From: Eledone cirrhosa
Lineage: Eukaryota
Direction: 5' to 3'
Length of the DNA stretch: 64,000 nucleotides
Assembly: GCA_964016885.1 (NCBI GenBank)
Contig: OZ024742.1
Span: forward strand, 266,724,001 to 266,788,000
The notes beneath the pieces were generated by a model. It searched no databases, was not told the origin of the DNA, and saw nothing but the letters and a program-made list of their open reading frames with translations. The position numbers and the translations under genes were made by a program. Numbering within the stretch: the first letter of the stretch is position 1; each line of letters begins with the position of its first letter. Below, one piece after another: positions 1 to 64,000 of this stretch.

Positions 1-25
1 TTCTTGTATCTTTTCTACTTTACTG

Positions 26-31
<6 letters not shown>

Positions 32-102
<71 letters not shown>
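32..102. repeat. (CT)n/(CTAT)n microsatellite
   Basis: Direct reading of the sequence. Confidence 0.95.
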
Positions 103-104
<2 letters not shown>

Positions 105-433
105 GTGTGTGTGTACGAATGTGTGGGTTTCTGGTCCCTGTGTGGATATTCGGGAGCAAAATTTGTGCAGAAATTTGTACTTACAGAATTCGTGGATAAA
201 AATGTTAGAAAGTGGAACGAATCGCCATCATTTACCCAGTATCCATTATATATAATATTTGTTACAATCCACAAAATTGAATACAAATACAGCACGCACA
301 GAATAGATAGGAGGCACAGCTGTCGTTCCGTTAGACAGATCACTTTGTAGGATAATTATTACTATGAATCTTTTCTCCCTTTTTCTTTCAATTTTCTGTT
401 TCGATTCAGTTTTTTCTTTCTTCTTTTCTTCTT

Positions 434-999
434 GAAATATTAACTACGATCAGGGATTAAAACTGCGTCGCAGATTTTGTTCGTCATGAGATGTTTACCT
501 CCAAAAACATTCCATTTACTTGTTTACACATTAGGTAAATGGAAATTTCATGAACCTTCTTAATAAATTGTATGTTGTTTTTTTCCAAATTGATCGTATA
601 CTTCTGTGTATTATATCTATAAGGTTCCAGGTGAAACACCATGACTATAATACAGTCCCTCGTTGGTCTAATTATTTTTTCTTGGAGGGTCGCAACAAGT
701 GGTTGTGTGTGTTGCTGTTGACCCTCGCAGAACCCTAAGAAAACACGTCCATACAGTTCGGCTACCCTAACACTTAGTACTTATTTTTTCAAGTTTGATA
801 CTTATTTTATTAATCTCTTTTTGTCGAACCACAAAGTTACGGGACATAAACGAATACAGATAAGGTTCATCATTATCATAATTTAATGCCCGTTTTCCCT
901 CCTTTACGATAGGCTTCCGCAATTTCCATCTACCTAGTGTGTAAATAAGTAAAAATAATTTGCGACGCGGTTTCAATCTCTGATCGTAGCTAATATTTC
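434..999. repeat. Imperfect inverted repeat pair (434-547 / 921-999), MITE or fold-back-like
   Basis: gaaatattaactacgatcagggattaaaactgcgtcgca...tttacttgtttacacattaggtaaatggaaatt matches the reverse complement of 921-999, with a ~35-bp indel. Confidence 0.65.
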
Positions 1000-1560
1000 T
1001 CTTCAATTACGTATGGAATGTTGTTCTGGGTATATCGATATCTATATATATAAAACAAAGAATGTCTGTGTATCTGTTTCCCTAAAACTCGTCAAGTACC
1101 CAACTGTTTTTTTACACATGTAATACGCATGGCCCTGTGAGTGTTTTGAGCAAAAAGAATTTTCAAATTATTTAGTCCTAGGGATCGAATTAGTGAAGTG
1201 GCCAATGTCTGTACATAATGAGGGAGTGAGAGGGGGAGAGAAAGAAACGTAGAGGCGAAGTGACGAAGTGGCTCTCTACTTCTCCTCCACCATCTCCCCA
1301 TTCGTCACAGCGTTTTTCGATAGAGGGGAGAAATGTGAGAAAGAAACAGACAGACTAAAAGAGGGGAATAGCGGGAGAGAGAGAGAGAGAGAGAGAGCGA
1401 CAGACGCTGTGTTTGATACATGATAGTAGAAGAGGGGAAGGAAAGCTATAACTAATTAATGTGTGCGTGTGTGCGTGCGCGTGCGCGTGTGTGTTCGTGC
1501 AGCGTTCCACTAAGAGTTAAATCTATTAACATGTGTGTGTGTGTGTGTACGTGCACACGT

Positions 1561-3793
1561 GATGAGGTCATGCAATACCAAGTTGGCCGTTACATCAGCA
1601 GCAACAATGCTTTCTGGCGTATTTTCGTCTTCCCTATACACCAAAGGCACCCTGCAATTGAACAGCTCGCAGTCCACCTGGAGAACGGTCAAAGGATGTA
1701 CTTCACTGACGTTAATGTTGCTCAAATGGTGGAGGAACCACGGGAAACCACCCTCACTGCATTCATCAAACTTTGTCAGGCCGATTCATTTGCTGAAGCC
1801 CTGCTGTATCCTCAGGTGTCGTCCTATTACACATGGAATAAACAACAATGGGTTCGCAGAAAGGCAGGTCAGCTTGTTGATGGACATCATGGCATAAATT
1901 TTGACAGTTGCCTAGGGAGAGTTTACACAGTGCACCCGAACCAGCATGAGTGCTTCTACCTCCGTCTTCTTCTACATGAGGTAAGAGGACCCCAGTCCTT
2001 TCATGACCTTAGAATTGCCAACGGTTCTATGTGCAACACTTACAGTGAAGCGCGGCCTGCTAGAAGACGGTGCGCAGTGGGATGCCACTTTATTCGAAGC
2101 TGTTGCATCTCAATCGCCTATGCGCCTACGAGCTCTATTTGCAGTACTGCTGCAAACTTGCGAACTAAGTAATCCTATCTCTTTGTGGCTCAAGTATAAA
2201 GGTGACTTATCCGAGGACTACAAACGTCAGGCGCAAGTGCAATACTCTGAGATGGAATGTACTAGCGACGAAGTCTTCAATCTAGCGTTGATTGACATAG
2301 AGGATAGAGTTGCATCACTCGGCGGAAATTATTTGCCCTCATATGGTCTTCCCCAAACAATCCGTACAGGTTCAAACGCACTTCCTACAGCTCTTCTCCG
2401 AGAAACGTCCTACGATGCTCTTACCAAGTACGTCCTTGAAACTGACCACAACTCCTTCCGGACCAACGCCGTGCTTACATTATTGTTGCCGACCATGTGC
2501 GCCACAGAAAAGGAGGTATGTTCTTTCTGGATGCTCCTGCAGGGACGGGCAAAACATTTTAAACGAGTCTCCTCCTTGCAAAAGTCAGGATGCACAAGGA
2601 AATTGCAGTTGCTGTTGCCTCTTCTGAATTTGTTGCCCGGTGGCAGGACCGCACATTCCAGTTTTAAATTGCCTCTCAATTTAACAACGTCAGAAACGCC
2701 TACTTGCAGCATCAGCAAGACCTCCGACCAGGGCCAAGTCCTAAAACGATGTCAGCTCATTGTGTGGGATGAGTGCACCATGGCCCATAAGGGAGCTCTA
2801 GACGCATTACACAGAGCTCTCAAGCACATCAGAAGCTGCCAAGATCCCATGGGAGGTGTTACGCTTCTGCTTTCGGGTGACTTCAGGTAGACTCTTCCCG
2901 TCATTCCCAAAGATGGGGTTCAAGCATGCCTAAAGTCCTCTCCTCTGTGACGCCATGTCAGGGCACTGATTCTTACAACCAACAAGAGAGCTCAATTACA
3001 CGGCGACCAAACGTCCGCGGAATTTGCACAGGACATTTTGAAACTTGGCGACGGCAAAATACCTCTGGACGCTTCAGGGGAGTTGGAAGTGTGGCCATTT
3101 TCGACCTCAGTTAATTCTGCGGGGGAGCTGAAAGACAAAGCGTTTCAAGATTTGAGAGACAATTACCAGAACCACGCATGGTTGTGTGAAAAAAGCAGTG
3201 CTAGCTCCAAAAAACGTCGCTGTTAACAAAACCAACGACCAACTACTGCACTCCCTTTCTGGTGTTCTTCACACTTACAAATCTGTTGACACGATGCCAT
3301 ATCCCAATGAAGTGGTGAACTTTCCGCCGGAGTTCCTCAATTCTTTGTAGCCCCCAAGACTACCGTTTCTCATGCTTCTCCTTAAAGTTGGCACCCCTGT
3401 AATGCTGCTGCGGAATTTGGAACCACCAAGACTGTGGAACGGCACACGGCTGGCTGTAAAAAAATTGATGGCACATGTAATCGAGGCAACAATCCTTTCT
3501 GGATGCGGAAAAGGTGATGGTGTCTTCATTCCGAGAATTCCTCTCATTCCCTCGGGAGCAGAAATTCCGTTCACCTTCCGAAGACTCCAATTTCGCTTTG
3601 GGTCAGTTTTGCTATGTCCATCAACAAGTCCCAGGGCCAGACTCTTTCTGTGGCCGGACTTCTTCTGGAAGAACCTTGTTTCTCCCACGGATAATTGTGC
3701 GTTGGGTGCTCTAGAGTGGGCAACAGGGAAAGTCTTTTCGCATTTGCACGCCGAGGAAAAACAAGAAACATCGTTTACAACGAGGTGTTGTAA
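1561..3793 (+). pseudogene. Helitron RepHel protein remnant (Rep C-terminal region plus PIF1-family helicase), frameshifted
   Basis: Motifs across frames: GRYISSNNAFWRIF..HQRHP..LAVHLENGQ, ECFYLRLLL, LLPGGRTAHSSFKLP, IVWDECTM, LLSGDFR, LKVGTPVMLLRNL..NGTRL, FIPRIPL, SINKSQGQTL. Several frameshifts and stops; no HUH motif. Confidence 0.93.
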
Positions 3794-3965
3794 ATGGAAC
3801 AGCGAGGAGATAGGTCCGTAATCACTATTTCTTTAGCCAGCCTGATGAGCTTTTAAACAGTCTCTTAACTAAAACGTATGTTTCCCTCGGTTAAAAGTGA
3901 TCGCCTTCAGAGAGGAACCCAGCTTGACAATCGGCGCGACAATTTAAGGCGGCTGAACAAATCGT

Positions 3966-4170
3966 GAACGCATGCAGAGTCATTCTAATGGCTGCCAATG
4001 AACGCAACTGAAGTCCTTTTTGCGGCCTTTGGAGAACGCAGTCAAAGTCCTTTCAAAGGCTGCAAGTGAACGATCAAACGGCCCTTTTTAGGGCCGAAAT
4101 TGTTGACGGCGACCCCTCATTTTTAGGGATGTCAGTGAATGCACACACAACCCTATTTAAGGGGCCCTAC
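3966..4170 (+). repeat. Degenerate 34-bp tandem repeat with internal hairpins
   Basis: GAACG at 3966, 4000, 4034 and 4068, and GAATG at 4137; hairpin CGGCCCT-TTTT-AGGGCCG at ~4079-4096. Confidence 0.6.
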
Positions 4171-4449
4171 TTGAAATTGTTTGACGGCTATCGCAATGGT
4201 AAATTCAAACCGTTAGCATCCGCTAAAACAGTGTTATAAGCGCTACAGTGTACAGACAGGTACGTTATCACTCTTCTTAACAAGCCCGGTTTACCTTTAC
4301 TTATTTTTTCTCACAATATTTGCTTCCTTTGGTTAAAGGTGAACACACACACGACCCTTTCTTAGCCCCATCCTCCTCCATGAAATTGGAAATTTATTTT
4401 GCTCACAAAAATTATTTTTTTTTTAGAACTCAGAATTGATTTCATCGTG

Positions 4450-5175
4450 TGTCCCAATTGAAGAATAAATTGAATTTAGAATAACACATTTCTATACAAC
4501 ATTTGTGGCAGAGCAGGTATCTCTTCATTATGCAGTATAACATTTTCTTTTAGCTGCCAGACCACTTTCGCCAGCGTTGTGTTAATTTTCATGTGGTGAT
4601 GCCTGAATAAGGAGAGGCGGAAGCAGAACCTTTGTTTATAGTCCTGGGCCATACCCACATATTTGTCGCGGGTTTCTGGCTGGTTGATGCTTGTGTATTT
4701 GATCACTACCTCGTATACTATGGACTTTACATTGCAGTATTAGTGTAATGGACAATCCTCTTTTTCTTCCAACAGTATCCCTGATCTTCATCTGGTTTGT
4801 TCTTTGTAGTCATCTTGCATCTCATGGATGGTGATTGAAGATTTTAGCGAACGGCGATTGAAGATGTTACTGTACTAATGTTGTAGGGGTAAAGTGCTTA
4901 TCAGTTAGGTCCAATAATTTCTTACCTACATTATGTTAAGTGCGAATGGAGGGGCGAACCGGATTATTTTTCTTTTCCTATTTCTATTTTTAAGAAATTG
5001 CAGGTGTTTGGAAATTGGTGTGTGTGAATTGGTTATTCCCATCCGTAGATCAATATTTATTGGCTGATGGGGAACAATTACATATCTAATTGTAATTATT
5101 CCCCATTAGACAGTGAATATTGATCTATGGATGGGAATAACCAATTCACACGCACCTATTTCCAAACACCTGCAA
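4450..5175 (-). mobile_element. Penelope-like element fragment (linker plus GIY-YIG endonuclease), decayed, with inverted duplication
   Basis: Minus-strand translation RKRKIIRFAPPF..NVGKKLLDLTDKHF; CPL..C..SIVY..KYVGMAQDYKQRF..H..NTTLAKVVWQLKE; hairpin at 4998-5175. Confidence 0.8.
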
Positions 5176-5349
5176 CCACACACACAGCAAGATGAAAGGA
5201 AAAAAACATAATTCCAAGGAAACTTTTACTGAAGACCTTTTTTTATTTCCCTTTCCCCTTACTGTTTCTTTTCTTCCTTCATTCCACTCTTTCTCTTCTC
5301 CATTCCTCCCTCATTTTCTATATTCTTTTAGTTTATTATTATTATTATT

Positions 5350-5543
5350 GTGGATTGGTAGAGGGTCAGACGCCATGCTTTGCAAGCAAAGAGTTACGGC
5401 CCTTTATTGTCTGATTTCAAATCTCACCGAGGTTAATTTTGCCTTTCATCCATATGAGGTCGATAAAATAAAGTACCAGTAATACACTGGGATAATTGCT
5501 GGCCTTGTGCCTATACTAGAAATCATTGTTATTATTATTATTA
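5350..5543 (+). mobile_element. tRNA-derived SINE with (TTA)n tail (diverged copy)
   Basis: Same family as 17922: degenerate B box, core GCCTTTCATCC..GGTCGATAAAATAAAGTACCAG, 3' GGCCTTGTGCC..AGAAA plus TTA tail; (TTA)n also on the 5' side. Confidence 0.9.
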
Positions 5544-5754
5544 TCGGTCTGTTCGGAAGATTTTTGCTCGCTCCCAGTAAGTCGCTTTATTTGCCTGTTA
5601 AAATTATTTGTTGTTAAATATTTCTTGTTGTGTAAGGGATATAAGCCCTTAGACTTTTCCATGTGAAGGGGAAAGTATAATGTTTGGGCCTTTTCGCCCA
5701 AATATTTGAACATTTTACTTCAAAAAAAATTGTTTAAAAAAACAAAAAAAAAAC

Positions 5755-7730
5755 ATGGCTGAGCCACGCACCCCCAGCAATATGTCTGCTGTCGTCTGAC
5801 AACGACGTAAAAGTTGAGAGGAGGGTTACAAACATTGTTACAACAGACACCACCACATACAACGTGAACAAAGACAACACAGAACACTAATTTTGAAAGA
5901 TTTACCACACCAACTAGAACAATAACAGCGTGAACCATAATACAGACAACAGAAAAAAATGACAACAAATGAAAAAAATGACAACAAATGCAACAACGAT
6001 ATGAACACCACTAACAAGAAAATAAACAACAACACCAACAGCAACAATACAAATTGCACCGAAAACAAGAACAACGGTGACACCAAAACACAACCAACTA
6101 CAACAGTGATAACAGCAACAACACCAACACCGTTCGTAGCAGTAGCAACAGCAACAACACCAACAACGAGACCAGTAGCGGCAGCAATAATGGTGCCGCT
6201 GAAAAAGGGGCCACTTCTTTCGCAGGTGTGGCCCGAAATATAGAAACAGTGCTAGTCACGGAGGAGGAGATGGCAGTCATAAGAGACATGGTGTTGAGAA
6301 ACGACAACAGAGTTTCCCTGAAACCCCCACCCGATTTCTTCAAAGACCCGCAACTGCGCACTGTGACTGACCGCACCGTAAGCAAAATGTGGCATCGGGT
6401 GGAGAGATCCACGGAGGCCCAAATCCAAAAGGCCTTGGGGTGCGTCTGGGCGCGCAAAACCCACATCACCCGAGGCAAAAAGTACGGCACAGTAGACGTA
6501 CTTTTCGCCACCCCCCAAGAGGCGAAGTCTCACTCTTTGGAAACACTAAAGAGTGAGGAGATAGTCTTGGTGCCCTCCTACTGCGGGCAGAAAATTGTGA
6601 GGGTCAAAGTGACACAGGTCCTGCCCGACGTGCCCATACCTTTGCTGGCCGCGTCTGTACTGGCTGGAATCGAGGGGAAGACCACCATGCTACAAATACA
6701 GAGAATGGGAAGAAAGAACTGGTCAGGAATAGGCATGCAAATGCTAATACAGACTGACCAGGAGTGCATCGAAGCCATCCCAGACATCATAGACCTCGAA
6801 GAAGGGCTCCATCTCCCTATAAGCGTGGAAGGAATGCGCCCAAAGTGCTATCTCTGGGGGTAGAAGGGTCACCTCAGGGCGTTCTTTCTGCAGAAGACAT
6901 CCAAGAAGAGGGCCCCCTCCTTCCGAAGCCTGATCCGCTGCTGCACAGAGCAGGGCAGGCAACAGAGGCAGAAGACCCTTCCATGGTGAGTAGGATGGCA
7001 ACGTCCGTGGAACCCATACCAAGGCCACGGACAACTAAACCAGCGGCAGCAGTGGCAACAGTCGCAGTAGCTACGCCGGCGGTAAAATCGCCGGAGTGGG
7101 CTCCACTACCATCACCAACAGCAGTGGAGCTCATGCCTCTTCCGGAAGCCGCGGGGTCCGACATGGAATGTGAGGCGGGAGGCAAGTGACAAACAGTCTG
7201 CCACAAAAAAGAAAAAAAGTAAAAAACCCTTAGCTTCACCCTCCAAAAGCGAAGGCAGATAAAAAGGGGTAAAGGCTGCAAGGACACTTGCAGCAACACC
7301 ACCACCATCACTATCACCACCACAAGCATCACCAACATCAACCACACTACCACCAGCATCACCAAAAACACCAACATCGCAAACACAACAAAACACACAC
7401 CCAACAGCAACAACAAGAAAACAGCAACAAAATCACCCCTCCCCCCAAAAAGTACACAGCCATAAACATGGCAAATAAAGAACTCCTACAACACATAAAG
7501 CAGCGCACACATCACAAAAAAAAACTACTACACCCCACCAAAACCAAGAACTCTCCCGACAAACATAAGCATCATTGAAATCTCAATAGAACATTACAAA
7601 CTTTTATAGCAAAAATTCTCCAACGCAGTTGGAGAATTCAGAGAGTGAGTTTATAAGACATCCTCTTGGAAACACCCTTGACCAACCAAAGGGACGGTTC
7701 TACTGTCCCTTCACCACACGACCAAAATAA
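5755..7730 (+). pseudogene. Tx1-A ORF1 remnant (low-complexity N-terminus, conserved core, zinc knuckle broken by a stop)
   Basis: ORF 6228-6863 aligns with Tx1-B ORF1 (QIQKALG.VWARKTHI.RG.KYGTVDV.F..VPSYCGQ..VEG.RP.C). Confidence 0.8.
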
Positions 7731-7766
7731 GTGATCCTTTCTCACTTACCCCGTTTCTCATCCAAC

Positions 7767-10700
7767 ATGGCCGTACTTAGAATAGGCAGTATAGATGTAC
7801 GTGGCCTGGGGTCATCTTGGAAGCAGGGCAACCTGCTCAGCGACCTCAGGTCACTAAACATAGATGTGGTGGCGATCAGCGATACCAGAATCTCCGAAGC
7901 ACGAGGCTTCGCACCGATCTTCGGCGGCTACGATGTATACGCATCTCCCAGCCGTCCAGGATTGGGGTGGGGTGTGTGTGTGTGTGGGGGGGGGGGGCGT
8001 GTTTTTTCGGAGAGACTTGGATCTCGCTATACGGGCCATCTTCCTGGACCCAGAAGGTAAGTCGGTGCTACTGGACCTGACCGGCAGCGAAGGCAATGCT
8101 TTCAGGCTAATAGCCGTCTACGCCCCAACAGGAGCAGGACGGCCAGATTTCTTCAGACGTCTAGATACCTTTCTTGGAACGTCCCGCTCTTAGTGTTAGT
8201 GGGTGACTGGAACGGTATCTTAGATGCACGCTGGGATTATATGGGGCTAGTAGACAGGACAGGAGGGTGTAAAAGCCTCAACAACCTGCTCAGACGTTTT
8301 GAACTGTCTGACAGGTATAGACTGGATTATCCGAATGTGCCAATGTGGACATTAGCAAACCGCATCGGGTCATCCAGATCGTATTTAGATAGGCTATTCT
8401 GTAGGGAAACAGATAAGGCTAGTGTAGGTTGTCCACAATTTAAAGTAATCGACTACACGGACCACAAATTTGTGATCTGTGAAGTTTAACTTAGATAGAT
8501 AGACTCCATAGGCAAGGGCCGGCTACTGGAAGCTGAACGTGTCGTTCCCGGCGCGCAAAGCTTACAGAGACCGGATTAGCGAATTAGTTAAGCGTGAGTT
8601 GACGGGTGCGATCATCAACAACAGGTGGTGGTTTACCATGAAAAGGGCTATTATAGTAGAATCGATAAGGTTTAGCAAAGGAGTAGTGATAGAGGAAAAT
8701 AGAGTAGAGGGAGAGTTAGTTAGAAAGCTAAATGAGGCTTTTAGGACAGGCATCGCAACCAATGTGCTTGCGGCGAGATTGGCACTCGACCAATTCTTCA
8801 ACGCAAAGCATGAAGGCTAAGGCACGAGGGGACGAAAGCCGTTCAATGGGCCCAGTGGTGGAGCCGCGACGTGGCAACAAGTCCACAATTCGGTCTTTGG
8901 CTGATCAAAATCTTAAACTCTGCTAAACGCAGAGTTTAAGATTTTGGCCAAGGTGTTAGCAAAGAGATTGGCACTTGTAGTCAGTGATCTGGTGGGAGAG
9001 GCGCAGATATACGCCATCCCGGACAGATCCATCTACGACAAGCTCCATCTCATGCGATACATCATAGAGAGGGTGGTTAAGGAACCTGGCACTTGTGGGG
9101 CCCTGATCAACTTCGATCAATCTAAATCATTTGATTGGGTCGACCATCGGTACCTGGCTGCGGTCCTCGATGCGGCCGGCTTCGGGCCCGTTTTTAGGGG
9201 CTGGATCGCATCGATGCATAGCGACATCTGCTTGATTATGAGGGTGAATGGTCACCTGTCACAGCCGTTCAGCATCATGCGCTCGGTCCGCCAGGGTTGC
9301 CCCCTCTCGTCCCTCTTGTACGTACTGGCTCTAGAGCCGTTACTACACAAATTGGAGACGATGAGGGGGGTCCCACGCGAACTGGGATGCGGGAGATCCG
9401 TGTCAGCTTACGCCGACGACGTCACCGTGGTGGTGTCGAGCACCAAACACGTCCAGATGCTCGGCACCACTCTCAAGTAATACGAGGCGGTGACATGAGC
9501 AAAGATAAAACCAGGAAAAGTCGGTGGGCTTGCAACTCGGCACCTGGAAAGCAAGTCCATACCGTCCGACAGCGTCGTGGGGCGCTGGACGGAAGGACCG
9601 GTTAAATTGCTCAAGGTCTGGTTCGGTCCGGACCTCCAGATGGAGAAAAACTGGAGCGAGGTGACGAGCTGGTTGGCCTCTCTCATCCAGAAATGGGCCG
9701 AGAGGAGGCTGTCTCTGAAAGGCCGAGCGGAGGTGGCGAATGCGTACATAACGTTCGTCATCTGCTACCGCCTGACACTCCTACCTTGCCCCGCCCAACT
9801 CTGACCAAAATGGAGCGCCTTCTCTTCCGCTTTTCGTGGAAGGGATGTGCTCTCATGGTCAGAAGATGCATTTGCTGTCAATACCCGTTGCGTGGAGGAC
9901 TAGGCATGCTGTGGCTGATGATACGCAAACATGCGCTGAGCCTGCGACATTTCTGGTCCTTCCTTGACGGTGAAAAGGTGTGGTCGCCGTTTGCCAGACG
10001 CGCTTTTTCCCAGCTTGTCTCCTTGACGGAGCTGCAGTCCTGGATCAGGAAAAGACCGAGGGATAGCGCTTGGAAGCTGGAATGTCTCAAGGCGCTCACT
10101 GCCCTCTACCGGCTGGGCACTAGATCGGTGGAATATCCACCTCGGCGTTCTATAGAGGGCTAGTGGAGGGAAAGAGCGACGACGCTCTCGGGGAGACGCT
10201 GTGCGTGGAAGACGATCAGCTGTTCGCTCTCTTCAAGACAACTTTCAGACCGGGGCTTATGGACAACTTCCAGAAATCTCTGGCCTGGCAGTGCTACCGG
10301 GGAGCGTTGCCGGTTCGGGATAAGCTCTACAGGCATGGAGGTGCTGTCAGCCGAGCCTGTCCGAGATGCGCGCAGGGCGACGAAACCTTTGTGCACGCAC
10401 TCGTTCAGTGCCCGAGGATTGTTGACTTGTGAAGCTATGTCGAACAGTTGCTGTCGCGTGTAGGGCGGATCCGGTTATCGACTGAATTCATTGTGAAGAT
10501 AACCCCGCCATCCTCCTTTAAAGAGGAGGACGGGCAGGCAGTTTTCATCTGCATGGTGGCCATGGCGAAAGAGATTGTGTGGTGGACAAGATTGAAAGGG
10601 TTGAAGACGGACACTTTCCTCTCCGGCCAATCCTGATTAACTTTTTCAAGTTTCACTTGAAGAGGAAAATCAGGGTGGAGAGGCAAGTGCTGTCTTCTAG

Positions 10701-10779
10701 TAAGTTTGTTGAAAGGTGGGTGAAAGTGGCAAGTCTGTTCCGAGTGAAGGCCCGATCTGAGTATACGCCTGTAGACTGA
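7767..10779 (+). pseudogene. Tx1-A ORF2 remnant (APE endonuclease, RT, zinc finger)
   Basis: IGSIDVRGL, VYAP, VGDWN, YLDR, TDHK, QGCPLS, YADD, CPRC..HAL..C; many frameshifts and a large internal deletion near 8905. Confidence 0.9.
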
Positions 10780-11058
10780 GGAGTGGGAAAAGTGAGAGAG
10801 GGCGCTTCTCTGATGGTCAGGGTGGCCGTGGTCTTCTGTGTGGTTTTCACCACGAGTGACCCTCGGAGGTTTCCCCATTCTTGGGAATTTTTGTTGTTTG
10901 AATTCTTTGGGATTTCTAGCCCGATTTTTTTATAACCTGTTTACACGACAAAAACCCACTTTGTATCATCCTGTACTGTCCTGTGCCGTCTCTAATGTTT
11001 TTCTTCGTGTCAGCCCCTATGGCCAATAAAGAAACCATTATTATTATTATTATTATTA

Positions 11059-13024
11059 CAGCTGCATTTATCTTGCTTTATGTTCATACGAGTTATCACC
11101 AAGTCACAACCAGTGACCTCAAGAGACAACAAGGTCCGCCATGTTCAAGAAAGAACATACATACTCACACATGCATCTTTAGGTGTTTAGACTTGATGTA
11201 CTTATATTGACAGCATCTTCCTTAGTATATGGGCAGTTCCCATTAGTACTATCTTTCGTATATCTCCTATACGCGGGTTTCCTGGGATTTGCGATAAGTA
11301 ATCATTAGACCCTTAGAGCGCCTACAACTACTGGTATTGTTTTAGTTCTCAATTTCCACATTTTTCCAATTTCTATCTCCAGGTCCTTATACTTGCTCAA
11401 TTTTTCAAATGTTTTTATAGATACATTCTTGTCTATTGGAACGGACATATCAATTAGCAGGCATACCCTCTTTTTAAAGTCCTTCAGTATTATATCAGGT
11501 CTATTTGCATCTATTTTTCGGTCTGTTTGGATGCTAAAGTTCCACAAGATTGAGATGTGATCTTTTTCAAGTATGGGAGGTGGTTGATGTGGAAGGTCAA
11601 AATGCTTACACATTATCCAATGTATGTATTGTGCGGCTCTGTCATGCCTGTTTAGGTATTCGGTTGGAGCTATGGGACTGCACATTGAAATTATATGATC
11701 AATGGTCTCTGGTTGTTTTTTTACATACACGGCATAATGGGCTGCATCCATTTTTTATTATGTTGGCTTGGTAGTTTTTTGTTGGCAGACACTGATCTTG
11801 TGCTGATATAATTAGTCGTTCAATCTCCGATTTCAGTTCTGAGGATGCCAAGCACTGATGGGTTAAAGTTTTGTCAACATCAGGATTATTAGCTCGTTCT
11901 GGGTATTTTCCATACAGAGGCTTTTCTTGCCATTTCTTAGCGAGTTTCTGTAGCAGTTCTTTCTTTGCAGTTACTTTTACCTGCTTTGCTTTTTCTGTGT
12001 TTTCCATTTCAGCAGTAAATGGGACTTCTGAAATTTGTAGTCCATTACTATATCTTTCGTAATGGAGTATGATCTTTTGATGTTTTCGTGTTTCAAAACG
12101 AGTTTGATCACCCAATCATGTAGATAATCCAATTGTTGCAGTTTTCAACGCAATATCTAACTGGATTAACCCACGTCCTCCTTCTTTTCTAGGGAGATAT
12201 ATTCTATCTATATCTGCCTTAGGGTGATGCATTCTGTGCATGGTTAAGAATTTTCGAATTTTTGCATCGAGCCTACGGATATCTGTGTTTGACCAGTTGA
12301 TGACATTATAACTGTAGGTTACTACTGGTATGGCAAGCGTGTTTATGGCATCGATCCTATTCCTTGCATTCAATTCTGTTCTTAAGATTGCTCTTACTCT
12401 GCAGTAACATTCCTTCCTTATCCTGTCCCTCATTGTCGAGTGCTTGATTCCGTCTCCTTCACAAACACATAGATATTTGTAAGTTTCCTCTTGATCAAGT
12501 TCTCTTATCACATTCCCCCGATCAAGATTAATGTCTGAACTTTTCAGCAGCTTTCCTCTGATGAACGTTGCTTTGGCGAATTTATCTAGTCCAAACTCCA
12601 TTTTAATGTCATCACTGAACTGCTCCACAGTGGATAATAGCCCTTGAAATTGTTCATCATTTTTTGCAAATAGTTTCAGGTCATCCATGTAGAACAAGTG
12701 ATTAATGGTTTTGTCATAGACTTTATATCCTTGTTTTGTTTCATTGAGCATTTTACTTAATGGTATAAGTGCGATGCAGAATAAAAGCGGTGATAAAGGG
12801 TCACCCTGACAAATTCCACAATTAATATTAACTTCTCCAGCTTGCAGTGATTTTGTTTCACTATTCAAAAGGAGTGTCGTTTTCCATGTCTTCATACTGA
12901 ATGACAAATACCTCCTGACAACGGGAGATATTTTAAAAATCTCTAAACATTTTTCAATCCAACTGTGTGGCAAACTATCGAATGCTTTTTTATAATCTAT
13001 CCAAGCAATTGATAGATTTTTGTG
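11059..13024 (-). mobile_element. R4/Dong-clade RLE LINE, family B, 5'-truncated and decayed
   Basis: [43 protein letters not shown] restriction-like endonuclease; TAA/TTA repeats at both ends. Confidence 0.92.
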
Positions 13025-13075
13025 TATTATTATTATTACTATTATTATTATTATTATTATTATTATTGTTGTTAT

Positions 13076-16000
13076 TCCTTGAATCTCAGTCATTGATGTT
13101 GGTTAACTGGAAAGTCCGTTGGATTGAATATCAAGCCACTACCTGCAGCCTCAGATATTCAGGACGTATCGGAGGGTTCTTGCTGTTCCAAGCAAGCATG
13201 CCTTTTGAAGCGTTCCAAAAAGCGTGAAGGGGCCGATTTTCTTTAACCATCCCTGGAAACATTTGGAGATAGTCCCCAGTGCGCCTATGACAATCGGGAT
13301 CACTTTGACTTCATGGCAGTTCCAAATCCTTTTCACCTCCCACTTTAGGTCCTGGTATCGGTTAATTTTCTCCCTCTCCTTCTCTTGCACTCTCGTGTCG
13401 AACGGGCAGGCCACATCCACAATCAGACACGATCTTTTTTCTTTGTCCACAACCACCAGGTCAGGTCTATTGTGTTCCAGTTTTTTGTCCGTCTGTATCC
13501 TAAAATCCCACAGCACCTTCACCTGATTGTTCTCCATCACCGCCTCTGGCCTATGCTCATACCATTTCTCAGAATGTGGTAAATTGTTTACTTTGCACAG
13601 GTGCCAGTGGATCACCCTGCCCATCACATCGTGTCTCCAGCCCTTATAGTGGGTCTGGGCTAGGTGTTTACACTCGGACACAATGTGAGCCACAGTCTCC
13701 TCTCTCTCTCCACAGATCCTGCACAGTGGGCTAGCCTCCTCCTTGTAGATATGGTGCTTCAACCACTTCGTTTTGAGGGCCTGCTCCTGCGCAGCGATTA
13801 GCATTCCTTCTGTAGCCTTTTTGAGGTCTCCTCTTCTCAACCAGTTCCATGTCTGTGGATCTCTAAATTCAGTTTTCTCAAAGAAGGTACTATGAAGGGA
13901 TTTTCCCTTAAGGCTGCTCTTCCTCCTCGATGTTATTTCCTCCTTGGACATCCCCTGGCCTACTGTCCCCTCCTTCAGTACAGTTCTGAGCATTGGCTCC
14001 TTACTATAGGTCACGTATTTGTATAGGTTGTTTTTCTCCATCTGAACACAGTCCTCTATGCTGATAAGACCTCTTCCACCCTCAGATCTCCTTAGGTAGA
14101 GTCTATCGACATCACTCCTCTTGTGGAACATGTTGTAGATAGTCAATAGCTTCCTAGTCTTCCTATCCATTTCTTTTTGTTCAGCAACATTCCATCTCAG
14201 AATTCCCGCACTGTACCTAATAATAGACACAGCTCGGGAATTTACTGCGCTTATGGCATTTCTGCTGTTCAGATGTGACTTCAATACGCTCCTTACTCTC
14301 CGAATGTATTCAGTTCTTAACAATTCCTTCATTTTTTTGTTCTTTATGCCATCAGCCTCCAGAACGCCCAAATACTTGTATCCTTCCTCAGAGTCAATTT
14401 CCTTTATCATCTCACCTGTTGGTATCTGGATCCCGTTACTTCTGCTCAACCTACCCCTCTTCATCACAATGACTCCACATTTACCAATACCAAACTGCAT
14501 ACATATATCACTGCTGAAAATACGGACAGTGTCAACAAGCACATCCAACTCCTTCTCACTTTTCCCGAAGAGCTTAAGATCGTCCATGAAGAGGAGGTGA
14601 TTGATGGTAAGCTCTCCCCTTCCCAACTTGTATCCTGCTCTCACTTTTCGCAGCATAATGGTCAAGGGCATCAGGGCAAGGACAAACAACAGAGGGGACA
14701 GGCTATCTCCCTGGAAGATACCTCTCTTGATCTTCACGCTTCCCAAGGATACTCCAGTTGATGTCAACTCTGTCTCCCAGGACCCCATACTCCTGCCTAG
14801 CAACTGTCTGATGTTATCTGCCACCCTGAAGATCTCCAGGCTTTTGGTGATCCAGGAATGAGGCACCATGTCAAATGCCTTTCTGTAGTCTATCCATCCC
14901 ATGGCAAGATCAGTGTGTCTCCTCCTGCAATTCCCCATTACCATCTTATCAATAAGTAACTGGTCCTTTGTACCACGTGACTTCTTTCGGCATCCTTTCT
15001 GATCGTCCGGTAACAAGTTGTTTGTGTGGAGGTGATGGTAGATTTCCTCAGACACAATGCTCGTCAACAGTTTCCACATTACGGACAGACATGTGATAGG
15101 TCTATAGTTGGTAACATCATTACCCTTGATTCGGTCTTTCATTATCAGAACTGTGGAACCTTTTGTCAACCACTCTGGCACCTCACCCGACACCAAGCAG
15201 TCATTGAACATGGCCGTCAGCTTCGGGTGGAGGGATGTTAAATGTTTAATCCAATACCCCTGCACACCATCTGGGCCTGGTGATTTCCAGTTGGTTAGTT
15301 TTTTGGCCTGCCCCTTAAGAGTTTCAACTGTGATACTCAAATCAGTTTGTTGTTGTGCCTGCTCACCGATCTCCCTCTGTACTGTCTCAATCCACCCTGC
15401 CTGGGCATTGTGTCTAACATCCTGCTCCCATATTCCTCTCCAGAATGTTTTAGTTTGCTCCGCCCCAGGGATCAAGTCGTTGCCTCTTTCTTTCCCCTCA
15501 AGCTGTCCAAACAGCATCTTCTGGTTGTTGTCGAACATGCGGTTCTGTTTATACTGACTGACTCTGTTCTCGTATCGCCTGATTTTTGCACTCTTTGCTA
15601 CAATGCGTTGCTTCAGTTCCTCTATGATAATATTTAGCTTTTTCCTCCTAGTTTTGTATTTTATTTCCAGTCTATTTTTAGTGCCTATGTTTTTTAGTGT
15701 CCCATTCAGTAGTGACTCAAGCTTTCCTATGTCATTTCTCATTTCCCCGATTTGCCCACTCAGTCGTTTCTTCCACCACGGCTCTGCTCTTTCTTGTCTG
15801 TTGTTTCCTCTCGCTTTTATACCAAGTAGTTTCCTCACCGTATTTGCTGTTGCTTTGAGGATATTGTTGCACTGGTGAAGGCTCCTCGCCTCAAGGTATG
15901 GGATGACTTTGTTTACCTTAGCTGTTGTTTCTTTTAACTTTTTCCTGTCTACAAATCTTAGGTTCATAGGTCTCCCACTATCATTGTTCAATTCATCTAC

Positions 16001-16880
16001 CACTAAATTTAGGATGTCAACCGAATCTTGTCCTAGCCCGTCAGCATTCATCTCCTCAGTGGCCGTATCTCTGTTCCAGGTATTATTTATCTCAGTATTC
16101 AGATCATTGTCTGCTTCGGGTGGTTCCTCCGTTCTCAGGACCTCTTCACCTTCATTTCCCACTGGCTCGCTTGTCTGGCATACTACACCCGCCATCTCCA
16201 AGCCATTCACTCTGCTCAGTTCCTCCAGTTCCAGCTCGCTTATCCATCCATTAGTTCTTATTACCCGAGCCTGCCCGGCCAATTTTTGTTCATCTAATTT
16301 AAATAAACCAATCTCGTTCCAGATGTTATGCATCCGTCTCCTGTAGCCCCTCTCCCTGGGGTTACTTTTCAGGTAACATTGCATAACAGTTCTATTCAAT
16401 TCTTTCGTCCAGTTGGTTCTGGCCCCTTTCCTTCTTCTCCTTCCTCCAACATCAGCAGTATTTGGTTGACAGTCAGGTTCCTGCTGCTGAGCCAGGGGGC
16501 ACCTGTTGGGTGAGAGTCTGTCACATGACGTTCTAGTCTCCATTTCACCGTTATTCGAACTGTTTATGTTCGATATTTAAACACTCTTATCGAGGATTGG
16601 CGAATGTATGGTTACATATCCATCTGTGGATCCGCCATTCCACTTGGCCCTTGTGTGGCATTATCACCACGCTGTATACGAACACACATAAACAAACAAA
16701 CACACAGGCAGAAAGGGCCCCAAAAATGAATAAGCATAAGTTTCATTGTAATGTAGTGTTCGAATGTCTGACTTAGTTTTTGTTTTTTAAGTTTTAGTCC
16801 CCCCCCCCCCCCTCTTCTCTGTCCGTCCGCCTGCTTCTCTCTTCATTCTTATTTTCTTTACGTTTTTTTTTTTTTTTTAA
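13076..16880 (-). mobile_element. R4/Dong-clade LINE, family C, with intact ORF
   Basis: Single long ORF, ~330-bp 5' region, short 3' UTR; embedded in (TAA)n on both sides. Confidence 0.95.
13151..16543 (-). CDS. Dong/R4 polyprotein (RT, CCHC zinc finger, PD-(D/E)xK RLE), 1130 aa, uninterrupted
   Basis: WKSPGPDG, NYRPITCL, QGDSLSPLLF, FMDDLK, YKYLG, CRICG..H..C, RHD, RPDLVVVD..DVACP..K are all intact. Confidence 0.95.
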   Translation of the reverse strand: METRTSCDRLSPNRCPLAQQQEPDCQPNTADVGGRRRRKGARTNWTKELNRTVMQCYLKSNPRERGYRRRMHNIWNEIGLFKLDEQKLAGQARVIRTNGWISELELEELSRVNGLEMAGVVCQTSEPVGNEGEEVLRTEEPPEADNDLNTEINNTWNRDTATEEMNADGLGQDSVDILNLVVDELNNDSGRPMNLRFVDRKKLKETTAKVNKVIPYLEARSLHQCNNILKATANTVRKLLGIKARGNNRQERAEPWWKKRLSGQIGEMRNDIGKLESLLNGTLKNIGTKNRLEIKYKTRRKKLNIIIEELKQRIVAKSAKIRRYENRVSQYKQNRMFDNNQKMLFGQLEGKERGNDLIPGAEQTKTFWRGIWEQDVRHNAQAGWIETVQREIGEQAQQQTDLSITVETLKGQAKKLTNWKSPGPDGVQGYWIKHLTSLHPKLTAMFNDCLVSGEVPEWLTKGSTVLIMKDRIKGNDVTNYRPITCLSVMWKLLTSIVSEEIYHHLHTNNLLPDDQKGCRKKSRGTKDQLLIDKMVMGNCRRRHTDLAMGWIDYRKAFDMVPHSWITKSLEIFRVADNIRQLLGRSMGSWETELTSTGVSLGSVKIKRGIFQGDSLSPLLFVLALMPLTIMLRKVRAGYKLGRGELTINHLLFMDDLKLFGKSEKELDVLVDTVRIFSSDICMQFGIGKCGVIVMKRGRLSRSNGIQIPTGEMIKEIDSEEGYKYLGVLEADGIKNKKMKELLRTEYIRRVRSVLKSHLNSRNAISAVNSRAVSIIRYSAGILRWNVAEQKEMDRKTRKLLTIYNMFHKRSDVDRLYLRRSEGGRGLISIEDCVQMEKNNLYKYVTYSKEPMLRTVLKEGTVGQGMSKEEITSRRKSSLKGKSLHSTFFEKTEFRDPQTWNWLRRGDLKKATEGMLIAAQEQALKTKWLKHHIYKEEASPLCRICGEREETVAHIVSECKHLAQTHYKGWRHDVMGRVIHWHLCKVNNLPHSEKWYEHRPEAVMENNQVKVLWDFRIQTDKKLEHNRPDLVVVDKEKRSCLIVDVACPFDTRVQEKEREKINRYQDLKWEVKRIWNCHEVKVIPIVIGALGTISKCFQGWLKKIGPFTLFGTLQKACLLGTARTLRYVLNI

Positions 16881-16921
16881 ATTATTATTATTATTATTAT
16901 TATTATTATTGTTGTTGTTAT

Positions 16922-17672
16922 TCCTTGAATCTCAGTCATTGATGTTGGTTAACTGGAAAGTCCGTTGGATTGAATATCAAGCCACTACCTGCAGCCTCAG
17001 ATATTCAGGACGTATCGGAGGGTTCTTGCTGTTCCAAGCAAGCATGCCTTTTGAAGCGTTCCAAAAAGCGTGAAGGGGCCGATTTTCTTTAACCATCCCT
17101 GGAAACTTTTGGAGATAGTCCCCAGTGCGCCTATGACAATCGGGATCACTTTGACTTCATGGCAGTTCCAAATCCTTTTCACCTCCCACTTTAGGTCCTG
17201 GTATCGGTTAATTTTCTCCCTCTCCTTCTCTTGCACTCTCGTGTCGAACGGGTAGGCCACATCCACAATCAGACACGTTCTTTTTTCTTTGTCCACAACC
17301 ACCAGGTCAGGTCTATTGTGTTCCAGTTTTTTGTCCGTCTGTATCCTAAAATCCCACAGCACCTTCACCTGATTGTTCTCCATCACCGCCTCTGGCCTAT
17401 GCTCATACCATTTCTCAGAATGTGGTAAATTGTTTACTTTGTACAGGTGCCAGTGGATCACCCTGCCCATCACATCGTGTCTCCAGCCCTTATAGTGGGT
17501 CTGGGCTAGGTGTTTACACTCGGACACAATGTGAGCCACAGTCTCCTCTCTCTCTCCACAGATCCTGCACAGTGGGCTAGCCTCCTCCTTGTAGATATGG
17601 TGCTTCAACCACTTCGTTTTGAGGGCCTGCTCCTGCGCAGCCATTAGCATTCCTTCTGTAGCCTTTTTGAGG
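16922..17672 (-). mobile_element. Dong family C, 5'-truncated copy (zinc finger plus RLE)
   Basis: Near-identical to 13076-13826; 5' junction directly into (TAA)n. Confidence 0.95.
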
Positions 17673-17744
<72 letters not shown>

Positions 17745-17750
17745 GTTGTT

Positions 17751-17921
17751 GGCGACCTACGTAGTAAATCGTATCATCGTGAGCTCCGCAAAGGTTTGTT
17801 ATTTTCAGTTGTTTAAAATTGTCATTTATGGACAATTTTTATTGTTAACTGTATATAAGTGCACATACATTGTTTTCTGAAAAGGACACTCAAAAAGAAA
17901 GCATTATTATTATTATTATTA
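17751..17921 (+). mobile_element. Mini-Tx1: Tx1-B 5' leader fused to the Tx1-B 3' terminus
   Basis: 17751-17897 matches 20057-20203, then AAGCATT(ATT)n as at 25949-25997. Confidence 0.8.
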
Positions 17922-18110
17922 GGGCGGTGGATTGGCAGTATCGGTAGAGGGTCGGACGCCATGCTTTCCAGCATAGTTACGTCCCTTTACGATCTGAGTT
18001 CAAATCCCGCCGAGGTTGACTTTGCCTTTCATCCTTACGGGGTCGATAAAATAAAGTACCAGTAATGCACCGGGTGATTGTTGGCCTTGTGCCTAAAGTA
18101 GAAACAATTA

Positions 18111-18149
<39 letters not shown>
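17922..18149 (+). mobile_element. tRNA-derived SINE, full length, (TTA)n tail
   Basis: A box TGGCAGTATCGG, B box GAGTTCAAATCC, central GCCTTTCATCCTTACGGGGTCGATAAAATAAAGTACCAG (resembles the Meta/Sauria-type SINE core, from recall), 3' stem-loop. Confidence 0.93.
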
Positions 18150-18150
<1 letters not shown>

Positions 18151-20022
18151 AGTTGCATTTATCTTGCTTTATGTTCATACGAGTTATCACCAAGTCACAA
18201 CCAGTGACCTCAAGAGACAACAAGGTCCGCCATGTTCAAGAAAGAATATACATACTCACACATGCATCTTTAGTCTTTAGACTTGTGATGTACTTATATT
18301 GACAGAATCTTCCTTAGTATATGGGCAGTTCCCATTAGTACTATCTTTTGTATTTCTCCTATACGCGGGTTTCCTGGGATTTGCGATAAGTAATCATTAG
18401 ACCACTTAGGTATCATTCCCAGAGCGGCTACAACCACTGGTATTGTTTTAGTTCTCAATTTCCACATTTTTCCAATTTCTATCTCCAGGTCCTTATACTT
18501 GCTCAATTTTACCAATTTCTATCTCCAGGTCCTTATACTTGCTCAATTTTTCAAATGTTTTTATGGATACATTCTTGTCTATTGGAACAGACATATCAAT
18601 TAGCAGGCATACCCTCTTTTGAAAGTCCTTCAATATTATATCAGGTCTATTTGCATCTATTTTTCGGTCTATTTGGATGCTAAAGTTCCACAAGATTGAG
18701 ATGCGATCTTTTTCAAGTATGGGAGGTGGTTGATGCTCCCAACAATTCTTTTGATGGGGCAGGTCAAAATGCTTACACATTATCCAATGTATGTATTGTG
18801 CAGCTCTGTCATGCCTGTTAAGGTATTCGGTTGGAGCTATAGGACTGCACATTGAAATTATATGGTCAATCATCTCTGGTTGTTTTTTGCATACACGGCA
18901 TAATGGGCTGCATCCATTTTTTATTATGTTGGCTTAGTAATTTTTTGTTGGCAGACACTGATCTTGTGCTGATATAATCAGTCCTTCAGTTTCCGATTTC
19001 AGTCCAGAGGATGCCAACGACTGATGGGTTAAAGTTTTGTCAACATCAGAATTGTTAGCTCGCTCTGGGTATTTTCCATACAGAGGCTTTTCTTGCCATT
19101 TCTTAGCCAGTTTCTGTAGCAGTTCTTTCTTTGCAGTTACTTTTACCTGCTTTGCTTTTTCTGTGTTTTCCATTTCAGCAGTAAATGGGACTTCTGAAAT
19201 TTGTAGTCCATTACTGTATCTTTGTGCATCTTTTGTAATGGAATATGATCTTTTGATGCTTTCGTGTTTCAAAACGAGTTTGATCATCCAATTGTTGCAG
19301 TTTTCAACGCAATGTCTAACTGGATTAACCCACGTCCTCCTTCTTTCATAGGGAGATATATTCTATCTGTATCTGCCTTAGGGTGATGCATTCTGATGAA
19401 TTTTCGAATTTTTGTATCGAGCCTACGGATCTCTGTGCTTGACCAGTTGATGACATTGTAACTGTAGGTTACTACTGGTATGGCAAGCGTGTTTATGGCA
19501 TCGATCCTATTCCTTGCATTCAATTCTGTTCTTAAGATTGCTCTTACTCTGCGGTAACATTCCTTCCTTATCCTTTCCCTCATTGTCGAGCGCTTGATTC
19601 CGTCTCCTTCACAAACACATAGATATTTGTAAGTTTCCTCTTGATCAAGTTCTCTTATCACATTCCCCCGATCAAGATTAATGTCTGAACTTTTCAGCAG
19701 CTTTCCTCTGATGAACGTTGCTTTGGCGAATTTATCTAGTCCAAACTCCATTTTAATGTCATCACTGAACTGCTCCACAGTGGATAATAGCCCTTGCAAT
19801 TGTTCATCATTTTTTGCAAATAGTTTCAGGTCATCCATGTAGAACAAGTGATTAATGGTTTTGTCATAGACTTTATATCCATGTTTTGTTTCATTGAGCA
19901 TTTTACTTAATGGTATAAGTGCGATGCAGAATAAAAGCGGTGATAAAGAGTCACCCTGAAAAATTCCACAATTAATATTAACTTCTCCAGCTTCCAGTGA
20001 TTTTGTTTCACTATTCAAAAGG
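18150..20022 (-). mobile_element. Dong family B, second 5'-truncated copy
   Basis: High identity to 11059-12872; 17-bp deletion near 19285 and a ~40-bp tandem duplication at ~18472-18550. Confidence 0.93.
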
Positions 20023-20024
20023 TA

Positions 20025-20056
<32 letters not shown>

Positions 20057-20264
20057 GGCGACCTACGTAGTAAATCGTATCATCGTGAGCTCCGCAAAGG
20101 TTTGTTATTTCCGTTTGTTAAAAATTGCCATTTATGGAAAATTTTATTGTTAACTGTTTATAAGCACACATACATTGTTTTCCGAAAAGGATACCCAAAA
20201 AGATTGGGGCCTTGTGCCCAAAATTTTAACTTTTATTATTATCAAAAAATTTCTTTGAAAAAAA

Positions 20265-22248
20265 ATGGCTACTTCACCTCTGCACGAAGCAGCTGAAAGC
20301 CTTCCTCACAAAATAACACCTCACACCGACACCACCATTGTAAATGTTACTACGTTTGCCAACACAAAAAAAAATATAAGCAGTAGCAATATTTTAAATT
20401 TGTCTCAGGCAGACATTCATTTCCCGCCATTACCAATGACTGCAGGTGTTAAAGCCTCCACCACCACCACCACCGCGACAACCACCACCACCACCACCAC
20501 CGCGACAACAGAAACAAAAGAAGAAAAAAATAAATTAACTCGTGATGTCGAAATGAAATCAAGCAAAATGGACTCTTCCCCACCAAAGACGACGGACGTC
20601 ACCACCACCACAACTTAAACTAAAATTAATATTAACGATAGCAACAACAACAACAATGACATTATAACCCCCCCCTCAGTTTCGCCAGAGTAGCAAAACA
20701 ATTCGAAGCATTTACGGTAACTCAGGAAGATTTAGAAAATGCCAAACAAATCGTAAAGAAAGATGGGTACAGGGTCAGCCTCACCCCCCACCTAATAAAA
20801 TGGAGCATCGGCGCCTATGCACCGTGTCGTATAGAACAATAAATGTAAAATCGCGCCGAGTGGAACGGGCATCCGAGTCTCAAATCCAAAAAGCTTTGGG
20901 ACATGTGTGGGCAAGAAAAACCCACATCAGACGTGGGCAAAAGTATGGAACCGTGGATGTGTTCTTTGAAACACCAGAGGAGGCTAGAGAACACTCCATG
21001 GCCCCATTAAAAAGTGACGACTTCACACTCGTCCCAAGCTATTGTGGCCAGAGACTCGTAAAGATCAGGGTGACCCACGTTCCACCGGCCATCGAAATTC
21101 CCTGGCTAATAGCGGCTGTCCTAGCCAGCATCGAAGCCAACACGAAAATAATAGCAATAGCAAAAGAAAAGCAGGAAAACTGGTCCGGATCTGGGATGGA
21201 GCTCCTGATCCAAGCGGACCAAAAAAGCATTGAGGAGATCCCAGAGGTAATAGACCTCACTGACGGCAGCCACCTCACGGTAATTGTCGAGGGCAGAAGA
21301 CCTAGGTGTGTCGTTTGTGGTGAAGGAACCCACCTAAGGGCTTTCTGCCCTCAGGCTAAAAGGTTGAGACCACCTCTCCTACCCACCCCAGTGACACAAC
21401 CATCAACACCACCAGTAGCAGAGATGGCAGCAACAACTGTAGCAGCAACAACAGAAGCAACTATAACAGCAACAACCCCAGCAACAGTAGCAAAACCAAC
21501 ACCACTACCACCACCACCAAAACCAACACCACCACCACCCAACGCTTCAGAACTAGCACCAGCGCCTACACCATCCACCGCACCACAACCAAAACTAACG
21601 GCTGTGGAGGATTTTCCACTCCCCGGCCTATCACAACTGGAGACAGATTGTGACGACGAGGAGTGGGAAACGATATCCGGAAAAAAAAAAAGAAACCAAA
21701 AAAGAAAAAATTCTCTTCCTTCCCCCTCCAAAAACAAAATACAGAGGGAAACAAATAAACTAAGAAACAAAAAAGTTAGGACAGATATGCCACCATCCAC
21801 ACCAGCATCACCAACCCCATCAACCCAAACACCAACACCATCACCATCATTAACTCCAACACCACCATCACCTACACCACAAAAGTCACCAAAATGCGAA
21901 ACAGAAACAAACCCACAACAAACGCAAACAAAACAAAACAACCAAAACGATACACACTACACAGCATTAAATTTGAACAACAAGCAATTATTACACTACA
22001 TCCAACACAACACCAGCATCACAGAAAAAGACTACACAACAACCCCCAAATCCACACCACCTCCACACATACAAATCACTCGCATCACACAGAAAACGTA
22101 CATGACACTAAAACAAAAATTCCCCAAAGACATCGGAGACTTCCGACAAGCACTCTCCAGGAGGATTTATAAGGACATCCTTCCTGAGGAGGCCACAAGC
22201 AGTGAAAAGGATGGAAAAGCCGTCCTTCCCCTACGAGAAGTAAGGTAA
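20265..22248 (+). pseudogene. Tx1-B ORF1 (nucleic-acid-binding protein with CCHC knuckle), disrupted N-terminally
   Basis: ORFs 20265-20618 and 20800-22248; knuckle CVVCGEGTHLRAFC; Pro/Thr-rich tail; basic KKKRNQKRK. Confidence 0.85.
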
Positions 22249-22282
22249 GTGGTCTTTCCCATCTTTTCCACTCCTTTTCAAC

Positions 22283-25051
22283 ATGACCTCACTCAGAATA
22301 GGCAGCATAAATGCGCGTGGCTTGGGGTCGTCATGGAAGCAGGGCCACCTGCTCAACGACCTCAGGTCACTAAACATAGATGTAGTGGCCATCAGCGAGA
22401 CCAGAATCTCCGAAGCACAGGCTTTCGCACCGATCTTCGGCGGCTACGATGTGTACGCATCTCCCAGCCGTCCGGGATCGGGAGGAGGAGTTGCTGTGCT
22501 TTTTCGGAGAGGTTTGGATCTTGCCATACGGGCCATCTTCCTGGACCCAGAAGGTAAGTTAGTGGTGCTGGACGTGACCAGCGGAGACGGGCAAGCTTTC
22601 AGGTTAGTGGCCGTCTATGCCCCGACAGGAGCAGGGCGGCCTGATTTCTTCCGGCGTCTGGAGACCTTTCTTGGAACGTCCCGCTCTTTAGTGTTAGTGG
22701 GCGACTGGAACGGGATCTTAGATGCACGCTGGGATTGTGTGGGATTAGTGGATAGGGAAGGAGGGTGCAAGAGTCTCACCAACCTGCTCAGACGTTTTGA
22801 ACTGTCTGACAGGTACCGAATGAATTTCCCGAATGTACCAATGTGGACTTGGACAAATCGCATAGGGTCATCCAGATCATATCTAGATAGAGTATTTTGT
22901 AGGGAAATAGATAGGTCTAGCATAGGCTGTCCACAATTCAAGATAGTCAGCTACACGGACCACAAATTCGTGATCTGTGTGCTTGACTTAGATAGGCTTC
23001 ATAGACGAGGACCCGGCTACTGGAAGCTAAACGCGTCCTTACCAGCGCGCAAGGCCTACAGAGACCGGATTAGCGAACTAGTTAAGCGGGCGTTGACGGG
23101 GGCCATCGTCAACAACAAGTGGTGGTTTGCTCTGAAAAGAGCAATTAGAATAGAGTCCATTAGGTTTAGTAAGACTTTAGCAATAGAGAAAAATAGAGCA
23201 GAGGGAGAATTAGTTAGAAAATTAGATGAGGCGCTTAGCAAAGGCATCGCGACCGACGTACTTGCGGCGAAATTGGCCCTTGACCAATTCTTCAATGCAA
23301 AGCACGAAGGCTGCGTTGTCAGAGCTAGGGTGCGTGCTCTCAGACACGAGGGGACGAAAGCCGTTCAATGGGCCCGAGTGGCGGAGGCGCGTCGTGGCAA
23401 CAAAGCCACGATCCGGTCTTTGGTGGACCACGACGGGCGCATGCTACTCGATCCCGGGCAAATGTGTGAAGCTTTTCAGCGACACTTCGCTCAACTGTTC
23501 GGGGGCAGTGGCGGGCCGGATCGAGGGATGGACTTTAGTGTCTACCTCGACGGACTGCCGCGGCTTTCGTCCACTGAGGCGGAGTGTTGCGAAAAGCCGA
23601 TAACAACCGCTGAAGTACGGGATGCAATGACTAGTTGCACAAGGGGTAAATCGCCTGGTTTGGATGGTCTGCCCTATGAACTTTACGTACAAATGCCAAA
23701 CTTGTTCGGAGGCCTCTTGGCGGACGTCTACTGCAACTGGCAACAGAACGGGAGAATTCCCAGCTCTGTGAGCCGAGGAGCGGTGGCGCTGCTGAGAAAG
23801 GATCCGAACAAGGGGGATAACATAGATAATTTTAGGCCCATAACTCTGCTAAACACAGAGTTCAAGATTTTGGCCAAGCTGCTAGCAAAGAGGTTGGCGC
23901 TTGTCGTTGGTGGTCTGGTGGGAGAGGCACAGACATGCGCCATTCCCGACAGATCCATCCACGACAACCTCCACCTCATGCGATACATCGTAGAGAGGGT
24001 AGCTAGGGAACCTGGCACGGGTGGGTCTTTGATCAATTTAGATCAGTCGAAAGCCTTCGATAGGGTCGACCATCGTTACCTAGCGGCAGTCCTGAGGGCG
24101 GCTGGCTTTGGGCCCGTCTTCAGAGGCTGGATCGCTGCCATGCACAGCGACATCTGCTCTGTAGTGAGAGTGAACGGTCACCTTTCGGAACCGTTCAACA
24201 TCATGCGCTCAGTCCGCCAAGGATGTCCCCTCTCGTCCCTATTGTACGTATTGACTCTCGAGCCATTACTGCACAAACTGGAGACGTTGAGGGGGGTCCC
24301 GCGCGAACTAGGATGCGGAAGATCCGTGTCAGCATATGCCGACGATGTCACCGTAGTGGTGTCGAACGCCAAACACATCGAGGCGATCGGCACTACACTA
24401 AGAGAATACGAAGCGGTGACAGGAGCAATGATCAACCAGGAAAAGTCAGTGGGCCTGCAGCTCGGCACCTGGAGAGGCAGGTCCATGCCGTCCAACAGCG
24501 TCGTCGGGCGCTGGACGGACGGACCGGTTAAATTGCTAGGCGTCTGGTTCGGTCCAGACCTCCAGACGGACAAAAACTGGGACGAGGTGACGAGCAGGGT
24601 GGCTTCTCTCACCCAGAAATGGGCCGAGAGGAAGCTATCCCTGAAAGGTCGAGCGGAGGTGGCGAATGCGTACATCGCATCCGTCATCTACTACCGCCTG
24701 ACCGTCGTACCTTGTCCTAAGCCCCGCCTGACTGCGCTGGAGCGTTTGCTCTTTCGCTTCTTGTGGAAGGGACGCGCTCCGATGGTCAGGCGGTCCATCT
24801 GCTGTCAACACCCGCTACGTGGAGGGCTCGGCATGCCGTGGCTGATGATGCGCAGACACGCGCTCAGGTTACGACATCTCCACCTCTTCCTCGACGGTGA
24901 TCAGGTGTGGTCGCCGTTTGCTAGACGCGTCTTTCCACAGCTCGTCTCCTTGACGCAGCTGCATTCCTGGGTCAAGCGAAGACCGAGAGGGAGCGCTTGG
25001 GGACTGGAATGTCTTCAGGCGCTCACAGCACTGACCAATCGGTCAATGTGA
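22283..25051 (+). CDS. Tx1-B ORF2 (APE endonuclease plus RT), 922 aa open; C-terminal zinc finger continues after frameshifts to ~25700
   Basis: IGSINARGL, ISET, VYAP, VGDWN, YLDR, TDHK, KSPGLDG, NFRPITLLN, DQSKAFD, QGCPLS, YADD; CPRC..HAL..C in ORF 25233-25667. Confidence 0.92.
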   Translation: MTSLRIGSINARGLGSSWKQGHLLNDLRSLNIDVVAISETRISEAQAFAPIFGGYDVYASPSRPGSGGGVAVLFRRGLDLAIRAIFLDPEGKLVVLDVTSGDGQAFRLVAVYAPTGAGRPDFFRRLETFLGTSRSLVLVGDWNGILDARWDCVGLVDREGGCKSLTNLLRRFELSDRYRMNFPNVPMWTWTNRIGSSRSYLDRVFCREIDRSSIGCPQFKIVSYTDHKFVICVLDLDRLHRRGPGYWKLNASLPARKAYRDRISELVKRALTGAIVNNKWWFALKRAIRIESIRFSKTLAIEKNRAEGELVRKLDEALSKGIATDVLAAKLALDQFFNAKHEGCVVRARVRALRHEGTKAVQWARVAEARRGNKATIRSLVDHDGRMLLDPGQMCEAFQRHFAQLFGGSGGPDRGMDFSVYLDGLPRLSSTEAECCEKPITTAEVRDAMTSCTRGKSPGLDGLPYELYVQMPNLFGGLLADVYCNWQQNGRIPSSVSRGAVALLRKDPNKGDNIDNFRPITLLNTEFKILAKLLAKRLALVVGGLVGEAQTCAIPDRSIHDNLHLMRYIVERVAREPGTGGSLINLDQSKAFDRVDHRYLAAVLRAAGFGPVFRGWIAAMHSDICSVVRVNGHLSEPFNIMRSVRQGCPLSSLLYVLTLEPLLHKLETLRGVPRELGCGRSVSAYADDVTVVVSNAKHIEAIGTTLREYEAVTGAMINQEKSVGLQLGTWRGRSMPSNSVVGRWTDGPVKLLGVWFGPDLQTDKNWDEVTSRVASLTQKWAERKLSLKGRAEVANAYIASVIYYRLTVVPCPKPRLTALERLLFRFLWKGRAPMVRRSICCQHPLRGGLGMPWLMMRRHALRLRHLHLFLDGDQVWSPFARRVFPQLVSLTQLHSWVKRRPRGSAWGLECLQALTALTNRSM

Positions 25052-25951
25052 TCGGTGGAAACTCCATCTTGGTGTTCTATAGCGGATTAGTGAAGGGGAA
25101 GAGCGACGACGTACTTGGAGAAACTCTAGGCGTCGGCGAAAATCAACTAGCCAATCTCTTCGGAAAGGACTTTCGGGCCGGCCCATTGACAACTTCCAGA
25201 AATCCCTGGCCTGGCAGTGCTACCGAGGAGCTTTGCCATTTCGGGATAAATTCTACAGGCATGGAGGTGCCGTCAGCTGGGCATGTCCGAGATGCGCGCA
25301 GGGCGACGAAACCGTCCTGCACGCACTCGTCCAGTGTCCGAGCATTGCTGACTTGTGGGTTTATGTCGAACACCTGCTGTCACGTGTAGGACCTATCCAG
25401 CTATCAGCTGAGTCCATCGTGACGATTACCCCGCCCTCTTCCTTTAGCCGGGAAGGGCAGACAGTTATTATCTGTCTGGTGGCCATGGCGAAAGAGATAG
25501 TATGGTGGACACGTTTGAAAGGGCTGAAGACGAGCACTTACCTCTTCGGTGATGCCCTGATTAACTTTTTCAAATTTCATTTGAAAAGGAAAATCAGGGT
25601 TGAGAGGGAAGTGCCCTCTTCCCAGAATTTTGTTGAAAGATGGGTGAGAGAAGCAAGTATGGCCTGAGTGAATGGGCCTACTCTGAGTATGTGTCTGTAA
25701 ATTAAAGGTGGAAAACTGGGAAAGGGCACTTGCGCTGGTGGTCAGGGTCACTGTGGCCTTTTAATGGGCTTTCTCCACAAATGTCCCGCGGAAGTCTCCC
25801 CCTATTGGGGAATTTCTCATTGTTATTTTTTTGTTACATCCTCTGTTTTTGTTTTTTTTACACTCAGAAATGCCCATTTGCACCGTCCTGTATTGTCCTG
25901 TACTGTCCTTAATGTCAACTTTATGTAAACCCTTGTGGTTAATAAAGAAAG

Positions 25952-25997
<46 letters not shown>

Positions 25998-25999
<2 letters not shown>

Positions 26000-26066
26000 A
26001 AGTACCAGTAATGTACTGGATAATTGGTAGCCTTGTGCCAAAAGTAGAAACAATTATTATTATTAT
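25998..26066 (+). mobile_element. 5'-truncated SINE attached to the Tx1-B tail
   Basis: aaagtaccagtaatgtactggataattggtagccttgtgccaaaagtagaaacaatt(att)n. Confidence 0.85.
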
Positions 26067-26249
26067 GCTTAATCACGTTTATATCTATATACCTATTTAT
26101 TTTTATCCTTACTTTTTTCTAGAACCCTTAAAAAACAATCTTATTTTCTTGATACACACATACACACCCACCCACCACAGCACAAAAGAGTAATTCTATA
26201 TCCACACCTAAAGGGACCTTTCAACATCACTTTAACACCCCCATACACA

Positions 26250-26790
26250 TTAAAAACACCAGCTGGGGTTTCGTCGTGGCGTTGAGAAGGAAGCTGGGTA
26301 GCCGTTAATCTCTAGTACCCTGTGGAATCGTCTGATATGGGTGGCTCTATTAGCAGCGTCACTGCATCGGTTGCGTATGCGAGCCATTTCGTTGAAGATG
26401 TACCCTCTTTTAGAGCTGTTGCGGAGGGCAGATCTGCAATGCACAAACAGGTCTCTGCTGGCCGTTTTCTGGTAGAAATCAGTGTGTATCAAGTACAGTG
26501 AGGTACCCGGAGTCGGTGAGATGTTCGATGCTGAACATGATGTTATTGTCAACATTGTTGAAAGAGTCGAAAACCTCGTTGGCATTCTCCTTGGTGGATA
26601 TGAGAATGAGTATATCATCCACATATCTAGTGAAGAAAGCGCAAGTTTCGCAGGCGCTGAGTACTCGGTGTTCAAGCCTGTTCATATATGAAATGGCCAG
26701 TAAACCCAAGAGGCTGGATCCCATGGGCAGTCTGTCGGAAGGTTTGCCCCAGGAAGTTGAAAAAAGCGTTGTTTACAAACATGGATAGGA
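26250..26790 (-). mobile_element. Penelope-like element RT/thumb fragment
   Basis: MGSSL..LA..YM..LE, FTRYVDDIL, FN...I.F.IE, FYQK....F.H..SA, RI...CS, NGYP. Confidence 0.85.
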
Positions 26791-27169
26791 GCTGGTGGAT
26801 GTCGGTGGTGGTGAGGCTGAAACAATCCAAGTCGCTGAAACCGAACATTCAGTGAGTATGTCCACTGCCGGGAGTGCAGTGGACATACATATTCGCACAT
26901 ATCTTTCACTACATAAACTAACATTCGTGCACACACATACACACATCTCACTAAGCACACTTACATTCGCGCGCACACATGCATATATCATAGATTTCAC
27001 AACGCGCAAGTTAGACATTTTAACGTCTTTTCATTTCATTTAACTTAAATCTGCTCTCCAAACAAGTTTCTCAAGGATACTCCCTTGATAATGAGTTTTA
27101 CACCCGAAAATATTTAGGATCATTAAATTTGCTAAAGTAAGATTCTTTGCTTTGCTTTGCGTGCATCTC

Positions 27170-28135
27170 AGACAGGACCATCTAACTGCACTTCCGTGCA
27201 CTGCAAAGCGAGGGATTTCTGGAAGTCATCCATAGTCCCCGGCTCGAAAGTCCTCCGGAACTAACTGGTCAGATCTATTTCGTTGATGCCAAGAGCCTCT
27301 CCAAACTTGTTCAATATTGATCCTCTATAGAACTCTAGAGTGGAATTTCCGCTGACCGCATTGCCAGCCTGGCTGAGGGCAGTGAGCGCCTGGCAACATT
27401 CCAGATGCCAAGCACCCAATCTTGGTCACTTCCTGACTAGGACTGCAGCTCAGTCAAAGAGACAAGCTGCGGAAAGGTTTGTCTCCCAAACGGTAACCAC
27501 ACCTGTTCCACGTTTAAAATTATCTGAAGAACTCGTAGTCTAAGCGCATGTTTCCACATAATCAGTCACGGCATGCCCATCCATTCACACAGAAGGTACT
27601 GGAAGCAGATGGACCACCTTACTAAAAGAACCTGTCCATTTCGCGAGACGTTGAAGAGGAGTCGTTACAATTTGGTGAGGTGCAAACAGGGGGAGGAAAC
27701 CACGGCCAGGGCGGTAATAGATGATAAAATGATGTACGCTCGGCTCGACCTTTCAGGCCTATTTCCGTTCTCTCATCCCAGTCCTTATCCGGCTGGAAGT
27801 TTGGTCTAAACCAGAGCAACTTCACTGGTCTGTCCGTTCAGCGTCCGACGGTGTTGTTGAACTGCATGGTTTGCCACTCCAGTACCGAGCTGCAAACCCA
27901 CTGACTTTTCCAGGTTCAGTATTCCTCCCATCAACCTTTTATATTTCTCTATGAAGGTACCGACTACATCGATTTCCGAGGTCTTCGACACCATCACGGT
28001 GATGTCGTCCACATATACCGACGCAGCCGTTTCACGTCCCGGTTCAAGCGGGATGCCGTACATCAGATCCACCTTCCGCAGTAAGAGCTCCCAGTTGCAG
28101 TAGACCGTTTTGAGGAGATCGGAAAACAAGTTTGG
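27170..28135 (-). mobile_element. Old Tx1 ORF2 fragment
   Basis: YCNW, SVYVDDITV, LEKSVGLQLGT, GLMDDFQKSL-like motifs, homologous to Tx1-A/B. Confidence 0.85.
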
Positions 28136-28159
28136 AATTATCTACATAAAATTAAGCAG

Positions 28160-28570
28160 AAGTGATAAATAGTATGAACACCAACCTGAAATGGTTGCTG
28201 AAAATGAACACTATAAATACTTGTGGCACATGACCATCCAGTGCGACCATTTTGTCGTGGCTAGAAAGCCTGACATTGTTGTCGTTGGAAGGATGAACGA
28301 GGCATGTATTGTGGATATTGCTTCACTGTGGGACTACAGGGTGAATGAGAAGGAAAGTGAGAAAGTTGAGAAATACTAGGAACTGAAGAGGGAAATCAGG
28401 AAACTGAAGAGAACCAGACACATAGATGTGGTACCGATTGTGGTTGGTTCACTGGAAGCAGTTAGTAGAAGGTTGGATGTATGGCTTGATAAGCTAAGAA
28501 TCCTACCAGGACAGGATTGTTGGAGAAAATAGTCTTGCTGGGAACAGCAAGAATTCTAGGAGGGATTAGC
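28160..28570 (+). mobile_element. Dong/R4 RLE 3' fragment
   Basis: YEHQPE..ENE..K.LW..IQCD...RKPDIVV..IVDIA..EKVEKY..LK.EI..VVPIVVGSL..LLGTARIL. Confidence 0.85.
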
Positions 28571-28574
28571 CGAA

Positions 28575-29560
28575 GAGATAAGTGTGTCTTCACTCCTTTC
28601 AACCCCATCTACCAAAGAACCTCTTTCGCTATAGCCACCAGGCAGAGGAGAACTGCATGCCCTTCCCAGCCAAAAGGAATGCGGAGGGGTGATCTTCACT
28701 ATGGATTCGGTCGATAGCTGGATGCGTCACACAACCGATAAGAGCTGTTCGATATAACTACAAATCAGTAATGCACAGAGACTTGACGAGTACGTGCAGA
28801 ATGGTTTTCTCGCTTTGCGCATCACGGGCAGGTCCACCTGACCGCACTTCTGTGCCTGCAGATTTTCTCTCGAACCGGCAGCGCCCCGCGGTAGCACTGC
28901 AAAGGGAGGGATTTCTAGAAGTCATCCATAGTCCCAGCTTGAAAGTCCTCCGGAACAGACTGGTCAGTCCCATTTCGTCGACGCCCAGCGCCTCTCCAGG
29001 AGCATCGTCGAACTTGCCCATTCCCAGTCCTCGATAGAACTCCTGAGTGAAATTTCTACTGACCGCATTTCCCGCCTGGTAGAAGGAAGTGAGTGCCTGA
29101 AAAAGTTCCAGATATGCCAGGCAGCCAGTCTCGGTCTCTTCTTAACCTAGAGCTGCAGCTCGGTTAAAGAAACGAGCTGCGGAAAGGCCTCTCTCAGAAA
29201 CGGCGACTACATGTTCACTGTTTAAGAATATCTGAAGAGGCCGTAGCCTTAGCGCATGTTTGCGAATCATTAGCCATGGCATGCCCAGTCCTTCACGTAG
29301 AGGGTGCTGACAGCCGATGGACCGTCTCACCAATGGAATCGGTCGCTTCCACAAAATCGGAAGAGCAGCCGTTCCAATTTGGTGAGGTGCGAACTGGGGT
29401 TAGTGACGAGGGTAGGCGGTAGTAGTTGACGGGCGCAATGTACGGATTCACCACCTCGGCTCGATCTTTTACGGATATCTTTCTCTCGGCTTATTTCTTA
29501 ATGAGTGAGTGTAGCTACCCTGTGTGTTACCACGTCCCAGTTCTTATCCACCTGGAGATC
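28575..29560 (-). mobile_element. Old Tx1 ORF2 C-terminal fragment
   Basis: QHPLREGLGMPWLMIRKHALRLR; GKFDD..GEALGVDE; HVLVKS..ITDL. Confidence 0.85.
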
Positions 29561-29723
29561 AACAAGAAAAACAGCTGTCACAGGATAAACATGCAGAAGA
29601 TTCATTAGTCGGACGGTGTATTAAGTGTACATATACCAGTAAAATATATTTCTCACTTTATAAACCGCACTGCCAAAAATAGAAATAATATGTGACAGTA
29701 ACGAAATTATATATAACTTTTAC

Positions 29724-30116
29724 CTTATCCATATAGTAAATTGCAACATATAAATGGATACAAAAATATAAGACAAATATAGGTTTCTGCAGTTGCTGTT
29801 TCTGTCTTTGTTGTTCTTGTCATTGTTACTGTTGTTATCGCTGGTGTGTCCTGTAAATATTAACATTTAATTATATAATACAGCAACTGACTGCCACCTG
29901 AATATTTTCGATGATGTAATAAACAGCTTTCCAGCCTGGAACAGGCAATTATCCTCCATCGCTCAACATTCCTCTTTTCGATCAAAACTGGCAGCCATCT
30001 TGAAACAACAATTCAACCAGTTCCTCTCTTTTTTCCTCTTCATTTTCTGTCTCTTCTCTCTGCTGTCTGAAACATCTCCCCCTCCTTTCTGAATCACTCT
30101 GCTGTATCGTCCGTTC
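29724..30116 (-). other. Candidate host-gene exon (5' UTR plus short hydrophobic N-terminal coding part)
   Basis: Strong acceptor (T)nCCTCAG| at 30117 and donor AG|GTAAAA at 29723. ATG at 29866 gives MLIFTGHTSDNNSNNDKNNKDRNSNCRNLYLSYIFVSIYMLQFTIWI. YY1-like CAAGATGGCTGC near 29995. No homology recognised. Confidence 0.25.
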
Positions 30117-31140
30117 CTGAGGAAAAAAAAACAAAACTTTAATCTTACATTCGGTAAGCCCCCCCCCCAACACATACATACACAAATACACATACAAACA
30201 CACACACACATGCATATATATATATATATATATATACATATATAAAGAGAGAGAAAGGGAGAGAAAGAGAGAGGGGGAGTGAGAGGGGAGAGAGGGAAAG
30301 AAAGAGAAATGGAGGGGGGGCGAAAATGGGGAAGGGTATATAATCTATTTACGAGTCATTATAGACATTCAGTTTATATTTCAAATTCCCTTAATTTAGA
30401 GTTTCACTCCGGATCGCTAACTTCGTATTTTGCTTTAGTCATTCACTCACCTTATGGTTTTGACTCTCTCCCACTCTCTCTAAGCCACTTTAACTCACTT
30501 GATCTCGATCCATTACAGTCTCTATCTCTCAATCTCACTCAACCTCTCTCTCGATATATTTTACACTGTCATGTGATAGAGAAATTTTGATTTCTATGTA
30601 ATCCCAAGTGTCTCCTAGAAGGACGCCATGATAACTACATATGCCAAATCTGCAAGCGGGCTATTACGATGAAGTGGGCTAAAACAGCAAAGGCACCAAC
30701 ACTTCCAACATGGATTGTACAATTCAGAGAGACAAACATACCCAATATACCCAGGGTAAGTTCCACCCACTAAACGCAAGCATCCACCTCCCCTCACACA
30801 CAAATAAAATATGTATATATGTATATGTATGCATATATATATATATTGTTATAATATTGCCAGAAATAATAACAGAACACACTCACTGCAAAACAAATAT
30901 ATATATATATCAGAGCAAACAGCACGGACACTCTATCTCAAAATTATTTTTGAAAAGCATTTAGAAATGCGCAACCGGTAAAAACTTAAAAACTTAAAAC
31001 CACAACTGAATACTAACCCATACAATCACTAATACTCTTTTATTCCTAATTAAACCATTTTTCAACTGTGAACAATTTGTCAGCATTTTCTATTCCGTTT
31101 ACCAATATATAATAACTTGTGTGTTACATCTCTATTCTTT

Positions 31141-31189
<49 letters not shown>

Positions 31190-31414
31190 GTTCACATACA
31201 ATATACATATATGTGTATGTGTGTGTAAGTGTGTGTGTATGTGTGTGTAAGTGTGTGTGTATGTGTGTGTGTATGTGGGCGTATGTGATTTTCCACTATC
31301 AGTTTGCTGATTACAGTACAATTTTACTTTGAGCACCAGCTTCTAGGGATTTTGTCTTTTGTCGGTCATAAGTAACTGTATATAGTTCTGTGTGGTATTA
31401 ATTTTATGAAACTA

Positions 31415-31600
31415 CGGTGGATTGGCAGTATCGGTAGAGGGTCGGACGCCATGCTTTCAAGCATAGTTACGTCCCTTTACGATCTGAGTTCAAATCCCGC
31501 CGAGGTTGACTTTGCCTTTCATCCTTACGGGGTCGATAAAATAAAGTACCAGTAATGCACTGGGTATTTGATGCCCTTGTGCCTAAAGTAGAAGCAATTA
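31415..31600 (+). mobile_element. SINE copy with probable TSD
   Basis: Same family; ttaattt(t/a)atgaaacta repeated on both sides. Confidence 0.92.
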
Positions 31601-31814
31601 ATTTAATGAAACTACACATTCAATATCTAAGTAATCCATTCCACACAACACCGATAAACATAAACGTGCACACGGAAATAACAGATATAAAAAATATATT
31701 GAGTACTGGCAGTCTGTGCGTCTATATGTGTTTTTTTGTCTTGTTATATCTGTTTCTGTGTCTCTCTATCTCTCTCTCTACTCCGCTCTTTCGCTCTCAC
31801 TATATGCATACATG

Positions 31815-31819
31815 CACAC

Positions 31820-31850
<31 letters not shown>

Positions 31851-31872
31851 TATATACTTATATATACATATA

Positions 31873-31937
<65 letters not shown>

Positions 31938-31960
31938 TTATATATACATATATGTATATT
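31815..31960. repeat. (AT)n microsatellite
   Basis: Direct reading. Confidence 0.95.
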
Positions 31961-32544
31961 CGATGGACTTCTCCATAGTTTCTATCTAGCTGTTGGATAT
32001 CTAGAAGCTACTTTAAAATCTCACACTCAAGGTGTCATGCAGTTTGATTGAACCGAGAACCCTATGCTTGTAAAAGGGTTCTCTTGAACAACCGACTGTT
32101 GTTGCGTGTGTTTGTATTTTCGTGTGTCTGTATTTTTTGTGTGTTTATATATGTGTGTATGGGGGTGGGGTGGGGGAGAGAAAGGTATTCGTTGCAGAAT
32201 AGATCAGAATATAAATGAGAAGATTAAACATTGCGTAAAACAGAAATATATTTTATATGAGACTCTGTTCGGACATGTTATATGAGTCTCTTTTCAGATA
32301 GTTAATACATTTCTATTACAGAGTCTTTGCATTTTAGTATGAAAGGAGAAAACGTTTTTACTTAAAAAATCTCCTAACAGCTACAGAACCTTTGCCGAAA
32401 AATGTATTTTATTACAAGATATGTGGCTCAATAAAATCTCAGAAACATACTGGAGTGGACGTAGCAATGAAAATATAATATATGTAAGAAGGCACACACA
32501 TACACATGCACTATTTTTATGTATGCTTACATATATCATGCGGG

Positions 32545-32579
32545 TATATATATATATATGTCTTCAATTTTATTATTAT

Positions 32580-32619
<40 letters not shown>

Positions 32620-32677
32620 AGAGAGAGAGATACATATATATATATACATATATATATATATACATATATATATACAT

Positions 32678-32726
<49 letters not shown>

Positions 32727-32742
32727 TATACATACACACACA

Positions 32743-32784
<42 letters not shown>

Positions 32785-32807
32785 TATACATACACACACA
32801 CACACAC

Positions 32808-32853
<46 letters not shown>

Positions 32854-32885
32854 CATACACACACACACACACATACACACACACA

Positions 32886-32967
<82 letters not shown>

Positions 32968-32968
32968 A
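32545..32968. repeat. Compound (AT)n/(AC)n microsatellite
   Basis: Direct reading. Confidence 0.95.
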
Positions 32969-35587
32969 ATGAAAATAGATAAATTAATGTGAACAAGAAG
33001 CCAACAGTATTTCATAATATATAAGTGACTATAACGTCAAGATGGAAAATATTTAACGTATATATATAAAACTTTCCTATATTTTATATACGTTCGGACA
33101 CGCACTTCTCTAAAATAGTTGACGAAACACACAAGGACTTTCCTTACGTAAAAACGATTTTTGTATTTTTCCTCTGCTGACATTCGTCTGTCTTTCTATT
33201 TCTTCTTCTATCTCCCATTTTATCTTGTGATGAAGGACTTACGCCTGAAACATTATCATTCTGTTTCTACTATATCAATCGTTAAACTGAAATACATCTT
33301 AATTGTACTGTATCGTTCTCCTGTGTTATTTTTCCTCGTGTGTGTGTGTGAGTGCGTGTGTGTATTTGTGTGTGTGTGTGCATGCGTGTGTCTATGTGTG
33401 TTGTGTGTGTGTGTATGGATATGTACATATATATTCGGAGGAAAGAGTACTTAATATCTAAAGTAGATTAAATATAAAGTTTAATTATCTGAGAATTCTG
33501 CTGGAGTTACTCAAGCCTATATTTCCCTACAGCAACACTTATTAAATTCATTATTAAAAAAAACAACAACAAAAATAACAAAACAAAACAAAGCTGTTTA
33601 TACAGTAAATGAAAAGAAATTTTAAGAAATGGAAAATATCACTTGGCTCAGTTGACTCATACTTGGCTCATACAGAAATGTTATGTATTGTAATAAGTAA
33701 CATTTTTATTCTCTGGTGGAGACAAAAATGAATAACAATACACTATAATATAATGACCTGATGCACAGAAGTGGATTTACAGAATAGATAAAAGTAAATC
33801 CAAAAAAGAAACGAAAAATAAAACGGAAAAAACAAACATATTACGCACATAGATAGAACGATAAAAACATTAATAAAAAAGAGAAAAAAGGAAGATAATA
33901 TGGCATTACTTACTTCTTGGTTTAAATATCAGTTCAATTATCTTCCTATCTTTCTGATATATAGTAAGCAAACCCTTTCTCCACAAATCATAAGTTCCAT
34001 AAAATCTTACCTAAAAGTAACGTGACGGTAAACCGCAATATTTCCAATGAATTTCGTGGCATTTAAATTAGAATCAATAATGAAAATCTGACATATACAT
34101 TTCCAAACCACACTACAGCAATGCACATATCTTACAGTAGATGCAAAATATCTTCAAAAGTTATATTGTACTGTGCGAAGATCTCAGCTGAAATAACAAT
34201 GATATAAACAAACTGAAAACGTTTAACAAAATTTAACCAGCATACATATTTGTTGAAACAGTAAGAATCACTACCACACTGATTATATTTGATATATGAA
34301 AGATTAGAGTTACCCACATTTTAAGATCAACTAGATAACTATCAAAACAGATCATCATCAAGTATTGTATTCTAGGGTGTGTACATGGTCGCTAAGCTCA
34401 AACGTCTAGGCATACACCAAGAGTCATAACGCCCATGCATCAGTAACGTAGGGGATAAAACGCTATTGCCTTTGATTTAGCACTATAGCTTCTTAATTCG
34501 AATATAGTCAGGTTGTTCAGGTCCTATAATATAGACCTGATGATAATTAGAGATTTAAATGATGCTATGATAGCATAGATGTGAATTTTGTTATAATGTG
34601 ATGGTGTAAATAATCTAAATATAATATATTTATAAGAGTAGTATATTTACTAGTCCCAGATATTGAAACATTTAATCTATGATGTAAGTTACTTATTTTT
34701 AAAACGAAATTGAAAACGAATAGAACAGTATTCGACTCATCCAGGAAAATATTCTGTGCCATATTGTACAGCCAAATTACAGTGATTCCATATTTACATT
34801 TAATTGCAGCCGCCCACCATCTTTTAGCTCATTGATAAATATTTTTTGTTCGTTTCTACCAACCTGTTCGCTCTCTAATCTATGACACTAGTTATTGTAA
34901 CAAGAAACAGTAAGGTGCCTTTAACATACCGGGAATTCGGTCCAGTAAAAAAGTGGCTATCAGTTAGAGGATTTTATGGACGTTAACTCCAATAAATGTT
35001 GATTTTAAATTCTAAACACCTTAATGGAGTTATATACGTAGTTTTTGTTTATTATATTTTAAACACTTGGAGAGAGTTTTTATATACCAACCGCATGGAT
35101 AATTTCAGTTACATGAAGTTTATCAACTGATTACATTACATATGTGAAGCACTATCGTATCAATTATATGGCAGTGTACATGCATTTAGTCTTTCTATAA
35201 TTAACATCGAATTATATTTATTTACTTACTTATTTTCACATTATTAGTTTACGATATTGTGAGAAATGATTATTTTCTTTATATCCATTTGTTTCTTTGA
35301 TTTTCAGTTAAGCATTTCAAGATACATTTTTCACCTTCATTCTGCTGTAATAGATTTAGGAAAATCCAATATCTTTTGATGGAATTCAATTTTTGTCTTT
35401 GTCTCTCTTGCTACCCATTCATTATAATTATATTTTTCCTTTTACGCCCTGATATTATTTCAATTTCATACGTGACAATTCCTTCAATAGTTTAGTTTTC
35501 AATTTTGCCCGAAGCTTTAAACATTTAAAAAAAACATTAAACGAATATAATAAATGTATGTAGAAGTGTGTTAATATAATCTCCCCC

Positions 35588-35657
<70 letters not shown>

Positions 35658-35764
35658 TACAATAAAATAAGATTGACTTGTGGTGATTGTTATACGTAAT
35701 TGACACATACACACTCCCAAAACTCACTACAGCAATGCATTTATATAAACGAATTATAAGTGTG

Positions 35765-37739
35765 TGGTCGGGTCGTTGGCGACTAAACTGGCAACCCCAC
35801 CAAGGTTTCTTGGTGAGGAGGGTGACTTTGGACATCCTGCAGGACTAAAAACAAAACCTGTCAAAGGGCAAAGGAGCTCTTAAGAGTCAATGGCCATCCA
35901 AAATCACCGGGAGAGATGACCCCTTAGCCTTTGTCAAGGCAGAATTCTAGGAGAAGGAAAACTCTGATATAACACCTGCAACCCTGATGGTATCCAATGA
36001 TGTTGACTTGTTCTTCTTTTTGGTAAATATCATCTTGGTTAAGAGAGTGGGACTGGCTTTGTGCAGTGCCTTTGCTCACTATAAAAGCTTCACGGCACAG
36101 GCATTGCTTTATATCTGGAGATCTCTCTGCACTTGTCGTCACATGGTACCATGGGCCCAGCACTATGTGTCAGTAATTGTCACAAGTGTAGTGTTTGTAC
36201 CAGAGTTTTCAAGTCGCTGGCTGGACTAAAAAGTCACACTCGTTCAGCGCATCGGTAGGGGTTCTCCTACATGGATATAAAGTAGTGGCCGTACTCGAAA
36301 ACGAGTTGGCAGCCACCATATATATATATGTATGTGTGTATGTATGTGTGTGTATATGTATGTGTGTGTATATATATATGTATGTATGTATATATATATG
36401 TATGTATATATATGTGTATATATATATGTGTGTATATATATATGTATGTATATGTATGTGTATGTATATATATATGTGTCAGGTCATATATATGTATGTA
36501 TATATATAGTGTGTCAGGTCACCAGTTGGTGCTACTGGTAACATGTATCCCAGTACAACCTGTCTCATGGTTGGGTCGTTGGCGACTAAACTGGCAACCC
36601 CACCAAGGTTTCTTGGTGAGGAGGGTGGCTTTGGACATCCTGCAGGACTAAAAACAAAACCTGTCAAAAGGCAAAGGGGCTCTTAAGAGTCAATAGCCAT
36701 CCAAAATCACCGGGAGAGATGACCCCTTAGCCTTTGTCAAGGCAGAATTCTAGGAGAAGGAAAACTCTGATATAACACCTGCAACCCTGATGGTATCCAA
36801 TGATGTTGAATTGTTCTTCTTTTTGGTAAATATCATCTTGGTTAAGAGAGTGGGACTGGCTTTGTGCAGTGCCTTTGCTCACTATAAAAGCTTCACAGCA
36901 CAGGCATTGCTTTATATCTGGAGATCTCTCTGCACTTGTCGTCACATGGTACCATGGGCCCAGCACTATGTGTCAATAATTGTCACAAGTGTAGTGTTTG
37001 TACCAGAGTTTTCAAGTCACTGGCTGAACTAAAAAGTCACATTCGTTCAGCGCATTGGTAGGGGTTCTCCTACATGGATATAAAGTAGTGGCCGTACTCG
37101 AAAACGAGTTGGCAGCCACCATATATATATATATGTCAGGTCACCAGTTGGTGCTACTGGTAACATGTATCCCAGTACAACCTGTCTCATGGTTGGGTCG
37201 TTGGCGACTAAACTGGCAACCCCACCAAGGTTTCTTGGTGAGGAGGGTGACTTTGGACATCCTGCAGGACTAAAAACAAAACCTGTCAAAGGGCAAAGGA
37301 GCTCTTAAGAGTCAATGGCCATCCAAAATCACCGGGAGAGATGACCCTTAGCCTTTGACAAGGCAGAATTCTAGGAGAAGGAAAACTCTGATATAACACC
37401 TGCAACCCTGATGGTATCCAATGATGTTGACTTGTTCTTCTTTTTGGTAAATATCATCTTGGTTAAGAGAGTGGGACTGGCTTTGTGCAGTGCCTTTGCT
37501 CACTATAAAAGCTTCACGGCACAGGCATTGCTTTATATCTGGAGATCTCTCTGCACTTGTCGTCACATGATACCATGGGCCCATCACTATGTGTCAATGA
37601 TTGTCACAAGTGTAGTGTTTGTACCAGAGTTTTCAAGTCGCTGGCTGGACTAAAAAGTCACACTCGTTCAGCGCACCGGTAGGGGTTCTCCTACATGGAT
37701 ATAAAGTAGTGGCCGTACTCGAAAACGAGTTGGCAGCCA

Positions 37740-37741
<2 letters not shown>
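35765..37741 (+). mobile_element. Three tandem copies of a ~608-bp bipartite non-autonomous RTE (35765-36317 truncated, 36513-37120, 37135-37741)
   Basis: RTE 5'-UTR-like motif CTAGGAGAAGGAAAACTCTGA; terminal C2H2 [22 protein letters not shown]; 3' hairpin ACTCG-AAAA-CGAGT; (AT)n tails; copies nearly identical. Confidence 0.8.
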
Positions 37742-37830
<89 letters not shown>

Positions 37831-38840
37831 ATAAACGAGGATCGTTTAAGGTTATCCAAGGGGAGGTTTCGAGTAATCTATACGGTGGAGGATTTTAACG
37901 TGCAACGTTGGTTGACTCAACAAGATGTTTATTTAATTGTGGTGTTCGGAGCACCGATTTCAGACAGTTCCGAGGTAAGCAGATTTTGGAATAATCAAAG
38001 TACTTAAGAAATCAAATGTGCTCCACAATATCCCACCAATTTAACGGCATCATATGACGAACTCTTAACCAATCAGATACAAGAGAAGCTGACAATCTAA
38101 AGACACATCTACATGGAATGGTTTCATTTATTTTTTTTTGTTTTATAACATACATTGTATACATCATTCTTCACTTTTATTATCATATTATTTTATCTTT
38201 TCAATCGGATATGTAAATCCCTCAGTTTATTTATTTTGTTTTTCATGTTGATATTTATATGTCTTAGTATAAACCATTGTATCGCTGACTCCAAAATCAG
38301 ATTTTGATAATTTGCCTGGTATAAACAGTATTCAAAACCGAATTTCACGATAACATTGTAGATAGCGATTTTAAGACACAATCGATTACATACTAGGCAA
38401 TGAAACATATGTTAATGTTTGGAATAAAACCCTATTGTATAGCCTATCCATGTTAATCTTCATTCATTCGTTATACATGCATATATATATATTTATTTTT
38501 TTCACTTCAATTTATCATAAGTTTCCGGTTGGTTGGTTGGCTCGATAACCGGAAGGTTGTTTATATATTGTCAAAGCTCTTTCGCCACACATTCTGTGAA
38601 TTCCTCAGTGACTAGGTTTTTATTTTGTGTGACTCTCCTTTGTTCTGTCCTACACCATCTTGTTTTTGTGTGTTGTGTGTTGTGTGTTGTGTGCTTAGTT
38701 TGCGCATGTGTATGTGTGTGTTTATTTACTTGTCACTAGTTGGTTGTTTGTTCTATCTGTGTGTGTCTTATTTTTTTGTTAGTTTGGTTTTTGTGTGTGG
38801 ATATAATTTGTATTTCTATGTTCTCTCACCCCCTCCCTCT

Positions 38841-38887
<47 letters not shown>

Positions 38888-38889
38888 AT

Positions 38890-39035
38890 TTATACTTATA
38901 TATAAACTATATAAACAGGAAAGGTCAGTATTTTTTATTTTTTACCACCTTATTACCAGTATGAAAAATAGCTCAATGTAAATACATCAGATGCCTTACA
39001 GAACAATAAAATAAATTGAACATAGTTTTGATTGG
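38890..39035. repeat. Dispersed repeat related to 44630-44800 (Penelope pseudo-LTR-like), internally inverted
   Basis: 38890-39005 is the reverse complement of ~44685-44800; 39005-39033 matches 44631-44660 in direct orientation. Confidence 0.7.
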
Positions 39036-39039
39036 TTTG

Positions 39040-39088
<49 letters not shown>

Positions 39089-39096
<8 letters not shown>

Positions 39097-39479
39097 TAAG
39101 AGGAATTCCAACTTTGTCTGATTTACTCGTTTTATTTACAATCCTTTAAAATTTATAATGGTATTATAATGAAATAGTATGATAGAATATTAAATTCTAA
39201 GTGTTAATTGAACAAGTACATTCATGCTTTCGCAATCTTCAGCTTCATAATATGTGGTGACAGTCAAGTTTGCAATTTTCAACAGTTGAAAATTGCAAAC
39301 TTGACTGTCACCACATATTATGAAGCTGAAGATTGCGAAAGCATGAATGTACTTGTTCAATTAACACTTAGAATTTAATATTCTATCATACTATTTCATT
39401 ATAATACCATTATAAATTTTAAAGGATTGTAAATAAAACGAGTAAATCAGACAAAGTTGGAATTCCTCTTATTAATATA
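39089..39479. repeat. Perfect palindrome: 195-bp arms with a 1-nt spacer at 39284
   Basis: Arm-by-arm comparison shows no mismatch; centre TTTTCAAC-A-GTTGAAAA. Confidence 0.95.
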
Positions 39480-39510
39480 ATCTTCTATACACAATCATAC
39501 ACACCCGTGC

Positions 39511-39600
<90 letters not shown>

Positions 39601-40794
39601 TAACGTGTATTTGCTAAGGGTGATCAACATCGATCTGGTTGTGCTTTGCACCCCCAACTTTTCTTGCAAGCATCTCTTTAGTATTTGACAAATGTTACAC
39701 ACTGCACCACTTCCGATAACCCAGACGAGGGGTGTAGGCAGGTTAAGCAAACACTTGAAACAAATTGTTTGTGTAGATTAATCAGAAACAATGTAATTTG
39801 TATGGATGTTCTAAAAAAAATAAACATATTTATTGAACATTCATTCTTAATTCTCGATGGGAGTGTTCATCACACGAACATCTCCTCCCCACCTATACAA
39901 ACACACATATAGGGTATGTGTTCTATAGTGTCCCTGCCTAAAAAGTAGTGTTCAGTAAATATTTGTAGTGAGATGTGTGCAATTTATTATAACATATAAT
40001 TAAATTAATATATTTTGTTCCCTGAGATATGCAATGTAGAACAGGGACCCCAACGAATTTGATGCAGCTTTGGCAATTCTTGTAGACATAAATACACACT
40101 CACACATATATGTATATGTACGTATCCCCATGCTATATCATATTTTTATATTGATTAGTTCCAAATTTAGTTTTATATTAATTAGTATCCCTATTTCTGT
40201 TATCCTCAAACCAACTGCGATTCAGATGTATGAGCAACGTCTTCCAGCTGCGAATATACGCGAATTCCTATATCAGGAAATGCATTATCCAATATACGCG
40301 TCTTTATTTAAAACAGTACAGTGTAGTTTGATTGAGATTTGTCTGCTATTCCTTGCATATTTAGCGACCACGCAGAGTTTGCTTCTTTTTTTTTTGGATT
40401 GCATAATGTTTCTATAATGACATCATGTCTGATAGAAAAATCAATGACACTCCGGGAAGCCTGACTATAATATACGTCATACCATCCAATTTACTTCTCG
40501 GAAAGCAAATCTTGCGCCATCTAAGAATGTTCATGTATCATTATCTTGTTTTCACATGAGAGATTTCAATTGTTACCCTCTGATCTTAGATTCTAAGAGA
40601 ATATTCTTCGAAATAAGAAATGGTTTAGTAATAATAGAGTTTTAAGAATTCATATTTATGTTAACATCCATATTTGAAAACATACAATTATATTCATAAG
40701 TGTGTATGCATGTTACACACACTCTCTCTCACACACACACACGCACAAACACATATAAAATAAAATTAGAATTTTATTTCTCGCCCTAGCCCAG

Positions 40795-40843
<49 letters not shown>

Positions 40844-40892
40844 AAGCATGCACACGTACTCACACATATATATATACACACACACGCTCCCC

Positions 40893-40941
<49 letters not shown>

Positions 40942-40943
<2 letters not shown>

Positions 40944-41430
40944 TGGCTGCCAACTCGTTTTCGAGTACGGCCACTACTTTATATCCATGTAGGAGAACCC
41001 CTACCGAAGCGCTGCATGAGTGTGACTTTTTAGTCCAGCCAGCGACTTGAAAACTCTGGTACAAACACTACACTTGTGACAATTATTGACACATAGTGCT
41101 GGGCCCATGGTACCATGTGAGGACAAGTGCAGAGAGATCTCCAGATATAAAGCAATGCCTGTGCCGTGAAGCTTTTATAGTGAGCAAAGGCACTGCACAA
41201 AGCCAGTCCCACTCTCTTAACCAAGATGATATTTACCAAAAAGAAGAACAAGTCAACATCATTGGATACCATCAAGGTTGCAGGTGTTATATCAGAGTTT
41301 TCCTTCTCCTAGAATTCTGCCTTGACAAAGGCTAAGGGGTCATCTCTCCCGGTGATTTTGGATGGCCATTGACTCTTAAGAGCTCCTTTGCCCTTTGACA
41401 GGTTTTGTTTTTAGTCCTGCAGGATGTCCA
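40942..41430 (-). mobile_element. Fourth, inverted and 5'-truncated copy of the bipartite RTE element
   Basis: Reverse complement of ~35829-36317; (AT)n on both sides. Confidence 0.85.
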
Positions 41431-41447
41431 TATATATATATATACAT

Positions 41448-41481
<34 letters not shown>

Positions 41482-41814
41482 ATGTATATGTACGTATGGG
41501 TTATATCGAACATTAATAATAATGTTCGATTCGTTTGTAAACAAACGGCCCGATTTGAAGCTGTGCCGTGCCGGTGACCGATCCACTTTGAGGAACAATC
41601 AACATGTTTCTGGAACAAAACCTTTCATCAGGATTGTATACCACTGCCAATCTGTTGAACAGTTGACAATATATAGTATTTTCGTAAGTACACATCGGCT
41701 GAGATGCCTCATTTGCATACCAAGCGAGTTACGGCTGGCCTTGCCGAATATTTAAAAATTTATTTCTCCCCCTAGCATAGCTGATACATAAATGTAAGCA
41801 TGCATACGTACACA

Positions 41815-41950
<136 letters not shown>

Positions 41951-42992
41951 TATACTTATACATATGTATGTATGGGTTATATCGAACATCAATAATAATG
42001 TTCGATTCGTATGTGTGTGTGTGTGTGTGTATGCATGTGTGTGTGTGTATGTGTGTGTATGTGTGTATGTATATATCTATAAATCTATGTATATATAAAA
42101 GTTGTATACATGAATGTATCTAACTATATATATATATATATATCCATCAAATATATATATCTCCAACAAACAAAAAATGAGCTTGTGGACGTTTCCTGGA
42201 GTACTTGAAAATAATAGAAATTTCCCTATTATTCTCGATATGAGATTTTACCCGGAAGGGTGACTGTGAAGCCTTTATCTCTGTAGGCAACGGAAGACAA
42301 GCTACACTCGTTTCTCAACATCACAAACACACTGTGATGGAACTAGACCTTTTATTATGACTAAAAGATATATTTAATTTTTACATAAATGCATCCTTCT
42401 CCCAATTCTTTAATTAAATCTTTGAATTTTAAACTTTAATTTTTACATTTTTAATCTCTAATCTTAACTTTAATTTTAACCTTAAAACTTTTAAAGTTCT
42501 GAATTCACACCCGTCCATTATATTTTTATAGAACTTTAGGCTGACCCAAACAGAACATATTTCTCTGTAACCTGATCTCCTTTACCACTAGCATGTGTCC
42601 AAAAAGCAGTGAATGGCATAAACATACTAAGCATACAACCCCCTGACCAAACAAGTAAAACAAAATAGATGAGAATTCCCACTCGAAGGTGGTCAGCCAA
42701 ACTGACAACAACTGACCCTCTTGATCGCCTTCGAGTCAAAAACTTTTTTCCTCTGTGTTTTTTTTAATCTGCTTTCTCTCCTTATACCCTCTTGGATTGT
42801 GTTTACCATTATTCCTTTATTATATAACGATTGTGCAATACACACCTGATGATGTCACCAGGATCTTACGTAACCTGTCCACTGAAATGGACACTGTGTT
42901 TGGTGAAATAAATCTTTGAAGGAATTTCACCAGTCTGGCCTCCTGTCATTTTACTCAATAATATATATATATATGTGTGTCTGTGTGTGTAT

Positions 42993-43065
<73 letters not shown>

Positions 43066-43719
43066 CGTGCGCGTGTATAAGTATAAACACACGCGCCCAC
43101 ACACAAACACAGGTACATGTACACACAGACAATAATTTAACAATACTTTAGCAAATAATGAATGTACATAAATCAGAACTATGAATCCTCCAACCTTGTC
43201 GATAATTGTGCGCATTTGACAATCTATGTTGGAACGTACATGCCCGTGTGCACCGGTATATACACAGATGACCGTCTGCCGAACTGGAGACAAGAAACTA
43301 ACTGCATGTCCGTCTGTTAGAAGCAGGGAATTGGCAGTGGCTTTTCCCGTTGATATAGCTGCTGACCTCTCGGCACCTTTGATTTTTTATCTATATGTTT
43401 ACCTGTGTTTACCACTCTGTTCACATTATACGTACATTAAATGCATGCATACATTCGGAAATGCCCTTCTCCCCCAATTATACCTATTCATTTAAATCCA
43501 CTACCGATCTTGCTCGGGTAACGGAAAACCATGGTACGCACCTGAACTGTAAAGATCAGGCAAATTTCAGTGGTATTCACCTATGCCCATATGGCCCCGT
43601 GTGAATATATGCCTCTTGTGTGCGTGTTTGCATTTATATATGTCTGCATGCGTGTATATACGTATACATAGGAGTCTGTCAATCTAGTTAGTCTTGTATA
43701 ATTATCTGCGTACCTGTCT

Positions 43720-43990
43720 AAATAATTGTTTCTACTTTTGACACAAGGCCAGAAATTATCAGTGCATTACTGGTACTTTAGTTTATCGACCCTGTAAGGA
43801 TGAAAGGTAAAGTTAACCTCGGCGGGATTTGAACTCAGAATGGCAAGGGCCGTAACTATATGCGTCAAAGCATGGCGTCCGACTCTCTACCGATACTGCT
43901 AATCCACCTGTCTAAATAATTGTTTCTACTTTTGGCACAAGGCCAGTAATTAACCCAGTGCATTACTGGTACTTTATTTTATCGACCCCG
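43720..43990 (-). mobile_element. Two SINEs in tandem (43720-43908 near full length; 43915-43990 3' part)
   Basis: Same family; acctgtctaaataat duplicated around the first copy, consistent with insertion into the tail of the second. Confidence 0.88.
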
Positions 43991-44164
43991 TGTATATATA
44001 TAATGAAGGAAGTGTGGTAAGGAGCCAGATGGACCATAACGCACCAGAGTACTCAATACTTAGGGTAGTAGAGTGGGTAATAGGAAAATAGTTAACCCCG
44101 ACGGCAGAGCTCAAGCCGGGGTTAAACATTTTCCTATATATATATATACATACACACACACACA

Positions 44165-44259
<95 letters not shown>

Positions 44260-44298
44260 TATAGAATAATAATCAAAACTATATTCAGAATATTGTAT

Positions 44299-44345
44299 TG
44301 CTGACAATGGTTTCTTCCAAACTTTCGTTTGGAATCATCGGAGCA
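44299..44345 (-). ncRNA. Minimal type I hammerhead ribozyme motif
   Basis: TGCT-CCGATGA-TTCCAAAC(GAAA)GTTTGGAA-GAAAC-CATT-GTC|AGCA: stem I, core with U4C variant, perfect 8-bp stem II, GUC site. Confidence 0.75.
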
Positions 44346-44585
44346 CTAGAAAAGTTTAGACATATAATTAACTTCCTATTCCACAGAACAATCAAAAAGA
44401 TATATAGATATTAATGTTGTCATCAACAATTTCATATTTACAGAGTGGAGATGTTGAAGTCAGTGTCAGTGGATGTGACAAAGATTACAAAAGAATATTA
44501 TATGTTGATGACAACATTAATATCTATGTATCTTTTTGATTGTTCTGTGGAATAGGAAGTTAATTATATGTCTAAATTTTGCTAG

Positions 44586-44632
44586 TGCTCCGATGATTCC
44601 AATCGAAAGTTAGGAAGAAACAATTATCAGCA
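44586..44632 (+). ncRNA. Minimal type I hammerhead motif (more degenerate partner)
   Basis: TGCT-CCGATGA-TTCCAATC(GAAA)GTTAGGAA-GAAAC-AATT-ATC|AGCA. Confidence 0.6.
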
Positions 44633-44811
44633 ATAAAATGTTTTGAACATAGTTTTGATTACTCTGTAACTTATATTCCTGCTCTGTAAAACATCTGATG
44701 TATTTACATTGAGCTATTTTTCTTACTGGTAATAAGGTAGTAATGGATTACTGACCTTTCCTGTTTATAATTATATAAAGTGTATATATAAGTATAAATA
44801 ATATTATTATC

Positions 44812-44858
<47 letters not shown>

Positions 44859-44877
44859 GATTAATTTAACATTGAAA

Positions 44878-45066
44878 ATAACTGTTTCTACATTTGGCAC
44901 AAGGCCAGCAAATACCCAGTGTATTACTGGTACTTTATTTTATCGACCCCATAAGTATGAAAGGCAAAGTTAACCTCGGCGGGATTTGAACTCAGATCAT
45001 AAAGGGACGTAACTCTATGCTTCAAAGCATGGTGTCAGACTCTCTACCGATACTGCCAATCCACCG
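44878..45066 (-). mobile_element. SINE copy with probable TSD
   Basis: Same family; tttaaca(t/a)tgaaaataa on both sides. Confidence 0.9.
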
Positions 45067-45485
45067 ACCTGCTTTAACAATGAAAATAATAACAACAAAT
45101 TCAAGTTATTTTAGCTATTCATTTGCTTTACGATAGTTTCGGAAGGTTGATCATATTGACATATTGACTGATCTATAACAGTTATATAACTGTATATTAT
45201 CAGACTTCATATATAGGTTCGATCAGACCGTCTTCTTTGGAAACAATGTTTATATATATATATATATATATACTGTATATATAAATATATATATATATAT
45301 TTTTTTGCAATTTTGCAATAACCACACATACTGAATTCATCCGCCAAAGCTAGGGGTTCGCTCCCTTCTGACTCCGCACGTGGGTTCAGATAACGCTCAG
45401 TTCCTTAGCGTTGATAGAACAAAATGCCTGTTGAAAAAGTGACTTCCTTGTTCGATCATCACACCAAAAGCTTAGCATTATTTGT

Positions 45486-45600
45486 TTCAAATCCCGCCGA
45501 GGTTGACTTTGCCTTTCATCCTTACGGGGTCGATAAAATAAAGTACCAGTAATGCACTGGGTATTTGCTGGCCTTGTGCCTAAAGTAGAAACAATTATTT
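45486..45600 (+). mobile_element. 5'-truncated SINE
   Basis: From the B box to the 3' stem-loop and tail. Confidence 0.9.
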
Positions 45601-45886
45601 GTTTAAGCAGACAGATTTAGGAGTTGCAGAAACCCCATATTGGATTTTACCACCGTTTCCAGTTAGTCCGGGTAAATTTTTCAATCATATTTTATTATTT
45701 GTTTCACCCGAATAGCTTGCTCGTTTCTATGGCTTTGCGGTTAATGGTTTAACCCTCGTCTCAGTGTGTTTGGCTTTTTAACGTATGTTTATTGCTCTAG
45801 TTCACTCGTTTCAATTGACCGCTTGCCACACATTTCGGAAGTTGTTTTTCGCTAATTTCCAATACCCGAAATGCGATTCTCGCTAA

Positions 45887-45920
<34 letters not shown>

Positions 45921-45923
<3 letters not shown>

Positions 45924-46710
45924 AAAGAGTCAGGACCCCGATGGCTGAGCTCCGGGCGTTGCGACAGTTATATATATATATATTGGAAAATGTGTGAAAT
46001 CCTCGGTACAGTTAGGTGTATTTAAAAAAGGAAAAGAATGACTTCACTTGTAGTTCAAAGCAATTCAATTTAACTTTATAATATTATAATTTTACAATTT
46101 GGCTTGTTTGTCGGTCCCGGTTCCACGTGCGTTGTACACCCTTTTGGATTAACTCCCTTTCCCTTCTCCTCCCCCTCTCTCTCTATCCCTCTTACTCACC
46201 TCTCTGCATTCTATCCCCTCTCACTTCCGGTTCCTCTGTCTGTCTCTCTCTCTGCACTTAACTTCACTGAGAATAGACGTGGATTAACCTAACTCCTCTG
46301 TTATTATGGCCCCCGGGCTTAAACGCAACGGCTTTTTTAAAACTTGATCTATTTCTCTTCGGTTACTCACTTACATGTGCCATTGTCCTGTGTTCCCCCT
46401 TCTATCGGTATGCTTACTTTTTTCCTATTTTTCTTCTTTGATTTCTTCTCTCTTTTTTACTACTTTCTTTCTCTTTGCTATCGCTTCTTTCCCTCATAGC
46501 TTTTTGATAGAAAAAAGGCTATCGGCACGCAACGGATAGATGTTCTGTTTATAATGCGCCGAAACATCTGTGATCGTCTGTGTTGTCTTACCTTCTAACA
46601 GTCGTTATCAGTAACCATACAGCCTCGCCTTCCTCAATCCATATTTATATATATCTATATCTAGCTGTCGACACGGCCGGAGCTCAGCCGTCGGGGTCCT
46701 GACTCTTTTC
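45921..46710. mobile_element. Possible TIR-bounded element (~50-bp inverted ends within TA repeats)
   Basis: G(T/G)AAAAGAGTCAGGACCCCGA(T/C)GGCTGAGCTCCGG..GACAG at 45921-45968 and inverted at ~46663-46710. Confidence 0.5.
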
Positions 46711-46711
46711 C

Positions 46712-46796
<85 letters not shown>

Positions 46797-47581
46797 GCTT
46801 ATGTATATGTGTATATATATATATGTGTGTGCATGAGTGTGTATGTGTGTATATGTGCATGTTTATATATGAATGTGTGTATAAGTGCACGTTTGTGTGC
46901 GTGCGTCCATGTATATGTCCATATAGATATATCTCTATATGCGTTTCTATATGTGTGTGTGAACGAATATAAATATCTGTCTTTATGGGTTAAGTACGCT
47001 TACATGCTTGGTTATACTCATCAAGGTGTCGGATTGTATGGATAAATACACTAGGAAATATGAATCGATAAAATGTTATATTCAGACGGCTAGGTGTATG
47101 TAGGATTGTTTATACATTCCCGTGAACATTTTTGTCTGTAGATTTGTGTGGTTATATTGTTGTTTGTGTGCGTGTGAGCTATTTTTATACATGCGTGAAA
47201 TTATCGTCAAGTGCGTATCTAAGAGAAATAGTATATATCTTGTTTTGGGGAAAGTATACTACCTGCTCTAACTCTAAAACATAAATGCTGATAAAGGTCA
47301 GTTGAGGAATTTCGATAAAAGAAATCTTAATTATCTCCACGAAGCCCCCTCCTCTCCAAACCCAATGCATTCGTCTATCCAACTACTTACTTATACCAGT
47401 AAATTCTGAACACACTGAGTAACTATCTTATTTATCACCCTATGAATAGGACCTTCGCATACGGCCACAATGGGCCAACTGATGCCTACACATAATTCCA
47501 TCAACGATTTTCATAACTCTTAAAGGGAACTCATTATCTACTACGGTTAATATGTCTATATGCTATCATTTTATTATTATT

Positions 47582-50440
47582 GTTTCTGCGCTCAGCTTCT
47601 AACACTGGAGATGTATTACAGTGTTAGCTGTTCATTACTAGTGAACTGAGGTAACACCCCTTATTTTTCCAGTATCGTACTGAGTATTCAGGTTGTTCAA
47701 AGCAATGCTGTTTTTCCATCCGTGTTCTATCCGTATTGTAATCCCTATTTGTTTAATATACTTCCCAATATCTTTATTCACTGTTCCTAAAACTCCAACT
47801 ACTATTAGTATTACCACCATCTCTTTCAGTGACCACAACTGCTTAACCTCCCAAGCTAACCTGTCATATATATTAATTATTTTCCTTCTTTATCTCATGC
47901 CTTGTTATCAGCTGGATAGGCTATATCTATGTTCCAACGCTGCTTGCTTTCTTTCACAATTAATAAATATCTGGTCTCCTATGGTCAATCTCATAATCAC
48001 ACTGTATCACAAAGTCCCATAAGATCTTTGCATTATCATTCTCGATAAGGCCCTCAGGGTTATGTTCGTACCACTTTTCTTCTCTGTCAAGTGCATATTT
48101 GCCACAAAGTAAGTGCCTAATGCAATGTTGTCATGGCGTCTCTTATATTCTTTCTGAGGTAATGGTGTGCATTGGCTGGTAATATGCCATACAATTTCTC
48201 CACTCATGCCACACATTCTGCACTTATCACTTTCTTCTGTGTGGTCTACTCTATGCTTGATGTAGTTAGTTCTTAGTACTTGTTATTGAGCACCACAGGT
48301 TACGACTTCTGCTACCGGTTTTAGATCACTTTTAGCAATCCATAACCACCTTTCTTCTCTGTCTGTCCTATCTTCAACATCTCGATGTAATTGTCCATAC
48401 ATATTTTTTCTGTCCATCTACTTTTCATCCATCTTGAAATGCTTGTACTGTGTTTTTCTTTACAATCTTCTATTTTTCACATCCTTGACCTTCTTACTTC
48501 CAGCAACAGTAATTCTGCGGAATATTCTATGTACCACGCCATATTATTTTCTTCTCTTCTAATGCTGTCTTCGCACCCCATCAGTTCTCTTCCCCCACTT
48601 CTTCTTGGTACATATAATCTGTCTGTGTCTCTCTTTGGGTGAAATACCCCATATCTTGTCAAGATCTTTCTTGTCTTTCGGTCTAAACTGTTTAGCTCTT
48701 CCACTGTCCACGCAATTACCCCCACCCCGTATCCAAGGAGTGATACCGCCCATTTATTGATAGCTTCCGTCTTATTCTGTCCATTTAGTTTCGACTTGAT
48801 AATAAGTCTCAGTCTCTACATGTATTCCACATAAAATCTTCTTTCATTTCCTCCTCTTATCAGCTTACAATATCCCTAAGTACTTGTAACCTTCTTTTAT
48901 TTGCTTCATAACCTTTCCTGATAGGAGAACCAACCTCTCAATGCTTTTAATTTTGACTTCGTTCAAGATTAACACACCTCTATGTTTTAATCCGAACTCC
49001 TTTCTAATGTGAACAATAAATTTATATACCGTATCAACGAGGGAACTAAGTGGGGTTTAGTTCAAACCATAAAGATTGAGGTCGTCCATGAATAATAAGT
49101 TGACGTTTTGCTGACGATCTTTGAATTCATACCCATCGTTAGCTTATCTCAAGATCATTGCCAGTGGAATCATGCACAGTACAAACATCAGTGGTGACAG
49201 GCTGTCACCTTAGAATATTCCTCTTTAGATTTCTATTGTTCCTAAATCTCTTCCAAATTCTGTCACTTCAGTCTTCCACTCTTTCATAATTTTCCTTAAG
49301 AATCGTTCAACATTTGGTGCAATACCATATAAGTTAATGCAATACTTAATCCAAAAGGGCAGAATCATATCATAGACTTTGTGGAAATCGATCCACGGCA
49401 TGGTCAAGTTGGTTTTCCTCTTCTTGCTATTCTTAAGTATTATTTTATCTATTAAAAAACCGGTCCTTTGTAATTTTGCACTTAAGTTTGCACCACTTCT
49501 GCTGCTCATCTGGTAGAACTCCATTTTCATCAACATGCCCGTACATTGTTTCTGTGATTATTCCAGTCAATAATTTCCACATAAGTAGTAGGCGTGTTAT
49601 CAGGCTGTAGTTGTCTACCACATTCCCTTTAGTGATATCTTTTAAGCACAAAACTGTCCTTCTCTTTGTCAGCCACTCCTGCATCATTTGATCAGCATTT
49701 AGCAATGTGTTAAATTGTTCTGTTTTTCATTCATGGCATTGACTAAATCATTTAATCCAGTAGCCTTGAATTCCATCTAGTCCTGGAGAATTCCAATTGC
49801 TCAACCTTTTGCTGGCCTTCCTCCTTCATGTCTCTAGCTGAAATGACTAGTTTTGCTTGTTGTGGGCAAACTGTTGTTTGTTTAAGTTCTAACTATTCAA
49901 CGTCCTTCTTGTGCTCCCCCTCTTTACTCCAAATGTCGCCCAAAAACTTTGACTTTCAATGCTATCCGGTATAATCACTTCCTCTGTACACTCTCCATTT
50001 ATTTCTCCGTAAAATATCCTTTGGTCTACTCTATTTTGCTGATATTGCTTTATTCTTTGTTCGTATCTATCTACCATTGCTTATTTTGCTATGAGACGTT
50101 GCTTGAGTTCCTCCTTTAGGCCATACTTTCTTTCCAGTGTCTATATATTTTTTCCTTTCTAAGCTCTCCCCTCTATTTTCGAGGTAAGGCAGAAATGTCC
50201 TTCAAAAAGGTATCTATACTGGCCTGTATTCTTCTTTTCCACCATGGTTTTTTCCTTGTCTCTCTTATTGTTTTTGTTTGCCTTGAAATCTACACCCATA
50301 TTTTCTCCTACAACAATGCTTGCTGACTTTATCAGGTGATTTGTGTCTGTGATGTTATTTGTTTTGATGTGTTTCAGAAATTTCTTCACACTTGTGGCAC
50401 AACTACCAGCGTTTTTTTTATCGGAACTCCATCACTATAG
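47582..50440 (-). mobile_element. Old Dong/R4 LINE (third family), heavily decayed
   Basis: RYEQRIKQYQQNR, EWLT..TVL..KD..KGN..NY..IT.L..MWKLLT, WIDFHK.YD, FMDDL, HPK.D.DRLY.PR..GGR.L, CG..E..H..C..RRHD. Confidence 0.9.
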
Positions 50441-50454
50441 TTATTATTATAAAT

Positions 50455-50803
50455 GATGAAAGGCAAAGCTAACCTCGGCAGGATTTGAACACATAATGTA
50501 AAGGGCCGTAACTCTCTGCTACAAAGCATAATGTCCCATGCCCTACCGATACTGCTAATCCACCGCCCGAACAATAATAATAATAGTAATGGTGATAATG
50601 AGTTCGATAATAATTGTTTTTACTTTTGGCACAAGGCCAGAAATTATCCCAGCTGTATTACTGGTACTTTATTTTATCGACCCCATAAGGATGAAAGGCA
50701 AAGTTAACCTCGGCGGGATTTGAGCTCAGATCATAAAGAGCCGTAACTCTATGCTGCAAAGCATGGCATCCGACCACCTACCGATACTGCCAATCCATCG
50801 CCC
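50455..50803 (-). mobile_element. Two SINEs (50455-50568 5' part; 50608-50803 full length) with (TAA)n linker
   Basis: Same SINE family. Confidence 0.88.
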
Positions 50804-51784
50804 TAACATAAACTAATAATAGGCAGAACGCAGCATGATTGATTAGATTTAAGTCCCTACCAATTTTAAAATGAAACAGCTTCTTTTTTATCGCATCTTG
50901 TATACTCTATAGTCTCTATTCTAGGAATGTGCAGTGTAGCAATCGCTTATATATAAAAAGAAAATAAATTCATTCGCAACGTAAGAACGTTAAGAACTTA
51001 GAACGACATATTTGATTTTGGTATTAATTTACTTTAATACGTAATCGCAATACTTATGTTAGTTGGCGTCAGGAAGCCACGTGGCCACACAAAGAAAAAT
51101 TCACATTTACTATTATAGATATTGACATAAAAAAACAATAGATTAGGATTCAATACATTACTTGACATCTGCATGGAAATGATTCTCTTAAATTTACTTT
51201 TCTGGCTTTCCATTAGATTAGAAAGCTGTCTAGTCAAGTGATATATGTATATATCTCAGTAGTTCACAGTAAATCTCACCAAAAGCAATGTTACCTTTAT
51301 CAGTTTTATAGTATTTATTTAATCCTGACTTCATTTTTATAAAATGTAAACATTCAAGATACAATTGAATTGTGCGCATATACATACATACTTACATGCA
51401 CACACACATATCTATATAGTTTTGTTAATAGGACCATTAAACATTCACTGAATGAAGGACATAGATATTGTGTATTGTGTCAAAATAATATTTGTTATCT
51501 ATAGTGACTGATATTAACAGTCTGCTGCAGCAAGAAAATATTGGTCAAAACTACACAAATTAATGAAAGGAATTTGAATAAAAAAATATACAATTATATA
51601 GATGGAGGGGAAAGGTAAGGGCTCTATGGTCGATAGTGTAAATATAGACACACATGTACACCAGGTCCGAACACAGAGGAGCCGAACTCCCATTGTCATC
51701 GCCTCTGTCTCTCTCGTCCTTCCCAGCTCTCACTATTATGAGCACATGGGGTCTCACGCATTGGCTGCCCTACGGCCCCGGCAG

Positions 51785-51975
51785 ACAGAATAAATAAGGC
51801 GTTTCCTCGGAGGATGGTGAGCGAGATGCGCTGGAAGAGCCATTCCAACTCGCGAGGCTCACACTTGCGGCTAGCCAACTCAGCGACTATGGTGGTGAGT
51901 AGGGAGGTGGCCCTAGGGCCAAGGACACCAGAAACTTCACTGCTAGGGACTCGACTGCAACCCCATTGGAGAGCA
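51785..51975 (-). mobile_element. CRE-like RLE retrotransposon C-terminal fragment
   Basis: LAV.EVSGVLGP...L...RELEWLFQRISLTILRGNA..IL. Confidence 0.7.
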
Positions 51976-52411
51976 ACCGCTATTTGGAGAGTTTACCCTC
52001 CTGAAGTTTCGCCTAAACTTCTACTTTTTCACTAGAGTGCTAGCAAAATGAAACTCTCGCTATATATATATCGTTTACATAAGGAATATTGTCCAGTTCT
52101 AGTAAACACAATTAGAAAGAGCTTAGAGAGGTCAATTAAACAAAAGAGAAAAAAAATAGGAAATAGGGAGAGGACGTATTTACAACATGTAATTTAGTCA
52201 CGTTGTAAATGCATTTCCCATCAGTATTAGCTGTTGAGTGTGAAGGCCACTGGTGAAAATGTTTCTTTTGAGAATGTTGTTGCTTTAAATAAAGTTATTG
52301 ACTGTTAAATTGATTGTGCATTTTCTAATTATACGTAGACTATATTATAATTACTAACATATAAGTTTATACATGCATATATATATATTATTTATATACA
52401 CAAAGATAAAT

Positions 52412-52485
<74 letters not shown>

Positions 52486-52616
52486 GTATGTATATATATA
52501 GTAATAATAATAAATGTGAAGACTAAAATCCGAAGAGGGTTCGATAAGGATGATATATACATAAAAAATATATAAAACCACAGAGCAAATATTTATTAAA
52601 ACTTTAATCTGTTATT

Positions 52617-52690
<74 letters not shown>
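52412..52690. repeat. (AC)n and (AT)n microsatellites
   Basis: Direct reading. Confidence 0.9.
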
Positions 52691-53531
52691 GAATGTATAT
52701 ATATTTATTCATACATAAATACGTAGATACATACATAAAAACGTATATAAATATGTATGAATATGAGTATATAAATATAAATAAAGTTATATCTATATAT
52801 ATATACAGTGTGTGTAACTGAAACTGCACGACAGTGTATAAATATATACACATATCTAATATTTAATCATGTAAAAGTGCCAGAATATACGAATTTCCCC
52901 CGTAAATTGAAAGAATGTAAACATCTTTAATCTAACTGAACCCTCATCAGAATGCGTGTATATCATCTAATCAATCACAAGAAAACATGTATTTGATGGG
53001 TATCCATTCAGAAACGGACTTACTGATTACTGCATGTGTTATACATACATACACACATGATGGCTGTAACTGGATTTCGAGTAATGCCGTCGCTTGATAC
53101 TTAAGCACAAGCATCACAGACGTGGCTTTTTAGTACTGCAAGGAACCTGCCTATGGCCATCAATGCGATGCATCGCCAAATGTGTCCCATATCAAGCGTT
53201 GCCTGTGCTTGAAGATTTTTTAAGTGAGGAAAGGCTTTGTATGGAGCCAACTCCACTCTCTGAACATTGAATGTATTTACGCAAAAAGTAGAACTGGTCT
53301 ACATGGTTGGATGCAAACGAAGACGCAGGTTTTATATCATAGTGACCTTCTCCTAGAATCTAGGACTAGATGAGATGTCTTGATGAAAACTAGGAGTCTC
53401 TTGCTCCACAAAAACACATTATTGGATGTCCGTTGATCGACGACCCAATCATGCGCAGGTTGTACTGGGTTAAATGTTATCAGTAGCGCTGAAGAGCGAC
53501 CTGGCATACATATACACATACATACATATAT

Positions 53532-53795
53532 TAAAGATTAGTGAAAAGGAAAATATGTAAGCAGAACTAATGAGGAAGATGCAGATACTCCACCCTGACT
53601 ATACCTTCAGATTTATACCTGTGATTATTGGGGCACTGGGATATGTTAGTAACTGCCTCAGTATAAATCTTGAGAAGCTAGGCTTCACAGAAATAGAAAG
53701 AACACAACTAGGTAGGAAATTACAAGTACAATCCACAGTAAAAATGGAACAGTAAAATTATGTAAAACATTCCAAACATTCTGCATGAAATAACT
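53532..53795 (+). mobile_element. RLE LINE (R4-like) 3' fragment
   Basis: ELMRKMQILHPDYTFRFIPVIIGALG...KLQ...VKLCKTF. Confidence 0.7.
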
Positions 53796-54434
53796 GCATG
53801 TACACGTGTACAGATACAAAGCATATGCGCATGCAAACATATCACTTAAACATACACATCGACACATACAATAACATCCATAACTGCACACATATACAGA
53901 TATGCAGACATACATACATAAAACCTATTTGATGTTGTTTAAATTCCAGTGTGAGAGTCTTGTATCTATGTTAGAAACTGTCTTTCATATATACATCCAT
54001 ACATGACCAAAGTATGTTTGACCAAACTTTAAACATAACTTTCGAAGCTTTCGTCTTACAAGACAATATCACATAATATAGTTTCATTAGTAGCACTTCT
54101 AGCAGTACCTAGAATATTTGATAACTTTATGGGATAAAACCAATCCCCACTAAAATCTATACAATTATGACACCAGCTGAAAATTTCCACAGAAACTGCG
54201 GTATCGAACGTCTCTATTCCAGAAGAAAAGAAGTCAAAAGGAGGTTATGAGTCCCAGTAAATTTAGCATCACTTAATTAATCTATTCTAAACAACAACAG
54301 CAAAAATAAATGCGAAGTATTGTTAGTGAACATCTAAAATAATTCTCACTTCAGGATAACTTCCACAACGCGACCACAGAATTGGTAGACTAGCATAACT
54401 CCATATCGTCATAGAAGAGAAAAACCTTGCATAC

Positions 54435-54520
54435 AAAAACAAAACAAAACAAAAAACAAAACAAAACAAAACAGAAAACAAAACAAAACAAAAAACAAAA
54501 CAAAACAAAACAAAAAAACA
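54435..54520. repeat. (CAAAA)n repeat
   Basis: Direct reading. Confidence 0.9.
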
Positions 54521-55039
54521 GCAACAATAAAACGGGATATGCATGGCTATGCTTCCTGTATATCTAAGGATAAATGTAACACTAACAGTTACATCATGTC
54601 ACAATTTGAAGGCTAAGTTGTTTGCTGGAAATACTCGTTCAAAAAAAGTGACATGAAAGTCCTAAAACTTTTCAACATGCTACATAAAATATCCATTATG
54701 TTACATCTCTGAAGATGATATTATACGTGCGATCGGCAACTTCCCAAATATGTCATCATTGCGGTATGAATAATTTATATGCAGCTACAAGCAATATGTA
54801 ACGTACACCGTATGGAATACTTCCTTGGGATAAATATATAAATTATTTTCGTTGTAAACATACAGGCTTAAAGAATATTGTTGGAGCACGCCCACCAAAA
54901 CTTCTGCCTAGAGCAAATATAGCAGACCTGTTTCAAACAGAAATAAAGAGTTCATACATATTTACAAAAGCTGCCGCACTATAAATGCAACAATTTCTTT
55001 CAGAATTAATGAGAAAGAGAATATTTACGAGCAACTACA

Positions 55040-55081
<42 letters not shown>

Positions 55082-55092
55082 TTTTTTTTTTT

Positions 55093-58000
55093 GAGTCTCA
55101 GTCATTGATGTTAGTTAACTGGAAAGTTTGTTGAAATGAATATCAAGCCACTACCTGCAGCCTCAGATATTCAGGACGTATCGGAGGGTTCTTGCTGTTC
55201 CCAGCAAGCATGCCTTTTGGAGCGTTCCAAAAAGCGTGAAGGGGCCAATTTTCTTTAACCATCCCTGGAAACCTTTTGAGATAGTCTCTAGTGCGCCTAT
55301 GACAATCGGGATCACTTTGACTTCATGGCAGTTCCAAATCCTTTTTACCTCCCACTTTAAGTCCTGGTATCGGTTAATGTTCTCCCTCTCCTTCTCTTGC
55401 ACTCTCGTGTCGAATGGGCAGGCCACATCCACAATCAGGCACGATCTTTTTTCTTTGTCCAAAACCACCAGGTCAGGTCTATTGTGTTCCAGTTTCTTGT
55501 CCGTCTGTATCCTAAAATCCCACAGCACCTTCACCTGATCGTTTTCTATCACCACCTCTGGCTTATGCTCATACCACTTCTCAGAATGTGGTAAATTGTT
55601 TACTTTGCATAGGTGCCAGTGGATCACCCTGCCCATCACATCATGTCTCCAGCCCTTATAGTGAGTCTGGGCTAGGTGTTTACACTCGGATACAATGTAA
55701 GCCACAGTCTCCTCTCTCTCTCCACAGATCCTGCACAGTGGGCTAGCCTCCTCCTTGTAAATGTGGTGTTTCAACCACTTCGTTTTGAGGGCCTGCTCCT
55801 GCGCAGCCATTAACATTCCTTCTGTAGCCTTTTTAAGGTGTCCTCTTTTCAACCAGTTCCATGTCTGTGGATCTCTAAATTCAGTTTTCTCAAAGAAGGT
55901 ACTATGAAGGGATTTTTCCTGAAGGCTGCTCTTTCTCCTTGATGTTATTTCCTCCTTGGACATCCCCTGGCCTATTGTCCCCTCCTTCAGTACAGTTCTG
56001 AGCATTGGCTCATTACTATCAGTCACGTATTTGTGTAGGTTGTTTTTCTCCATCTGAACGCAGTCCTATATGCTGATAAGACCTCTTCCACCTTCAGATC
56101 TCCTTAAGTAGAGTCTATCGACATCACTCCTCTTGTGGAACATATTGTAGATAGTCAATAGCTTCCTAGTCTTCCTATCCATTTCTTTTTGTTCAGCAAC
56201 ATTCCATCTCAGAATTCCCGCACTGTACCTAATAATAGACACAGCTCGGGAATTTACTGCACTTATGGCATTCCTACTGTTCAGATGTGACTTTAACACG
56301 CTCCTTACTCTCCGAAAGTATTCAGTTCTTATCAATTCCTTCATTTTTTTGTTCTTGGTGTCGTCAGCCTCCAGAACGCCCAAATACTTGTATCCTTCCT
56401 CAGAGTCAATTTCCTTTATCATCTCACCTGTTGGTATCTGGATTCCGCTACTTCTGCTCAACCTACCCCTCCTCATCACAATGACTCCACACTTACTAAT
56501 ACCAAACTGCATACATATATCATTGCTGAAAATACGGACAGTGTCAACAAGCACATCCAACTCCTTCTCACTCTTCCCGAAGGGCTTAAGATCGTCCATG
56601 AAGAGGAGGTGATTGATGGTAAGCCCTCCCTTTCCCAACCTGTATCCTGCTGTCACTTTTCGCAGTACACTGATCAGGGGCATCAGGGCGAGGACAAACA
56701 ACAGAGGGGACAGACTACCTCTCTGGAAGATACCTCTCTTGACCTTCACGCTTCCCAAGGATTCTCCAGTTGATGTTAACTCTGTTTCCCAGGACTTCAT
56801 ACTTTTGCCCAACAACGTCTGATGTTATCTGCCACCTTGAAGATCTCCAGGCTTTTGGTGATCCAAGAATGAGGCACCATGTCAAATGCCTTTTTGTAGT
56901 CTATCCATCCCATGGCAAGACCAGTGTGTCTCCTCTTGCAATTCCTCATTACCATCTTATCAATAAGTAACTTGTCCTTTGTACCACGTGACGTCTTTCG
57001 GCATCCTTTCTGTTCGTCCGGTAACAAGTTGTTTGTGTGGAGGTGATGGTAGATTTCCTCAGACATAATGCTTGTCAACAGTTTCCACATTACGGACAGA
57101 CATGTGATAGGTCTATAGTTGGTAACATCATTACCCTTGATTCGGTCTTTCATTATCAGAACTGTGGTACCCTTTGTCAACCACTCTGGTACCTCACCTG
57201 ACATCAAGCAGTCATTGAAGATGGTTGTCAGTTTCGGGTGGAGGGATGTTATGTTTTTAATCCAATACCCCTGCACACCATCTGGGCCAGGTGATTTCCA
57301 GTTGGTTAGTTTTTTGGCCTGCCCCTTAAGAGTTTCAACTGTGATAGTCAAATCAGTTTGTTGGTGTGCCTGTTCACTGATCTCCTTCTGTACTGTCTCA
57401 ATCCACACTGCCTGGTCATTATGTTTAACATCCTGCTCCCATATTCCTCTCCAGAATGTTTTAGTTTGTTCCGCCTCAGGGATCAAGTCATTGCCTCTTC
57501 CTTTCCCTTCAAGCTGTCCAAGCAGCATCTTCTGGTTGTTGTCGAACATGCGGTTCTGTCTATACTGGCTGACTCTGTTCTCGTATCGCCTGATTTTTGC
57601 ACTCTTTGCTAAAATGCGTTGCTTCAGTTCCTCTATGATAATATTTAGCTTTTTCCTCCTAGTTTTGTACTTTATTTCCAGTCTATTTTTAGTGTCTATG
57701 TTTTTTAGTGTCCCATTCAGTAGGGACTCAAGCTTTCCAATGTCATTTCTCATTTCCCTGATTTGACCACTCAGTCGTTTCTTCCACCAAGGCTCTGCTC
57801 TTTCTTGTCTGTTGTTTCCTCTCACTTTTATACCAAGTAGTTTCCTCACCGTATTTGCTGTTGCTTTGAGGATATTGTTGCACTGGTGAAGGCTCCTCGC
57901 CTCAAGGTATGGGATGACTTTGTTTACCTTAGCTGTTGTTTCTTTTAACTTTTTCCTGTCTACAAATCTTAGGTTCATAGGTCTCCCACTATCATTGTTC

Positions 58001-58870
58001 AATTCATCTACCACTAAGTTTAGGATATCTACCAAATCTTGTCATAGCCCGTCAGCATTCATCTCCTCAGTGGCCGTATCTCTGTTCCAGGTATTATTTA
58101 TCTCAGCATTCAGATCATTGTCTGTTTCGGGTGGTTCCTCCGTTCTCTCGACCTCTTCACCTTCATTTCCCACTGGCTCGTTTGCCTGGTATACTCCACC
58201 CTCCACCTCCAAGCTAATCTCTCTGCTCAGTTCCTCCAGTTCCAGCTCGCTTATCCACCCATTAGTTCTTATTACCCGAGCCTGCCCGGCCAGTTTTTGT
58301 TCATCTAATTTAAATGGACCACTCTCGTTCCAGATGTTATGCATCCTTTTCCTATAGCCTTTCTCCTTGGGGTTACTCTTCAGGTAACATTGCATAACAG
58401 TTCTATTCAATTCTTTCGTCCAGTTGGTTCTGGTCCCTTTCCTTCTTCTTCTTCCTCCGACACCAGCAGTATTTGGTTGACAGCCAGGTCCCTGCTGCTG
58501 AGCCAGGGAGCACCTGTTGGGTGAGAGTCTGTCACATGACATTCTAGTCTCCATTTCACCGTTATTCGAACTGTTTAGGTTCGACATTTAAACACTCTTA
58601 TCGAGGATTGGCGAATGTATGGTTACATAACCACCGGTGAATTACTTGTCTCCGGTGGTTTCGTCACTCCACGTGACTTTTGTGTGGCATTATCACGCTG
58701 TAGACGAACCCAAATAAACAAACAAACAAACAGGCAGAAAAAAACCCAAAAAATGAATAAGCATAAGTTTCATTGTAATGTAGTGTTTGAATGTCTGACT
58801 TAGTTTTTCCCTTCCCTTCTCTGTCCGCCCGTTTGTTTTTCTCTTCATTTTTATTTCCTTTACGTTTTTC
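55093..58870 (-). mobile_element. Dong family C (subfamily 2), full-length coding region with stop and frameshifts
   Basis: ORFs 58042-58587, 56797-58035, 56066-56815 and 55163-56053 are colinear with the 1130-aa protein; (TAA)n tail at 55041-55080. Confidence 0.95.
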
Positions 58871-58910
58871 GTTGTTGCTGTGCTGCTTTGATTTTGATTT
58901 TTTTTTTTTG

Positions 58911-59768
58911 ATTTTGACCGGGTCATCAATTCAGTCTATTTATACATTTTGATGCCTTCCTCTTTTAGTGAGAATTCTACAATGTAGCAGGGGCTAGCGG
59001 GAGAGAATAGCGGCGGTAGTGATAATGAGGCAGCGGCAGCGGCGGCGATGGCAGTGCTGTGCCAGCAGCAACCAGCAGGAGGTAGTGGGAGAGAATAGCG
59101 GCGGTAGCGATAATGAGGCAGCGGCGGTGGCGATGTGGTCGTTTACTGTAGCGGTGGTGTTGAAGATGGAGTAGAAATTTGAGTCGACTTGACCAGAGTT
59201 TTCATCGTGGTGGTGGCACTGGTGGTGAAATTATCTTTAGTGAAATTATCATTAGTCGCGTATATGTGTTGACATATTTTTCTTAATATTGGAGTTAAAC
59301 ATTTTGTTAAAACTAAAACTTGATTTTGATTATTGTTTTTTTTTATTATTTTGACCGGGTCATGAATTCAGTCTATTTATATATTTTGATGTTTTCCTCT
59401 TTTAGTGAGAATTCTACAATGTAGCAGGGGGTAGCGGGAGAGAATAGCGCCGGTAGTGATATTGAGGCAGCGGCGGTGGTGGTGGTGGCGGTGCTGTGCC
59501 AGCAGCAACTAGCAGGAGGTAGTGGGAGAGAGTAGCGGCGGTAGCGATAATGAGGCAGTGGTGGTGGTGATGATGTGGTCGTATTACTGTAGTGATGGTG
59601 TTGAAGTTGGAGTAGAAATTTGAGTCGACTTGATCAGAGTTTTCATCGTGGTAGTGGTGGTGGTATTGGTGGTGAAATTATCTTTAGTGAAATTATCATT
59701 AGTCGCGTATATGTGTTGACATATTTTTCTCAATATTGGAATTAAACATTTTGTTAAAACTAAAACTT
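58911..59768. repeat. Tandem duplication, 2 x ~440 bp, with GC-rich internal subrepeats
   Basis: Units begin ttttgaccgggtcat (58912, ~59349) and end gttaaaactaaaactt; internal repeat gggagagaatagcggcggtag(t/c)gataatgaggcag. Confidence 0.9.
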
Positions 59769-59800
59769 TATTATTATTATTATTATTGTTTTTATTACTC

Positions 59801-61701
59801 TTTGAGTCTCAGTCATTGATGTTAGTTAACTGGAAAGTGTGTTGAAATGAATATCAAGCCACTACCTGCAGCCTCAGATATTCAGGACGTATCGGAGGGT
59901 TCTTGCTGTTCCCAGCAAGCATGCCTTTTGAAGCGTTCCCAAAAGCGTGAAGGGGCCAATTTTCTTTAACCATCCCTGGAAACTTTTTGAGATAGTCCCT
60001 AATACGCCTATGACAATCGGGATCACTTTGACTTCATTGCAGTTCCAAATCCTTTTTACCTCCCACTTTAAGTCCTGGTATCGGTTAATTTTCTCCCTCT
60101 CCTTCTCTTGTACTCTCGTGTCGAATGGGCAGGCCACATCCACAATCAGGCACGATCATTTTTCTTTGTCCACAACCACCAGGTCAGGTCTATTGTGTTC
60201 CAGTTTCTTGTCCGTCTGTATCCTAAAATCCCACAGCACCTTCACCTGATCGTTTTCTATCACCGCCTCTGGCTTATCTTCATACCACTTCTCAGAATGT
60301 GGTAAATTGTTTACTTTGCATAGGTGCCAGTGGATCACCCTGCCCATCACATCATGTCTCCAGCCCTTATAGTGAGTCTGGGCTAGGTGTTTACACTCGG
60401 ATACAATGTGAGCCACAGTCTCCTCTCTCTCTCCACAGATCCTGCACAGTGGGCTAGCCTCCTTCTTGTAAATATGGTGTTTCAACCATTTCGTTTTGAG
60501 GGCCTGCTCCTGCGCAGCCATTAACATTCCTTCTGTAGCCTTTTTAAGGTGTCCTCTTTTCAACCAGTTCCATGTCTGTGGATCTCTAAATTTAGTTTTC
60601 TCAAAGAAGATACTATGAAGGGATTTTTCCTGAAGGCTACTCTTTCTCCTTGATGTTATTTCCTCCTTGGACATCCGCTGGCCTATTGTCCCCTCCTTCA
60701 GTACAGTTCTGAGCATTGGCTCCTTACTATCAGTCACGTATTTGTGTAGGTTGTTTTTCTCCATCTGAACGCAGTCCTCTATGCTGATAAGACCTCTTCC
60801 ACCTTCAGAACTCCTTAAGTAGAGTCTATCGACACCACTCCTCTTGTGGAACATGTTGTAGATAGTCAATAGCTTCCTAGTCTTCCTATCCATTTCTTTT
60901 TGTTCAGCAACATTCCATCTAAGAATTCCCGCACTGTACCTAATAATAGACACAGCTCAGGAATTTACTGCACTTATGGCATTCCTACTGTTCAGATGTG
61001 ACTTTAATACGCTCCTTACTCTCCGAATGTATTCAGTTATTATCAATTCCTTCATTTTTTGTTCTTGATGTCATCAGCCGCCAGAACGCCCAAATACTTG
61101 TATCCTTCTTCAGAGTCAATTTCCTTTATCATCTCACCTGTTGGTACCTGGATTCCGTTACTTCTGCTCAACTTACCCCTCTTCATCACAATGACTCCAC
61201 ACTTACTAATACCAAATTGCATACATATATCATTGCTGAAAATACGGACAGTGTAAACAAGCACATCCAACTCCTTTTCACTCTTCCCGAAGAGCTTAAG
61301 ATCGTCCATGAAGAGGAGGTAATTGATGGTAAGCCCTCCCTTTCCCAACCTGTATCCTGCTCTCACTTTTCGCAGTACACTAGTCAGGGGCATCAGGGCG
61401 AGGACAAACAACAGAGGGGACAGACTACCTCTCTGGAAGATACCTCTCTTGACCTTCACGCTTCCCAAGGATTCTCCAGTTGATGTTAACTCTGTTTCCC
61501 AGGACTTCATACTTTTGCCCAACAACGTCTGATGTTATCTGCCACCTTGAAGATCTCCAGGCTTTTGGTGATCCAAGAATGAGGCACCATGTCAAATGCC
61601 TTTTTGTAGTCTATCCATCCCATGGCAAGACCAGTGTGTCTCCTCTTGCAATTCCTCATTACCATCTTATCAATAAGTAACTTGTCCTTTGTACCACGTG
61701 A

Positions 61702-61705
<4 letters not shown>
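59801..61705 (-). mobile_element. Dong family C subfamily 2, 5'-truncated copy
   Basis: Close match to 55093-57000; (TAA)n tail at 59768-59797; 5' junction into (TTC)n. Confidence 0.95.
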
Positions 61706-62035
<330 letters not shown>

Positions 62036-63502
62036 CTACTTTACCTAGATTATAAATTCATCTATATGTACCTATAATTATTGATACGTTTCTCTATGTT
62101 ACTAAATGACCAAATATTAATCTTTAACAGCTATAGTATTCAGGAATTTAAGTAACTAGTAATCAAGCAAATGTTTTAGTTGACCATGTAACATTTTTAG
62201 CGCTTTCTTGACTAAATTCCAGCGATGGCGCTTCAATGTATTTTTTTAAACTACGTACTTAAATAAGTTGCTCTTAAAGGGGAATGTCATTATGATTTTG
62301 ATAGTTACTATTCCATTTGATTTAAGCCAAAGATATCCTCTTTGTTAGATGAATGGCTATACTATTGAATATTTGATGAAGAGAAACCTTTTTCTCGACA
62401 TTATAAAGCTACATTTTAGCAGCTTCTATTCACCAAACAGCGTGATCCTTACGAGCAACAAGGTCGAACAATATGGTAATTTTGCTGACAACGACAGTGA
62501 CAATGGCAGCAACAGATATACCAAAAAATTACAAGAATATCCAGAACATAGAATTGGCAGCCAACGGACTATCGAATTACACCATACTCTTAAAAGTAGA
62601 ACACATTAAATAATGTAATCAGTTATAGAAGAGATGATGCGTATAATAAACGTTTTTCGTGGAGTTATGAAATTGTAATAGCGATCGATATAAATGATTA
62701 AAATAGTTACAGATATTTTTCAGTTGGTTATATGAAAAAGAAGAGGTAAAACTTGACCACCATTATTAAAATATTAAATTATTCTATTCGACAACATTTG
62801 CATAAACAGACATTTGTTTAGTGTAAGAGAGCTGTTACTGATTATGACTTAATATAAAGGATACTTGTATATTACATCATGTAGTAAGCTATGTAATTTT
62901 AATCAACAAAGATTGTATCAGTATTGAGGTGAAACAATTATTAATCTAATGACTAATTCTAGGCATGTTTATAGGACATACTACCCAACAATTTAAATTG
63001 TTTGTTGAGTTGGCACTTACATGGGATGAGTTTGATCGGTCCCAATCAGTGAATCCACAGCTGAAGATTCCCAAGTAAAGGATTATTAGAAATACTAACA
63101 GAAAAACTACCCTTCGGGTGGTTTTCTGCTAGCATGTGTAGTGTGTATATTGATATTATACACACATATATATGCATGTAGATATGATACATCAAATAAA
63201 ATCGTAATTGACAATATACACAGAAATTGAACGAAGTCTATGTTACACTGTCTTCTGTAATCAGTAAAGTAATCCATGATACATTTAAAAAAAGACGATA
63301 TTATATATAAACTGCATTAGGAGAAAATTAGCGACGGAAATATATGCAATATTTTTTTATAAGAGTTATAATATAACGGTCGCTAACCGGAAGTGTTGAC
63401 ATTTGAAAATTTTAAAGAAGTGAATCTTTAAATAAGCTATAAAATATATTTAATCAACAGCCACGAAATTTAGCATATAAATTATGTAATATTCATTCAT
63501 TA

Positions 63503-63690
63503 TGGATTGGCAGTATCGGTAGAGGGTCGGACGCCATGCTTTGACGCAAAGAGTTACAGCCCTTTATGGTCTGAGTTCAAATCCCGCCGAGGTTAACTTT
63601 GCCTTTCATCCTTACGGGGTCGATGAAATAAAGTACCAGTAATGCACTGGGATAATTGCTGGCCTTGTGCCAAAAGTAGAAATAACTATT
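63503..63690 (+). mobile_element. SINE copy
   Basis: A box, B box, core and TGGC-CTTGT-GCCA 3' stem-loop. Confidence 0.92.
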
Positions 63691-64000
63691 TATTCAAAGT
63701 AATCCAACTTATTTTACAAACGGGATAAAAAAATATATTCTGGATGCAGTCCCGCACTTCTTTCTTTATTATAGTTAGGATGGTTTTTGCAGGTGGTTTC
63801 CAGGAAAAAGCAGAACATTTGAATATGCACTCTAGTAATCAGTAACAACTAAATTGTGGCTAACTTAATTTAGAAGTAATACACCCATCTACAGCAGTGA
63901 ACTATATTGAAAATATATGTGAAGTTGTCGATAACCAAACAGGCTGAGGCAGCAAGCTCGTGTAATAATAGCAGTCACTATGTAAGAGATAACAAAGAGG

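What the first reader, a model, noticed from the sequence alone, without database searches (positions are those of the whole stretch)
5333..26066. 20.7-kb retrotransposon train built entirely on (TTA)n/(TAA)n junctions
Seen: SINE(+), Tx1-A(+), Dong-B(-), Dong-C(-), Dong-C(-), mini-Tx1(+), SINE(+), Dong-B(-), Tx1-B(+) and SINE(+) lie end to end. Every junction is a TTA tract and no element interrupts another's body. Orientation is strict: APE-type Tx1 and SINE read into TTA, RLE-type Dong reads into TAA. Dong/Rex6 targeting of (TAA)n is established. Inference: two unrelated endonuclease systems use opposite strands of one microsatellite and each tail regenerates the target, giving a self-extending landing pad. 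Smaller versions occur at 47.6-50.8 kb and 55-61.7 kb.
Basis: partly seen in the sequence, partly recalled or inferred. Interest (0 to 1): 0.75.

Follow-up and report, generated by a model that had tools for sequence, protein, structure and literature searches.

The report
Opposite-facing retrotransposons stacked on ATT repeats
Ten jumping-gene copies sit end to end on short ATT repeats, two unrelated kinds facing opposite ways here and at nearly every other site checked in this genome, likely because their enzymes cut opposite strands of the repeat and each insertion likely leaves repeat on both sides for the next.

Summary
The train is real: 10 elements, 11 ATT tracts, 20,382 of 20,734 bp element sequence. 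The rule is genome-wide: full-length Tx1-like copies follow (TTA)3+ in 73 of 77, Dong-like 3' ends run into (TAA)3+ in 58 of 58 (background 0.19%); 106 of 108 neighbours obey the orientation rule. Corrections: the SINE has no ATT tail (it lands at ATTA with a short target duplication, mostly outside tracts, and also interrupts LINEs elsewhere); tail evidence was found only for Dong, so regeneration is likely by tract splitting and duplication. The 'mini-Tx1' is a one-off deletion; the two 'smaller versions' are not mixed trains. Added here: the train sits in an AT-rich spot of an older Penelope-like repeat; 7 of 10 paralogues carry independent Tx1/SINE insertions there, one is empty. The SINE shares the Tx1 3' hairpin register and is likely Tx1-mobilised. 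Every part has a precedent (Dong, Kibi/Koshi, SART/TRAS, SINEU); an ATT-targeting Tx1 was not found in the papers searched. This scan found the same system many times on other DNA of this genome.

The parts
5092..5332 (.). Left part of the host repeat (terminal region of a Penelope-like element)
   Evidence: 76% to positions 1-261 of empty paralogue L330
5333..5349 (+). ATT tract 0, (TTA)5
   Evidence: bridged to the left flank by one contig of run X1 (5122-5379)
5350..5525 (+). SINE 1 (older copy, about 89% to best relatives)
5545..11036 (+). Tx1-A, full-length, decayed (stops, frameshifts, 396-bp deletion); about 80% to Tx1-B over ORF2, about 90% to own family
11059..13025 (-). Dong-B 1, 5'-truncated, decayed (94%)
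13066..16880 (-). Dong-C 1: intact 1141-codon frame (13151-16576; RT FMDD 663, CCHC 952-969, RHD 981, PD 1039, D 1054, K 1070); lacks 749 nt of 5' UTR; 98.6% to a full-length copy
16909..17673 (-). Dong-C 2, last 765 nt (99.2%)
17749..17902 (+). Tx1-B copy deleted internally between two AAAGA words (first about 148 nt plus last few nt); single event
17922..18108 (+). SINE 2, young (99.5%); 3' hairpin with CTTGT loop, 16 nt before ATTA
18150..20022 (-). Dong-B 2, 5'-truncated at another point than Dong-B 1; 91% to it
20055..25952 (+). Tx1-B, full-length, 98% to relatives; ORF1 with CCHC knuckle, ORF2 APE-RT ending early at 25051 (935 against 1152 codons in intact copies); 3' hairpin with CTTGT loop, 16 nt before ATTA
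25999..26053 (+). SINE 3, last 55 nt
26054..26066 (+). ATT tract 10, (TTA)4 (tracts 1-9 lie between the elements listed)
26071..26227 (.). Right part of the same host repeat (positions 421-593 of L330; about 160 bp of host missing at the train)
26250..26772 (-). Decayed RT fragment of the host; Penelope-like by recalled motifs
   Evidence: RVT_1 E 6e-7

Best explanation
This is a pile-up of ten separate insertions on one ATT/TAA repeat, in which Tx1-like LINEs and a SINE read into ATT and Dong-like LINEs read into TAA, likely because the two enzyme classes nick and prime on opposite strands of the repeat. Shown: anatomy, independent ages and break points, genome-wide target and orientation rule, SINE target duplications at A-T-Y|ATTAT, and an AT-rich seed in an older host repeat that paralogues were hit at independently. 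Inferred: Tx1 APE nicks the TAA strand and Dong RLE the TTA strand for target-primed reverse transcription; each insertion splits a tract and duplicates about 10-19 bp, Dong adds a (TAA)n tail, slippage lengthens tracts, so a train of k elements offers k+1 targets; the SINE is carried by Tx1 proteins through the shared 3' hairpin, with looser targeting.
For: 5' flank (TTA)3+: Tx1-B 29 of 29, second Tx1-B subfamily 19 of 19, Tx1-A 25 of 29, none with TAA; 3' flank: Tx1-B 27 of 29 TTA, Dong-C 29 of 29 and Dong-B 29 of 29 TAA; background 319 of 170,880 windows. Copies lacking their 5' end also start at the tract (Tx1-B 14 of 19, Dong-C 23 of 31, Dong-B 21 of 30; none on the opposite strand), so it is target, not element head. 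Unselected neighbours: 106 of 108 follow the rule; in the unselected 600 kb 15 of 15. SINE: ATTA/GTTA after the end in 28 of 29 and 43 of 51; duplication called in 26 of 29 and 29 of 51 (shuffled pairs 14% and 10%); A at -3 in 17 of 26 and 18 of 29, C/T at -1 in 24 of 26 and 24 of 29. SINE and Tx1 both end hairpin (CTTGT loop, different but pairing stems) + 16 nt + ATTA. Catalytic motifs present in both enzymes. Host seed hit in 7 of 10 paralogues.
Against: No cleavage or retrotransposition assay. Target duplications of Tx1 and Dong cannot be measured inside pure repeats. The hairpins are short and not more stable than shuffles (z -1.3, -1.1, -0.9). The SINE is far less tract-bound than Tx1-A/B, so its helper may be another Tx1 family. 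56 of 164 ends have no library neighbour; 2 of 108 break the rule (L070, an inverted Dong piece; L146, where a TAA run turns into a TTA run). Searches return the 30 best matches, which favours young, similar copies. About 160 bp of host is missing, so deletion or recombination also acted. No long read spans the train.
Confidence: 0.75

Rival explanations
1. Priming, not cutting, picks the site: RNA 3' ends (read-through AUUA for Tx1 and SINE, UAA tail for Dong) anneal to nicks or slips in ATT repeats, which by itself fixes opposite orientations; the endonucleases are loose.
For: Dong carries a TAA tail; read-through Tx1 and SINE RNA would contain AUUA; orientation follows without any enzyme specificity.
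Against: SINE sites show preference at -3 and -1, outside the duplicated and annealed stretch, and 3 of 29 start with GTTA; young Tx1-B copies have 6-29 units upstream in 29 of 29, more than a short anneal needs; microsatellite specificity is reported for both clades (PMC4494074, PMC7998251 passages).
Confidence: 0.15
2. Elements land at short ATTA seeds anywhere; tracts grow afterwards by slippage and neighbours gather because such regions tolerate insertions.
For: Fits the SINE; the host seed has only (ATT)3; the train lies among decayed repeats.
Against: Tx1-B copies 99% or more alike already have long tracts; SINE duplications, made at similar times, have mostly not expanded; tolerance gives no end-to-end joints.
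Confidence: 0.07
3. The train is a tandem or segmental duplication product or an assembly error at low-complexity joints.
For: Repeated family names; short tandem duplicates exist elsewhere (L062/L063, L122/L124); no long read seen.
Against: Same-family copies differ (Dong-B 91%, Dong-C 98.4%, SINEs 81-88%) and break at different points; the Dong-B/Dong-C joint has no full-length second match among 40 scored of 485 candidates; both flanks are successive parts of one host repeat; one contig bridges the left joint (the run may be the assembly's own source).
Confidence: 0.03

Closest known systems
Dong (R4 clade; Bombyx mori, ostracod Dong1/2; PMC7998251 and PMC3774820, passages read)
   Same: One ORF with RT and C-terminal restriction-like endonuclease; sits in (TAA)n, stated as usual for insects, molluscs and cnidarians.
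   Different: Here two Dong-like families 40% identical share tracts with an APE element facing the other way; 5' ribozyme not shown.
Kibi (TC)n, Koshi (TTC)n, crocodilian Tx1 on (TTCC)n/(TTTC)n (PMC4494074, passages and section 16 read)
   Same: Two-ORF APE LINEs of the L1/Tx1 group confined to a microsatellite.
   Different: Target is (ATT)n, not pyrimidine-only; invertebrate host; shared with an RLE clade. Kinship with Kibi/Koshi not tested.
SART and TRAS of Bombyx telomeric (TTAGG)n (PMC7265360, passages read)
   Same: Two LINE families insert in one short repeat in opposite orientation; SART needs at least three units.
   Different: SART and TRAS both use AP-like endonucleases and sit in telomeric repeats; here the enzymes are of unrelated classes and the repeat is dispersed.
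SINEU with Tx1-Mar (PMC4494074)
   Same: A SINE assigned to Tx1 machinery by shared target; targeting can be weaker than the LINE's.
   Different: Here the link includes a 3' hairpin in identical register; head looks tRNA-like (by eye), about 2% of sampled DNA.

Membership tests
R4/Dong clade | Single ORF: RT, CCHC, C-terminal PD-(D/E)xK endonuclease, no APE | tested here: met
   Pfam RVT_1, no Exo_endo_phos; best solved relatives are R2 proteins with a second stretch over 1030-1102; motifs
R4/Dong clade | Inserted in (TAA)n | tested here: met
   58 of 58 3' ends; 44 of 61 copies lacking the 5' end also start at TAA
R4/Dong clade | N-terminal diverged Myb/SANT domain, no zinc fingers (PMC7998251) | tested here: inconclusive
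   No N-terminal zinc finger seen in the translation; no Pfam Myb hit
R4/Dong clade | 5' HDV-like ribozyme (PMC3774820) | tested here: inconclusive
   No Rfam match to E 5 on the 5' kb of full-length L260
R4/Dong clade | RT tree groups with named R4, Dong, Rex6 rather than HERO or NeSL | not testable with these tools
   120 best homologues listed carry no clade name
Tx1 clade | ORF1 with CCHC knuckle; ORF2 APE-RT-zinc finger of the L1 group | tested here: met
   best solved match LINE-1 ORF2p E 7e-53; only named homologue of 18 is 'Transposon TX1 uncharacterized 149 kDa protein', 32%
Tx1 clade | Target preference (over 20% of flanks, the rule of PMC4494074) | tested here: met
   73 of 77 full-length 5' ends at (TTA)3+
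Tx1 clade | RT tree placement with Tx1L, Keno, Kibi, Koshi | not testable with these tools
   No named reference sequences held
SINE mobilised by Tx1 | Short target duplication at the LINE's target motif | tested here: met
SINE mobilised by Tx1 | 3' end shared with the LINE | tested here: inconclusive
   Same loop, pairing stems and 16-nt spacing, but the shared stretch is short and folding z is weak
SINE mobilised by Tx1 | tRNA-derived head | tested here: inconclusive
   A/B-box-like words by eye (recalled); no tRNA match in Rfam
SART/TRAS-type system | Opposite orientations in one short repeat | tested here: met
SART/TRAS-type system | Telomeric (TTAGG)n target, both partners APE | tested here: not met
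   Target is ATT, mid-contig; one partner is RLE

The most novel reading that the evidence does not exclude
A self-amplifying guild: an (ATT)n-specific Tx1 lineage, its hairpin-sharing SINE and two Dong lineages build each other's targets, so insertions attract insertions, soak up much of recent LINE activity in gene-free trains, and have even left a captured neighbour's 3' end (hairpin + 16 nt + TTATTATTA) in the Tx1 5' UTR.
Probability: 0.35. Interest if true: 0.68.

Novelty: new variant of a known kind. Interest (0 to 1): 0.5.

Why it matters
It extends Tx1 microsatellite targeting to (ATT)n and gives a case where an AP-type and a restriction-type endonuclease appear to have converged on one repeat from opposite strands. 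The SINE's thousands of non-repeat sites give a readable cut motif that the LINE's own sites hide. With intact young copies of both LINEs, cleavage and trans-mobilisation tests are direct, and the trains allow a test of preferential attachment in how repeat-rich genomes grow.

Tried and rejected
Tail model for all three classes: rejected for the SINE, unsupported for Tx1. Mini-Tx1 as a non-autonomous family: rejected. Long-read or empty-allele check: one run of contigs only, share 0.33; laying it on 17000-27200 gave only repeat noise, and its depths are not copy numbers. Rfam: no ribozyme, no tRNA head. Homologue search for Dong-C gave no clade names. PMC309301 (original Dong note) is not held; nothing read. 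Paper searches for an ATT/TAA-targeting Tx1 or for octopus AAT-retrotransposon association: searches gave no such report (77 and 78 returned 0 papers). PMC13282606 and PMC8967140 (passages) list Dong-R4 and L1-Tx1 in octopus without targets; PMC4640811 and PMC3747384 (passages) gave background only. Not seen, and could bear on novelty: Kojima and Fujiwara 2004, Repbase entries, Fig. 3 and supplementary figures of PMC4494074. No RT tree was built. Structure prediction was not run.

Full report
Setting. The window is G000:C3:266,724,001-266,788,000 in a 3.0-Gb assembly.

Observation. Elements fill 20,382 of 20,734 bp and tracts 352 bp. Compared with longer copies from other loci, no LINE copy holds an extra stretch over 40 bp. 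Same-family copies differ in sequence (Dong-B 91%, Dong-C 98.4%, SINEs 81-88%), in break point and in similarity to their nearest fetched relatives (89-90% for SINE 1 and Tx1-A, 94% for Dong-B, 98-99.5% for Dong-C, Tx1-B, SINE 2), so they are separate insertions of different ages. The two 'smaller versions' are weaker than claimed: 47.6-50.8 kb has a Dong-like copy and SINE pieces on the same strand, and 55-61.7 kb has only Dong-C. The mini-Tx1 is one internally deleted Tx1-B.

Identity. Dong-C has an intact 1141-codon frame with RT, CCHC, RHD and PD...D...K motifs and no APE; its best solved relatives are R2 proteins. Dong-B is 40% identical over 736 residues. Tx1-B has an ORF1 with a CCHC knuckle and an APE-RT-zinc finger ORF2, nearest solved protein LINE-1 ORF2p, only named homologue a 'Transposon TX1' protein. 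Four of 12 fetched full-length loci have an unbroken 1152-codon ORF2. Clade names rest on architecture and target; no tree was possible.

Genome-wide test. Six element ends were searched and the best 19-29 non-self loci read. (TTA)3+ lies within 30 nt of the 5' end in 29 of 29 Tx1-B, 19 of 19 second-subfamily and 25 of 29 Tx1-A copies; at 3' ends, 27 of 29 Tx1-B have TTA, 29 of 29 Dong-C and 29 of 29 Dong-B have TAA; background is 0.19% in 60 evenly spaced 10-kb samples. A seventh search (Dong-C 5') missed the true 5' end, which lies about 750 nt further up, and was not counted. Copies lacking the 5' end still start at the tract in 14 of 19, 23 of 31 and 21 of 30, never on the opposite strand. 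Of 164 ends, 108 abut another library element (75 LINE, 33 SINE; background 1.0% and 1.9%), and 106 of 108 obey the rule; three junction strings repeat, leaving 104 distinct. In the unselected sample 14 of 25 (TTA)4+ runs touch a library element and 15 of 15 contacts obey the rule. These searches favour young copies, and first-look candidate counts (180-1731) are lower bounds.

What regenerates the target. The SINE (95 hits, 2.0% of the sample) brings no ATT tail: it is followed by ATTA/GTTA in 28 of 29 young and 43 of 51 sampled copies, with a duplication called in 26 and 29 (about 8-20 nt, one mismatch allowed; shuffled control 14% and 10%), and by (ATT)3 in only 3 and 7. Its site reads A-T-Y|ATTAT, a loose (ATT)n in register, including bases outside the duplication. 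It often lands right behind another SINE and sometimes inside LINE bodies. Tx1-B 3' joints are at times imperfect from the first units, which argues against a fixed tail. Dong shows added (TAA)n where the site can be read: L123 has a 10-nt duplication plus five more units, L096 and L089 have a TAA run with none upstream. So growth is best explained by splitting and duplication for all, plus a tail for Dong and slippage (inferred).

SINE partner. SINE, Tx1-A and Tx1-B all end in a hairpin with a five-base CTTGT (Tx1-A copy here CCTAT) loop, stems that differ yet pair (TGGC/GCCA, AACC/GGTT, AGCC/GGCC), exactly 16 nt, then ATTA. The fold is predicted in each but is no more stable than shuffles. 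With the shared site motif this makes Tx1 the likely helper; which Tx1 family is open.

The seed. Both flanks match one older repeat, followed by a decayed RT that looks Penelope-like (name from recalled motifs). In the empty paralogue L330 the two flanks lie 160 bp apart around an AT-rich stretch whose longest ATT run is three units. Of 10 paralogues covering that stretch, 7 carry Tx1 or SINE sequence there (L315, L317, L318, L319, L325, L326, L327), 1 is empty and 2 end in other sequence (L328, L329); 3 further loci (L312, L316, L320) did not cover it and were left out. These loci were picked by flank similarity only. Thus a few-unit seed grew to 352 bp of tract and 20 kb of elements, with about 160 bp of host lost.

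Assembly. One contig of run X1 bridges flank, first tract and SINE 1; the Dong-B/Dong-C joint has no second full match among 40 scored candidates. No long read was available.

Mechanism. By standard target-primed reverse transcription (established knowledge), an element reading into ATT is primed from a nick in the TAA strand and one reading into TAA from the TTA strand. Hence opposite-strand nicking by APE and RLE (inferred, 0.75), against priming-only choice (0.15), later expansion (0.07) and artefact (0.03).

Known and new. Dong on (TAA)n is in print (PMC7998251, passages); Tx1 on (TC)n, (TTC)n, (TTCC)n/(TTTC)n and a Tx1-carried SINE too (PMC4494074, passages and section 16); opposite insertion in one repeat is known for SART/TRAS (PMC7265360, passages). 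An (ATT)n Tx1 and sharing between RLE and APE clades were not found in eight searches, but Repbase, Kojima and Fujiwara 2004 and figure supplements were not seen. Earlier unreviewed notes of this scan report the same system at many other places in this genome; my reading was fixed before I saw them, and they are not independent support. Verdict: real, a new variant of known kinds, interest 0.5.

Noticed in passing
window 20199-20241 and 5679-5717: The 5' UTR of Tx1-B holds a second copy of the 3'-end signature (GGGC-CTTGT-GCCC hairpin, 16 nt, then TTATTATTA), kept in 12 of 12 full-length copies; Tx1-A has a stronger hairpin at the same place (z -4.2). Possibly a captured neighbour's 3' end or a second protein-binding site.
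   Followed up: partly
L254 (flipped coordinates 4424-8140): An APE-RT LINE that looks RTE-like (recalled) lies between ATT tracts reading into TTA, next to Dong-B: a possible third clade using the tracts.
   Followed up: no
window 52502-52540; L042, L128, L149, L155, L158: An abundant repeat ends in a short (TTA)4 that serves as seed for Tx1-B, Dong-B and SINE insertions at several loci.
   Followed up: partly
window 61655-61870; L055, L056, L075, L088, L271, L297: (TTC/GAA)n runs often adjoin the ATT tracts; may mark another family's tail or target.
   Followed up: no
window 27198-29600: Older Tx1-like fragments (65-72% to Tx1-B) with a Dong-type endonuclease fragment between them (about 28080-28560) and no ATT tracts.
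   Followed up: no
window 1985-3821: PIF1 helicase fragments, likely a decayed Helitron.
   Followed up: no
window 58888-59797: Tandem duplication of about 460 bp of a Dong-C 5' UTR.
   Followed up: no
L014 97-1265: About 25 tandem copies of the first 44 nt of the SINE head.
   Followed up: no
window 4998-5175: An 88% inverted repeat at the left end of the host repeat; the same arrangement recurs in paralogues.
   Followed up: no
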